DNA of 64,000 nucleotides. Source: Macrostomum lignano. Taxonomy: Eukaryota. Where the stretch lies: positions 124,001 through 188,000 of the forward strand of contig NIVC01001293.1 in assembly GCA_002269645.1 (NCBI GenBank), in the 5' to 3' direction. The translations under genes and the position numbers were made by a program. Below the pieces are notes generated by a model. That model made no database searches. It was given only the letters and a program-made list of their open reading frames with translations, and was not told the DNA's origin. Positions within the stretch are counted from its first letter, which is position 1. Each line of letters starts with the position of its first letter. Shown here one piece after another: positions 1-64,000 of this stretch.

Positions 1-412
1 CGCGGAGCAATAGGGCGGCCAGGTGCTGCACCTGGTCGGGCCTCGGTCCTGGCGCGGCTGCTCCCACTGGCGACGGCTGGCTGGAGCCACTGGTCCAGTT
101 TGAAGGCGGGAGAGGCGGAGTCACCTGCCGGTCTGGCTCCAGGATGCGGACAGGTTCCGGCTCCGGCGCGAGCTGTTGTGCGCCCACTAGGGTCAGGAGG
201 CCGTCCACCCAGACATCAGGGCTGTTGGTGGGCACGGCAGGCTCGGGGAGCTCGAAGGTCTCCAAAGCTGCCTGATCAATTTGTGCGGCCCCGCCGTGGG
301 TCGGTACTTGGCCGCGCTCGTCCAGCTGCTCGAAGGCCAGGCGGATTTCGCGGCTGATCGGTGATTCGACCTCCGGGGAACCGTTGGAGTAATTTGACCA
401 ATTGTTAGCCAT
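1..412 (-). CDS. Extra ORF downstream of pol, 3'-partial, Pro-rich (MANNWSNYSNGSPEVESPISREIRLAFEQLDERGQVP...)
   Basis: Manual translation: ATG at 412 and 137 codons without a stop to the window edge. GC-rich like gag/pol. Absent from the ORF track because its stop lies outside the window. Confidence 0.55.
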   Translation of the reverse strand, partial: MANNWSNYSNGSPEVESPISREIRLAFEQLDERGQVPTHGGAAQIDQAALETFELPEPAVPTNSPDVWVDGLLTLVGAQQLAPEPEPVRILEPDRQVTPPLPPSNWTSGSSQPSPVGAAAPGPRPDQVQHLAALLLR

Positions 413-1334
413 ATTCGAAGCGGCGGAGCGTGATGCGACAGTCCGAAATATTCAGTTGGCAGGTCGGATCAACAGAATTGGAGAAAATAAAATTGAAGAT
501 GGCTCCTTAAATAGGGCGCAAAATATTCCAACTGGTGGAATTCCAAACCAACCAGAGGAAATAAAATTCAACCACTGGAATTGAGCCATCACCCCCGTGC
601 ACTCTAAGGTGGCACACAGAGTTGGGGTGGGCGCATGAATCAAGGAGTCATAAAATAGATAACCGCGCGGCAGGGGTCCAAAATCAGAATGAATGAATGG
701 GGGCGCCTCACACAGCTCACAAAACAGGTTGGCGGTTAGAGAGAGGGGGGGGCTGAACAATCGCATAAACAGTAGTTTAGAAAAATAGTAAGAACATAAA
801 TAGTTCCTAAAAATTAGAATAGTAGATAGATACAGGCATAGTGACCGAGTTAGAATTTGGATCTCCATGAGGAGTTACACAAAACGGCAAAAGGCACTGG
901 GAAGGGGCTGGACAGGCGCCCTTACAAATTTTCCCAGGCTCGGCTCGGTCAGAACAAAGAAAATGGGGGCCGTTCACCTCAGATGCCCTCCGCTGAGGAC
1001 AAGGCCTAGAGCCAGGGTGGCTAGACCTGAGCGGGGCAAACGACTGGGACACCAGAGCAACATTGGCTTGCAAAAAATTAAAAGATACCTTCAGCCACAA
1101 GCAAGGACTGCAAGGTTACAACTGAAATAAAACTTCGCAAAGTTAATGACACGCAATTGAGCAAATTGATGAATCGCATGCGGATAATTAATTGTCGCGT
1201 AGGTGCTGGCTTTTTCCATCAAGCCTAAGGCTAAATATCAGAACGCAGGAGTGCGGGTCGCGTTGAATAAATATGGGCACCAATTGAGCATGAGCACAAT
1301 GTACAAAGGCTTTTGACCAGAAAGCGTAAGGAAA

Positions 1335-1700
1335 GTACATTGAGAAACACTGCTTTTGCCATCAAGCATAAGGAAAAGTACAGAAAATTATTTGCTTTTA
1401 TCCCTCAAGCATAAGGAAATTGGAAAATTAGTTGCTTTTGCCCTCAAGCATAAGGAAAGTACAGAAAATTAATTGCTTTTGCCCTCAAGCATAAGGAAAG
1501 TACAGAAAATTAATTGCTTTTGCCCTCAAGCATAAGGAAAGTACAGAAAATGAGTTGCTTTTACCCTCAAGCATAAGGAAAGTACAGAAAATGAGTTGCT
1601 TTTACCCTCAAGCATAAGGAAAGTACATTGAGAAACACTGCTTTTGCCATCAAGCATAAGGAAACGGACAGAAAAATTAGTTGCTTTTATCCCGAAAGCA
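1335..1700. repeat. ~41-bp tandem repeat in the region 3' of pol
   Basis: About 7-8 copies of ctcaagcataaggaaagtacagaaaattaattgcttttgcc variants. Confidence 0.9.
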
Positions 1701-1874
1701 TAAGGAGAACAAAATTTGAAGGAAAATTGAAAGTTGCTTTCAGCACAGAAAAGTTGCAGAGAAAGCTTACAGCGAAATTTAATTCAGAACGCGTTCACAA
1801 ACTTAACTACTTGTAGTAATGCGCAACGGTAATTTAGCTATTAGGCGCAATAATAATTCGCTGGTAATTACCTT

Positions 1875-4800
1875 TTAGAGCTCCATCTCCATGCCGATGT
1901 CAGGCAAGTCCGGGTCGCCTTCGGCGAGCACCTCCGGGTGGCGCAAGCTGGGCTCGAACAGCTGACTGCCTCGCAGGTCAGGCTGAACTGTGGCCGGCTG
2001 CTCTGGCGCGGGCTGATCGGCTGGGTCGACTTCGCTGTCTTCGCTCGACTCATAGGGCAGCATTGGCCGCTCTGTCTGGCGCGGCGGCTCCTGTGGTCGA
2101 TCTGCCATCATCTGCGGCACCTTGATGATGTTGTTACGATGAACTAGCATTTCAGCTGGGCGTCCTCGGCGGGCTGTCGCTGGCTTGATCCAATACGCCA
2201 CTTCTCCGACTTTCCTGACGACCTTGTACATACTCTTGTACGGCCGGAGGAACTTGGGCAGCTCTCCCAGTTCGAGCTTCGGGTTGGCCAGGCAGACCAA
2301 GTCTCCGGGCTGCAGCTCCACGGGCTTTGGCCGGTTCTCGTAGTACTCCTCTCGGCGCTGGATCTCGGTTCTCAGTCGCTGTCGCACAATTCGTTCTGTC
2401 TCGGCCAGTCTGCGCTGATGTTTGGCAATGTACTCCGGGAGGTCAGCTGATACATCCAGTCGGTCTAGGGTGTTATCGATCGGATACCGGTAGGGCACTC
2501 CGTAGATGACATAATGCGGCGAGAACCCGGTTGTACGATTGACTGCTGATCTTAAAGCTGTTAAAGCAGCTGGCAACATCTTGTCCCATTGCTGATGGTC
2601 TTCTAGGAGACAGGTGAGCACCTTCTTGATGTTCTTATTGCACGACTCAGCTTGTCCATTGGCCCATGGCGAATACGGCGGCGTCGTGGTCTGCCGGATG
2701 CCGTAAACTTCGCAGAAGTGCCGGAACTCGTGTCCTGTGAACTGTTTCCCTTGATCGGAGTGAATCCATGCCGGGATTCCGGTGATCGGAAACACTTGTT
2801 CCTGCAGGAGCGTTATAATGGTCTTGGCCCGCTGATTCTTCATGGCGAAGGCGAAGGGGTATTTCGATGTAGTGTCGACGTAGGTCAAGATGTACTTGTT
2901 TCCTCGGTCCGTCGGGTCTCCAGTGGGGCCCAGGATGTCGATCGCACATCGCCCATAGATTTCACAGACCGGAAACGATTGTACATGCGCCGGAATTCGT
3001 CGCCGTCCTTTGCTCTGAGTGCAGGTCTGGCAGGAAGCGACATAGTCGGACACTGCCTTGGCCAGGGCAGGTCGCCAGAACCTTTCGCGCACCTTCGCGA
3101 TGGTGAGGTCTCGGCCCATGTGTCCGCAGTAGGGTGAACCGTGGAGGTCGGCGAACATCGTGGCGTCGAGGCTCTTCGGCAGGACGATCCGCGCCGTTTC
3201 CTCCTCGCCAATATCGTCAAAATGAATTACCAGTAGTCCATCGTCTCGGACTTCGAGCTGCTCGTAGAGCGCTAGTAAGTTTCGTTCGTCTCGCGTCATA
3301 TTCAAACGCTGATTCAGCGGCGGCTTCGGCTGTCGGCTTTCCAAAAGGTTGATCATCATGGCGATGGCAGAGTCAGCACGCTGGTGAGTCTGGAGCTCCT
3401 CACGTGTGACTGGCCTCGGGATGTGATCAGTTAGATTCAATGATGAACGTCGATTAGTCAAATTAGTCGGCGCGGCTTCGGCTGTGGCGGCATGGTTCGG
3501 GGTCTGGAGCTCCCTCCGCACGATCGCTACTCTGGCCGGTTGCCGGGTCGTTGATGTGCCCGAAGGTCGATCCTCGTCGGTAGCTTCGGCGTCACTATTG
3601 TCGGATTCAGATCGGTCAGCAGTTGATGATGAGTCAGCAGAGCTGTCCGCGTCGCTGCTGAATCTCACTCTTTTCTCGAACTTCGGGCAGCAAGCGGGTT
3701 GGCAGCTGTCCTCTCTGGCTGCGCTGTGGTCGCTGTCCATGCCGTCTCCAGCTAGTAGTCGGCGGCTCCTTGACGGGCAACATGTCGTGCTACTAAAACT
3801 GGTAGGCGACCTCTGCGAGTCATCGTAACGGCTGGCAGATGGCCTCGGCTTCGTCGCCGGCGGGTGCAGCTCTGTCAGCGGCTTGCTGTCGGCTGTAGGT
3901 GTTGCTGGCGGCGTAGCCTCGCCGTTGGACTCCTTCGGCTTAGTCGGCGGTTTCCGTCGCTTACGGCGGGTCGACGGCTTCTTGCTCGGTGGAGGACTAG
4001 GGTGGCTGCTGTCGTGGACCTTCGGCGCCGCTGCGCCAGTTATCGCGGCTGGCTGCTTACTTTGGTCCTCATCAGCTGCCTCGCGCTGAGCCTCCTCCAA
4101 GCATTCGGCGTCGTCCTCCGGCCGTCTCGAGAGACCGTCGGCGTTTTGATGCTGACTCGATTTGCGATGCTGGATCTCGAACTCAAATTCGCTTAGCCGC
4201 TGTAGCCATCGTCCAAAGATGCCTACTTGTTGAGTTCGCCGGAGAATCCAGGTCAACGCTGCATGGTCGGTTCGACAAATGAACTTCTTGGCCAGCAGGT
4301 AGAAGCGGAAATGTCGCATGCCATCTACGACTGCCAAGAGTTCTTGCTTAGTAATTGGATATCGGGCTTCAGCCGGTTTAAGTCGTCGGGAGAAATAGCC
4401 GATTGGGCGCTCGATCCCGTCAGCTTGGCGTTGGCTCAGGCAGGCTCCGATTCTGGTCGCAGAAGCATCCGTGTCCAGGATAAACATTACTTCCGGATCC
4501 TCGCTGAACTGCGGATACGCGAGCACTGATGTCGAAGTCATGGCTGCTTTGAGCTGGTCGAACGCGTCTTGCTGGGCTTTTCCCCATAGACAATTGAAAT
4601 TGCGGATTTTCTTCTCTTTGATTATATCGTGGAGCGGAGCTGCAAGTTCTGCATAGCCAGGTACAAATTTTGCATAGTAAGCGCACGTGCAGACGAAACT
4701 TTTAAGTTGTCGAGCTGTTCTTGGTCTTGGCCAGGTCTGAATAGCCTCGATCTTCGCCGGATCGGTCTTGATGCCGTCCTTAGTAACTACATGTCCCAGA

Positions 4801-6515
4801 TAGTTTAGGCTTGCCCGAAATAAATGGCACTTCCTGCCTTTGAACTTTAAGTTGGCCTCTTGAATTCGCTTAAATACTTCCTCCATATGCTGTAGATGGT
4901 CATTAAATTTCTTAGAATAGACGATTACGTCATCCAGATAGGCTATTGCACTTTTATAGGCGATTCCGTTGAGCACAGCGTTCATGAGGCGCATGAAGCT
5001 GGCTGGCGCCGAACTTAATCCCATAGGCATCACATTGTAGGCGAATTGTCCGCGGTGCAGCGTGGCGAAGGCCGTCAGATCTTGATCCTCTGGACGCAGT
5101 GGAATCTGGTAGTAGCCGCTGTTCAAGTCGAACGTGCTGAATAGCTGGCTTCCTTCGAGGCTAGCGAACGCTTCCTGGATGTTCGGTATCGGGTACGGAA
5201 AGTACTCGCACTTTTGGTTCAGACTCCTGAAGTCTTGTACAATTCTCAGGCTGCCGTCCTTCTTCGGGATGATCACCAGCGGGGTGTTGTAGCTGGAGAA
5301 GCTCGGTCTAATCACGCCTTTGGCAAGCAGATCGTCAAGTAGCTGGTCCACCTTGGGCAGCAGATGCGGCGGAATCCTTCGGGTCGGCAGATGTACAGGA
5401 TTCTTGTCCTTCAACACGATGTTGTGGGTGACCAGGTGAGTTCGGCCGAGATCGTGTGGCCCCTGCGAGAAGATGGTCTTGTATTTCTTCAATAGCTCGA
5501 TGACTTGAGCGCGCTGGTCATTGGACAAGTCCTCGCCGATGTCAATCTCTTTGATCCAAGCGTCTGGATCTTCGTCTTGAACTTGATTAACTGAAGCTTC
5601 TGGCTTCGGCAGCGGAAAGAATTGTAACTCGGGCAGTCTGATTGGTCTAGCAATCCCAACTAGGGCATTCACTCGCACTTTGATGGAAGTAGTGCCTCGA
5701 TTGATCATCTCAATGGCGCCTTCTCCATTGGCCATAGATATTAGGGCAGGCGCGGCGTCCAGTTGCTGCACATCTTCTTCCCGCCGAGCCGGTTTTAGCG
5801 GCTCGATCACAGCGGGTGTGCCCTGGTTTTCTTCTCGTCCTTTGGCTAGTTTAATCTTAATTCGGGCTGATGATAACGGCGGCACGGTTGTGCTCTCAGC
5901 CGTGTAGATTCTGCACGTAGTAGCTTCGGTTCGCGTATAGCGCAGTGGTGCGGCAGTGCTATCCTTGAAAAACAGCATCCCGGCGGCGAGATCCAGTGAT
6001 GTACTATACTTCTCCAGGAACTCGAAGCCCAGGATGTTGTCATGGGATCCCTTCGCTAGCAGGAACTTGACTGTAGGCTCGAAACTTCCAATTTTAACTT
6101 TGATTGATAGTTGGCCTGCCATTTGAATAGGCTCTCCATTGTAGGTCACAATGCGTTGCAGGCAGGGCTCGATTTGGCCACGCAGGGTCGGGTCATCGGT
6201 ACATAGTCGGTGCCAGGTGCTGAATCCTAGGACTTCGCACTTGGAGCCGGTGTCAAGCAGAAAAGCAAAATAACGACCCTGAATCTCACCAGTTAGAAAC
6301 GGATCCCTTCGGGGTCGCTTGGGTGCAGAGTTATGTACAGGTGCAGCGGAGGCGGTCTCAGCAGTGGCCTGCTGAGCGACTAAAGTCCTCGGCGGGGACC
6401 TTAGTACTGGCTCGGCTGCTGGATGGCGCTGCCCCCGTTGGCGCGTCCAGCCGTCCCGTTTCCCGAGCTGCCGTTGCGCTGGGGCGCGGTGCTGGCCGAC
6501 TGCCGGTGCGGGCAC
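1875..6515 (-). CDS. pol: Gypsy Pol polyprotein (aspartic protease, reverse transcriptase, RNase H, integrase)
   Basis: Uninterrupted 1546-codon ORF. Motifs: FLLDTGS protease, YLDD RT, FILDTDAS RNase H, H-x6-H...C-x2-C zinc finger, IDILGP/SDQG/ESCNK integrase core, GPY/F-like RPYKSMYKV. Confidence 0.97.
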   Translation of the reverse strand: MPAPAVGQHRAPAQRQLGKRDGWTRQRGQRHPAAEPVLRSPPRTLVAQQATAETASAAPVHNSAPKRPRRDPFLTGEIQGRYFAFLLDTGSKCEVLGFSTWHRLCTDDPTLRGQIEPCLQRIVTYNGEPIQMAGQLSIKVKIGSFEPTVKFLLAKGSHDNILGFEFLEKYSTSLDLAAGMLFFKDSTAAPLRYTRTEATTCRIYTAESTTVPPLSSARIKIKLAKGREENQGTPAVIEPLKPARREEDVQQLDAAPALISMANGEGAIEMINRGTTSIKVRVNALVGIARPIRLPELQFFPLPKPEASVNQVQDEDPDAWIKEIDIGEDLSNDQRAQVIELLKKYKTIFSQGPHDLGRTHLVTHNIVLKDKNPVHLPTRRIPPHLLPKVDQLLDDLLAKGVIRPSFSSYNTPLVIIPKKDGSLRIVQDFRSLNQKCEYFPYPIPNIQEAFASLEGSQLFSTFDLNSGYYQIPLRPEDQDLTAFATLHRGQFAYNVMPMGLSSAPASFMRLMNAVLNGIAYKSAIAYLDDVIVYSKKFNDHLQHMEEVFKRIQEANLKFKGRKCHLFRASLNYLGHVVTKDGIKTDPAKIEAIQTWPRPRTARQLKSFVCTCAYYAKFVPGYAELAAPLHDIIKEKKIRNFNCLWGKAQQDAFDQLKAAMTSTSVLAYPQFSEDPEVMFILDTDASATRIGACLSQRQADGIERPIGYFSRRLKPAEARYPITKQELLAVVDGMRHFRFYLLAKKFICRTDHAALTWILRRTQQVGIFGRWLQRLSEFEFEIQHRKSSQHQNADGLSRRPEDDAECLEEAQREAADEDQSKQPAAITGAAAPKVHDSSHPSPPPSKKPSTRRKRRKPPTKPKESNGEATPPATPTADSKPLTELHPPATKPRPSASRYDDSQRSPTSFSSTTCCPSRSRRLLAGDGMDSDHSAAREDSCQPACCPKFEKRVRFSSDADSSADSSSTADRSESDNSDAEATDEDRPSGTSTTRQPARVAIVRRELQTPNHAATAEAAPTNLTNRRSSLNLTDHIPRPVTREELQTHQRADSAIAMMINLLESRQPKPPLNQRLNMTRDERNLLALYEQLEVRDDGLLVIHFDDIGEEETARIVLPKSLDATMFADLHGSPYCGHMGRDLTIAKVRERFWRPALAKAVSDYVASCQTCTQSKGRRRIPAHVQSFPVCEIYGRCAIDILGPTGDPTDRGNKYILTYVDTTSKYPFAFAMKNQRAKTIITLLQEQVFPITGIPAWIHSDQGKQFTGHEFRHFCEVYGIRQTTTPPYSPWANGQAESCNKNIKKVLTCLLEDHQQWDKMLPAALTALRSAVNRTTGFSPHYVIYGVPYRYPIDNTLDRLDVSADLPEYIAKHQRRLAETERIVRQRLRTEIQRREEYYENRPKPVELQPGDLVCLANPKLELGELPKFLRPYKSMYKVVRKVGEVAYWIKPATARRGRPAEMLVHRNNIIKVPQMMADRPQEPPRQTERPMLPYESSEDSEVDPADQPAPEQPATVQPDLRGSQLFEPSLRHPEVLAEGDPDLPDIGMEMEL
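6391..6464 (-). promoter_or_regulatory. -1 ribosomal frameshift signal: slippery G GGA AAC plus downstream stem/pseudoknot
   Basis: Heptamer at 6458-6464 is in the gag frame (TCG GGA AAC) and pol is in the -1 frame. A 6-nt spacer precedes a GCTGGA...TCCAGC stem; loop CGGGGGC can pair with downstream GUCCCCG. Confidence 0.75.
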
Positions 6516-7804
6516 TCATCGGCGCGGTGCTCGCGATTGCACCTGTAACACATAGCGCTCTGTCGCCGCAGCTGATAGGGCGGCGGGCGTGAACCCGACT
6601 GTTGCTGCCGCTGCGGCTGCTGCTGCTGCTGCTGTCGACGTTGACCTCCTGCTGGCGGCGTCCTTGGCGGCGGGTTGCTGCCATCTCGTGGTTGCTGAAG
6701 TCGATGGAACTGCTCGTGCTGCACAATCCGTGTGCCGGGTGTTTTGAATTGGGCGCTCTCATCGGCGCTGCGGCGAGGAGTCGAGGGCACCAAACATCTG
6801 TTGCGTTGGCCCCAAGAGTCCTGCGGCTGGTGGCGAGCAGATTCCCAATGCTCCTGGGTGTCGTTATTGCGCGATCCCAGCGAGTGGAACTCTCGCAGCT
6901 CATTGCTCAAAGCTTCTAGTAGACGTCGCTGCTCTTGCAGTGTCTCAGTTTGCTGTTCCATCACTTCACGCAACCAATTCTCCTCGGGCCGAGATGACTT
7001 GTTGTGTTGCACTCCAGTTGGTGACTGACCATCGTCATCCTCGAGGACCCGGACATGTCTCGCTGCTGGCGGCGGTGCTACCCTCTGAGCCAGGCTAGCT
7101 GCTGTCTCCAGGCGTAGCACAGCCCTTCTCGCTGCGGTCAGATTCTGCGGTCGCACCAGGATTAGCTGTTCTCTGGCTGACTGGGCAATTCACACTCCCA
7201 CGGTGAACTGGTCCACAAGTTCGGCCTGCTTCTGAACCGGGGTGAAGTGCGGGAACGCTCTATCGGCCAGAGCAATTAATCGATCGCCGTAGTCATCCAC
7301 ACTCTCATTCTTGCCTTGCTGGCAGCACCGGAATTGCTCACGGTACTCCAGCGTGTCGGCCACGTGGGTGAAGCGCTCGGACAGTCTTTGCTTGAATTCG
7401 CCAAACGTCAGATTGTCCGGCAGTTCCATCCTGACGACTGCGGGATAGGTTGTGGCGATGTCCAAATTCACTAGGACCTCCGCCTTCTTACGTCTGTCGT
7501 CCACGATCCCGTTGAGTTCGCAACGCTCTTCGAGAGCTTGGATCCAAACGTCAAAGTCCTGGTTCGGGGTGTACCGCTGAATCTTGACCGGTTTCGGCGC
7601 CGGAGCTCGGTCAGGCTGTTGGGGCGGCTGATACACGTGGTGATGGTGCTGCGGCTGTCCCAAGTTGGCCTGCTCCAGTCGCCGTCTCACCTCTTCGGTC
7701 ACTGCTCGAATCATCTCGTCGTAGGTCGGCCTAGTAGTTGAGTTGTCAGGGCCCGCGGTGTCGGCTGTCGAATCCGCGGCCGTTGAGTTAGTTGTCGAAG
7801 CCAT
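6401..7804 (-). CDS. gag: Gypsy Gag (capsid-like region plus CCHC zinc knuckle) with an in-frame TGA at 7190-7192
   Basis: ORFs 7190-7969 and 6401-7156 share one frame across a single TGA. Knuckle CYRCNREHRADEC. Likely ATG at 7804 (MASTTN). Confidence 0.85.
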
Positions 7805-8154
7805 GACGTAAATTTTGAACGACTCGTTGAAAGGATTTCGGCGTTTCGTTATCCCACTTAGCTGGCACCAATGAGGTGGGGGTGGAGAAGAAAATAAAAA
7901 GAAAAATTTGAAATTGGGAGAATAAAATTTGGGTTTGTCGTCGGCACGTAAAGCCGGAAAATTGTGCAATTGATGTGTTGATTCTTCTCCTTGGTTACTC
8001 CGTCTGCCGGGTCCTCAATTCCGGGGGGAGGGTAGTCGTAATCGTAGTCGAGCGGTCTAGTAGCGGCCCGAGTCGTTCAGAATGGGTCCTCAGACACCGT
8101 AAACTCGTAATTCGTCGAGGATTGCTAGTTGTGTTACTCTCAGTAGTAAAGTAG

Positions 8155-8165
8155 CGCTGCCACCA
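8155..8165 (-). promoter_or_regulatory. Primer binding site, tRNA-Leu type
   Basis: Minus-strand TGGTGGCAGCG is complementary to the 3' end ...CGCUGCCACCA of eukaryotic tRNA-Leu and lies upstream of gag. Confidence 0.7.
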
Positions 8166-8166
8166 C

Positions 8167-8810
8167 CGTAAATGTCGTTTTACGGAACGTTTAGGGTCTC
8201 AGAGCTTTCTTTGAGATGAGACTGATTGGTTATTTTACGCCCCGCGGGCAAATGACTCAATAGAAACTAAAGGCTTCGATTCTGAACAACTGAATGAATA
8301 TTAAATGTGGCGAACTTTTATTATTATAACGTTAATTGTTGTTACCGATTGTTATTACTGCTACGCGAGATGAAACGATCAGAAACAGAAAAGGAGAACT
8401 AGAATTAAAACTAAAACTAACTAAACTAACACACACAAAACTAAAACTAACGAACAAAAGAACTAAAGGAAAAAAGGTCTCCAGAGAAAACTCATATAAA
8501 TAACATTTTGGCGGGAAGGATCCCAGGGGTGGGACGGAGGATGGGACAAGGGAAGGGACAACGAAGGGAAAAAGGAAAACCCGGCCGCTGGAAACATTAA
8601 AACAACAGGGGCCAAGGGAGGGAACAGAAAAGGGAACAGACGAGGGAGCAAGGGCGGGAACAACCGGGGGAACAAACCAGGGAACAAAAATTGAAAAAAA
8701 TGACGTCAATCCGTCCGTGGAACTGGGTGGAATGTCCCGCCGGTGTTCGCGCTAGAGGCCTGCCGTCGTTCTCCCCAGTGGTAGACCGGCCTACCATATT
8801 CTCATAGTTC
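8167..8810 (-). repeat. Probable 5' LTR (boundaries approximate)
   Basis: Directly adjacent to the PBS, non-coding and strand-asymmetric. No partner LTR is available to confirm it. Confidence 0.5.
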
Positions 8811-9182
8811 AAACTGAACATTTTTCAATAAAACAAATGATATTTTTCAATTTTATAGTTCTGTTAGGTATTTTAGTTAAAAGGTATATGATTATTTAAT
8901 GCCTTAATTACAGTTTGTTTAATACTAACATCAAAGCTTGAATCAAAGCGTGGTTGCTGTTGCTATTGCCCCCAACCCCAAGGACCGTGAAGGACGACTT
9001 GTACAGATCCCCCTGGGAGCAGCGGGTGGAGCAGCACAAGTGCACGGTTCATTGTGATGCCAGCTCCAGGGACAGGGAGCATGGGAAGCGCTGTCAGGGC
9101 ACTTATAGATCGTTGTATGCCGTTTTATTTTGTCTGTAACTAATTGTACGATTTAAATTATTTCGTATCGTGTATTAGTAGC

Positions 9183-9683
9183 CCTGGATGGAATTCTTGC
9201 AGAAAAATCACAACGCGTTATGCGATTGCGCGAAAAAAATGCGATTTTGTGTCAAAAAATCCGGAAAAAATGCGTTGCAGAATTTCAGACAAAATTGCTA
9301 ATTCTCAATATATGCAAAAGTGCGCTTGAGATATTGTATTTTGCAAAAGATAATCCTACTAGCTAAGATCACGAAGAAAAAAAGAATAAAAAAAAACAAC
9401 TAAATAAGGCACAAAAGTAAAAATTCGAAAAAATTCTATAAAAAGTAGAAACTCGTAACATTCTCTAACATACATATTTGGACGAAAATTCAAATCACTA
9501 CATTTTTTTAGAATGCATTTTTCGTTATACTTCTTTTTCGTTAAAACGGTAAAAACTTGTTTTTACCATTTTGCGACGTGCTAAGTACCAAAATAATAAA
9601 TGCGACCAATAAAAAGTATTTTGCGCGCCATAAAAAATCGCATAATTCCGTTTGACTTAAGAAATACAAGAATTCCATCCTGG
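9183..9683. mobile_element. Non-autonomous DNA transposon (hAT-like MITE, 501 bp)
   Basis: 17-bp TIR cc(t/a)ggatggaattcttg (16/17 match) and exact 8-bp TSD ttagtagc at 9175-9182 and 9684-9691. Confidence 0.88.
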
Positions 9684-10320
9684 TTAGTAGCTAGGTAGTT
9701 CAGAGTGATACTGATAGTGATACTAAGGGTAAGCTAACTAGCCCCTAATCTAAAGAGAAAATGAATGCCATTACAACATTGCCATTGCCACTACACTGCG
9801 AAATACTGCTACTAGGGTGTAGGGCCTACTATAAATATCAGACCTAATAATTGATATTTAATTTTAATTTAACCATATTAGTTGTAAATTATATTAAATT
9901 GTATCAACTAGGAAGTTGGAACTAGCCTACCTGTCAATGCTGTCATGACTATAGTCAGATAATAGGCCTAGTGGAACTAGAAATTTTGGCAAACATGTGT
10001 ATTTTTCCCCTCCTTTTTAGGTCCCCATTGGCTGATTGGCTGCTTGGAATTGAAAAAAACTAAACAACTACCAATCTTTTTTTCTCCCTCCTAGGTATGT
10101 CCTTTTTATTTGATGAGATGATATATTAAGATTTAGGCCTAGTTATCTTATCTAGGGCATAGGGCCTAGGCTAGGCCCTAGGCCCCTAGGGCTTAATCTA
10201 GGCCTTGGCCTAGTTAATTAAGAGTTTAATAAGCCTAATAAGACTAGGCCTAATTAGGCCTATATATATTTTTATCAATAATTACCTAGGCCTAGCAATA
10301 GTCAAAACAACTACTATCCT

Positions 10321-10496
10321 CATACATATGCAACCTTGGGAATCACTCAGCTATTTCTATTGGCAACATACACATGTAAGTCACTATTGGCTAAGAGTAG
10401 TCATGTGACTATTTTATCTAATAGGCAATAGTGACTTACATGTGTATGTTGCCAATAAAAACAGCCAGGTTAATCCTTAGGTTATGCTTAAGCATG
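10321..10496. mobile_element. Foldback MITE (176 bp) with a perfect 32-bp internal inverted repeat
   Basis: Arms at 10358-10389 and 10426-10457 are exact reverse complements. Degenerate CAT...ATG termini. 8-bp TSD actatcct at 10313-10320 and 10497-10504. Confidence 0.8.
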
Positions 10497-11637
10497 ACTA
10501 TCCTAGAGAAAGAGAATTAGCAAAGCAGTTGATATTAGCCTCTAATAATCTGATCTAGGTTTTTTAGGCTAAGGTTGGAAATTCAGTTGCTAGCTAGTCC
10601 TTGGGGTTCAAAATCTAGTTGCCAATGGTTATTTTTTATTGCCCATTGGGTTGGCTATTGGATTGGGTTGAATATCCAAATTCTTGAGAATGAATATTTC
10701 TAAAGTTGCATTTAAAAAGCAGATTTTTTCTCTTAACTACAAGATTACTATATATACTGCAAACAATAACAAACAAATAATTTTATTATATCAATTCATA
10801 TCCATATGGCACTTTTATTACATTTACAAAATCATTTTTTGAAATTGTTAACTAGCATAAAGAAAATAAAGTTTGGCCTCTAATGCCAAAAATCCAGTTG
10901 CCAATAAGAGTTTTAAAGGGTCAAAAAAAACTATTTGGCCCAAAAACCTAGCTTTTGATTTTTGTATTGCCTATTATTATTTTAGTATTGATAATGATAG
11001 TTTTGACTATTGATATATTATTAAATATAGGCTTATATAAAATATGTGCATTAAACCTAGCTAATTATGTAAGCTATCCTGCTTAGGCCTAGCTAAATTA
11101 TAATTATAATTTAGTTATTAAATTATATAAGATTAGTTAAAACATTTGTGCAGATTTGGCAGTTCTCAAGAACTGGCATCTTTTTTAGCAGCTTCTACTG
11201 GTCTTAGTGCAATGATAGAGATGGTGCTAGAGATGGTCTTGGCGCATATGATTTCCCCCATAAACAGGAGCCCAGCATACATACAGTGCAACTACTGGCT
11301 GACCTAGTTAATCTGGATTGATTGCAATTTAAAAACTTTATTTTAATGTGGCAAATGGTTAAACATTAATAGTATTGAAAAGTTGCATAAGCCAGGTCAA
11401 CTGAGGAATGTCATTAACACCTTTGGCAAAAAACTTAAAATTAGCCTAATAGAATCTCAAAAGCTTGCCTCATGCCAATACTATTAGCTCATGACCCCAA
11501 AAGGAATAATGAGGCAGAATTATTCATGCAATCCATTGGTCGCACACAGAATCTTTGAATTAACATCTGCATAATGCATAATAAATGCATGCAATTAAAT
11601 CACACAGAGTCCAAGTCTGTTCGAAATCTCTCTTCAG

Positions 11638-14352
11638 AATTCGCTTAAAGCGCTACTATCAGTAGGCGAGTTGGCGCACTGTCGCGCCTTAGCTGCACCA
11701 CTGGCGCGCTGGAGCAGCAGCGACAGTTCAGCTGCCCAAAATCGTCGTCAGTCGCCATCGCGCGGCAACCGTCAACGACGCCTTGCCAAGAACGCTGACA
11801 ATGCCGTTGCTATGGCCAAATCCGAGTTGAACTCATCCGAACTGTTGGCTTCGAGCGCGGAGTCTGCTTTGGACGAACTGTCCGGCATGGTGGCTTCGCC
11901 AGCTCTTGCTTCTAGAATCGATGACAAACTGGCCGCTGCCAAACGTCGGACGCGTCGTTCGGCGGCTATTCGGGCCGCTGCAACTCGGTACCTGCCGGCG
12001 CTCGCTGCCGGGGAGGCCTCCGTGCTGCTCTACTGCGCTAGGAGGCAGGCCGTGCTGCTGCATCGATCCGATCCTGAGGTTTGTGTCTTCTTTGTGTCTG
12101 CAGCCTGGTTTGGGGTATCTTTGCTGCATGTGTTTGGGGTATCTTTGCTGCATGAGTTTGGGGTATTTTGCTGCATGTGTTTGAGGTATTTTTGCTGTCT
12201 GTTTTGGGGTATTTTGCTGCATGTGTTTGAGGTATTTTTGCTGTCTGTTTTGGGGTATTGTGCTGCATGTGTTTGAGGTATTTTTGCTGTCTGTTTTGGG
12301 GTATTGTGCTGCATGTGTTTGAGGTATTTTTGCTGTCTGTTTTGGGGTATTTGCTGCCTGTTTTGGGGTATTTTTGCTGCCTGTTTAGGGGTATTTTTGC
12401 TGCCTGTTTAGGGGTATTTTGCTGCCTGTTTTGGGGTATTTTTGCTGCCTATTTTGGGGTATTTTGCTGCCTGTTTAGGGGTATTTTGCTGCCTGTTTTG
12501 GGGTATTTGCTGCCTGTTTTGGGGTATTTTTGCTGCATGTGTTTGGGGTATTTTTGCTGTCTGTTTTGGGGTATTTGCTGCCTGTTTTGGGGTATTTTTG
12601 CTGCCTGTTTAGGGGTATTTTTGCTGCCTGTTTAGGGGTATTTTGCTGCCTGTTTTGGGGTATTTTTGCTGCCTATTTTGGGGTATTTTGCTGCCTGTTT
12701 AGGGGTATTTTGCTGCCTGTTTTGGGGTATTTGCTGCCTGTTTTGGGGTATTTTTGCTGCATGTGTTTGGGGTATTTTTGCTGCATGTGTTTGGGGTATT
12801 TTTGCTACCTGTTTAGGGGTATTTGGCTGTCTGTTCAAGGTTATTTTTGCAGTCTGTTTAGGGATATTTTACTGCCTGTTCAAGGGTATTTTCTGTTGAT
12901 AACAATGTCTTATTTCCTGCTGTTGATACTGAGGTCGGTTACTTTAGGCTAATGTATGTTATCTTAAATTACGCTTATGCAGTAAAACAAAGCATAAAAA
13001 GCCGGCAACATGCACCGCTCTGCCACTCCAACCCGCAGACGTGGCACCCGGCCTCCCTATCCCAAGCTTTTCCCCTAACCGAGGCCGCCGCCCGTCGCCT
13101 GCTTGCTGACTTTGTTGAACTGCGCTGGCCGGCTGACATTCAACGCTCCGACAATCAGATTCGGCTGCGAGTTTGGCCTCTGCTCGAACGGCCGTTGGAT
13201 GCCTCGAGATCCGGTCTGGCCTGGCTAAGAGAAGATGCCAGCAAACTGGGCCTGCTGCAGTTCTCTGCCGGCAATCCCGATCTGGCTTATTATTGTCACG
13301 AAGATGACGCAAATGCATCGAAACAGGAAAATCCCCAATCGCCGCTGCGTATGGGCGGAGAGGCCGGCCAGATGGAACGATTGGTGGCCGGATTTTACTG
13401 CGACGAGAATGGCTTTCTGGCTCAGGTGTGCAAATGCTTTGCCGATGTTGTATAAATAACTTTATAGAGCTGCATTTTTCATTGTGTAAATGCTTAGTTT
13501 GCCGATATGTTTTGTAAGTTACTTTACAAAGCTGAATATGTCTTCAACTCTTCATTATTTAAATGAATGTTTGCCGATATGTTGTGTAAATAACTTTACA
13601 AAGACAAATACGCATTCATTGCGTAAATAAATGCTAATTGCCGATGTGTTGTGTAAATAACTTTACAAATCTAAATACGTCTTCATTGTGTTCAAAATGA
13701 ATTCTTGCCGATATGTTGTGTAAATAACTTTACAAAGGCAAATACGCATTCATTGCGTAAATGAATGCTAATTGCCGATGTGTTGTGTAAATAACTTTAC
13801 AAATCTAAATACGTCTTCATTGTGTTCAAAATGAATTCTTGCCGATATGTTGTGTAAATAACTTTACAGAGCTGAATGCGTCTTCATTGTGTTCAAAATG
13901 AATTTTTGCCGATATGTTGTGTAAATAACTTTACAGAGTTGAATACGTCTTCATTGTGTTTAAAATGAATTTTTGCCGATATGTTGTGTAAATAACTTTA
14001 CAGAGCTGAATGCGTCTTCATTGTGTTCAAAATGAATTTTTGCCGATATGTTGTGTAAATAACTTTACAGAGCTGAATACGTCTTCATTGTGTAAATGAA
14101 TGCTAATTGCCCATTTGTTGTGTAAATTACTTTAAATTAAAAGGCCGCTGTGTCGTTTCCAATTCCCACTCGCAGGCTGAAGCAGCCCTGGCCTCGTCTC
14201 GGACGGATCTGGAAGCCGCTCGACAGGAGCTGTCGCTATTGGTGGCCAAACTGAGTCAGCGGAAGGCGGACTCGCCTGAATCGGAGAGATATCAATTCAA
14301 AAGGCGTTTGGAAGGATTTGACTTTAGCGAAAAGTTTATTTATGACAAATGA
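11638..14352 (+). CDS. Neugrin-like mitochondrial protein, paralog 1 (exons 11638-12078, 13039-13425, 14176-14352); no in-frame ATG at the start of exon 1
   Basis: All phase-0 GT-AG junctions. Splicing yields RQAVLLHRSDPE|TWHPASLSQAFPLTEAAARRLL, resembling the neugrin motif IRYLH..PE.W....LA..F.VS...IRR.L. N-terminus resembles a mitochondrial transit peptide. Confidence 0.65.
12110..12895. repeat. ~20-23-bp minisatellite in intron 1 of neugrin-like 1
   Basis: Tandem ttttggggtattttgctgcctg variants. Confidence 0.9.
13440..14130. repeat. ~60-bp minisatellite in intron 2 of neugrin-like 1
   Basis: About 11 copies of gccgatatgttgtgtaaataactttaca...tcttcattgtg...aatgaat. Confidence 0.9.
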
Positions 14353-14619
14353 AATTGGCCTAGTGTCTGCCTAGGTTTTTATGTATGATGTGCGTTTCAA
14401 CCAGTTAGCTTTTCTTTGTGTAATTTAGTGAACTCTGATAAATAACACCAACTGTTCCTCAATGTTACCATTTAGCTCCAAAACTTTACGGGGTTCCAGT
14501 TTTTTTTGTAGTTTAAGTGTTACAAATTGCTTGCTTGTGATTATAAAGTAGATAGATTTGCAGAACTAGACTTGATAGGTAGATTGATTAACGAACGGAG
14601 ACTTATGAACTAGATAATA

Positions 14620-15300
14620 GACCAGCGAAGTAGACTCAAGAAGTAGATAACAGACCAGCGAAGTAGACTCGAGAAGTAGATAACAGACCAGCGAAGTAGA
14701 CTCGAGTAGTAGATTACAGACCAGCGAAGTAGACTCGAGAAGTAGATAACAGACCAGCGGAAGTAGACTCGAGAAGTAGATAGCAGATCAGCTGAAGTAG
14801 ACTCGAGAAGTAGATAACAGATCAGCTGAAGTAGACTCGAGAAGTAGATAACAGATCAGCTGAAGTAGACTCGAGTAGTAGATTACAGACCAGCGAAGTA
14901 GACTCGAGAAGTAGATAACAGACCAGCGGAAGTAGACTCGAGAAGTAGATAACAGACCAGCTGAAGTAGACTCGAGAAGTAGATAACAGACCAGCTGAAG
15001 TAGACTCGAGAAGTAGATAACAGACCAGCTGAAGTAGACTCGAGAAGTAGATTACAGACCAGCGAAGTAGACTCGAGAAGTACATAACAGATCAGCTGAA
15101 GTAGACTCGAGAAGTAGATAACAGACCAGCTGAAGTAGACTCGAGAAGTAGATAACAGACCAGCTGAAGTAGACTCGAGAAGTAGATAACAGACCAGCTG
15201 AAGTAGACTCGAGAAGTAGATTACAGACCAGCGAAGTAGACTCGAGAAGTACATAACAGATCAGCTGAAGTAGACTCGAGAAGTAGATAACAGACCAGCG
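14620..15300. repeat. ~30-bp minisatellite
   Basis: Tandem gaagtagactcgagaagtagataacagaccagct variants. Confidence 0.92.
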
Positions 15301-15461
15301 AATCTGAGAATGCTTGATCAGACTTGAGAAATAGATAGATATATCACTGTTAGTTGACATATACTTCAGGTAAGTTTTGTTTCTGAATGAATCTTTCAAT
15401 ATTAAGAAAATAGTTTTTTATTGTCATTCCATTCCAGTTGTCTCAGCCCCTTCAATCAGCT

Positions 15462-17816
15462 ATGCGCGGTGTACTCTCCGCGCAATTGTCCTGCAGGACT
15501 TCAACAGCTTCAACACTTTGGCTGATTCACCAGCCTTCAAGAACTCTCTGCGTCGGCACTACTGATCACACTCAGTCAACTTCGTCTGCGCGAGATGCAA
15601 AATCTTACAAAAAGTATTCGAGTTTTATCAAATCAGAGCCCGCTCGCAAGCAGCTTTGCGTACTGACCCTGGGTGCCAAGTATCAGATACTACTGCTGAA
15701 CAGTACTAAATCGCCGGAGTTCACTGCTCGGAAATTGGCGAGACAGTTTCCTATTAGCGAGCAGGTGAGATAGTTTAGAGTCACTGAAAAGTTTAAGAGT
15801 GGTGATCAGTCACTCAAAAACTTCCACTTCTAGACACTGTGGGGAACAAGTGCCTGGGTATATGCAAAATCAAATAACTCTTACTGCAGCGGATCCTTTA
15901 GTGGCTTGTTGACATCTTGGTTTGGCTTAGGTGACTCGTTGCCTCCGGGAGTCCTCGACTTTTATCTGTGGGTCGACCAAAACGAGAGCGAATCAGAACT
16001 TCTTGACGGTCCTCGAGCTCGGAATTAACAATAGAACGTGCGCCCTAATGAACAATTGAATTCTCTAAGTTTCTGTGATAGGTCCTCCTGAAGGGTGGCT
16101 TCTTCGTTACGTCCGAAACGTAACGGATAACTCAATTAAATCAATAAATCCTCTAGGAATATCCTAGGAAACAAGGAGGCCTTTCTCAAATGTATCGACA
16201 ATGAACTGCTCTCGTATAACTCAATTAACCAACTTATTAACGCTAACAATCAAAGAACTCAATCCGGTAAACGCTTACCAATTGAACAAGTGTGGTCCCT
16301 CAGAGATTGGTCTTCTTCTTGTTCCTTCAGAGTCTTCTTAGAGACCGCTCTGAGTCTGAATTTTCGACTCGAATTTTCACTTATATGTATAGCAAAATTT
16401 TGGAGAAAAACCGGTTTGGGATTGTGTATTTACTTAGGTCAAAAATGTTTGATTAAGAGGTCATGCATGTTTGAACATTACCATATATGGAGTTAAACAA
16501 ATACAGCTGTTGAAATCCGGTTCCTTGATCAAACAATGTTAGATCCACGTGGGGCTCCAAATCACTCTGTTTACGCATGATTCCTAAAATAGATATGACT
16601 CATTCTAGAATAATTTGACTCTCTTAGAATATTACTCCAAGTAGAGCATTACGGTATGGTTTAATAACTCTCTACATCACGTGATTTTTTATCCTAGAAG
16701 GTCCACACCTTAGAGTGCTTAAGAGTGCTTCAATCTTAGAGTCCAGATCTCGAAGCTTAGAGTCCAGATCTCGAAGCTTAGAGTCCAGATCTCGAAGCTT
16801 AGAGTCCAGATCTCGAAGCTTAGAGTCCAGATCTCGAAGCTTAGAGTTCAGATCTCGAAGCTTAGAGTTCAGATCTCGAAGCTTAGAGTTCAGATCTCGA
16901 AGCTTAGAGTTCAGATCTCGAAGCTTAGAGTTCAGATCTCGAAGCTTAGAGCTCAGACTTAGAAGCTTAGAGTCCACACCTTGAAGCTTAGAGTCCAGAT
17001 CTTGAAGCTTAGAGTCCAGATCTCGAAGCTTAGAGTTCAGATCTCGAAGCTTAGAGTTCAGACTTAGAAGCTTAGAGTCCACACCTCGAAGCTTAGAGTT
17101 CAGGCTTAGAAGCTTAGAGTCCAGATCTCGAAGCTTAGAGTTCAGACCTTGAAGCTTAGAGTCCAGATCTCGAAGCTTAGAGTCCAGATCTCGAAGCTTA
17201 GAGTTCAGACCTTGAAGCTTAGAGTTCAGGCCTTGAAGCTTAGAGTTCAGGCCTTGAAGCTTAGAGTCCAGATCTCGAAGCTTAGAGTTCAGATCTCGAA
17301 GCTTAGAGTTCAGATCTCGAAGCTTAGAGTTCAGATCTCGAAGCTTAGAGTTGAGATCTCGAAGTTTAGAATTCAGATCATTCGTGCTTAGAATCCTGAC
17401 CAAAGAAATTGGAATTTTTATTGGTTCTAAGCAGACCACTTGATTTCCTTTCCCAACCTCATTCTCTCCCTACTCCGCCGCAGTCCTGCGCCAGTCTGCT
17501 GTCCTCCCTGCGCCAGAGGGAGCTGTCCCAGATGCTGTCCGACGCCAAACTGGTGGCCGATCACGACCTCATTGTCCGTCGCCGTTGGCGCTCAATCTGC
17601 CAGATGCTCCGTTCTAATCGGCGATTCTTAATTGGCTACAGGTGGCTGCAGGTGCTGGACAAGCTGCCGCTGATGCAGAACGCCTGCGGCCTGCACGAGC
17701 TGCCCGGCTACTCGGCTCCTGGCGACGACTGCCTGGCAGAGCTGGCGCGGCTCATGAACGAGTGGCGCCTGGCTCAGGAGAGAAGGCAGTTGGAGAGGCA
17801 GACAGCTGATTTATGA
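15462..17816 (+). CDS. Neugrin-like mitochondrial protein, paralog 2 (exons 15462-15764, 17484-17816)
   Basis: LTLGAKYQILLLNSTKSPEFTARKLARQFPISEQ matches the neugrin core pattern. Phase-0 intron 15765-17483. Arg/Ser-rich transit-like N-terminus MRGVLSAQLSCR. Confidence 0.65.
16735..17385. repeat. 21-bp minisatellite in the intron of neugrin-like 2
   Basis: About 30 copies of agatctcgaagcttagagt(t/c)c; the minus strand reads LRDLNSK heptads. Confidence 0.92.
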
Positions 17817-17817
17817 C

Positions 17818-18590
17818 CCACGAATGTACACTCCTGACCAGCCCCCACCCCCCAGTCACAATGTACACTCCTGACCAGCCCCCACCCCCCAGTCACAATG
17901 TACACTCCTGACCAGCCCCCACCCCCAGTCACAATGTACACTCCTGACCAACCAACCCCCATCCCCCAGTCACAATGTACACTCCTGACCAGCCCCCACC
18001 CCCCAGTCACAATGTACACTCCTGACCAACCAGCCCCCATCCTTCCCCCCCAGTCACAATGTACACTCCTGATCAGCCCTCATCCCCCAGTCACAATGTA
18101 CACTCCTGACCAGCCCCCACCCCCCTTGTGACAATGTACACTCCTGAACAACCAGCCCCCATCCCCCAGTCACAATGTACACTCCTGACCAACCAGTCCC
18201 CATCCCCCCAGTCACAATGTACACTCCTGTCAAGCCCCCACCCCAGTCACAATGTACACTCCTGACCAGCCCTCACCCCCCAGTCACAATCTACACTCCT
18301 GACAAGCCCCCACCCCCCCAGTCACAATGTACACTCCTGACCAGCCAGCCCCCATCCCCCCAGTCACAATGTACACTCCTGACCAACCCCCACCCCAGTC
18401 ACAATGTACACTCCTGACCAACCAACCCCCATCTCCCCAGTCACAATGTACACTCCTGACCAACCAACCCCCATCCCCCCAGTCACAATGTACACTCCTG
18501 ACCAACCAACCCCCATCCCCCAGTCACAATGTACACTCCTGACCAACCAACCCCCATCCCCCCAGTCACAATGTACACTCCTGACGAACC
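17818..18590. repeat. ~33-37-bp C-rich minisatellite
   Basis: Tandem cccagtcacaatgtacactcctgaccagcccccacc variants. Confidence 0.92.
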
Positions 18591-19384
18591 CCCTTTTTAC
18601 CTCTAAGCAAGGTTAATTTTAGGTGGCAACATCATAGTGACAAAATTATTGTTTTGATCAACCTGTAGTTTTTGCTATACTATTCAGAAACAGCATTGGC
18701 ATGTTGTTCATTGTTGCACTGTTTTTTTGTCATTTGTGCAAGCGCATTTTCCTTTCATCATCTAGCACTGGTTACTATGCAAATGTAAATTGGCAACTGA
18801 CTACTAATTGAGTATTGTGCAGTAGTAAGTAATGGTTTTGCTCATTAACAGCATTTCAGATTGTATTTTTGCATATTGTAAATCACGCCCCCCCCCCCGA
18901 TTACATTCAATCAGTGTTAATTGATTCAATAAATTGAATTGTCTTGATAAAACAAAGATATTCGCTTTACATTGGTACCGAGTTACAAATTAGGGCAGTA
19001 AATTTTCAGCATTAATTATTCAATTTGCAAACCGTCGCCTTCAAAATCATCTTTGATCGGGAACCTGAATTGAGTTTCCTGAAGGAGGCGAACGAAACTA
19101 TTTCAAGCCAAGAGGTGACTTGGTGATGACAATGGTGCATACAAAGGTGTTGGAGAACGATTTTCGAATTTTGAATTAGGATATTAAACATCTAAGCACC
19201 TGATATTGAACATCTATTTTTGTGAAACTTATGTATAGCTGCATGTGCCACTGGGGGGACAGGGGGGCATGTCCCCCCCAGTAAAAGCTATGGGGGACAT
19301 GCCAATGCTTTGTCCCCCCCACCCACAAACAATTGTGACCCGTTAGGAAAATAAAAAAAATTGCTTCAGGGCTCCAAAATGAGA

Positions 19385-19600
19385 GCCTACAGCGCCAGAG
19401 TGCCTGCGGCGCCGAAATGAGTGCCTGTGGCGCTAAAATGAGTGCCTGCGGCGCTGAAATGAGTGCCTGTGGCGCTGAAATGAGTGCCTGTGGCGCTAAA
19501 ATGAGTGCCTGTGGCGCTAAAATGAGTGCCTGTGGCGCTAAAATGAGTGCCTGCGGCGCTAAAATGAGTGCCTGTGGCGCTAAAATGAGTGCTTGCAAAA
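19385..19600. repeat. 21-bp tandem repeat
   Basis: About 9 copies of ggcgctaaaatgagtgcctgt. Confidence 0.9.
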
Positions 19601-20177
19601 CGCATTCTACCAGCACCATCGGATTTCCCGATATTTTTTAAACACCCTTCGTAGCTTTCCTTGCCTAAAATTCCTTAGGCGTGGGCAAACCCTTGAAAGT
19701 GCGCACTTTTCAGGTTTATAGGTTTCTGAACTAGATATAGACACAGATTGCCTTCTGTCTAGCTGTGTCTTCTCTGTCGCGCAGACTGTCCTTGTCAAAT
19801 TTGATTTTGATGGAGAGAAACTGAAGGGTTGCCAAATCCGGGCGAAAGAACGGGCAGGGAAGAAGCAAAGTGGAAAGCAGAAAACTTTTTTGATTAATCC
19901 TTCGCGTTCGAAAAGCATAAACCTCTTTTTGTCCTCCCATTCTCTCTCTAGCTGCCCTGCAGCCATGGTAGCGCGGCTTCCTTTTGGCGCTTTTCAAGGT
20001 TTGTCCAGCTGGATGTTATAATCCTTGAACCTGACAGGTCTCCGCCATCAAGCGCACACAGAAAAACTTCTTTCATGGGGCAAATAAAGCAGGGCGAGCT
20101 TTCAAATTTCTGCATTTCTTCTCATTTCGCATCGACAAGCCCCATCCGCAAAAGAACACAGAATTGAAACACAAGAT

Positions 20178-21871
20178 ATGTCTTCACCAACCGGAAGCAA
20201 TCTGTCTCCGTTATTGCTGTTGCTGCTTCTGCAGGCCCTACTAATCGGTTTGACTTGCTGCACAGCCGAGGACCCTGGGCGGCAGACGCCGGCCGCCTCG
20301 AACGTTCAACAATCGTCAAAGCACCAATTCGGAAGCGATCTGATTGCAGGTGATTTCGGAATTCAACTAGGTGGCTCATTTAAATTAACAAATAATATTC
20401 AAGACTTTGCCTTTCTGAGTGGCGCATTCCTGTATAGCATAAAAGCATAATTTTATCTCAAATTACAGCTCTAGTAATTAGTCGACCCTGAACCAGGAAG
20501 GCCTGCAGTCATATCCATTCTTAGAACCTATAGATAGAGACAAATCTTTTTTAGTATAGTGGACTAGCAACCTGCGCCCCCCGTTGGGGAGGCCGCAATA
20601 ATTAAGAAAGGAATGATTTTTTTAATAAACTACATCATGGTTTTGCCCTTGTACATGTAGCTCGTGCAGTCACTATAAAAAGCACCCGCTCGGAAAGCCA
20701 ACTCATATCTAGCCTATGAGCTTTGGCTCAAAGCATCTGAGCAACCCACATGCGCCAGAGCATTTCGGAAACTCCTCTATGAGCCTTGACATCTCAGCGA
20801 TTCACCCATGAGTCTTTCATTTCATAATTGAACCATTACCCTGCCGAGAGTCGCAGCATTTCAGCAATTCCTCCTGAGTCTTGGCTTATCAGCAATTTCC
20901 CATGAGCATTGCATGAGCCATAGAACTTCAGAAATCCCCCATGAGCCACAGCATTTCAGCAATTGTCCCTATGAACCTTAACATTGCATGAATTCTTTCT
21001 GAGCCTAAGAATTTCACCATGATCGCCTTTGACTTCTTAGCAATTCACAATCCTCGAAGATCACAATCCTCTTTATACATAATAAACTATAACTCAGAGT
21101 TTGCATGTGTTATAACGAACATTTTAAACCCCCACCACTGCGGCCCAGACAATGACACCCTGACGTGCCACCAGTGCCGGGCCTCCTACCTGCCAGGCGT
21201 GTCGCTGTTCAAGTGCATCGCCATCGCCGGCCGCAGCACCTGCACGATGCCTCGGGGCGCTGGAAAATGCGCCAGACAGACCCAGGTCCAGTACTCGCGG
21301 GGTGAGTTGATGAGAGTTACTGTGCGTGGTACAATTGTTTGAATTTGAATTAACGCGATTTTTCATACTCTTTTAAACTACTGACTTTTGCAGTAGCATG
21401 TAAACTTTAATTAATTCATTGGTTCTATTAATAGATGAGGTCCTCCAATTGTCACTGACAGTCCATTGTCACTGACAGTCAACTTGTCACTGAGAGTGAA
21501 ATTGTCACTGACAGTCAATTGTCACTGACAGTCAAATTGTCACTGAGAGTCAAATGTCACTGAGAGTCAATTGTCACTGACAGTCAAAAACTGCACTTTC
21601 AGAAATCGGTGCCTACGTGCACACGGTGCTGAGAATCTGCTACACAGTTGAGGACAGCATCGCTTTCAACCGCAGCACATGGCTGGATGACTCCGACGGC
21701 TGCAGAATGGTTAAAAATCCTGTCGGCTACAGTGCTGAGTACTGCTTCTGCTCTGTGGATCTGTGCAACAGAACAACTGGAGGTCCGGACTCGAAACTTG
21801 CTTGGCTAGCCGCCTGCGGATCAGCGGCCGCTGCTGTTGCTATGGTCTGGGAGGCTTTTGGAAGTTTCTAA
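20178..21871 (+). CDS. Ly6/uPAR three-finger (quiver/sleepless-like) GPI-anchored protein (exons 20178-20349, 21149-21301, 21603-21871)
   Basis: Signal peptide, two consistent phase-1 introns, 10 Cys from LTCHQC to YCFCSVDLCN, and a hydrophobic C-terminal GPI-type tail. Confidence 0.85.
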
Positions 21872-22039
21872 TTGATTGCGCTGGATGAGTGCATTGGAGA
21901 GCTGAGATCGCTGACTCACGGCTTATCGACTCAATTATTAATGTCAGATTACCCTTAGTATCCATCGCGAATTAACTTATTAACTTAATTCTGTATCATT
22001 GTGTACTTGCACATGGGCAGCAGGAGTCACCCCACTTGT

Positions 22040-23430
22040 AGGGTGTCCACTTGTAGACTGGGGTGTCCACTTGTAGACTGGGGTGTCCACTTGTAGACTG
22101 GGGTGTCCACTTGTAGACTGGGGTGTCCACTTGTAGACTGGGGTGTCCACTTGTAGACTGGGGTGTCCACTTGTAGACTGGGGTGTCCACTTGTAGACTG
22201 GGGTGTCCACTTGTAGACTGGGGTGTCCACTTGTAGACTGGGGGGTCCACTTGTAGACTGGGGTGTCCACTTGTAGACTGGGGTGTCCACTTGTAGACTG
22301 GGGTGTCCACTTGTAGACTGGGGTGTCCACTTGTAGACTGAGGGGTCCCTTTGTAGACTTGGGTGTCCACTTGTAGACTGGGGTGTCCACTTGTAGATTG
22401 AAGGGTCCATTTGTAGACTGGGGTGTCCACTTGTAGACTGGGGTGTCCACTTGTAGACTGGGGTGTCCACTTGTAGACCGGGGTGTCCACTTGTAGACTG
22501 GGGTGTCCACTTGTAGACTGAGGGGTCCACTTGTAGACTGGGGTGTCCACTTGTAGACTGGGGTGTCCACTTGTAGACTGGGGTGTCCACTTGTAGACTG
22601 GGGTGTCCACTTGTAGACTGGGGGGTCCACTTGTAGACTGGGGTGTCCACTTGTAGACTGGGGTGTCCACTTGTAGACTGGGGTGTCCACTTGTAGACTG
22701 GGGTGTCCACTTGTAGACTGAGGGGTCCCTTTGTAGACTAGGGTGTCCACTTGTAGACTGGGGTGTCCACTTGTAGATTGAGGGGTCCATTTGTAGACTG
22801 GGGTGTCCACTTGTAGACTGGGGTGTCCACTTGTAGACTGGGGTGTCCACTTGTAGACTGGGGGGTCCCTTTGTAGACTAGGGTGTCCACTTGTAGACTG
22901 AGGGGTCCCTTTGTAGACTAGGGTGTCCACTTGCAAACTGGCCGGGTGTCCACTTGTAGACTGGGGTGTCCACTTGTAGACTGGGGTGTCCACTTGTAGA
23001 CTGGGGTGTCCACTTGTAGACTGGGGTGTCCACTTGTAGACTGGGGTGTCCACTTGTAGACTGGGGTGTCCACTTGTAGACTGAGGGGTCCCTTTGTAGA
23101 CTAGGGTGTCCACTTGTAGACTGGGGTGTCCACTTGTAGATTGAGGGGTCCATTTGTAGACTGGGGTGTCCACTTGTAGACTGAGGGGTCCATTTGTAGA
23201 CTGCGGTGTCCACTTGTAGACTGAGGGATCCATTTGTAGACTGGGGTGTCCACTTGTAGACTGAGGGGTCCATTTGTAGACTGCGGTGTCCACTTGTAGA
23301 CTGAGGGGTCCATTTGTAGACTGCGGTGTCCACTTGTAGACTGGGGTGTCCACTTGTAGACTGGGGTGTCCACTTGTAGACTGGGGTGTCCACTTGTAGA
23401 CTGGGGTGTCCACTTGTAGACTGCGGTGTC
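22040..23430. repeat. 20-bp minisatellite (~70 copies)
   Basis: Tandem cacttgtagactggggtgtc. Confidence 0.97.
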
Positions 23431-23761
23431 CCTAGGGTGTTCACTTATAGACTAAACTAGGGTGCCAACTTTAAGACTAGGGTTTGAAGAATTTGCAAAC
23501 ATAGTAAATCGTAGTAGTACGAGCGTAGTAGTAAATCCCACGCCCCACACACTCCTTATACATCCGTATTGCTCGTATTAATTTTTATTGTCGTTTTCTT
23601 CCGAGTTAATACCGGCTTATTGTCCATCCCATATTTTATTGAATGTTGTAAAATAAAAAAATTTAATAAGTTTTTCATATTAGTGAAAGATGGCAATCGT
23701 ATTTTATTCGAAGCAGTTTCCTCAGAGATCTTATTTTTCGGAAACTGCGGGTCTGGCTGTT

Positions 23762-24505
23762 CTAATTTAAAAGGTCAAGCTTGACCCAGTCGGCGCTCGT
23801 CTCGATCTCCGCCTCCACCTGAGCGTCGGTGAACAGCAGCAGGCGGCAGGCTCTCAGCTTGCTGTTGTACAGCACGTGTCTGCAGCTGCCCGACTCGATG
23901 GCCAGCTGCGCGCACTCGACTTCGCTTCGGATGAACGGCACATCGGTGAAGCAGTACTCGGAGTTGAAGCTCTCGCGCTTGAAGGCAGCGGCCCTCCAGA
24001 CGCTAGCGGCCGGCGGTCGGGAGTCTCCCACGAACTCGCAGGCGAACCCGAAGTTCATCGAGCAGGGAAAGTCAGCCAAGTACCTGCCGTTGTGCAGTCG
24101 GAGGCAGTCGGAGTTGAGCCCGCCGGTTGGTTGGGCGGTACTAAACAGGCTGCCGTCAGCCGGGAAGATGCCGTTTCCGTTGACCCTCTGCCAGCCGGCT
24201 CTGCTCCGGTTTCTCTCGTTTGCAAAGTCGCTCAGCCCGACCCACAGGTTGCAGCTGCAGCTGGCGCCGGGGATGCTGGCACTTCGAAACAACTTGATGG
24301 AGCTGTGCGAGTTGAGCAGCTCGCCTCCGATCGATGCGCACTGCCGATTGGCTGAGCACCAGCTGTGGCTGTGAGCTGTGCTCACGAACAGGCACAGACC
24401 GGCCTGCATGGTGAACGGTGCGGGACACAGCAGGGCCTGCGACTGCAGCAGCTGGCAGCTCAGCAGCAGCAGCAGCACTATATAACGAGCCTCGCTGTAC
24501 TTCAT
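23762..24505 (-). CDS. Secreted C-type lectin with a C-terminal PAN/apple-like module, copy A (intronless)
   Basis: Signal peptide; CPAPF...C, WCSANRQC, LWVGLSD, QPT, CLRL...DFPC...FACE; then EVECAQLA...VLYNSKLRAC. Confidence 0.88.
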   Translation of the reverse strand: MKYSEARYIVLLLLLSCQLLQSQALLCPAPFTMQAGLCLFVSTAHSHSWCSANRQCASIGGELLNSHSSIKLFRSASIPGASCSCNLWVGLSDFANERNRSRAGWQRVNGNGIFPADGSLFSTAQPTGGLNSDCLRLHNGRYLADFPCSMNFGFACEFVGDSRPPAASVWRAAAFKRESFNSEYCFTDVPFIRSEVECAQLAIESGSCRHVLYNSKLRACRLLLFTDAQVEAEIETSADWVKLDLLN

Positions 24506-25609
24506 GAATATATTTTTTACCATACTGGTGCTATTTTTGATGCCTGTGATCAATTCAGAGCTTCGGTGCATGCAATTCTCATATCTCTATAAGGAGTATT
24601 TAACTAAATAACTGCATTCAATGGCTGACGTCAATCAGCAACAGGTTTTTATTCTGAAGTTGTTTCTCACGCACCTGAAACTCAACCAATAATCCTTGAA
24701 TATTGCATCCATGGAAAATTCCAACTCATTCTTTGGGTCTTCTCTACTCGTCTCTCTGTAAATATTCTGCATTGAGTTGGGCAAGCGCTATAAGCCGGCA
24801 CTTTTGCTGCGACATCACTAATGACACGCATCTGTCTGTATATTGTGAAGCGAGGCGAAACCATGGATTTTTCTCCCACAGATTTTTACTTATGACTTCC
24901 TAAGTCATGCAATCCTTTCCACGAAGCCGCGGTCTTATAGGTACATTAGGTATACATTAGGTACATTAGGTACATTAGGTACATTAGGTACATTTTCTTA
25001 GAAATGAGCTGGAAGCCGTTAAGGAACCATTAATTATTTTAATTTTAGGCAAGGGTCCTGTGTGCACCCTGGCGCACTTTAAGCGACATTGTCACACAAC
25101 CGGCAAGAGGCATTGCTGCCCATCCCACCGACTCCCCTGAGCAGGCACGCAAGCGCGCGGATACGTACGCAGGCATACAGGACTCTATTAGTCGTTTAGG
25201 CATGTAAACTTCACTGTGCCTTGGGGTTGGTCATCAAGGGCGTTTTAAACTACACAAGCATTGTCTACTATTGTACAAATCAAAGTACAAGCAGAAAAGT
25301 TGCTACCGAGATGCCGAATCAACGTATGAAGGGCCCCAGTGCTGCAGCCATTAGCAGGCTCCAAACTTATCCTATTTTTTACTGGGTCAATTCTAGCCAA
25401 ACAAACGCTAATGGAAGAAAACAACGCGACAAATCACATGACAATCGAGTAGGCTTTTTTATCTGTGATTGGGTAAAAACTGTTCACCACAAGAGTCATC
25501 AAAATGCATCAGTTAATAGCCGGGATGGCTACAAAAAGCAAGCACGATTGACGAGTATAAACTTGGCGCAGGTGCAGCTTGCAAATTGCTCCAGACAAAT
25601 GATAGAAAA

Positions 25610-26338
25610 ATGATCTCGAATAGTGCTGTTTGCTTGCTGCTGCTGCTGAGCTGCCAGCTGCTGCAGTCGCAGGCCCTGCCGTGTCCCGCACCGTTCACCA
25701 TGCAGGCCGGTCTGTGCCTGTTCGTGAGCACAGCTCACAGCCACAGCTGGTGCTCAGCCAATCGGCAGTGCGCATCGATCGGAGGCGAGCTGCTCAACTC
25801 GCACAGCTCCATCCAGGCACTGAGTAGCAGCGGCATCAGCTCATCCTGCAGCTGCCACCTGTGGCTCGGACTGAGCGACCTGGCCGATGAGAGAGACAAG
25901 AAGAGAGACGGCTGGCAGAGGGTCAACGGACACGGCTTCGCCAGTCTTGATAGTCTGTTTCACCCAGACGAACCATCAGGACGTCCCGACGAAAACTGCA
26001 TTCGGATAAACCCATTCGGACTGCTCAGGGACATCATTTGCAACCGTGACTATGGCTTTGCTTGCGAGTACAAGAGCCCCTTGTCGGACCAAAAGTACGA
26101 CAATTGGAAGAAGGTGTCGTTCAAGAGAGCCATCTACAACTCCGAGTACTGCCACGCTGACCTGCTGCAGGTGAAGAACACAATGCACTGCGTGGCTGCT
26201 GGCATGCGTGCGGCCAGCTGCAGACACGTGTTGTACAACAGCAAGCTGAGAGCCTGCCGCCTGCTGCTGTTCACCGACGCTCAGGTGGAGGCGGAGATCG
26301 AGACGAGCGCCGACTGGGTCAAGTTCGGCCTGGTTTGA
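25610..26338 (+). CDS. Secreted C-type lectin with a C-terminal PAN/apple-like module, copy B (intronless)
   Basis: Same architecture as copy A in the opposite orientation: LWLGLSD, EPS, ENCIRI...DIIC...FACE. Confidence 0.88.
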   Translation: MISNSAVCLLLLLSCQLLQSQALPCPAPFTMQAGLCLFVSTAHSHSWCSANRQCASIGGELLNSHSSIQALSSSGISSSCSCHLWLGLSDLADERDKKRDGWQRVNGHGFASLDSLFHPDEPSGRPDENCIRINPFGLLRDIICNRDYGFACEYKSPLSDQKYDNWKKVSFKRAIYNSEYCHADLLQVKNTMHCVAAGMRAASCRHVLYNSKLRACRLLLFTDAQVEAEIETSADWVKFGLV

Positions 26339-26754
26339 ATTTAAAAAATTCGTGCTGATTCTATTATCGAACTTTCGATCTTTGTAGCTGCAACTGCAGC
26401 CAAAACATTGCGCGTGCTCACTTTAGAGCAATGGTTGATTATTGAAACATTAGAAATAGACAGAATAAATCATCTCAGTAAAATACAACAATTGAATCAA
26501 TGCATTACAGACGGTTTTTGCATCTTTTGACTTGCTTTATTTAAAAAAAATCAAAATTCGATGTCTTTGCAAGCTTAACAGACATGTCTGACTGGTTTCG
26601 ATTGCAGTTGCAGTGTAAACTATTTTCTATGATTGTTACTAAACTTGCAAATTAACGAAATTAGCGCGATTTCTAAATTAATTTTGACTGATAATTTCTA
26701 GCATGTTGGTTGCATTCGGTAGTGTTAGCTTGTGGAAATTCGTTTTCATAGAAA

Positions 26755-27085
26755 CCACTTGATTTTTCTAGAAACCAGTCGACTTTCTTAGAAACCACTT
26801 GATTTTATTCTTTTAAACCTCCTGATTTTCTCAGAAACCAACCGATTTTCTTAGAAACCACCCTATTTTTTTAGAAACCACTCTATTTTCCTAGAAACCA
26901 CTCGATATTCTTAGAAACAAACCGACTATCTGAAAAGCCACCCGATTTTCTTAGAAACCACTTGAATTTCTTAACTACCCAATTATCTTAGAAAGCACTC
27001 GATTTAATTAGAAATCGCTCGAATTTAAGAAGCCACACAAATTTCTTAGAAACCACTTGAATTTTTTAGAAACCACTATTTTCTC
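26755..27085. repeat. Degenerate ~20-bp tandem repeat
   Basis: ttagaaaccac(t)tgatttt variants. Confidence 0.8.
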
Positions 27086-28229
27086 AGAAATGAGTTGGAG
27101 GCCTATTTGTCGACTTCACAAGCTTGAAATTTCACAACCTCGAAAACCATTTTAGCAGCCGACTTTCGATTTTCGAGCTTATGAAATTTCGGGTTTGTGA
27201 AAGGAAGTGCTTTTCGAGGCTGCGAAATTTCGAGCTTGTGAAGCGACCCCACTGAATGCACTATCGATACGAAAAATATATAGGTTCCTTCATCGGCCCA
27301 ATTTATTCTCATTTGAAAGAAAATCAACTGCAGCGTCCTTCTGCTGCAGTTTTCCGTGTGTTTCTTAGAATCAGCATCAAACAGAAGCAGCAATTTATTG
27401 CTCCATATATTAGCGATGCAAGCTATCATGCATCTCTACATGACGTATGTTTTAGGCTCGTAAACTTGACCGTTTTTTAAGCCAGCATTGATTTTGGCTA
27501 TAAGTGAAAAACAGTTTTTTTCCACCAAAAAAGTTCTATCTCTCTATAAGGACAGTTGACGTTAGGGAAAATTGCACGAATAAAAAGTACGCTTTTTACA
27601 AGCAGCCTTACTTAGTTGAAGCAATAACCGCGACTTTTCTGTTGTCAACTGCAATAGCAGTAATAGAAATACACACTATCACCTTCTGGACACCTGAATT
27701 CCAAACGAAGCAAACAATTGTACATGTTTTATATATATATATATATATAAATGCACATATATGTAAATGCACGCTGTTTTGTCCGAGATGCATTTGGTAA
27801 AGAAAAATTTAGAAAAATAGAACTGTGCTTATTTATATCGAGAGCTAATAAAGTTTTCTCTAAAACAGATCTCGCGAATATTTGCTTTCTTTGTGTATCG
27901 CTACATTACTACGAGTAGTACTGGTGAGTTTTTTTAACAATTACATACAGTTTTGTGCAAAAGCTACATAGATTATTCCCCGCACATTCCTTTAAGCCAT
28001 GTGTATATACATGTATATCGCCTTATACCAACGCGTACATGTAAATGTAAAAATACAATATTATAGTATTATCCATTTTCCGATAAGTCCTCGGAAGCTA
28101 AGCAAAGAAGTGGCTTAGTACAAAGTAAATTAGTTGTCCATAGTATTACAGCTAGTGTTTTAACTTCGTATAGACTAGCTAGGACTAGTGTACATGTAAC
28201 AGCTCATGTCAGAGAGACGAGCTCCGATC

Positions 28230-28880
28230 GATGATGCTTTTGAACTCATTCACAGCTTCTTCCGATGAAGAAAAAACCTGCTGGCCCTTCAAAAATCTCC
28301 TTGCACTTCGGAAACGAAAAAAAATTCGCACGGTGCCAGGTCTGGACTGTATGCAGGGTGAGTCATCAGCTGGACCCCACAGTCAGCCTGCAGAAACTCC
28401 ACTGGCTCACAGCAGAAAAGACTTTGGGCAGTCAAACCGTTATGTACCAGTCAGCGGGGCGGGGACTGTCTGGCGATCTTCAAGTGAAAAGGAAGCCATA
28501 CATGCCCAGTGCGCATGAAGAAACAGCTGCCACCATCTGCTTGCCGACACCCCGGCTGCGTCGAAACTTGGTGGGGCTGTCCTCGTCTCCGAAGGTCCAC
28601 ATGGCTGACTGGCGCTAGTTGCTTTCGGGGTCGATAAATCCAGGTCTCATCGGGGGGTTCCTTCTGCACGTCTGACAGCTGATGGCGGATCCACCGGGAA
28701 GCCACGCGCAGCTTCCGCACTCCAAGGTGTTCGTGCAGAATGGCGTGTACACTCCCCGAGCCAATCCCGATCTCCTGCTGTCTGGATCTGCTGGTAGGCA
28801 ATCGTGCTGGACACAGCACAGATATTTGCCGGAGTCACGAGGGTTTCCCGGATCGATGTTAAATCTTCGAGGCTAGCTTT
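28230..28880 (-). pseudogene. Degenerate mariner/Tc1 transposase
   Basis: HEHLGVRK...RWIRHQL (WVPHEL-like), DETWIY, and C-terminal NFFSFPKCKEILKGQQVFSSSEEAV, spread over several frames. Confidence 0.85.
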
Positions 28881-30582
28881 CTCAACCTATGGCGAAACTC
28901 TCTGCGAATCAGTTTTTTATACAGCGTATGAAGCAAGGACATAGATGGGTGAAAACGTTCTGTAAAGTTTGAAACGAATCGGCCAGCGACTTGCCTTGCT
29001 TGCATGAAGTGTAAATAAGTACACTATATTGCTCTGAAAGTCGCGATTTTCCAGCTTCATTGTTGAATTGACTCAAGGGGTACGTGAACTGACTTTGACT
29101 CGCTGCAGCCAGTGGACTCAAAAGTGTATGGCTGCTCTGTTTGAAAGCTTAGTTGCGATACTTTTAAAAGTTGGTCTTTACATAAACAAATTTCATGCTT
29201 TTACATGTACACTGTACGTCTCGTGGATCCTACAGCTCCAAAGGCTAATGACTTTCTGCATGGGTGACCCTAGCTCGTATCAAGCTTAAGTTATACATGT
29301 ATTTGAATACAATCATTTAAGTCATGCTCCATGTCCGCAGACGCTTTTGAGTTTAAATGAGCATAAAGTAAGTAATGTAAATCGCTATATTTGTTTTTTG
29401 GGAAATGCAGAATATGGGCCAATTTTACTTTTTTATTTTTAGCGCGCTATACTTACTACCTTAAATAGACTGTGTCTCTTTACTCAGTTTTCAAATAGTC
29501 TATTGAATTCACTTCTGCACGCTGTTTGACGTGTTGGTAGGCCTAACGTTGCACTGCTTAACGAAATCTGTACTATGAAAACTTAAGTTTTGTGATTTGA
29601 TTATAACGAAATCGCAAGCGCAGCTAATTTAAATTCATACGTTTTCGTAGAAATGCACGTGTTGCTGCTCTGCACCGTCCTATGTTCATTGTTCTGTACT
29701 TCTGTTCACCTCCGCTCCTGTTCTTATATAATAATAATATTGATATAGTGATATTTAAGAACTTTTTGGAACCGGTATAGAAGTAGGAAATCATCCTCTA
29801 CGTATGTCTCTTAACCTTATTTAGTTCTAACAATCAGTAGCTTAGTAGCTACTTTACCTTTAATTTACTAATTAGTATGTTTCATAGGCCCCTAGCCATG
29901 GCATGCTATTTTTAGCTATATATAGGTCTATGTTTTTTATTTTAATTATAAAATTTTAGGTTATTAGTTAGGCCTAGAATATTTGGTAGGCTTAATAATA
30001 TGCCTATAACTAGATTTTCTATCTATAAAGTCATTAAGTAGCATATAATTTATTTATTAATGTGTCACTTAGAGTGTTGCTAATGTGTCTTTTTCATTCT
30101 AGCTAGGCTTAGGCCCTATACAATACAAAAATATTTTATCTGCATAAGCCTACCTTCTATAGTCAGGATCACTCTAGATCATGGCATTAGCATGCATATT
30201 GCATAGCTAGACATACCCTAGAATAGGCCTGTAAGACCAAAAAAATTCTGCCTTAAGCCCTAATTCCCTAAAATTTAGACTCAAAATCTGCCTAGGTAAT
30301 GCCCATAGTCTGGATCATGGCAAGAGTATGCTAGAATGAAAATTCGTGTTTTTTTCAATTTTACACCAATGTAAAATAAAAAAAAAGTTATGCCAAGCCC
30401 AAAATTGTTTATACACCATTTTTTTAAAGAATATATATTTTTAAGAATTTTAAAGTTTTGCTCAACTTTGAAATAGCTGTTTTTTGCTAAAAACTGATAT
30501 TCTTTGTTTTAATTATGTTTTTCTTGTGACTGTGTTAAAATGTTCTATTTTAGCTTCCAATTATTTTTTAAGAGCTTTCAAC

Positions 30583-30870
30583 TAGTGTTCCGCCATAGCC
30601 ATAGCTACGGCTATGGGATCCTATGGCAAATATGGTAAAATAGGTGCCTATGGTAGCTACGGATACACCTATGGTAGCTAGCTGCTCTTATGGCTATGAC
30701 TACGGAAATATGGTAGTTGTTGTCACATTCTATAGATTCCTGTAGCCGTAGTTATTAATATTAAAAAATTGAAAAAATATTAGAATAGGAATACAGAGAA
30801 TTGGAATAAGCTGTAGTTTTGCTTATGGCTATGGCTACGGTATATGGACCCTCCTTATGGTGGAACACTA
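30583..30870. mobile_element. hAT-like MITE (288 bp)
   Basis: TIR tagtgttcc(g/a)ccata (14/15 match) and 8-bp TSD ctttcaac at 30575-30582 and 30871-30878. Confidence 0.88.
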
Positions 30871-32684
30871 CTTTCAACATTGGTTGATATTTAACTATAC
30901 AATTACATTAGCCTTGAACTTTTATATGCCAACTATGTACACTTCATATTGAACCAGAAAATTCTATATGCCAAGTGTATACCAAGATTGTTAGCAAGAG
31001 CAAAAATATGCCAGAAAATTCTGGCATAAAAGCCACCTTCCAGACTATGGCCTAATGCCCTGATTGAAGTAGTCCCAATGTTTGCCTTAAGGTCCAGTTC
31101 AATCATTTAGGCCAAGGTTTGTAATCTCTAGCCCTAGGGCCAGATCTGCCCCCTCTCCCAAAGCCTTCCAATCTAGCACCCAAGATGATGTATCATTGCA
31201 TCCAGCCTCCTAAACTTTTGTTATGTTCTTTGCTTCTTTGATAAACCAAATTGAACTTGTGAGTCATAAATCAGGGCCTACTATGAGTTTAAAACTCAAT
31301 ATGAGCTCCTGGCTCTCTATATAATGCACTTGTATCTTTTTTAACTAGCAATTGCTGGTTTCAAGCCCTATCCCTATATAGCACAAATCCCCTAGTATGT
31401 CTATAGGAAATATCTTGCAATATTAGTTGTCACTACCAGAACAAGTTTCAATCTACCTTTTCTCTCTTTCTCTCTCACCTTTCTCATCCCTATCCTATGT
31501 TGGCCTTCTGTAGGGCTGCAGCTTGAAGGTCTGAATTTTTTTCAGAAAAGGTGGTTATTGGGATTGGATTAAGAAAAGAAGGAATAAGGCAGATTTTAGG
31601 GTGAGGAAATCTGAACTCTTAGGATAAGATTAAGGTTTTTATTCATTATCAATAGAAAAAAATGTTAGTTCAGACTAACATATCTGACATAATGTAACTG
31701 TGGTTTTTCACTTCTTTATGTTATTGGCCCTTGAGCCCTTGAAAAAGTTGGCTATTTGGCCCTTGCTCTAAAAAGGTTTCTGACCCCCGATTTAGGCCTA
31801 GGCCTAGTGATTTTTATCTAGATCTTTACTGTAATATTGGTAAAAAATATGCAATATAGCTTGGCTCTAGCATGCTAGTCTACCACTTTGCTGCTCTCTA
31901 TTTTACTTTGTCCTTGACCTAGCCTCACTTGCCCCTGCCTTGCCCCTCCCTGCCTGCCCCTGCCATCGCTTACCTTTGCCCTGACCTGCCCTTGCCCTAG
32001 GCCTACCTTGTCCCATTGCTCTGCCCAAGGCTAAATTTGGCCTAAATTTTCAGTAAAAAAGCTATCTTCTTGACTATGGCCTATATATTAGTAGGTTTAA
32101 ACAATTTAGCTATTTGAAAAAATAATAGCTTGAATTGATTTATTTTCTTCTAATCTGATATTCTATAGTTTTTATGGTTTCTATTATTATTAAGATGTCT
32201 TAAATACCTAAAAGGGCATTATTTTGTATTTTATATTATAAATCAATAATGGTTGAAGCATATTTTGCTTCTAAATAAGTTTAACAAGTTTAAAAAATAA
32301 TATATTACTATGAGTATAGTAAGAAGGTTATTAATGTATATTTAATTTTGAAAAAGGTAATGATATGCTAATGATACTATCATTTAAATAAAGTACATGG
32401 GTATTTTTATGAGTGATAAATACGAACATACAATTGAGAAAACAGTGTTGCTTAGCTATATGAGCAAGAATTTAAGACCTTTCACTATTATTTATACTGT
32501 AGAATAGCACATTTATCAATAATTATTTTAGCCAATATGGTATAAAAATGTAATTGATAGATAAAATGTTTTTTTATTGTTTTTAAAATTAAAATTTTGT
32601 GTTTAAAAGTACAATTAAAAAAAATCATACACAGAAGAATGTATCATTCTGTGTCTAATAATAATGTTCAATAACTGCCAATCA

Positions 32685-32845
32685 TCATACAACTTGCGAT
32701 TTGATTGACTTTTGGTTGCTCATGCTGGATTCTGTTCTGGTGCTAATGTGCATACTTCGGCTGCTCCATTGCTGCCTGCTTTCTGGTGCCCAAGCACCTG
32801 GCTCAACCCTGGTCTGCACAATGTCCATGCCTGCTGCAGTGCCTG

Positions 32846-32886
<41 letters not shown>

Positions 32887-35800
32887 CTGGGCTGTTTTGG
32901 CAAAGAATAATTTCTCTGTCTAGCTGACTGTTGTGGCTGCTTAGGCTGTTTATCCTGTGGACCTTGCCTGCAGTGTTGTGGAATGTTTCATTAATAGTAC
33001 ATTTAAGACAGATAATCCTATCATTGAGATCGGTTTTATCTTGTTGTAGATAAAGTTTTACTCACCGGAAGTCTTTTCTGCTAATGGGAAATCGCCACTC
33101 TTTGTCTGGTATATCTTCGCTCTTGGTCCTATGGAGCGGCTGCGGCAGCGGATCTCTAGCAGCTTGAGTTCGAACCTCCGTTTTCTTCACTATTGTTTCA
33201 CTTGAATCCAGTGGCGCCGATTCCAGACGCTGTCTTGACTCAACTCGGGCTGTTACAGTCATACTGGCCTCGACGCTTTGACCATAAGCGCCAGTATCAA
33301 CCACCTTTTTTGGTGGCGATGCCAGCGTTTTCGTTGTTTCCTGCCTGTGTGTTTTTGAGCTTCGACTTTTCTCTATTTTGCCTGTTACAGTCAAGCTGGC
33401 ATCGAATTGACTGAAGCCTGAGGCCTCGCTATTGACCACTCTGCTCGCTTGTGGCGCTGTGGTCCTCACGGTCTGCTTCAGTTGTTGCTCTGAGCTCTGG
33501 CTCCGGCTTTCCCCTGTGGCGCCGCTGTTGATCACAGTTGTTGTGGGTTTTGGTTGCACCTGGGGTGGTGCTGAAGTTCTATTTCGTTGCTGGCGACTAA
33601 TTTCCAAGTCTTCCTTCTGGAATTAATGTGCCAATTTCACTCTCTCAGCATCATGAACTTGTTTTATGGATGTACAAAAAGGCACACAAAGAAATCATGG
33701 CTTCTGTTTTTAGGGGCAAAAGCAGCTCAGTGATAAATGTTTAGTGACATTTAGTTGGGACTTGTGGACGAAAATTGGTTGGACAGTACAGGACAGACAG
33801 GGCGTGTCTGTGTACAGCATTGGTGTGCTTGCATTTGCTCAGGAGTCAGAGGAATGAGCAGAATTGCCTCACCACTGGTTGCGGGTCAAATGTTTCCCTT
33901 CACCTTGTTGTGGTCCAGTGTATTGGTATTTGGCTATGTCCACTTGGGGAGTGTTTCATATGCGACTTGTAGTGGCTATAAGTGAGCCTAGTGACAAGTG
34001 AATTTCGCTTCATATAATTTGGCAAAGCAACAAGTTCCTACAAACGACAAGTCTGTATTACAAGCGTCCGTTTTATGTAGTGTCTACGAGTATGTCTACA
34101 ATTCTCGATGCGTGTAATGACTGACAAGCTGAAATTTTATAGTTTCCCTTATGGAATTGCAAACCACAGTGGAGAAAGACACAACATGGCGATAATATGA
34201 GCCCAATTTCGATGTTCTCTCAAAATTAGCACTTATGACCATAAACTATAATGGTAGGCGACTTGTAACTTTTAGACTAAAAATTCACAAGTTGGCTCGT
34301 GAAACTCAATTACTTGTAACTTGTAGCTTGTCACTAATCAGCGTGTAACTTGTAGCGTGTAACTTGTAAGACTTGTATCACTTCTCTTTATCTCTGGTCA
34401 TTGAGAGTCTTGCATTTTGAATTTCACAAACATCTTGATTGCCAAAAATGAGTTGTTCAAGCCTACTGACCTGAATTTTAGCAACCTGCTTAGTGCTGGC
34501 GCAGACACCCGTATCGCAAATTGTGTGCCTGTCGGCCATGTCTGTGCCGCGGGTTTTTCTTTGCTTGTCGCTCTTACCGCCTCCATCAGCGGTACCAATG
34601 GCGCCGCATTCCACAGTGCGACCGGATTGAGTCGTCTGTACAGATGCGGCCTCCACTGGTTGCACCGGTTGATGCCTGTCGGAGTCGTCTAGATTAGCTC
34701 CGACGCCGCACTCCACCTGCGGCGGCCTTGTTGCGTTTTTCTGTGTGCGCGCGTCGCGTCGAGTCACGGTGCAGTGCGCCCCGCTCTCTGCAGGCTCTGG
34801 AATTTCATGGCGCGTATATTAAAATTTCACACGAGCTTAACTTTTGATGCAGTATGCATGTCAAATGCACAAGTTGTGCAGCACAACGGGCAATGCGTGT
34901 TTAGTGACTAGTAGGAAAGTCTGTTATGCAGTCACAGCATGCCAATCGATTATTCTGAGAGTTAGGTAATACGTTTCGTCATATTCGTCATAGCTGCACA
35001 TTAAATATAATACTGGCAGCGAAACTCACTTTTGATCGGCATGTCAGTCCAGGAGTCGATCATCTCGTTAATCCTGAATACACCATTGTCAACTATTGGC
35101 TTCCCAAGCGACTTCATGCCGTTGCTAATCAATTCTGGACTGAATTTTACTCCGGGATGTGTTACCATGGCCACAGTTGCCCGGCAGCTGCCAGCCATGT
35201 GCTCAATCTTAGCACTGGTGGATTGAGTAACGTGTTCCAAGACCTTGCTGGCGAACGTGTTTGTTACAGCTGGTCGTTCTTGTCTGAAGAATACGCTTGC
35301 GTAAGTTGAATCCGCATGGAAGTTCACGTGGGAGTAAAATAAATCTTTGCCAATTTTAACTGAGCTGTCGCCCCAGTCGATTGATTGACTGGCACAGGTA
35401 TCTTTGATCGGCGGCTTCTCCGGTGTGATAACTACACTCGCTGTTTTCATCGTCTTAGGCGTCTCTCGAAAGATGACGGAGCTGTCGCCCCAGGTGATTG
35501 ATCGACTGGCACAAGTATCTTTGATCGGCGGCTTCTCCGGTGTGATAACTACACTCGCTGTTTTCATCGCCTTAGGCGTCTCTCGAAATATGACGGAGCT
35601 GTCGCCCCAGGTGATTGATCGACTGGCACAGGTATCTTTGATCGGCGGCTTCTCCGGTGTGATAACTACACTCGCTGTTTTCATCGCCTTAGGCGTCTCT
35701 CGAAAGATGACGGAGCTGTCGCCCCAGGTGATTGATCGACTGGCACAGGTATCTTTGATCGGCGGCTTCTCCGGTGTGATAACTACACTCGCTGTTTTCA

Positions 35801-38800
35801 TCGCCTTAGGCGTCTCTCGAAAGATGACGGAGCTGTCGCCCCAGGTGATTGATCGACTGGCACAGGTATCTTTGATCGGCGGCTTCTCCGGTGTGATAAC
35901 TACACTCGCTGTTTTCATCGCCTTAGGCGTCTCTCGAAAGATGACGGAGCTGTCGCCCCAGGTGATTGATCGACTGGCACAGGTATCTTTGATCGGCGGC
36001 TTCTCCGGTGTGATAACTACACTCGCTGTTTTCATCGCCTTAGGCGTCTCTCGAAAGATGACGGAGCTGTCGCCCCAGGTGATTGATCGACTGGCACAGG
36101 TATCTTTGATCGGCGGCTTCTCCGGTGTGATAACTACACTCGCTGTTTTCATCGCCTTAGGCGTCTCTCGAAAGATGACGGAGCTGTCCCCCCAGGTGAT
36201 TGATCGACTGGCGTAGGTATCTTTGATTGGCGGCTTCTCCGGTGTGATAATTACACTCGCTGTTTTCATCGCCTTAGGCGTCTCTCGAAAGATGACGGAG
36301 CTGTCCCCCCAGGTGATTGATCGACTGGCGTAGGTATCTTTGATTGGCGGCTTCTCCGGTGTGATAATTACACTCGCTGTTTTCACCTCTTTGGGTGCCA
36401 GACTTGCCCCTGAGTCAACTATCGAAGGACTGATACTCACTCCTGCCGTTGCCTGTGGTTTTGAAGGCTCCCTAAATTCCAGGCTGCTTTCCTTAACAGC
36501 GACTTCTCTACTAGCGTTAGTTGCCGCTATGACCTGAGCGTCAGTCCTGCAGACAACTAAGCGCTGTTCTGAGACCTTGTTGATATTTACCCAGCTAGTT
36601 TCTATGCTTAAGTCACCATGACAACCAGAATCGATAACGTCACCCCTGGGCTTCGCTGGCAGCGAGTCCAAGGAAAATCGAACGCTCTTTTGTTCTTTGG
36701 CTGCAAAGTCTGTGCTGTCTGTCATCGTGTGGCTGGAAGCTTCACAGGTTTGCGCTTTTTTTGTCTCCATTTGAATTAGCAGACGTCTGGCCTCTTGCAG
36801 CTGAATCCGCTGTTCAAAGAGCTCCTCTTCGCTCATGATACAAACGCTATCAGTCATGGCTGCTGCATCGCGTACTCGAGTCTCGTAGCTGCAGAAGTCA
36901 TCCATGATGCCTCGTCGCGACTCCTGTTTATTTAGAAACAAAGTCGATTTTAATTGTTGTGTAAGGGACTAAAACTATTGGTTTAGTAAGGACAGCACTT
37001 GCATTCGACATTGCATGGACTCTTTTTAACGTATTTTCCTTCTATTTCTACTGTCAGTAGACCATCCAACAAATGTTCAGTATGTGGAGTCATAAATCGA
37101 TAAATAACCAGTGAACCGAACATTTAGAAATATCGGTAACCTTGTTGATTTTCAAATGTGCAGATTGGTTTTTTGCGAAGAAATTTGCAAGTTTTACACG
37201 TAGCTCTTACCTTTCAAAATTAAGTTTAGAATTATTTGTGATAAACGGTACATAGTTTGTTTACCCTGTGCTCTAGCCTTGCGCTCATGACAATTGGCGA
37301 CGGCAAAGGCGATGATGTCATCTGCATGGATCCTGTTGTTGAGCCTCGCTGCTGATGCTGCCCCTTGCCAGAGTCGCTGGTAATCGACGAGCGTCTTGAT
37401 GACACTCGATGGATGTCAAAATCGGCGACATGTTGTTCGGACCTGCCGTGCATCTGCTGCTGCGCACTTTCAATGGAGCGCATCGGGCGGTATGAATTCT
37501 GCTGCTGCTGCTGCTGCTGCTCAGATGAAGATGTCATCGTCATCTCGTAGCTATTGCTCGAGGAAACAAACTGCTTTGTAGTGTGCATAACCTGCAGGTG
37601 TTGGTACTCGCTCGTCTGTCCGGTAAAGCTCTGCATTGAGTGCTGTTGCCCAGTTGCTGACAATGTATTTAGCTGCAAACTGTGGGTGCTGGAAAGTTGC
37701 GAAGAAAACATTTTTAACTTTGGATCGAGCGTTGTGATTATTTGAGTCTAGTCTGAGTTCGCTTACTGCATCAGTAGCTTCTGCCAATCCTCGCCCCAGA
37801 TCTTGTCCACGGAGCTAAGAGCGCTTGACGACTGGGCCAGCAGCTGACCTAACCATTGGTGATTCGAAATGAATTGGTGCAGACTGTCTGTTTCTTCAAC
37901 AGTGATTTCAAACGAACCGCGCACGCCTGGAATATTTGCATTTAGCACGTGATTGACAGCCAAGTAACTATCATGAATAGAGTCCAAATAGAAAAGGAAT
38001 GCGTACTTTTTCCAACTGCATTCGCTAGAATACCATTGATACACGATCGAAAACTGAAGCCTGTGCTGTTGTCTTCCATTTTTAGCAGAATATCCGTTGC
38101 CAATTTCCAGCTTTTGGTGTCAGCTATCAACTGCCAGTTTAACAAGTATTGCTTCAGCATTAGTACATTATCATTAGTAATATTAGTAGTAGTATTAAAA
38201 TAACTAACCACAAAGTCTTGCTTGCTTCGCGACTGAAAATATGACCGCACCAGTGCCCAGAATTTGGCTGTCACCTCTCGGCGAGTCTGGTCGAGGCATT
38301 GCTTCATCCTTTCAACGGAGCTGCGAGTGGAAGAGGGTGTATATAGTTGAGTTCAAAACACATTCACTAAGCCGTAATTTCATCAGATCTTCTTTGCAGC
38401 TATCGTAGACAAAGCGAGTGTTGACCTTATAAAAACCATCGTTCGATCCTACGATTATTTCTATCGAGTTTCTATCTTCCTACATTCAGTACTAACCTCA
38501 TGAAAAATGTGAGAAGTTCAGTGTTCTCAGCGCTGGACGCAAGGTTAATCAGCGGCAGCAAAGCCTTTTCACCGCTGGCTTTGTTGACTCGAACAAAGCC
38601 CGACTTTCCGTACGCCTCGCCGACGACTGTCACCACCTCGCCGGAGCCGATCAGATCCTAAAAATAGTTTTTTAACGCAGTGCATCGTATAGAAAAACGG
38701 TTTTCTTCGAACTGATAAAATTATTTTGACGCAACTGCCGACAGTTAGTCGTCCTTCAATCAGTGAAGAGACTATAGAAATTGCGCCGACTTTTATGATT

Positions 38801-39610
38801 TGTTACGTCACCATAAAGCGAGTTCGTATCGTGTTATCACACCGTTTTTACATACTTTTCGTCGCTTTGTACATCAGTCGTGCATTTGATAGCTCAGTTG
38901 GTGTCAGTGTCAACGAACCACGAAGCAAGTTTAGACTTTGCTTTATGGGTTAGACCCGCATTATTATGAATTGCACAGCCTCAGGCAATGTCAGAAGGAC
39001 TCAGTGCGCAAACCCCAACTACTTTACGGCAGCCGAGCTGCGGATTTGAACCCGAAACTTTATTACAAAGGGTGTCCCTATCAACTATGTGCGTTTGTGA
39101 TATTTTTATGCTGTCGTATCCATGCAGCACCACCCCACATTCATTGCTTACCGATCCGTTAAAAAATGGTTTCACTGTTAGAGCCTTTTCTTTGGCACCC
39201 TTGGCTGTCACAGGCTTCGATGTGCTTGCCGCTTTTAGGCGAAGTTCGTCCAGAGATCTCATTAGATCAGTAATTGAGTCGGCAATTTGCTGAAATTGGA
39301 AATTGAGAATAGTAAACTTCTTCTTGTGCAGGACTCTAAAAAGCAACAGAAAGCAGTTGTCACCTCGATGGTTTCCTTCCATTGTTTGGCGCATTGCCCA
39401 AACGCATCACTGTAGTCGGTCATCTCCAGGTAGATATTCAGCGTTTTCAACGCTTTGGTAACTTTTTCACCGAAATCTCTCGTTTCGTTAGGAAAATTTG
39501 CGTAGCAATGCACGTTCCTAGCATATGTGTAGATTAGTTCGGCCAGTTCGCTGTAGTTCTGAAGCTTTCTGTTGTCTTGCCCGTCCACGGAGACGAATTT
39601 CTACAACGCA
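32685..39610 (-). CDS. Large multi-exon protein: divergent plakin-like helical/SH3 N-terminal part plus long S/T/Q-rich region with 39-aa repeats; 5' end unresolved
   Basis: Exon-like ORFs at about 39610-39362, 39310-39152, 38657-38500, 38325-37770 (split), 37690-37258, 36940-35020, 34800-34470, 33620-33065 and 32970-32685. Several junctions were checked as frame-consistent GT-AG. Splice KPFFNGS|DLIGSGEVVTVVGEAYGKSGFVRVNKASGEKALLPL is SH3-like. Confidence 0.55.
35390..36380 (-). repeat. 117-bp coding tandem repeat (~8.5 copies of a 39-aa unit)
   Basis: KTASVVITPEKPPIKDTCASRSITWGDSSVIFRETPKAM repeated in ORF 35001-36941; period 117 bp. Confidence 0.93.
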
Positions 39611-39699
39611 GAGGTACCAGAATTGAAAACAGGATGTCGCGAGTCTCGCAACCAAGTACATGTACCAAGGGTCAGAGAGAGAAACAAATATCAAGGGTC

Positions 39700-40415
39700 A
39701 AGGGTCAATTGCTTAGATGCCAAGGCTCACGGGGCAATTGCTGGGATGCCAAGGGTCCAGGGGAATTTCTGAGATGCCAAGTGTCCAGAGGGAATTGCTC
39801 AAATGCCAAGGCTTACGGGGGAATTGCTGTGATGCCAAGGCTCGCGAAAGAATTGCTGAGATTGCAAGGGTCCAGTGGGAATTGCTCAGATGCCAAAGCT
39901 CACGGGGGAATTGCTGGGATGCCAAGGCTCACGGGGGAATTGCTGGGATGCCAAGGCTCACGGGGAATTGCTTGGATGCCAAGGCTCACGGGGGAATTGC
40001 TGAGATGCCAAAGCTCACGGGGGAATTGCTGGGATGCCAAGGGTCCAGGGGAATTTCTGAGATGCCAAGTGTCCAGAGGGAATTGCTCAAATGCCAAGGC
40101 TTACGGGGGAATTGCTGTGATGCCAAGGCTCGCGGAAGAATTGCTGAGATTGCAAGGGTCCAGTGGGAATTGCTCAGATGCCAAAGCTCACGGGGGAATT
40201 GCTGGGATGCCAAGGCTCACGGGGGAATTGCTGGGATGCCAAGGCTCGCGGAAGAATTGCTGAGATTGCAAGGGTCCAGTGGGAATTGCTCAGATCCCAA
40301 AGCTCACGGGGGAATTGCTGGGATGCCAAGGCTCACGGGGGAATTGCTGGGATGCCAAGGCTCACGGGGGAATTGCTGGGATGCCAAGTCTCACGGGGGA
40401 ATTGCTGGGATGCCG
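39700..40415. repeat. ~21-22-bp minisatellite with higher-order structure; a degenerate inverted relative lies at ~20740-21060
   Basis: gggggaattgctgggatgccaaggctcac variants. Confidence 0.88.
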
Positions 40416-42581
40416 AAGCACATGAGGATGCGTTTATGCAAAAAATTATTCTTTTCTTTGTTGCCTCTTTTAACGGGGAGCAAAGATTGCTAGTCAAAAT
40501 TCTTGACTCGGTTAACATACGCTGTACTTTCGGCTACTAGGTATTCAAACAAACTTCTGAAACAAGCAAACTCTCAGCACAGCAGCCTGTACTCGTAGCT
40601 ATGTGAATCTCCTTACACTTATCGCGTCTTCCAAGTCCTCTGGGATCTCTAGCGGAGCCATGGCTGACCCCAGTTGCTTGGAATCCCTACCGCTGTCAGG
40701 CCTCGCGCACCGGCAGTGACGATCTCAAGTTAAAGCCTAGTTGTAATTAACTCACTAAATTTGAGTCTGCGCTGGCGTGTCGAGGTATCTTTGTGCTCAA
40801 ATTATATGTTCCTTTTTTAAAGCCCAGCAAGCGCTATACAGTAGGGGCACAGAGGACGAGGGTGGCAACCGTTTTTACTCTGTTAGTCAAGCCTGCCGTC
40901 GCAACTGTACGGCTGTCTATTTTGCCGAGCGTGACTAGGCGCCTGCCAGAGATTCCTATTGTCTGTTTTCTTTGCTCCTGCACTGCGACCTTGTCCATAA
41001 TTTTCTTATTCGGTTTGAAATTGTCTTATGATTCATCGCGTGTGCATTCGAGCTAAAAATTTGCCTGAGGGGGGGGGTAAATTGGAATGTAAAAGAATGG
41101 TGTATGTCGTGGAGTCCTATATAGAGAGCCTGATCTCTTTCTGACCCTCCGGCTTGGCTGAGGCAGAGGCTCTTGAGGAGACACGCCCTGCGAATGGCTA
41201 AGCTTGTCCCGAATTTACCCCCTCCCTCCTCGGAAAACTTGTGGTCGTACAATACCTAAAAACATCTTTTTTTTCTTTACCGACTACCTACCACACTCGT
41301 CTACCGCCATGCATAGATTTTGTCATCATATTAATGCTCTAAATAGAAGTTATTCTAAAAACTGCGAACTGCTCCAAGCGGGAGTATGCATAATTTCTGT
41401 GTGATATATTTCTATCGTTATTTAAAACTCATGTTACAAAATCTTTAAGCTTAATATATACACAATAAACATATGAATTTATATTTATATCTCAAAATGT
41501 GCAAATACGAACACAAAACAATTGATTTACAGTAAAAATCAGGAATCCCAATTGTCACTGACAGTCAAATTGATGAAATTCTATCGATTTCTTAAATACT
41601 CGTAACTCATTTGACCTCGCTTCTTGGAATAATTAATATTCAATATTCGTCATCGTTATTGGTGAATTCTATTATTAGTCGGAGGCCTTTTATAAAGCGA
41701 TAGGCACTCAAATGTTGTTGTCCTTTGATAGTGAATGGCTTTATTATGGTGTGTGAGTTTTATTTCTAACAAATTTTTATTTGAGCTTTTTAACACAAAA
41801 ATCTGCAGAAATTTTGACAGTCTTTAAACTCATAGACTTTATAATTTACCGTCTTTAAACAGATGTGGTCCACCCCTATGCAACGGCGTTCACTTTACAT
41901 TGATTAGTGTCGGGAAGTATTCTTAAAAGTCTGTTTTGCAACGTTATGTTATATTTTACCAGCACATTTCAGTATGGAATTTTGTTATGGTCTGAATATT
42001 TATAATACTCACAGTGAATCTGTACTGGATTTCAGATTCAATAGAAATTTCAATCATCGAAACGCATGCACCTGGTTCTGCACAATCATCTCGCAGTCGC
42101 AGGATCAAGATTGCACCTGTACACTTCGTTAGTGCGTCGAGGTCCCAGTCTGCTCCAGCAGCTCATGGTCGGTTTCGTGTATTGGCCGCCTTGCTGTCTC
42201 AGTAGACTGCTCTGTGTGAGTTGCTTTCCCTAACATTTCCATTCCATGACATTTTTCACTGGTCAGGCTTGGATGTATTCCCCCAAGAGCCAAACTGCTC
42301 TTTGATTATAAAAAATCCCGCAAAATACCCTAACTAGCCCAACTTCTAATATAAGCTACTAATAGTAGTGTAAAAGCGAATCTACATTACAAAGTAATAA
42401 ACCCTCTAAATCATGGTACACTACACTACACTCCCGACTCTTATACTCAATGAATTTTGTCTGAAGTCGATAGGAAATCGCTAGCATTTCGATAAAAGGC
42501 GTATTAAGCATTAAAAATAGGCACTTTACCTGATGTTCTCCACAACCTTCATCTTCCTTTAACCTTCAACAGTGCGCCTAC

Positions 42582-45500
42582 ATGCGCCGGCGCTACAGCA
42601 AAGCAGCTGCGGCAGCAACTGCTCAGAAGAAAAAGAAGCAATCGCAGTCAAGACCCACCCACTTCCTGGCCATGCAGGTCACCAACAAGGAGGTAATTAT
42701 GCAGACTATCAAATAGTAAAGTACTAGCATACTGAGCCCCCCTTGTGGGGCACTATTTACAAAAATAGAAGTTTCAACATGTATTAGTAAAAACATGGAC
42801 TAATGGAAATGAATAAATAAATTGAAATACAAATACCTATTTGTCTATCACTTAAAATGCTGTAGCAATAAGAAGAAAACTCATTCACCCATGACAAATG
42901 ACTCCATAGGAAGACAAATTCCTCCTTCAAGCATCAGTAATTAAATTCAGTCGGCTTATTAATACTCCCGATGCATAGTTAAGACCATAGATCTTATATT
43001 CCCTAGATAAGCCACTCACGACCATAAGCACACCCATAGAGCCTTCGTCTTTCTTGAAGATTTTGCGACCACGGTATCAGGTCAGTAGCTTGTGCGCGTA
43101 TTAATGGTTTTTTAATAATTAGATGGCAGGCGCAAGCCATACTTGCTTGCAGTCCGTGTAGCCCTTGTTTCGGAAAAAGGCTATGCCTGAATCCTATGAC
43201 TGAAAGGAGATTGACTTCAGGGTTGCTTAACGCTTTAATCCACTTCTGAGCAGCAGAGCCACTCCTAGGGAAGTTGTGCAGCGACATTTTGACTCAATTA
43301 CTTGTTGGTGGTGGCAATTTATGTATGCTGCAGCCCCGAATTCAGCGCTCTTTCGCCCATTTGTTTGATAAGCAAAGCGCAAGGTCGCGACGACCAGTGA
43401 CTTTGTGTCTGTTGCGAATATTCTTGTAACCACGAAAGAAATATGTCTATGTCCCTTTAAGCTACTGACCTCAGACTTTCTCAAACGCTGTCGTCTTAAA
43501 TAAATTTTTCTTGCAATTCGCGTGGTCGGTCTTTTCCTATTGAATGCACCAAGAGTGGCATATCTAGGGAATATAAGATCTATGGTTAAGACCCATAGAT
43601 TAGACTTCCAAAATTTCATATTAAAAAATAATCGAAAGATAAAAAAACACCAAAGAACCAAACGAAGACTGTCAGTATCTATATTTATATTTTGATTTCA
43701 ATGATGCAAACATATTATATATTTATATTTTATATTTTAATTCCTTCAAACCACTCAGTTGAGCAAAAAAAGCCTCTATGTGTCTCACAATATCACAATC
43801 ACAAACATCGCAAGAGTTTCACGGGCTTTCTAGGAATTCACTCACACTAAATAAGTTGAATCTTGATTCTGCTTACGCCTAGTTGATGGCTCTGGAGTGC
43901 TGGTCACTGGCTGCTGTTCATTTCGATTGAATGTTAACTGTAACAAAAGGAGTTCGGTAAATATATACAAATTGACTTGTTATATGAATTACTTTTTTAT
44001 TATATAAATAGCAATTAAATAATGCTTACCGATATTTCTCCAAATCGTAGCTGGATCTGCTCAACACTCCCGTAGTGCTGCAGAGCTTCTGGTGGATGCT
44101 CATAGACCAAAACCCTTGTACTGTCAGGCTGATGTGTTTGCGACTGCTGTTCCATCATGGACTGCGACGCCATAACGGGAGAGAACCCTAGTTCCTCTTT
44201 TTGGGCTTCATTAAACCACTTGCTCAACGATTTGTAATCATCAGAGTCGCATTTTCTAGCTTCCGTGCAGGTTAGCGTCACCATCCCGGCATATTCATGC
44301 ATCGCAGCTCTTCTGATCTCCAGAATGTCGCCGATGGACCACCATTGAACCTGGTCAGCTTTGTCGCCCCAGAATGCGCATTCCACGGACGACTTTGAAC
44401 TGTCCACCAGGGTCACCTTACTTAAGGCAACCATGCTCTGGTCCTTCTTCTGGACTTCTTTTCTTGGTGTGACAGCGGTTATCACCCCGACACATTTACA
44501 AGCCTGTAAAATTCGAATTTGGATAATAAATTTATAAATTCAGCAAAATTTTTATTGCCCATAGAATGCAAAAAATTAGCATATAATATTTGCTTACTTC
44601 TTCGAAGCCAAATTGCCTTTCAAAAATGTCTGTGAACTCAACTTGACGAGAGCTTACTAACTCATTGCTTAAAACGATACTGCCTTTGGAATCCATAGAC
44701 AGGGACACCTCCAACTTGTCAGTTCTGTTGTAGGTTGGATTCGACGACTTCACAAACCCGCCAGCAATGTGAACAACCTGGGCGCTCTTGCAGATGTCAT
44801 GCAGTGGCCGTAGCTCTTTGCCGAAGACACTGACCCGAATTTCGGCAGTCTCGTCTCCCAGAACAAAGGAGAACACCTGCGCTTTGCCTCCTTTGCTTTT
44901 AAAGTCCGAAACATTGCAGGGCTCTCCAATCACTCGGCCAGTAAAAGAACCTTGCATAGGGCCCAGCCGCAAGCCTTCGATGGACAGCTTCGGACGCTGG
45001 GACTCGCTCGCGTAATCGGTACCGGTGGCCATTTCTTGAAATTGATTGGAAAATTGACAGTAAAATCAATTAATATACTTAATAAATTCGATGCTGAAAA
45101 AGACTACATGTATGCACCGATTCAAAATTTTGCCCTTTAAGCAACAAAAAATAAGTTTAACTTACGAGAAAATGATCGCTGATGAATATTGCGAACTCGA
45201 GAACGAGATGAATAACAGATGAAAGACTGCCGTGAGTGCCAATTTAAGTAAATTATTTGGTACACTTGATTTGAATTTCTGGGAAGTTAGCTCGGCAAAC
45301 AAATGGTTAACAGAATAAAATAAGATTTGAACTTCCAGCAAATCATAAAACCCCCATACTTACCCATACCCAAATCCTTAGGGGCCACACAGCAAGTAAT
45401 AATACAGCTATACAGCTAACACCAGACGCTGATTCATCTCACTGCCACCCCCAGCCAATCGACCCCCCGCCTGGCCAGCTGCAAGGCGCTCTAAGACTTA

Positions 45501-48500
45501 GTGCCAATAAAGTTGACTCTCAGAGCACGTACATTTCACTTTTAACTGCCATATACACCTGTGTATTAAACGTACGTATGTATTATATATTATGTACGCA
45601 CCTTGGATTTTCCTTTCGTTCTAGAATATTCTAGAAAGGAACCCGTAATATCTTTTCTTTCTATATACTAATTTTGCACTGTATTCGTGCGTGCGTGCTG
45701 ACTGAATTTCAATTGTGATAAAGATTGCATCACAACAAGTTGAAAGCAGTGTCGAAGAAATGCACACACGACTTGATTTAAATTGCGTAACCATATTGCT
45801 AACTTAAATTGAGACTGATACATGGCTGACTGAATTTCAATTGTGATAAAGATTGCATCACAACAAGTTGAAAGCAGTGTCGAAGAAATGCACACACGAC
45901 TTGATTTAAATTGCGTAACCATATTGCTAACTTAAATTGAGACTGATACATGGCTGACTGAATTTCAATTCTGATAAAGATTGCATCACAACAAGTTGAA
46001 AACAGTGTCGAAGAAATGCACACACGACTTGATTTAAATTGCGTAACCATATTGCTAACTTAAATTGAGACTGATACATGGCTGACTGAATTTCAATTAT
46101 GATAAAGATTGCATCACAACAAGTTGAAAACAGTGTCGAAGAAATGCACACACGACTTGGTTTAAATTGCGTAACCATATTGCTAACTTAAATTGACACT
46201 AATACTGGCTGACTGAATTTCGATTCTGATAAAGATTGGATCACAACAAGTTTAAAACAGTGTCGAAGAAATGCACACACGACTTGATTTAAATTGCGTA
46301 ACCATATTGCTAACTTAAATTGAGACTGATACATGGCTGACTGAATTTCAATTATGATAAAGATTGCATCACAACAAGTTGAAAACAGTGTCGAAGAAAT
46401 GCACACACGACTTGGTTTAAATTGCGTAACCATATTGCTAACTTAAATTGACACTAATACTGGCTGACTGAATTTCGATTCTGATAAAGATTGGATCACA
46501 ACAAGTTGAAAACAGTGTCGAAGAAATGCACACACGACTTGATTTAAATTGCGTAACCATATTGCTAACTTAAATTGACACTGATACTGGCTGACTGAGA
46601 AATTGATTATGTCATAACTTCTTACTCTAACCGAATTGCTATAAGAATTGAATTATAAGGGCCCCAATTAATGTTCTCCAATTGACAAAAGATAGCATAG
46701 ATGCGAACAGACTGGACTGCTAATGCAGCGACCTGGGTTCCAATCTTACGAGTAGTAGTGCAAAAAGATTTTTTTATTAAAACACCTAAAAACACAAAAT
46801 GCTAAACACAAAAAAGCACAATGTCAAACAGACAGACAGACAGACAGCAGAATTACAAAATTTCTCCTTCATAAATGATCGCAAGAAAAAGCGATGGAAA
46901 TACCACCAAAGAAACAAACGAAGACGTCACCATATATATTTATATTTTGATTTCAATGATGCAAACATATATTTTTATTTTATATTTTAATTCCTGCAAA
47001 CCACTCAGTCGAACAATGAAAAAACAAAGGCAGAGTGACGAATGACGAAAAAGTTAACTACATTGTCAGCACAGCTTTCAATACGACATTTCTTGTTCGC
47101 TTTCCATTGGCAATCACTTTCACTTTTCCATAGTTTTTTGCACGGCTTAGCGCCACATACAGCTGGCCGTGCTGAAAGCAAGACATACCTAAATGCATAC
47201 CAAAAGCATCAAGAGATTGACCTTGGCTCTTGTGAATAGTGATGGCGAAGCACAAACGCACCGGAAACTGCAACCGCCTGAACTGTACCGGGAGATCCGC
47301 AGCGCTGGGCTCCAGGCCGATTCGCGGCAGCATCACAACCTCGCCCTTGAAGGCACCAGAGGCGATCCGGCACACCAGGACGTTGGACTGCATCTTCGCT
47401 ACGATCAGCCTGGTGCTGTTGCAGAGCCTGAGTGGATGCAGGTTCCTCAGCAGCATCACAGGCACTCCGACCTTCAGCCTGAGTAGGTGCTGCGGCAGTC
47501 TAGGTGGGTTCAGGCCGTTAAGCACCTCGCTGGGGAACACGGTCACCGCCTCTTCGTCATTCGGCACCGAGTCAAAGGACCGGTACTCGACAGCGTCTCC
47601 AGGAAACAGAGCCATGCAGGCCTCGTTGATCTCGTCCACCGTCTTGTTGTGCGGAGCCAGAATAGCCCTTGACTCGAACATGCGCTCCCGCTCAGCCGTC
47701 TGCTCGAAGCTCGGGAAAAACTCGCCAATCAGATCGCTGGTCTGCGCTCCATCTGGCATGCAGATCTCCGCTGGCAGCTGCACGTTGCCTTCGTCATCTT
47801 CAGGCAGGCAACCCTCACCGACCTAAATTAAACTACTGGTCTGCAAATTTCACTGTTACAAAAATCGATGACAATAGGGTGGATGCCGAAAAAGCTTACC
47901 TGCAGCAAAAATTCTGCGTATCGAGCAGATGCAGAATCTTCGCCATCGGTCAGGAGTCGCGAATTCCGAGTCAGCCAATGCTGTCTAAATCCACGCCACA
48001 GCGGACTCTGGTTGATGCAGGTCTCCACAGTATTCGCTGCAGTGCCGCCCTTGACAACAGCCAGCAGCTGTCTGAAGTCACCAGCCAACACAACAACCAG
48101 ACCACCGAAAGGCCTGTCAGCAACCAGGTCTCTCAGGCTTCTTTCCACCGTCTCCAGATCCCTTCTATGCGTCATGGCAGCCTCGTCCCACACAATCAAC
48201 CTTGTGCGGCGCAACTTTTTAGCCAGAGCAGTTTGCTTGCCGATGGCGCAGAAGCTCATTTCCGGTCTCACCAAGCAAACCGGAATCTTGAACGCCGAAT
48301 GCGCAGTTTGGCCTCCGGGCAGCAGGGTCGCCGCGATGCCTGTGCTCGCCACCGCCATGGCCAGCTCACCGCGGGACCGCACGTAAGCCAGCAGCAGCTC
48401 CAGCAGGTAGCTCTTTCCAGTTCCGCCAGCAGCATCGATGAAGTGCATTCCACCATTGCCACACTGCAAGCTGTGCAATTCGCTGCAATTTGCACTCATA

Positions 48501-51500
48501 AACGGTACGCTGCTCAGCCGTCAAATTGGACTCTCTTTCAGAAACAAAGTCACCGAGCTGTTCGGGGTTGTCAAACGCTGTCTCTTCAGCTGCAACTCGA
48601 CGAGGTTCAGGCAAACCATAATCAGCCAGGCCACTCGCTCCCATGGCAGCAGCGCGTTGCGCCAGATCAGCCAGAACTCCGTCATCCACTTCATCTTGGT
48701 CATCCAGCTTGCAGCGGTACGCAAAATCTTAACCCATTGCCGTTCGAAATCTTCTCCACAGGTCCAGAGTGTCAACTGCATCACCGTGCACGAGAATGAC
48801 GGAAAACAGGCACCTGAGCGCCGCAGGCATTTGTCTCCACAGCTTCTTCCATGCACAGGCGCCAATGCTGGTCATCTTCTAACAATCCCAGTGCTGGGCC
48901 AATTCACATCGCAAATTTGCAAGTCAGTCAGTCACTTAAGTCAGTCAGTCAGTCAGTCAGTCACTTAAGTCAGTCAGTCAGTCAGTCAGTCAGTCACTTA
49001 AGTCAGTCAGTCAGTCAGTCAGTCAGTCAGTCACTTAAGTCAGTCAGTCAGTCAGTCAGTCAGTCAGTCAGTCAGTCAGTCAGTCACTTAAGTCAGTCAG
49101 TCAGTCAGTCAGTCAGTCAGTCAGTCAGTCAGTCAGTCAGTCAGTCAGTCAGTCAGTCACTTAAGTCAGTCAGTCAGTCAGTCAGTCAGTCAGTCAGTTA
49201 CTTCAAGAGAAGTATATGAAATACAAAATCATGCTTTATCCCGTGCTCCTACTTCCAGTAGACACTGTCTGCATTCATCTCAAACATTTTTTTATTTTCC
49301 GCGACAGACCCGGTCAAATTTTGCCCAGCTGCAGCAGCAGTTTATCGACGCCAATCCGGCTATGAAGCGGGCTGCGGTGCCGGCCAGCAAGTTGCACGTG
49401 ACTTTGTTTGTGTGCACCCTGGCTGAGGAAGCTGATGTTGAACTGTGAGGCCCGCCGCTTGCCTATAAAATAGTCAAATATTCTTTATCTTTCGTTTTTC
49501 AATCTGTTCCTTTTCTCATCAGTTCTCATGAACTTGTTCTCATCAGTTCTCATGAACTTGTTCTCATCAGTTCTCATGAACTTGTTTTCATCGATTCTCA
49601 TGAACTTGTTCTCATCGATTCTCATGAACTTGTTCTCATTGACTCTCATGAACTTGTTCTCATCAGTTCTCATGAACTTGTTCTCATCGATTCTCATGAA
49701 CTTGTTCTCATCAGTTCTCATGAACTTGTTCTCATCGATTCTCATGAACTTGTTCTCATCGATTCTCATGAACTTGTTCTCATTGATTCTCATGAACTTG
49801 TTCTCATTGACTCTCATGAACTTGTTCTCATTGATTCTCATGAACTTGTTCTCATCGATTCTCATGAACTTGTTCTCATCGATTCTCATGAACTTGTTCT
49901 CATTGATTCTCATGAACTTGTTCTCATCAGTTCTCATGAACTTGTTCTCATCGATTCTGATGAACTTGTTCTCATCGATTTTCATGAACTTGTTTTCATT
50001 GATTCTCATGAACTTGTTCTCATTGACTCTCATGAACTTGTTCTCATCGACTCTCATGAACTTGTTCTCATCGACTCTCATGAACTTGTTCTCATTGACT
50101 CTCATGAACTTGTTCTCATCGACTCTCATGAACTTGTTCTCATCGATTCTCATGAACTTGTTCTCATCGACTCTCATGAACTTGTTCTCATCGATTCTCA
50201 TGAACTTGTTCTCATCGATTCTCATGAACTTGTTCTCATTGATTCTCATGAACTTGTTCTCATTGACTCTCATGAACTTGTTCTCATTGATTCTCATGAA
50301 CTTGTTCTCATCGATTCTCATGAACTTGTTCTCATCAGTTCTCATGAACTTGTTCTCATTGATTCTCATGAACTTGTTCTCATCAGTTCTCATGAACTTG
50401 TTCTCATCGATTCTCATGAACTTGTTCTCATCGATTCTCATGAACTTGTTCTCATTGATTCTCATGAACTTGTTCTCATTGATTCTCATGAACTTGTTCT
50501 CATTGACTCTCATGAACTTGTTCTCATTGATTCTCATGAACTTGTTCTCATCGATTCTCATGAACTTGTTCTCATCGATTCTCATGAACTTGTTCTCATT
50601 GATTCTCATGAACTTGTTCTCATCAGTTCTCATGAACTTGTTCTCATCGATTCTCATGAACTTGTTCTCATCGATTCTCATGAACTTGTTCTCATTGACT
50701 CTCATGAACTTGTTCTCATTGACTCTCATGAACTTGTTCTCATCGATTCTCATGAACTTGTTCTCATCGACTCTCAAGAACTTGTTCTCATTGATTCTCA
50801 TGAACTTGTTCTCATCAGTTCTCATGAACTTGTTTTCATCGATTCTCATGAACTTGTTCTCATCGATTCTCATGAACTTGTTTTCATTGATTCTCATGAA
50901 CTTGTTCTCATTGACTCTCATGAACTTGTTCTCATCGACTCTCATGAACTTGTTCTCATCGACTCTCATGAACTTGTTCTCATTGACTCTCATAAACTTG
51001 TTCTCATCGACTCTCATGAACTTGTTCTCATCGATTCTCATGAACTTGTTCTCATCGACTCTCATGAACTTGTTCTCATTGACTCTCATGAACTTGTTCT
51101 CATCGACTCTCATGAACTTGTTCTCATCGATTCTCATGAACTTGTTCTCATAGACTCTCATGAACTTGTTCTCATCGATTCTCATGAACTTGTTCTCATC
51201 GATTCTCATGAACTTGTTCTCATCGATTCTCATGAACTTGTTCTCATTGACTCTCATGAACTTGTTCTCATTGATTCTCATTAACTTGTTCTCATCGATT
51301 CTCATGAACTTGTTCTCATCGACTCTCATGAACTTGTTCTCATTGACTCTCATGAACTTGTTCTCATCAGTTCTCATGAACTTGTTCTCATCGATTCTCA
51401 TGAACTTGTTCTCATCGATTCTCATGAACTTGTTCTCATTGATTCTCATGAACTTGTTCTCATTGATTCTCATGAACTTGTTCTCATAGACTCTCATGAA

Positions 51501-52811
51501 CTTGTTCTCATTGATTCTCATGAACTTGTTCTCATCGATTCTCATGAACTTGTTCTCATCGATTCTCATGAACTTGTTCTCATTGATTCTCATGAACTTG
51601 TTCTCATCGATTCTCATGAACTTGTTCTCATCGATTCTCATGAACTTGTTCTCATTGATTCTCATGAACTTGTTCTCATTGATTCTCATGAACTTGTTCT
51701 CATCAGTTCTCATGAACTTGTTTTCAATCTGTTCTCATGAACTTGTTCTCAATCTGTTCTCGTGAACCTGTTTTCAATGTGTTCTCATGGACTTGTTCTC
51801 AATCTTTTCTCATTGACCTGTTCTCAATCTTTTCTCATGGACCCGTTCTCAATCTGTTCTCATGGACTTGTTCTCAATCTTTTCTCATGGACCCGTTCTT
51901 AATCTTTTCTCATGGACCCGTTCTCAATCTTTTCTCATGGACTTGTTCTCAATCTTTTCTCATGGACCCGTTCTTAATCTTTTCTCATGGACCCGTTCTC
52001 AATCTTTTCTCATGGACCCGTTCTTAATCTTTTCTCATGGACCCGTTCTCAATCTTTTCTCATGGACCCGTTCTTAATCTTTTCTCATGGACCCGTTCTC
52101 AATCTTTTCTCATGGACCCGTTCTTAATCTGTTCTCATGGACCCGCTCTCAATCTGTTCTCATGGACCCGTTCTCAATCTTTTCTCATGGACCCGTTCTC
52201 AATCTGTTCTCATGGACCCGTTCTCAATCTGTTCTCATGGACCCGTTCTTAATAAGATTAGCAATAAATTCCAGCTGCAGTCCCACCGCAGTCAGTCACT
52301 CTCTCCCATCCAATCCAATTGCAGAGCCAAGCAGACCCTGCAGGATTCGTTGAACTCAGTCGCCGCGCCAGCGCCCGGCCTCGAGCTGCAGTTCCTCGGC
52401 GTCGATTCCTTCAACCGGCGTGTCCTGTTTGTGCCTCTAGTGGAGAACCCGGCCCTGGCCTGGCTTCGGCGTGCTCGCAACCAGTTGATGACGTCATTCG
52501 TTGACGCCGGCCTGAAAGTGGAAGCCGATCGGCAGCCCGGCTCCGTCTGGAAGCCCCACCTGACAGTGGCAAAGTGCAGCCGTCTGCCCCGAGGTCAGCA
52601 GCGACTGTGCCGGCTAAATGCGGACTGTCTGGCTGCCGACCGCGGCTGTGACATTGGCTGCCAGGCCTTGGAGTCTGTGCAGCTGTGCAGCATGGCTGAG
52701 TCTGACTCGGCTACCGGCTATTATCAAGTGCTGACTGACCGGCGGCTTGACAATTTGACTGTCAGTGACAATTTGACAGTCAGTGACAATTTGACTGTCA
52801 GTGACAAGTGA
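42582..52811 (+). CDS. AKAP7-like 2H phosphoesterase, paralog 1 (exons 42582-42692, 49308-49444, 52325-52811)
   Basis: KKKKQSQSRPTHFLAMQVTNKE | ...KLHVTLFVC | ...WKPHLTVAK...VQLCSM...GYY. Both H-x-T motifs present; intron phases 0 and 2 are consistent. Confidence 0.85.
42986..43584 (-). mobile_element. Non-autonomous P-element-like transposon with a THAP remnant, nested in the Helitron
   Basis: Perfect 24-bp TIR catagatcttatattccctagata, 8-bp TSD gttaagac (42978-42985, 43585-43592), and THAP-like SLHNFP....QKWIKAL. Confidence 0.8.
43846..45032 (-). CDS. RPA70-like tandem OB-fold ssDNA-binding protein carried by the Helitron (exons 45032-44598, 44503-~44031, probably ~43941-43846)
   Basis: FTGRVI...FSFVLGDETAEIRVSVFG and GVITAV...VTLVDSS...VECAFWG resemble RPA1 DBD-A and DBD-B. 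Phase-0 intron; no stops. Confidence 0.8.
45690..46600. repeat. 128-bp tandem repeat (~7 copies) inside the Helitron
   Basis: Period 128 bp (e.g. 45799 to 45927), with near-identical units. Confidence 0.93.
47058..48900 (-). pseudogene. Helitron RepHel C-terminal half (Pif1-family helicase), disrupted, with a 77-nt intron at 47823-47899
   Basis: LGLLEDDQHW..CMEEA, DAAGGTGKS, IVWDEAAM, GDFRQLL, FPVRLCFAITIHKSQGQS, HGQLYVALSR. Frameshifts and a stop occur upstream of Walker A. Confidence 0.92.
48923..49198. repeat. (CAGT)n microsatellite punctuated by cacttaag
   Basis: Direct reading. Confidence 0.97.
49500..52250. repeat. 24-bp minisatellite (~93 copies) grading into a related ~25-bp repeat; fills intron 2 of AKAP7-like 1
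   Basis: ctcatgaacttgttctcatcgatt, then ctcatggacccgttctcaatctttt. Confidence 0.97.
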
Positions 52812-53547
52812 CTGTCAGTGACAATTGACTGTCAGTGACAATTTGACTGTCAGTGACAATTTGACTGTCAGTGACAATTTGACTGTCAGTGACAATTTGA
52901 CTGTCAGTGCCAATTTGACTGTCAGTGCCAATTTGACTGTCAGTGACAATTTGACTGTCAGTGACAATTTGACTGTCAGTGACAATTGACTGTCAGTGTC
53001 AATTTGACTGTCAGTGACAATTTGACTGTCAGTGACAATTGACTGTCAGTGACAATTTGACTGTCAGTGACAATTGACTGTCAGTGACAATTGACTGTCA
53101 GTGACAATTTGACTGTCAGTGACAATTTGACTGTCAGTGACAATTTGACTGTCAGTGACAATTGACTGTCAGTGACAATTGACTGTCTGACAATTTGACT
53201 GTCAGTGCCAATTTGACTGTCAGTGACAATTGACTGTCAGTGACAATTTGACTGTCAGTGCCAATTTGACTGTCAGTGACAATTGACTGTCAGTGACAAT
53301 TTGACTGTCAGTGCCAATTTGACTGTCAGTGCCAATTTGACTGTCCGTGACATTTGACTGTCAGTGACAATTGACTGTCAGTGAAAATTGACTGTCAGTG
53401 ACAATTGACTGTCAGTGACAATTGACTGTCAGTGACAATTTGACTGTCAGTGACAATTTGACTGTCAGTGACAATTTGACTGTCAGTGACAATTTGACTG
53501 TCAGTGACAATTGACTGTCAGTGACGATTGACTGTCAGTGACAATTG
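52750..53547. repeat. 18/19-bp palindromic minisatellite; also present at 21447-21587 and 41549-41572
   Basis: ttgactgtcagtgacaat(t) with an internal TGTCA-g-TGACA palindrome. Confidence 0.95.
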
Positions 53548-53844
53548 GGATTCCTGATTTTTACTGTAAATCAATTGTTTTGTGTTCTTATTTGCACATT
53601 TTGAGATATAAATATAAATGCATATGTTTATTGTGTATATATTAAGCTTAAAGATTTTGTAAACATGAGTTTTAAATAGAGCATTTTGTTACTTTTAAAT
53701 TAGACTTTGTTATTAAAAGGGTTCTGCACTTAACTCGCACAGGGTTACAGTTGGAGGGGGTTGGCCCTCATAGTGTCCATGAATCGGTTTTTTACAATTT
53801 ATCAATATCAGCAAAAATATTGGATGAAGCTCTAATATTTCCAG

Positions 53845-56088
53845 GCATCTGTCGCTGCAGACGTTGCCTCAGAAAAGGCACCGGTGAAAGCCGCTAACTC
53901 GCAAAACAGGAGCTCTGAGTCATCTCCTACTCACTTCATCGCTGTGCAGATTAGCAATCCAGAGGTTTGTGTACATGGCAGGCATAAATATTCCTGTTGA
54001 ATCGGCTGATTGTGAAATTATGCTGAATATCCACCCCGTACCCATAGATAATCCCCATCCCAAACCCATAGATAATCCCCATCCCGAACCCATAGATAGT
54101 CCCCATCCCAAAGCCATAGACAATCCCCATCCCAAACCCATAAATAATCCCCATCCCAAACCTATAGATAATCCCTATCCCGAACCCATAGATAATCCCC
54201 ATCCCGAACCCACCAATAATTCCCATCCCAAACCCATAGATAATTTCCATCCCAAACCCATAAATAATCCCCACCCCAAACCCACCAATAATTCCTATCC
54301 CAAACCCATAGATAATCCCCATCCCAAACCCATAGATAATCCCCAACCCAAAGCCATAGATAATCCCAATCCCAAACCCATAGATAATCCCCATCCCAAA
54401 CCCATAGATAATCCCCAACCAAAGCCATAGATAATCCCCATCCCGAAACCATAGATAATCTCCATCCCAAACCCATAGATAATCCCCATCCTAAACCCAT
54501 AGATAATCCCCATCCTAAACCCATAGAAAATCCATATCCCGAACGCAGATAATCCCCAACCCAAAGCCATAGGTACGCTCCTAACAATACATAATCCAAC
54601 CATGCTAATTGCAGACAAAGTCTTGGCTAGGCAGTTTGCAGCAAAAGCTGAGGCACTCTGGTCAGGTGAGTGCGGTAGCACTCTTACCTGTTGAGGAGCT
54701 GCACATAACTCTATTCGTCTGCTGTTTGGACAGCAAAGAAGGGCTAGCTAAGTGAGTTAATATTTTAGTCTCACTTCACGTTTTTAACAAAGCTGTTCTT
54801 TAAATACTAGCAGATTTCAAAATCTCAATACAGAAAGATAAATTTCTAGTTTTTTTAATCCTTGACCAAGATGTTAGTCGATTTTAGTTTGCTCAAGTTT
54901 ATTTCAAACAGTCGATTGTAATTGGAAATTAAAACTCTGTTACTGAACAAACGAAGAGTTTTTGCATGCTTCGGTTGTGATTTGGACTGCAATAGTCAGC
55001 ACTTAAATTTAAAAGTAGAGCGCCTACTCTTTTTCAGTAGTTTTTCTGCGCAGTGAGACTAAAATTTAATTTGGTAGCTAAAATTGTCTTTCCTTCGGGT
55101 CGGAGTTAGAGGCCTCAGAAGCTTAATGGAGTTAAACGCATTTAAATCGATGTACAGAAGTGAACCCAAGACGGACGAAACTCAATCTAGGGAGGGGAGG
55201 AGGGGCAGGCCCAATTTAGCTCAGCCAATAAGAGAGCAGTAAGGAGAGAGGTCAAAGTCAGTCGGACGAAACTCAGCCTAGGGGGCAGGCCCAATCTAGC
55301 TCAGCCAATGAGAGAGCAGTAAGGAAAGAGGTCAGAATCAGACAGACGAAACTCAGCCTATGGGGCAGGCCCAATCTAGCTCAGGCAATGAGAGAGCAGT
55401 AAGGAAAGAGGTCAGAATCTGACGGACGAAACTCAGCCTAGGGGGCAGGCCCAATCTAGCTCAGGCAATGAGAGAGCGGTAAGGAAAGACAAGCACAGAC
55501 AAACGGTCGAAAGGAAAGCCACACTGTTTATCGGCCTGGCTGGGGGCTGGGGCGCCACCCCTTTTTCTCTCTTGCTCGCTATGCATACGGGTTCATGGAA
55601 CATTGTCACATCTATCCCATTTTGCAAGCAGGGCTCGGCAAATCATGGAGTCTGTAGATTCAATCCGACCCGACAGCCAGTTAGTTACTGAAGAAAGTTT
55701 AGACAGTCGGCTATTGAAATTATCAGGCATCGGAGCTTTCAATCGTCAAGTGCTGTTTGTGCGGCTGGCCGAGAATGCCGCACTGAATGACCTGCGCGTC
55801 GTGAGAGACCGCCTGCTGGCGGAGTTCATCGCGGCTGGACTGAGCGCTGATGCGAGTAGAGACGGGCCTGGAGGATGGAAGCCGCACCTGACTCTGGCCA
55901 AGGCCAGCCGACTGCCCTGGGGGCGGCAGCGGCGTCAGTGCCGGCTGACTGCCGCCCTGCTGAAGGACAACGACAGTGAGGTTGGCTGGCAAAGCTTCGA
56001 CTGTCTGCAGCTGTGCAGCATGGAGCGCGACGGCCAGACTGGCTATCAAGGTCAATTGCGAGCGACGGTTCCAAAATATTTAAATTGA
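53845..56088 (+). CDS. AKAP7-like 2H phosphoesterase, paralog 2 (exons 53845-53964, 54615-54751, 55632-56088); no ATG in exon 1
   Basis: SPTHFIAVQISNPE | ...ELHITLFVC | ...WKPHLTLAK...LQLCSM. Same intron phases and the same 137-nt middle exon as paralog 1. Confidence 0.85.
54035..54570. repeat. 24-bp intronic minisatellite
   Basis: cccatagataatccccatcccaaa variants. Confidence 0.92.
55170..55490. repeat. ~78-bp tandem repeat (4 copies), intronic
   Basis: gacgaaactcagccta.ggggcaggcccaatctagctcag.caatgagagagcagtaagg... Confidence 0.85.
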
Positions 56089-57052
56089 CTGCGTAATTAA
56101 GTTTTAAAACAGACATGGCTGCATTTGCCTACTGATAAATCCAAGCTGCTAAATAACTTACAGTTCGAGGCATTTAGCCATCAAATATTGGACTTGCTTT
56201 TGCAGCTCAAGTGATTTCCAGTACAGGTTTTTCTGCTTTTAACTTTTGTTTCCTTATTTTTTCATTGAACTAGATGGGCCACTCAGCACATTTGCGTATA
56301 AGCTACTTTCAGTTCAGTAGTAGTTAAAACAGAAGCATTTTAATGTATTTTTAAAGCCAAGGATCATTTATTGGCTCTTACACCCCCCACAGCTTGAACC
56401 CTCCAACCGCGCCTTTCCCCACTATCCCCCGTCCCGCCCCAATTTTATTGCCTTTCTCGGAATTCCAGCCTAAAGCTGCCATGTACATTTCAGTGGACTG
56501 GCCAATGTACATTATTACTGAACCAATTAGCAAGTTGTTTACGGCTACAAGCTTGGGCTTCTAAACTTATCCAAGCCCCCTGCCCCGCCCCAATTTTTAT
56601 TGCCTTTCTCGGAATTCCAGCCGAAAGCTGCCATGAACATTTCAGTGGGGACTGGCCAATGTACATTCTGGCTGAACCAATTAGCAAGTTGTTTACGCCT
56701 GCAAGCTTGGCTTTAAATAAACTTATCAAAGTCATTTTAGCAGCCTTTATTTTTATAAAATAGCTTATGTATTCTTCTTTGCTACTGAACTGAAAGTAGA
56801 AAGCTGTTTGGCTAAGTATGCCAGAGTACTTTCCATATACTTTCCAACTTTTCATTTGTCAATGGTTAAAAGTTTTCACACGCGTTAAAAAATTTCGTAC
56901 ACGTAATTCATAACAATCGTCGTTAAATGTGCTCAAATATACTCATTACAACCTCTGTAACCCAGTTTGGGTTTAAAATGCTTTAACATAACAGAAGCTT
57001 ACGGTTAGTGGGACTCAACCTGTAGTTTGTCAGTTTGCAGAGAGGCCGTAGT

Positions 57053-57125
57053 GGGCGTGTAGCCTAGTGGACCAGCGCGGCGCTCTGATGTGCCATCGGC
57101 CCAGGCTCGATTCCAAGTGCAGTCA
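57053..57125 (+). pseudogene. tRNA-derived sequence (tRNA pseudogene or SINE head)
   Basis: A-box-like TAGCCTAGTGG and B-box-like GGCTCGATTCC at tRNA spacing. Stems do not fold cleanly. Confidence 0.45.
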
Positions 57126-58347
57126 CATTAATTTTAGCGCTAAAAATTGGAATCTCGGCTTGGCTCTGCTCGTGCAATTGACGGCATTAAGAGGCCAACC
57201 CAACCTCCAAGGCACAGTGAAGTGTACATGCGGCTACATGCCTAACGATAAATAAAGTTAGGGCCGCTGTGCACTCCTGTGTGAGGGTGTGCCTGTGCGT
57301 ATGACTGCGTACGGATCCGCGCGCTTGTGTGTCTGCTCAGGGGAGTCAGTGGAATGGGCAGTAATGCCAAAAATCGAATACAATGTATTATGAAGACTCG
57401 TATGCAGCCCAAATAATTCGCCTATATACTGGTATATTTGGAAACGCTGGATCTGTAGATTAAAATTAACAAAGCTAATTGTCAAGTTTCTTTTATATGA
57501 AACTTCATGTGATATTTTCTTCTGTGAGATTCTCTCACTAACTGTGTGATGCTCGAGTATTGCAATTGCTCAGGCGATGACTTGTGACTTGACTTTTTGT
57601 TGCGCACCTTTTCAAACAATAATTAAGTCGCCAGCCCTCTCGACCGTCGAGATATTCAACGCTTCTGCCAGAAGGTCGGATTTTCCCATAAGTGCCAGTG
57701 TATTCAATACACCCCCTGTGCGCCAATCAGCACTGCGCCTGTCTGATCGCTGTCTGAGAGCTTTCAGGTTATAAATGATCGGTACAGCAGGGCCAAAGTC
57801 AGAAGGACGGAACAACGCGGCCCAGGGTCCGGAGGCAGTGGCCCAGCAGCATCTGACGGCTCAGGGCCGGCGCTCCAGCGCATGTTGCTCAGGAGTCAGC
57901 GTAATGGGCAGAATTTCGTCGAAGGCGTTAGTCACAACATTCCTACGCATAGTTTTTTGTTTATTTATTTTATATTTCGAAAAATAATGCTAAAACTCAT
58001 TCCAAATGAGATTCAGAGCGTTCTACACTAAGCAATTTGATATTCTAAAGTGCTGATTAAATATTAAAGTGTAAGTTTGTGGCCTGCATAGCTTAAACTT
58101 AAACTTAAAACTAAAACTGAAAACTTCATACCATAGCCAAGCAATACTAATAAGGCGGTACACAAAATACTACTGTAAAGTAGCTACACAGAGACAGTAA
58201 CAAAAATCAATGATTTGTAGATGCCATAATAACACCTGAAAAGTATGAGATTAAATGAAAAACATGGAAAATACATGCATTAAAATATGCGTTAAAATGG
58301 AAATGGAACTTATCTAAGTCCACAAAGTCAGTAAGGTTTAGAGCGTA

Positions 58348-58533
58348 TTACTCGTAGCAGGTGCCCTGATTCCAACCAAAGCAATAAAGATCACCTCTTG
58401 AGCACTGCTCAGCTGGAGTTCCGACGCACCGATTGCCAGAGCAGCTGCAGTCGGCCGCGGCAGCCTGCAGCTCAACGCAGATCAAAACTAGCAGAGCGGC
58501 AAAGATGCAGAGCTGCAGTCTTCTCATCAGCAT
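58348..58533 (-). CDS. Small secreted cysteine-rich peptide (6 Cys)
   Basis: Basic-hydrophobic signal peptide ending AAAA, then DCSCSGNRCVGTPAEQCSRGDLYCFGWNQGTCYE. GC-rich island in AT-rich flanks. Confidence 0.75.
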   Translation of the reverse strand: MLMRRLQLCIFAALLVLICVELQAAAADCSCSGNRCVGTPAEQCSRGDLYCFGWNQGTCYE

Positions 58534-58889
58534 CACTTGGTTGGTTACTAGGCCAACCAGTAGAGTTCAATGTGTGAAAGTGTGCTTTATTGAAGTTTCT
58601 GGGAACCAATGACTCTAGCAATGTGCCCCTCTATGTTTAAGCGTTTGAGCCGATCGAGCTAAATTTGTAGAGCTCTGCAGAGCAAAGCAACAGCTGCTCG
58701 AGAGAGTTTTATGGCGCCAATAAAGATTTCTCCTATGATTTGCTGCTGCTGGTTATCCAAGGACGACTAAAGTAACTACTTAAGTAGTCCTTGTGGTTAC
58801 CCTTAGGCAAGCTGCTTGAAAATTAACATACACCGGGCAAGCTGTTGTTAAAGAGCCTTCCTCACAAACTGTCTGATTGTCTTAATAAG

Positions 58890-59597
58890 TGTCTTAATGA
58901 ATGTCTTTATGGGTGTCTTAATGGGTATCTTAATTGATAACTTAATGGGTATCTTAATGGGTGTCTCAATGGGTGTCTTAATGGGTTTCTCAATGGGTGT
59001 CTTAATGGGTGTCTCAATGGGTATCTTAATGGGTATCTTAATGGGTGTCTTAATGGGTATCTTAATGGGTGTCTCAATGGGTGTCTTAATGGGTTTCTCA
59101 ATGGGTGTCTTAATGGGTGTCTCAATGGGTATCTTAATGGGTATCTTAATGGGTGTCTTAATGGGTATCTTAATGGGTGTCTTAATGGGTATCTTAATGG
59201 GTGTCTCAATGGGTATCTTAATGGGTGTCTTAATGGGTATCTTAATTGATAACTTAATGGGTATCTTAATGGGTATCTTAATTGATAAATTAATGGGTAT
59301 CCTAATGGGTGTCTCAATGGGTGTCCCAATGGGTGTCCGAATGGGTGTCTCAATGGGTGTCTCAATGGGTATCTTAATGGGTATCTTAATTGATAACTTA
59401 ATGGGTATCTTAATGGGTGTCTCAATGGGTGTCTCAATGGGTGTCTCAATGGGTATCTTAATGGGTATCTTAATTGATAACTTGATGGATATCCTAATGG
59501 GTGTCCCAATGGGTGTCCGAATGGGTGTCTCAATGGGTATATCTAATGGGTGTCTCAGTGGGTGTCTCAGTGGGTGTCTTAATGGGTGTCCCAATGG
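58890..59597. repeat. 12-bp minisatellite
   Basis: atgggtgtctta / atgggtatctta variants. Confidence 0.95.
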
Positions 59598-59727
59598 GTC
59601 TCTGGAGTTTCTGTTGTACATTTGTCGCCTGAGAAGCCGCCAGCTCCACTCCGCCAGGTCCACAGCCATAAAACTGGCAACTCTGAGCTGCCGCAACTTC
59701 CGTGGGAACTCCCGCATCTTTTAAGTC

Positions 59728-59985
59728 GACAGTCATTCTGTCCACAGTCATTCTGTCCACAGTCATTCTGTCCACAGTCATTCTGTCCACAGTCATTCTG
59801 TCCACAGTCATTCTGTCCACAGTCATTCTGTCCACAGTCATTCTGTCCACAGTCATTCTGTCCACAGTCATTCTGTCCACAGTCATTCTGTCCACAGTCA
59901 TTCTGTCCACAGTCATTCTGTCCACAGTCATTCTGTCCACAGTCATTCTGTCCACAGTCATTCTGTCCACAGTCATTCTGTCCAT
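59728..59985. repeat. 15-bp perfect tandem repeat (~17 copies)
   Basis: cagtcattctgtcca. Confidence 0.97.
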
Positions 59986-60327
59986 GCAGTCTCGAGGATG
60001 ACAGCCTCCGGCAGGGCGTATTTGTGCGTCTTGAAAGGCTGAGCCTCACTGTCCTCCGGGCGAAGACGACAGATGACGTTGGGTCTGACAGCAGACAACG
60101 GGGGCCTTAGAATGAGATCGTACCAGAAACGTCACTTCAGGCACTGCATCGAACATCTGCCAGTCTTTTATGCATCATGGGCTAAAAATTGCAACTTGAG
60201 AGGCCCAAACTCCACCGGAGACACTCAGCAGCGCGTCAGTCAGGTGACACTCAACAAAAGCCACCATTTAAAAGCAGAAAAAGCAGACAGCCATGCAGCA
60301 GTCCCAAGCAGCTGCATCAGTGCCGGC

Positions 60328-61251
60328 ATGAAATTCGGTCTGCTGGCAGTTCTGGTGTCCCTGGTTGCCGGGTCAAACGCGGCAACTGAGCAGCTGCTCA
60401 GCAACCAAATCTTGCCAACAGGGGTGGCTGTGACGTTCGCCAAGTCTGAGCAGCTGCTCACAGCCAGCGGAGTCCACAGCAGCCGCATCGTCTGCGCGGC
60501 CGCGGTGCTGACCGGCTCGCCTCGAGAGCCGTCGCTGGCGCCGGTCGCCATGTTCGACGCCGTCTCGCGCACCTGCAAGCGGCTCGGCCAGCCCCTCTTC
60601 GCCAACTACTCGACGTCCAGATTAGTTCGGCAGGTGAAATTCTTCGCCAGCTCGCGACTCGGACAGCCCAGACTCGCTCTGTTCTCCATCAAGGCCGGCT
60701 CGGGAGTGTCTGCGAGGTCTTTGTACAGCTCGACTGGCTCGGCTGACTGCGGCGCCGGGGGCTTCCTGGCGCTGTGGCCGGGCGCCGCGCCGCAGGTCGG
60801 CAGCTACCGATCGTGCTGGATCGACCGGCTGGAGCAGCTGGCGGAGCTCGTCGACCTGATGCCGCGCCGGCAGCTGATTGTTGAGCTGCTGGCCTCGTCC
60901 GGAGCCGCGCTGCTCAGGATTGTGTTCGACGCCAGCTTCGGCAACCGCTGGTTCAGCCAGGCTGCGGTGGTGAGCAGCGAGCCGGAGCTCAATCTCAAGG
61001 CCAGGACATTCATTCACTTCAGCATTCAAGGATTTCAATGGCCTAGTAAAAGTATCAGCAGAAACTTCTACATCCTCACCGGCGACGGAGGCTGCAACCG
61101 GGACGTCGGTCTGCTGGCTGTCGTAGACATCAGCGACGTCTGCCCCTGGGCCTTCACTGCGAAACCTCCCGCCATCTTCTACAACCAGAGATTTGCTAGA
61201 TTCGAAGGAAACAGGCGCTCTGCTGACTACTTTGTTGTGTACGCGGCTTAG
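60328..61251 (+). CDS. Intronless secreted protein: PAN/apple-like N-terminal module plus an uncharacterised C-terminal domain
   Basis: MKFGLLAVLVSLVAGSNA signal peptide; RIVCAAA...MFDAVSRTC module; C-terminal RNFYIL..DGGCNRDVGLLAVVD...CPW...IFY motif. GC-rich, 307 codons. Confidence 0.75.
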   Translation: MKFGLLAVLVSLVAGSNAATEQLLSNQILPTGVAVTFAKSEQLLTASGVHSSRIVCAAAVLTGSPREPSLAPVAMFDAVSRTCKRLGQPLFANYSTSRLVRQVKFFASSRLGQPRLALFSIKAGSGVSARSLYSSTGSADCGAGGFLALWPGAAPQVGSYRSCWIDRLEQLAELVDLMPRRQLIVELLASSGAALLRIVFDASFGNRWFSQAAVVSSEPELNLKARTFIHFSIQGFQWPSKSISRNFYILTGDGGCNRDVGLLAVVDISDVCPWAFTAKPPAIFYNQRFARFEGNRRSADYFVVYAA

Positions 61252-61954
61252 CCATGCAGTTTATTGCGTGGGAAAGCAACACGCGGTTTTGTGCATCCGA
61301 ACTGATCGATGCGATTCTGGCGCAACTGTTATGAAATTCGACATGAAATTCTACCTGTATTTCAAAGATTAACTGTCAGCTTCGAATTATATTATTGAAG
61401 ACAGTTGAAGATGTAACAGCGGTTAGCGACTGTAGGCTCCTTTCTATTAAAGTTTGCTAAATGGCATCTCGTATTAACAACCTTAAGCATTGATGACTCT
61501 TTGTACATGTCTTACTTGATTGACTCAGGAGTCTCCGGGCATCCGGATGCAGCGGGGAGGCCATTCTGCTGACTCCTGGCGACAATGGACAGCTGGTGCT
61601 TCGGTGTCGCTCAGGGAGATCTGGAGGTGCAGCGTGGGGTCCCCCCCGGAGGGTCGCTCGCCTGCGGTGGCCCTTAGGTAGTGGACGAGCGGGTAGAGAT
61701 TCTCGGGCCTGAAAACGTCGGAGAGGTTTGGGCCGAGTTAGCTGAGCCTGTCCTGAGTCACAGATGAAGTGTCTTCGCACTCTCGACACCGGAGAGGCAG
61801 AAAGGGATTTTTCCCTGGATCAGGTAGCGACTGCCTGGAAAAAAGCCATGCCAGTATTTACTCGTACATTATCGCGTAAATTAAGTAGGTTTTACCCGGG
61901 GTAAACCCCCCTTAGAGTTTAAACCTGTTTGCTTACCCTCTCAGGAAGAAAGGT

Positions 61955-62290
61955 TTCCCCCTCTAGACAGGTAGTTTTACCTACTAGACAGGTAGTTTTA
62001 CCTATTAGACAGGTAGTTTTACCCTCTAGACAAGTATAGTTTTACCTACTAGACAGGTAGTTTCCGCCTCTAGACAGGTAGTTTCCCCTCTAGACAGGTA
62101 GTTTTACCTACTAGACAGGTAGTTTTACCTACTAGACAGGTAGTTTTACCTACTAGACAGGTAGTTTTACCTACTAGACAGGTAGTTTTACCTATTAGAC
62201 AGGTAGTTTTACCTACTAGACAGGTAGTTTTACCTACTAGACAGGTAGTTTCCCCCTCTAGAAAGGTATTTTTACTCTAGACAGGGAGTT
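61955..62290. repeat. ~21-bp minisatellite
   Basis: agacaggtagttttacctact variants. Confidence 0.92.
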
Positions 62291-62674
62291 TTTTCTGGTA
62301 GCAATGCAGTCTCCCGCTAAATTTGGAATTTAAGCGTGACATTTTGTCCTGTCTTGCTAATGCATTTTCCAGATAAAACCGGATCTCCAGGTTGAAGTCA
62401 AAACACGAGTTGCGAACGCTGCGTCCTTCATGTACTTCAGTTGTTTTGATGCCTTGTTGTGTTCAAGTCAATTGTTTGTCGCAATAAACATGTTTTGCGA
62501 GAAAGAGACAGACAGAGAGAAGCCTTGAGATGCATCAATCATACTCGATAGTTGATGGATTTATTGGTGTGTAACTTCTGACAGCTTTAAAAGCAAAGAG
62601 GAAAAAAGTCGTAACAACACCATCCATTTGGAGAAATTTGCAATTTGAAATTTCTATGGGGGTGATTGGGGGGG

Positions 62675-63187
62675 CAAGTACAAGGTGACAGAGTTAAGTA
62701 CAAGGTGACAGAATTAAGTACAAGGTGACAGAATTAAGTACAAGGTGACAGAATTAAGTACAAGGTGACAGAATTATGAACAAGGGGACAGACTTAAGTA
62801 CAAGGTGACAGACTTAAGTAAAAGGTGACAGAGTTAAGTACAAGGTGACAGAATTAAGTACAAGGTGACAGAATTATGAACAAGGTGACAGACTTAAGTA
62901 AAAGGTGACAGACTTAAGAACAAGGTGACAGACTTAAGTAAAAGGTGACAGAGTTAAGTACAAGGTGACAGAATTAAGTACAAGGTGACAGAATTATGAA
63001 CAAGGTGACAGACTTAAGTACAAGGTGACAGAATTAAGTACAAGGTGACAGAATTAAGTACAAGGTGACAGAATTAAGTACAAGGTGACAGAATTAAGTA
63101 CAAGGTGACAGAATTAAGTACAAGGTGACAGAATTAAGTACAAGGTGACAGAATTAAGTACAAGGTGACAGACTAAAGTACAAGGTA
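62675..63187. repeat. 20-bp minisatellite
   Basis: aagtacaaggtgacagaatt variants. Confidence 0.95.
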
Positions 63188-63289
63188 CCAAGGTTATAGA
63201 ATGTAAAAGACTGAAGTACGTCTACCAGGTGCCACTAGGTGTCAGTATTAATAGTCCAGCTGATATGCACACCGCGCACATCGCCAGCT

Positions 63290-63790
63290 TCACACTGCAG
63301 CATCCCGCCGGGGCCGTCGCAGCCTCTGGTACGGATTATCCAGGCCGCAGTGACAGCGCCGGAAGTGCCTGGCCAAATCCCACTTCCACTTGTACGCCCG
63401 GCCGCACACCGCGCACTGGTGCTGCCGGACGCTCGAGTGCGCCATGGCGTGCTTCTGCAGCTCGGTGGGCCACTTGGCCAGATGGCCGCAGTCGGGACAG
63501 CGAAAGCCCACTAGCACCGAGGCGTCGCCCGGTAGGTGAACAGCGGCCCTGGCCAGCTGATCCTCGGACATCCCGGCCGAGTTCCACGACCGGCTGCCGA
63601 CAGTCAGCTCGCGTTGCAGCACTTCGCTGGCGTGGCTGGCAGCGAAGTGAGCGTTCAGCTCCACCAGGCTGTTGAATACGCGGCAGCACTGCTGGCAGCG
63701 AAACGGGCTGGTGGTGACGCCCTGCTGCTGACTTCTCAGAGTAAGTTGTTGAGCACCTGCAGGCTCTGGCAGTTCGGTGCTCGGTGGCCT
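63290..63790 (-). CDS. Terminal exon of a C2H2 zinc-finger transcription factor (3 fingers); 5' exons probably beyond the window
   Basis: FRCQQCCRVFNSLVELNAHFAASH, FRCPDCGHLAKWPTELQKHAMAH, HQCAVCGRAYKWKWDLARHFRRCH. Confidence 0.85.
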   Translation of the reverse strand, partial: RPPSTELPEPAGAQQLTLRSQQQGVTTSPFRCQQCCRVFNSLVELNAHFAASHASEVLQRELTVGSRSWNSAGMSEDQLARAAVHLPGDASVLVGFRCPDCGHLAKWPTELQKHAMAHSSVRQHQCAVCGRAYKWKWDLARHFRRCHCGLDNPYQRLRRPRRDAAV

Positions 63791-64000
63791 GATTTGGAGT
63801 TTAGGTGAGACAGAGAATGTCTGAAACTTCAAGAACTCGATGCACTGTAGGGCCCAATGGCCAGATGTGCAACCGACAGCTCAGCCGCAGCTATTGCGCG
63901 GCGCATCTGAAGGCTGCGTACGGCTGTTCAGTCCAAGGACGGGGGGGGGGGTTGCCATGCACACCCTCAATTGCTGGAACCCATTTTACATCCCAGTGTA

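What the first reader, a model, noticed from the sequence alone, without database searches (positions are those of the whole stretch)
11625..11730. Genes apparently built to receive their start codon from a trans-spliced leader
Seen: neugrin-like 1 opens at acceptor ctctcttcag|AAT TCG CTT (11638), and AKAP7-like 2 at atttccag|GCA TCT GTC (53845). Neither has an in-frame ATG after the nearest upstream in-frame stop. Adding one AUG in phase 0 gives natural N-termini: MNSLKALLSVGELAHCRALAAPLARWSS (transit-peptide-like) and MASVAADVASEK. The 5' acceptors of the other two paralogs (15438 and 42573) are also in frame with their own ATG. Known: flatworm spliced leaders end in AUG, which can act as the initiator. 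Inference: SL-supplied initiation, with tandem paralogs possibly resolved from polycistronic RNA.
Basis: partly seen in the sequence, partly recalled or inferred. Interest (0 to 1): 0.75.

Follow-up and report, generated by a model that had tools for sequence, protein, structure and literature searches.

The report
Spliced-leader AUG starts two flatworm genes
In this Macrostomum lignano (flatworm) region, a neugrin-like gene and probably an AKAP7-like gene have no start codon of their own at the front of the reading frame and most likely borrow the AUG that ends the trans-spliced leader, a mechanism already described in flatworms, so this is a good example rather than a discovery.

Summary
The window is Macrostomum lignano, assembly Mlig_3_7, scaffold NIVC01001293.1, about 124001-188000. 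One correction: neugrin-like 1 has an in-frame ATG 58 codons into exon 1, at 11812.

The species' single 35-nt spliced leader (SL) ends in ATG. Three lines of indirect RNA evidence support trans-splicing at 11638:
- The NCBI coding sequences of both neugrin-like genes are marked "partial" and begin on the first base after the acceptors.
- The two genes are named g1 and g2 of one transcriptional unit.
- In the homeologous scaffold, the 7 nt before the junction read TTGCATG, the SL's 3' end, instead of TCTTCAG. This is most likely a trace of SL-bearing RNA-seq reads, because the assembly was polished with RNA-seq data.

The 58 codons ahead of the internal ATG are open only in the SL-AUG frame, differ between the two copies mostly at synonymous sites, and are basic like a mitochondrial presequence.

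AKAP7-like 2 has no methionine before residue 205 of 222, yet its Pfam domain starts at residue 28. There is no RNA evidence for this gene.

SL-AUG initiation is known in flatworms (Cheng et al. 2006). These are new members of a known kind, of low interest.

The parts
11628..11637 (+). SL trans-splice acceptor of neugrin-like 1 (tctctcttcag; CTTCAG fits the [T/C]TNCAG motif)
   Evidence: Sequence. Motif from PMC8629364. The homeolog CDS starts at the next base. In L001 these bases are replaced by the SL 3' end TTGCATG. GC rises from about 0.38 upstream to about 0.59 downstream of the junction.
11638..11811 (+). 58 codons translated only if the SL AUG initiates (NSLKALL...NAVA). Basic and presequence-like.
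   Evidence: Only frame 0 is open. Homeolog differences are 3 synonymous to 1 non-synonymous, with no indels. Net charge is +7, against -4 for the 30 residues after the internal Met.
11638..12078 (+). Neugrin-like 1 exon 1 (147 codons, donor GAG|GTTTGT). Alternative in-frame ATG at 11812.
   Evidence: P0001 is 99% identical.
13039..13425 (+). Neugrin-like 1 exon 2 (129 codons). It is skipped in the 205-aa NCBI model of the homeolog and present in the UniRef model.
14176..14352 (+). Neugrin-like 1 last exon, with stop TGA at 14350-14352.
14607..15299 (.). 34-nt minisatellite in the spacer between the two neugrin-like genes. Stop to next acceptor is 1085 nt, or 392 nt without the repeat.
   Evidence: Operon criterion is under 1 kb after removing repeats (PMC8629364).
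15438..15767 (+). Neugrin-like 2 exon 1. Acceptor cattccag|TTG, own ATG at 15462, and 8 codons between acceptor and ATG that are in frame with an SL AUG.
   Evidence: The NCBI CDS PAA69766.1 (Mlig031532g2, partial) starts at 15438.
17484..17816 (+). Neugrin-like 2 exon 2, ending with the stop codon.
42573..42692 (+). AKAP7-like 1 exon 1 (40 codons). Acceptor ttcaacag|TGC, own ATG at 42582 (codon 4).
49308..49444 (+). AKAP7-like 1 exon 2 (137 nt), carrying the first HxT motif (HVT).
52325..52811 (+). AKAP7-like 1 exon 3, carrying the second HxT motif (HLT). The stop at 52809-52811 lies inside an 18-nt repeat array.
52748..53546 (.). 18-nt minisatellite in the spacer between the AKAP7-like genes. 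Stop to next acceptor is 1033 nt, or 298 nt without the repeat.
53837..53844 (+). Putative SL acceptor of AKAP7-like 2 (atttccag; TTCCAG fits [T/C]TNCAG). An in-frame TAA lies 4 codons upstream.
   Evidence: No RNA evidence was obtainable.
53845..53964 (+). AKAP7-like 2 exon 1 (40 codons, no ATG). Same length and phase as paralog 1 exon 1. Pfam domain position 1 maps to residue 28.
54615..54751 (+). AKAP7-like 2 exon 2 (137 nt, the same length as in paralog 1), with HIT motif.
55677..56088 (+). AKAP7-like 2 exon 3, with HLT motif and the stop codon. The acceptor is tentative: it is the most upstream phase-compatible AG.

Best explanation
These are SL trans-spliced Macrostomum lignano genes. 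Their first coding exon begins at a trans-splice acceptor in codon phase 0, so the AUG that ends the 35-nt spliced leader becomes the first codon of the ORF.

Neugrin-like 1: the primary transcript is cut at 11637/11638 and joined to ...UUGCAUG. Ribosomes scanning from the SL cap meet that AUG first and make MNSLKALL..., a basic N-terminus of about 58 residues that probably acts as a mitochondrial presequence. The internal AUG at 11812 could give a shorter product by leaky scanning.

Neugrin-like 2, 1.1 kb downstream, is cut out of the same transcriptional unit by a second SL addition at 15438, in the manner of an operon.

AKAP7-like 2 is predicted to work the same way at 53845. Here the dependence looks obligatory, because no other Met precedes the 2H-phosphoesterase domain. 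Its paralog AKAP7-like 1 has the same exon structure but keeps its own ATG at codon 4.

Shown (indirectly, from annotation and assembly): SL addition at 11638 and 15438, and one transcriptional unit for the neugrin pair.
Inferred: use of the SL AUG by ribosomes, the presequence function, and everything about RNA processing of the AKAP7-like pair.
For: 1. Species and SL. The best protein hit is M. lignano BOX15_Mlig011006g1 at 99% identity. The SL ends in ATG, 30% of genes are trans-spliced, and the SL-acceptor motif is [T/C]TNCAG (PMC8629364).

2. Annotation boundaries. P0001 ('partial') starts NSLKALL, the first codon after the acceptor. The g2 CDSs start at the first base after CAG in both copies. 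Gene boundaries in this annotation come from SL-read peaks (TBONE; PMC5730564).

3. SL trace in the assembly. Window and L001 are about 98% identical around the junction, but 5 consecutive bases differ, turning TCTTCAG into TTGCATG, which matches the SL end. It is the only SL-suffix site that differs between the copies. Mlig_3_7 was Pilon-polished with RNA-seq reads.

4. Coding signal ahead of the internal ATG. Only the SL-AUG frame is open. Substitutions are 3 synonymous to 1 non-synonymous, against 4 to 1 in the rest of the exon, with no indels, while the upstream flank has several. Net charge is +7, against -4 for the internal-Met start.

5. AKAP7-like 2. Pfam AKAP7_NLS position 1 maps to residue 28 of exon 1. 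There is no Met until residue 205. Both HxT motifs and all splice sites are intact. Exon 1 has the same 120-nt length and phase as in the paralog. No GTRAG donor occurs in the 1033 nt back to the paralog's stop.

6. Operon criteria. g1/g2 naming indicates one transcriptional unit. Repeat-adjusted spacers are 392 nt and 298 nt, under the 1 kb criterion.

7. Precedent. The SL AUG serves as initiator in S. mansoni (Cheng et al. 2006, as summarised in PMC9851317, PMC12582326 and PMC5832876). The Macrostomum SL's final ATG is described as a translation start codon in PMC10468722.
Against: - No read, cDNA, ribosome footprint or peptide was seen directly. The SL junction is inferred from annotation boundaries and from what I interpret as a polishing artefact.
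- Neugrin-like 1 has an in-frame AUG at 11812 that could be the real or a co-used start.
- The SL AUG has a weak -3 context (U), so leaky scanning is plausible.
- The substitution counts are tiny (4 sites; p about 0.06).
- The mitochondrial argument rests on a weak neugrin assignment (E about 1e-4; no Pfam hit).
- Neither AKAP7-like gene is in the protein collection, so I have no evidence that AKAP7-like 2 is expressed or trans-spliced.
- The window's own neugrin-like 1 has no CDS on record.
Confidence: 0.8

Rival explanations
1. The SL is added at 11638, but neugrin-like 1 is translated from its own AUG at 11812. On this reading the 58 in-frame codons upstream are 5'UTR that happens to be open, or yield only a minor extended isoform.
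For: There is an in-frame ATG at 11812. The SL AUG has U at -3, which is a weak context (SL sequence). Being open and in frame by chance is not very rare, at about 0.05. In S. mansoni the SL AUG is in frame in only 28% of trans-spliced mRNAs, close to chance (PMC9851317).
Against: The SL AUG is the first AUG on the mRNA, and an out-of-frame ATG at 11801 sits just before 11812. The segment evolves like the coding part of the exon and has no indels. A start at 11812 gives an acidic N-terminus (net -4), which is unlike a mitochondrial protein.
Confidence: 0.12
2. An unannotated upstream exon, cis-spliced to 53845 (or to 11638), supplies the ATG. On this reading the acceptors are ordinary internal acceptors.
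For: No RNA evidence exists for AKAP7-like 2. Flatworm acceptors are often shared between cis- and trans-splicing (PMC12582326). Two ATG...|GTAAG candidates lie upstream of 11638, at 10328-10375 and 10994-11068.
Against: For 11638, the annotated transcript starts exactly at the acceptor and the homeolog carries the SL end there. Candidate 1 loses its frame in L001. Candidate 2 has diverged about 8%, against 2% for the exon, mostly at non-synonymous sites. For 53845, the 1033-nt spacer holds no GTRAG donor and only 2 phase-compatible ATG...GT candidates.
Confidence: 0.1
3. AKAP7-like 2 is a decaying tandem duplicate that has lost its start codon (Met at codon 4 in paralog 1, Ala in paralog 2) and is not translated.
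For: It has no ATG. Its Pfam score is weaker than the paralog's (83 against 118 bits). No protein is on record.
Against: The ORF is intact across three exons with canonical splice sites and conserved exon lengths. Both catalytic HxT motifs are kept. Paralog 1, which has an ATG, is equally absent from the collection, so absence there is uninformative.
Confidence: 0.1
4. The TTGCATG in the homeologous scaffold is a real allele rather than a polishing artefact. On this reading one genomic copy has acquired the SL's 3' end, including the ATG, by RNA-templated conversion, and is now a conventional gene.
For: Both copies come from the same assembly, and only one carries the change. A full SL sequence has been reported in the genome at the 5' end of another trans-spliced gene (PMC8629364).
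Against: Only the 7 nt next to the junction match the SL, and the flank is otherwise colinear. That fits end-to-end read mismatches better than recombination. The assembly is documented as polished with RNA-seq. The annotated transcript still begins after the ATG.
Confidence: 0.06

Closest known systems
Flatworm SL 3'-terminal AUG as initiator methionine (Schistosoma mansoni; Cheng, Cohen, Ndegwa & Davis, J Biol Chem 2006; known to me through PMC9851317, PMC12582326 and PMC5832876)
   Same: The SL ends in AUG. The acceptor sits in phase 0 of an ORF that lacks a suitable start of its own. More than 40 schistosome cDNAs were reported to need the SL AUG.
   Different: The species is different: a free-living macrostomorph. 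Translation from the SL AUG was tested experimentally in the schistosome work and is only inferred here. I found no per-gene catalogue for M. lignano in the papers I searched.
M. lignano SL trans-splicing and operons (Wudarski et al. 2017, PMC5730564; Ustyantsev & Berezikov 2021, PMC8629364)
   Same: Same SL and same acceptor motif. The g1/g2 genes are cut from one transcriptional unit. Spacers are under 1 kb once repeats are removed, and are inflated by minisatellites as those authors describe.
   Different: In the text I read, those papers do not discuss the SL AUG as a start codon. Their annotation trims the SL and so leaves such genes as 5'-partial CDSs.
slORFs, ORFs created by SL addition (slORFfinder, PMC9851317)
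   Same: An ORF whose start codon lies in the leader.
   Different: That tool's demonstrated cases use near-cognate NUG codons in nematode, trypanosome and Oikopleura leaders, supported by ribosome footprints. No footprint data were used here.
C. elegans SL2-type operon processing
   Same: The downstream gene of a polycistronic precursor is released by SL addition a short distance after the upstream 3' end.
   Different: M. lignano uses a single SL for all positions. Nematode SLs do not end in AUG and do not supply the initiator.

Membership tests
SL-AUG-initiated trans-spliced mRNA (flatworm type) | The organism has a spliced leader whose last three bases are AUG | tested here: met
   Organism identified as M. 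lignano. SL sequence ends in ATG (PMC8629364; PMC10468722). No SL RNA gene lies in the window.
SL-AUG-initiated trans-spliced mRNA (flatworm type) | The SL is actually joined to the mRNA at the proposed acceptor | tested here: met
   Met for 11638 and 15438, by indirect evidence only: the CDSs start at the acceptor and are flagged partial, TBONE sets boundaries from SL-read peaks, and the SL 3' end sits at the junction in L001. For 53845 and 42573 no RNA-derived evidence could be obtained.
SL-AUG-initiated trans-spliced mRNA (flatworm type) | The SL AUG is in frame with the main ORF with no intervening stop | tested here: met
   True at all four acceptors.
SL-AUG-initiated trans-spliced mRNA (flatworm type) | No genomic AUG can give the full-length conserved protein | tested here: inconclusive
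   Met for AKAP7-like 2: the domain starts at residue 28 and the first Met is residue 205. Not met in the strict sense for neugrin-like 1, which has an in-frame ATG at 11812 upstream of the region that aligns with neugrin relatives (about residues 98-198).
SL-AUG-initiated trans-spliced mRNA (flatworm type) | Ribosomes initiate at the SL AUG (footprints, N-terminal peptides or a reporter assay) | not testable with these tools
   No Ribo-seq or proteomic data were accessible. The only support is indirect: the coding-like substitution pattern and composition.
M. lignano operon (criteria of Ustyantsev & Berezikov 2021) | Adjacent same-strand genes, the downstream one SL trans-spliced, with a repeat-adjusted spacer under 1 kb | tested here: met
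   Neugrin pair: 392 nt after removing the 693-nt repeat, g2 starts at the acceptor, and g1/g2 belong to one transcriptional unit. AKAP7 pair: the distance criterion is met at 298 nt, but trans-splicing of the downstream gene is not shown.
AKAP7 2H phosphoesterase domain (Pfam PF10469) | Score above the Pfam gathering threshold and two HxT/S motifs | tested here: met
   83.3 and 118.2 bits against a cut-off of 24.4. Motifs are HIT/HLT and HVT/HLT.
Neugrin (Pfam PF06413) | Score above the Pfam gathering threshold | tested here: not met
   No Pfam hit even at E up to 10. Only remote similarity to two proteins that do pass PF06413 (E 1.8e-4 and 7.2e-4; pairwise 1e-5 for paralog 2). 'Neugrin-like' is therefore a lead, not a membership.

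The most novel reading that the evidence does not exclude
The TTGCATG at the homeologous junction is a genuine genomic allele. An RNA-templated conversion has written the spliced leader's terminal AUG into one gene copy, destroying the acceptor and turning an SL-dependent start into a genome-encoded one. That would be a route by which trans-spliced genes revert to conventional genes. A milder version: after tandem duplication AKAP7-like 2 lost its own ATG because the in-frame SL AUG made it redundant, a ratchet towards obligatory trans-splicing.
Probability: 0.06. Interest if true: 0.6.

Novelty: new member of a known kind. Interest (0 to 1): 0.25.

Why it matters
There are two practical points.

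1. Annotation. In Macrostomum and other flatworm annotations that trim the SL, genes of this kind appear as 5'-partial CDSs, or get no CDS at all. The window's own neugrin-like 1 and both AKAP7-like genes have none on record. Restoring the SL AUG gives complete proteins and, for neugrin-like 1, a different predicted N-terminus and possibly a different localisation.

2. Assembly quality. Polishing a genome with RNA-seq reads in an organism that trans-splices can overwrite acceptors with the SL's 3' end. That creates false genomic ATGs and destroys real splice sites, and it is worth screening for across Mlig_3_7.

Biologically, the paralog pair with and without its own ATG is a neat illustration of how an AUG-terminated leader relaxes selection on genomic start codons. 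The mechanism itself has been known since 2006.

Tried and rejected
- Protein search for AKAP7-like 2 found nothing. A search for the secreted-protein-like ORF at 60073-61251, meant as a handle to fetch the homeologous AKAP7 locus, also found nothing. I therefore could not check annotation boundaries or SL traces at 42573 or 53845.
- Pfam gave no support for 'neugrin'. The exhaustive representative search gave only two weak neugrin relatives.
- I scanned the window and L001 for other matches to the SL suffix. All except the neugrin-like 1 junction are identical in both copies, so they are chance genomic matches. This includes the ATTGCATG at the start of the lectin-like ORF at 24569.
- There is no SL RNA gene in the window.
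- I looked for the locus tags, NGRN and AKAP7 in supplements and full text and found nothing.
- I listed candidate upstream cis-exons carrying an ATG. None is convincing.
- The [T/C]TNCAG motif does not separate trans- from cis-acceptors in this window, so I gave it little weight.
- The hydrophobic moment does not distinguish the two candidate N-termini (0.31 against 0.34). Only charge does.
Full report
**What the window is**

The translated exon at 11638-12078 hits one NCBI protein at 99% identity: 'hypothetical protein BOX15_Mlig011006g1, partial [Macrostomum lignano]'. An exact look-up of the downstream gene's product returned scaffold NIVC01001293.1 of assembly GCA_002269645.1 (Mlig_3_7). 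The fetched locus is base-for-base identical to window 5438-27816. The window is therefore NIVC01001293.1, about 124001-188000. A second, homeologous copy of the neugrin region lies on NIVC01000024.1 (locus L001). M. lignano is a hidden polyploid whose assembly keeps duplicated copies (PMC8629364).

**Checking the observation**

The sequence is as described.
- Acceptors: ctctcttcag|AATTCG puts the first exon base at 11638, and atttccag|GCATCT puts it at 53845.
- Upstream stops: in-frame stops lie 14 and 4 codons upstream, with no ATG in between.
- Paralogs: their acceptors at 15438 and 42573 are in frame with their own ATGs, at codons 9 and 4.

One statement needs correcting. Neugrin-like 1 does have an in-frame ATG inside exon 1, at 11812, the 59th codon. 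AKAP7-like 2 truly lacks one. In the 3-exon model, which I built by comparison with its paralog, the only Met is residue 205 of 222. The Pfam AKAP7_NLS domain begins at residue 28 of exon 1 in both paralogs.

The gene names differ in strength. The AKAP7 assignment is firm. 'Neugrin' is not supported by Pfam. It rests on two remote relatives that are themselves Pfam neugrins (E 1.8e-4 and 7.2e-4) and on pairwise similarity.

**Does the species have the right leader?**

Yes. M. lignano has one 35-nt SL, CGGTCTCTTACTGCGAAGACTCAATTTATTGCATG, which ends in ATG. About 30% of genes are trans-spliced and about 15% lie in operons. The motif most enriched at SL acceptors is [T/C]TNCAG (PMC8629364). Three of the four acceptors fit that motif, but so do some cis-acceptors here, so it carries little weight.

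**Is the SL joined at 11638?**

I could not see reads, but three RNA-derived traces agree.

1. Annotation boundaries. The Mlig_3_7 annotation sets gene boundaries with TBONE, which cuts transcriptional units at peaks of SL-containing reads after trimming the SL, and then calls ORFs with TransDecoder (PMC5730564). The NCBI CDS of the homeolog's neugrin-like 1 is flagged 'partial' and starts NSLKALL, the very first codon after the acceptor. The CDS of neugrin-like 2 starts on the first base after CAG in both copies: PAA69766.1 in the window, and PAA93553.1 at L001 15513. A transcript model that starts exactly at an AG| boundary is what an SL site gives.

2. One transcriptional unit. The locus tags are Mlig011006g1 and g2. 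In this nomenclature, g1 and g2 are genes cut from a single transcriptional unit (supplementary legend of PMC5730564).

3. The SL's end in the other copy. Window and L001 are about 98% identical for hundreds of bases on both sides of the junction. The exception is five consecutive bases immediately upstream: the window reads TCTCTCTTCAG|AATTC and L001 reads TCTCTTGCATG|AATTC. TTGCATG is the last 7 nt of the SL. Background divergence consists of isolated single substitutions. Among all SL-suffix matches in L001, this is the only one that differs from the window. [quoted passage not shown] The simplest reading is that SL-bearing reads overwrote the acceptor in that copy. Either way, the sequence ...TTGCATG|AATTC... 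existed in the data. If instead it is a real allele, that copy encodes the same ATG at the same place.

**Is the SL AUG used?**

This is inference. The SL AUG would be the first AUG on the mRNA and is in frame. For the 174 nt between the acceptor and ATG 11812, the evidence is as follows.
- Only that frame is open; the other two have 2 stops each.
- GC jumps from about 0.38 to about 0.59 at the acceptor and stays at the level of the rest of the exon.
- The two copies differ at 4 sites there, 3 of them synonymous, with no indels. The rest of the exon shows 4 synonymous to 1 non-synonymous, and the upstream flank has several indels.
- The chance of being in frame and open is about 0.05.
- The chance of at least 3 of 4 changes being synonymous is about 0.06, by my estimate.

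Each item is weak, but they are concordant. The resulting N-terminus is basic (net +7 over 59 residues), while a start at 11812 gives net -4 over its first 30 residues. That fits a mitochondrial presequence if the protein really is a neugrin relative. Neugrin's mitochondrial location is established knowledge, not something tested here.

For AKAP7-like 2 the argument is structural.
- The domain cannot be made without an upstream Met.
- Both HxT motifs, all splice sites and the exon lengths (120 and 137 nt, identical to the paralog's) are intact.
- The 1033-nt spacer back to the paralog's stop contains no GTRAG donor.
- No M. lignano AKAP7-like protein is on record, so expression and trans-splicing remain untested.

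**Polycistronic origin**

For the neugrin pair, the g1/g2 naming and a spacer of 1085 nt, of which 693 nt is a 34-nt minisatellite, meet the published operon criterion of under 1 kb after repeat removal. For the AKAP7 pair, only the distance criterion is met: 1033 nt, or 298 nt without the 18-nt array.

**Comparison with what is known**

- Cheng et al. 2006 found the SL AUG in frame in 28% of S. mansoni trans-spliced mRNAs and required by more than 40 cDNAs (as summarised in PMC9851317; see also PMC5832876).

The mechanism is therefore known, including in this genus. What is new is only these particular genes. The M. lignano SL papers I read do not discuss SL-AUG initiation.

**'Built to receive'?**

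The data do not require design. With a single AUG-terminated leader, any phase-0 acceptor makes the genomic ATG redundant. The AKAP7 paralogs have the same exon, one with Met and one with Ala at codon 4. That looks like neutral loss, or neutral gain, under that redundancy.

**Verdict**

SL addition at 11638 and 15438 is very likely, at about 0.95. Use of the SL AUG by neugrin-like 1 is likely, at about 0.8. The same mechanism for AKAP7-like 2 is plausible, at about 0.65, but has no RNA evidence behind it. These are new members of a known kind, of low general interest. There is a useful side finding about RNA-seq polishing artefacts and 5'-partial annotations.

Noticed in passing
L001 9994-10000 (NIVC01000024.1), against window 11631-11637: The Mlig_3_7 assembly carries the spliced leader's last 7 nt (TTGCATG) in place of a genomic splice acceptor in one of two homeologous copies. 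This is probably RNA-seq-driven Pilon mis-polishing, and it could be systematic at highly expressed trans-spliced genes.
   Followed up: partly
window 1875-7969 (-): An intact 1546-aa Ty3/gypsy-type pol ORF (protease, RT, RNase H, integrase by Pfam) in a GC-rich block. The window upstream of about 8800 does not align with the homeologous scaffold, which suggests an insertion difference between the copies. I did not extract or reconstruct the sequence.
   Followed up: partly
window 12080-12900, 13433-14134, 14607-15299, 39577-40540, 49485-51713, 52748-53546, 53990-54600, 58850-59990: Introns and spacers of these genes are packed with minisatellites (units of 18-67 nt). These produce long spurious ORFs on both strands (up to 742 aa) and vary in length between homeologous copies.
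   Followed up: partly
window 52748-52811: The ORF of AKAP7-like 1 runs into the 18-nt repeat array and ends there, so its C-terminal LTVSDN-LTVSDN-LTVSDK is encoded by the minisatellite.
   Followed up: no
window 23762-24571 (-) and 25586-26338 (+): Two C-type-lectin-like ORFs form a head-to-head inverted duplication, with arms up to 99% complementary and about 1.2 kb between the inner arms.
   Followed up: partly
window 11638-14352: The window's own neugrin-like 1 (expected tag Mlig031532.g1) has no CDS in the protein collection, although its homeolog does. The homeolog's 205-aa model skips exon 2 (13039-13425), whereas the UniRef model A0A1I8HV27 includes it. This is either alternative splicing or inconsistent annotation.
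   Followed up: no
window 63290-63832 (-): An ORF with three C2H2 zinc-finger-like motifs at the edge of the window. I did not examine it.
   Followed up: no
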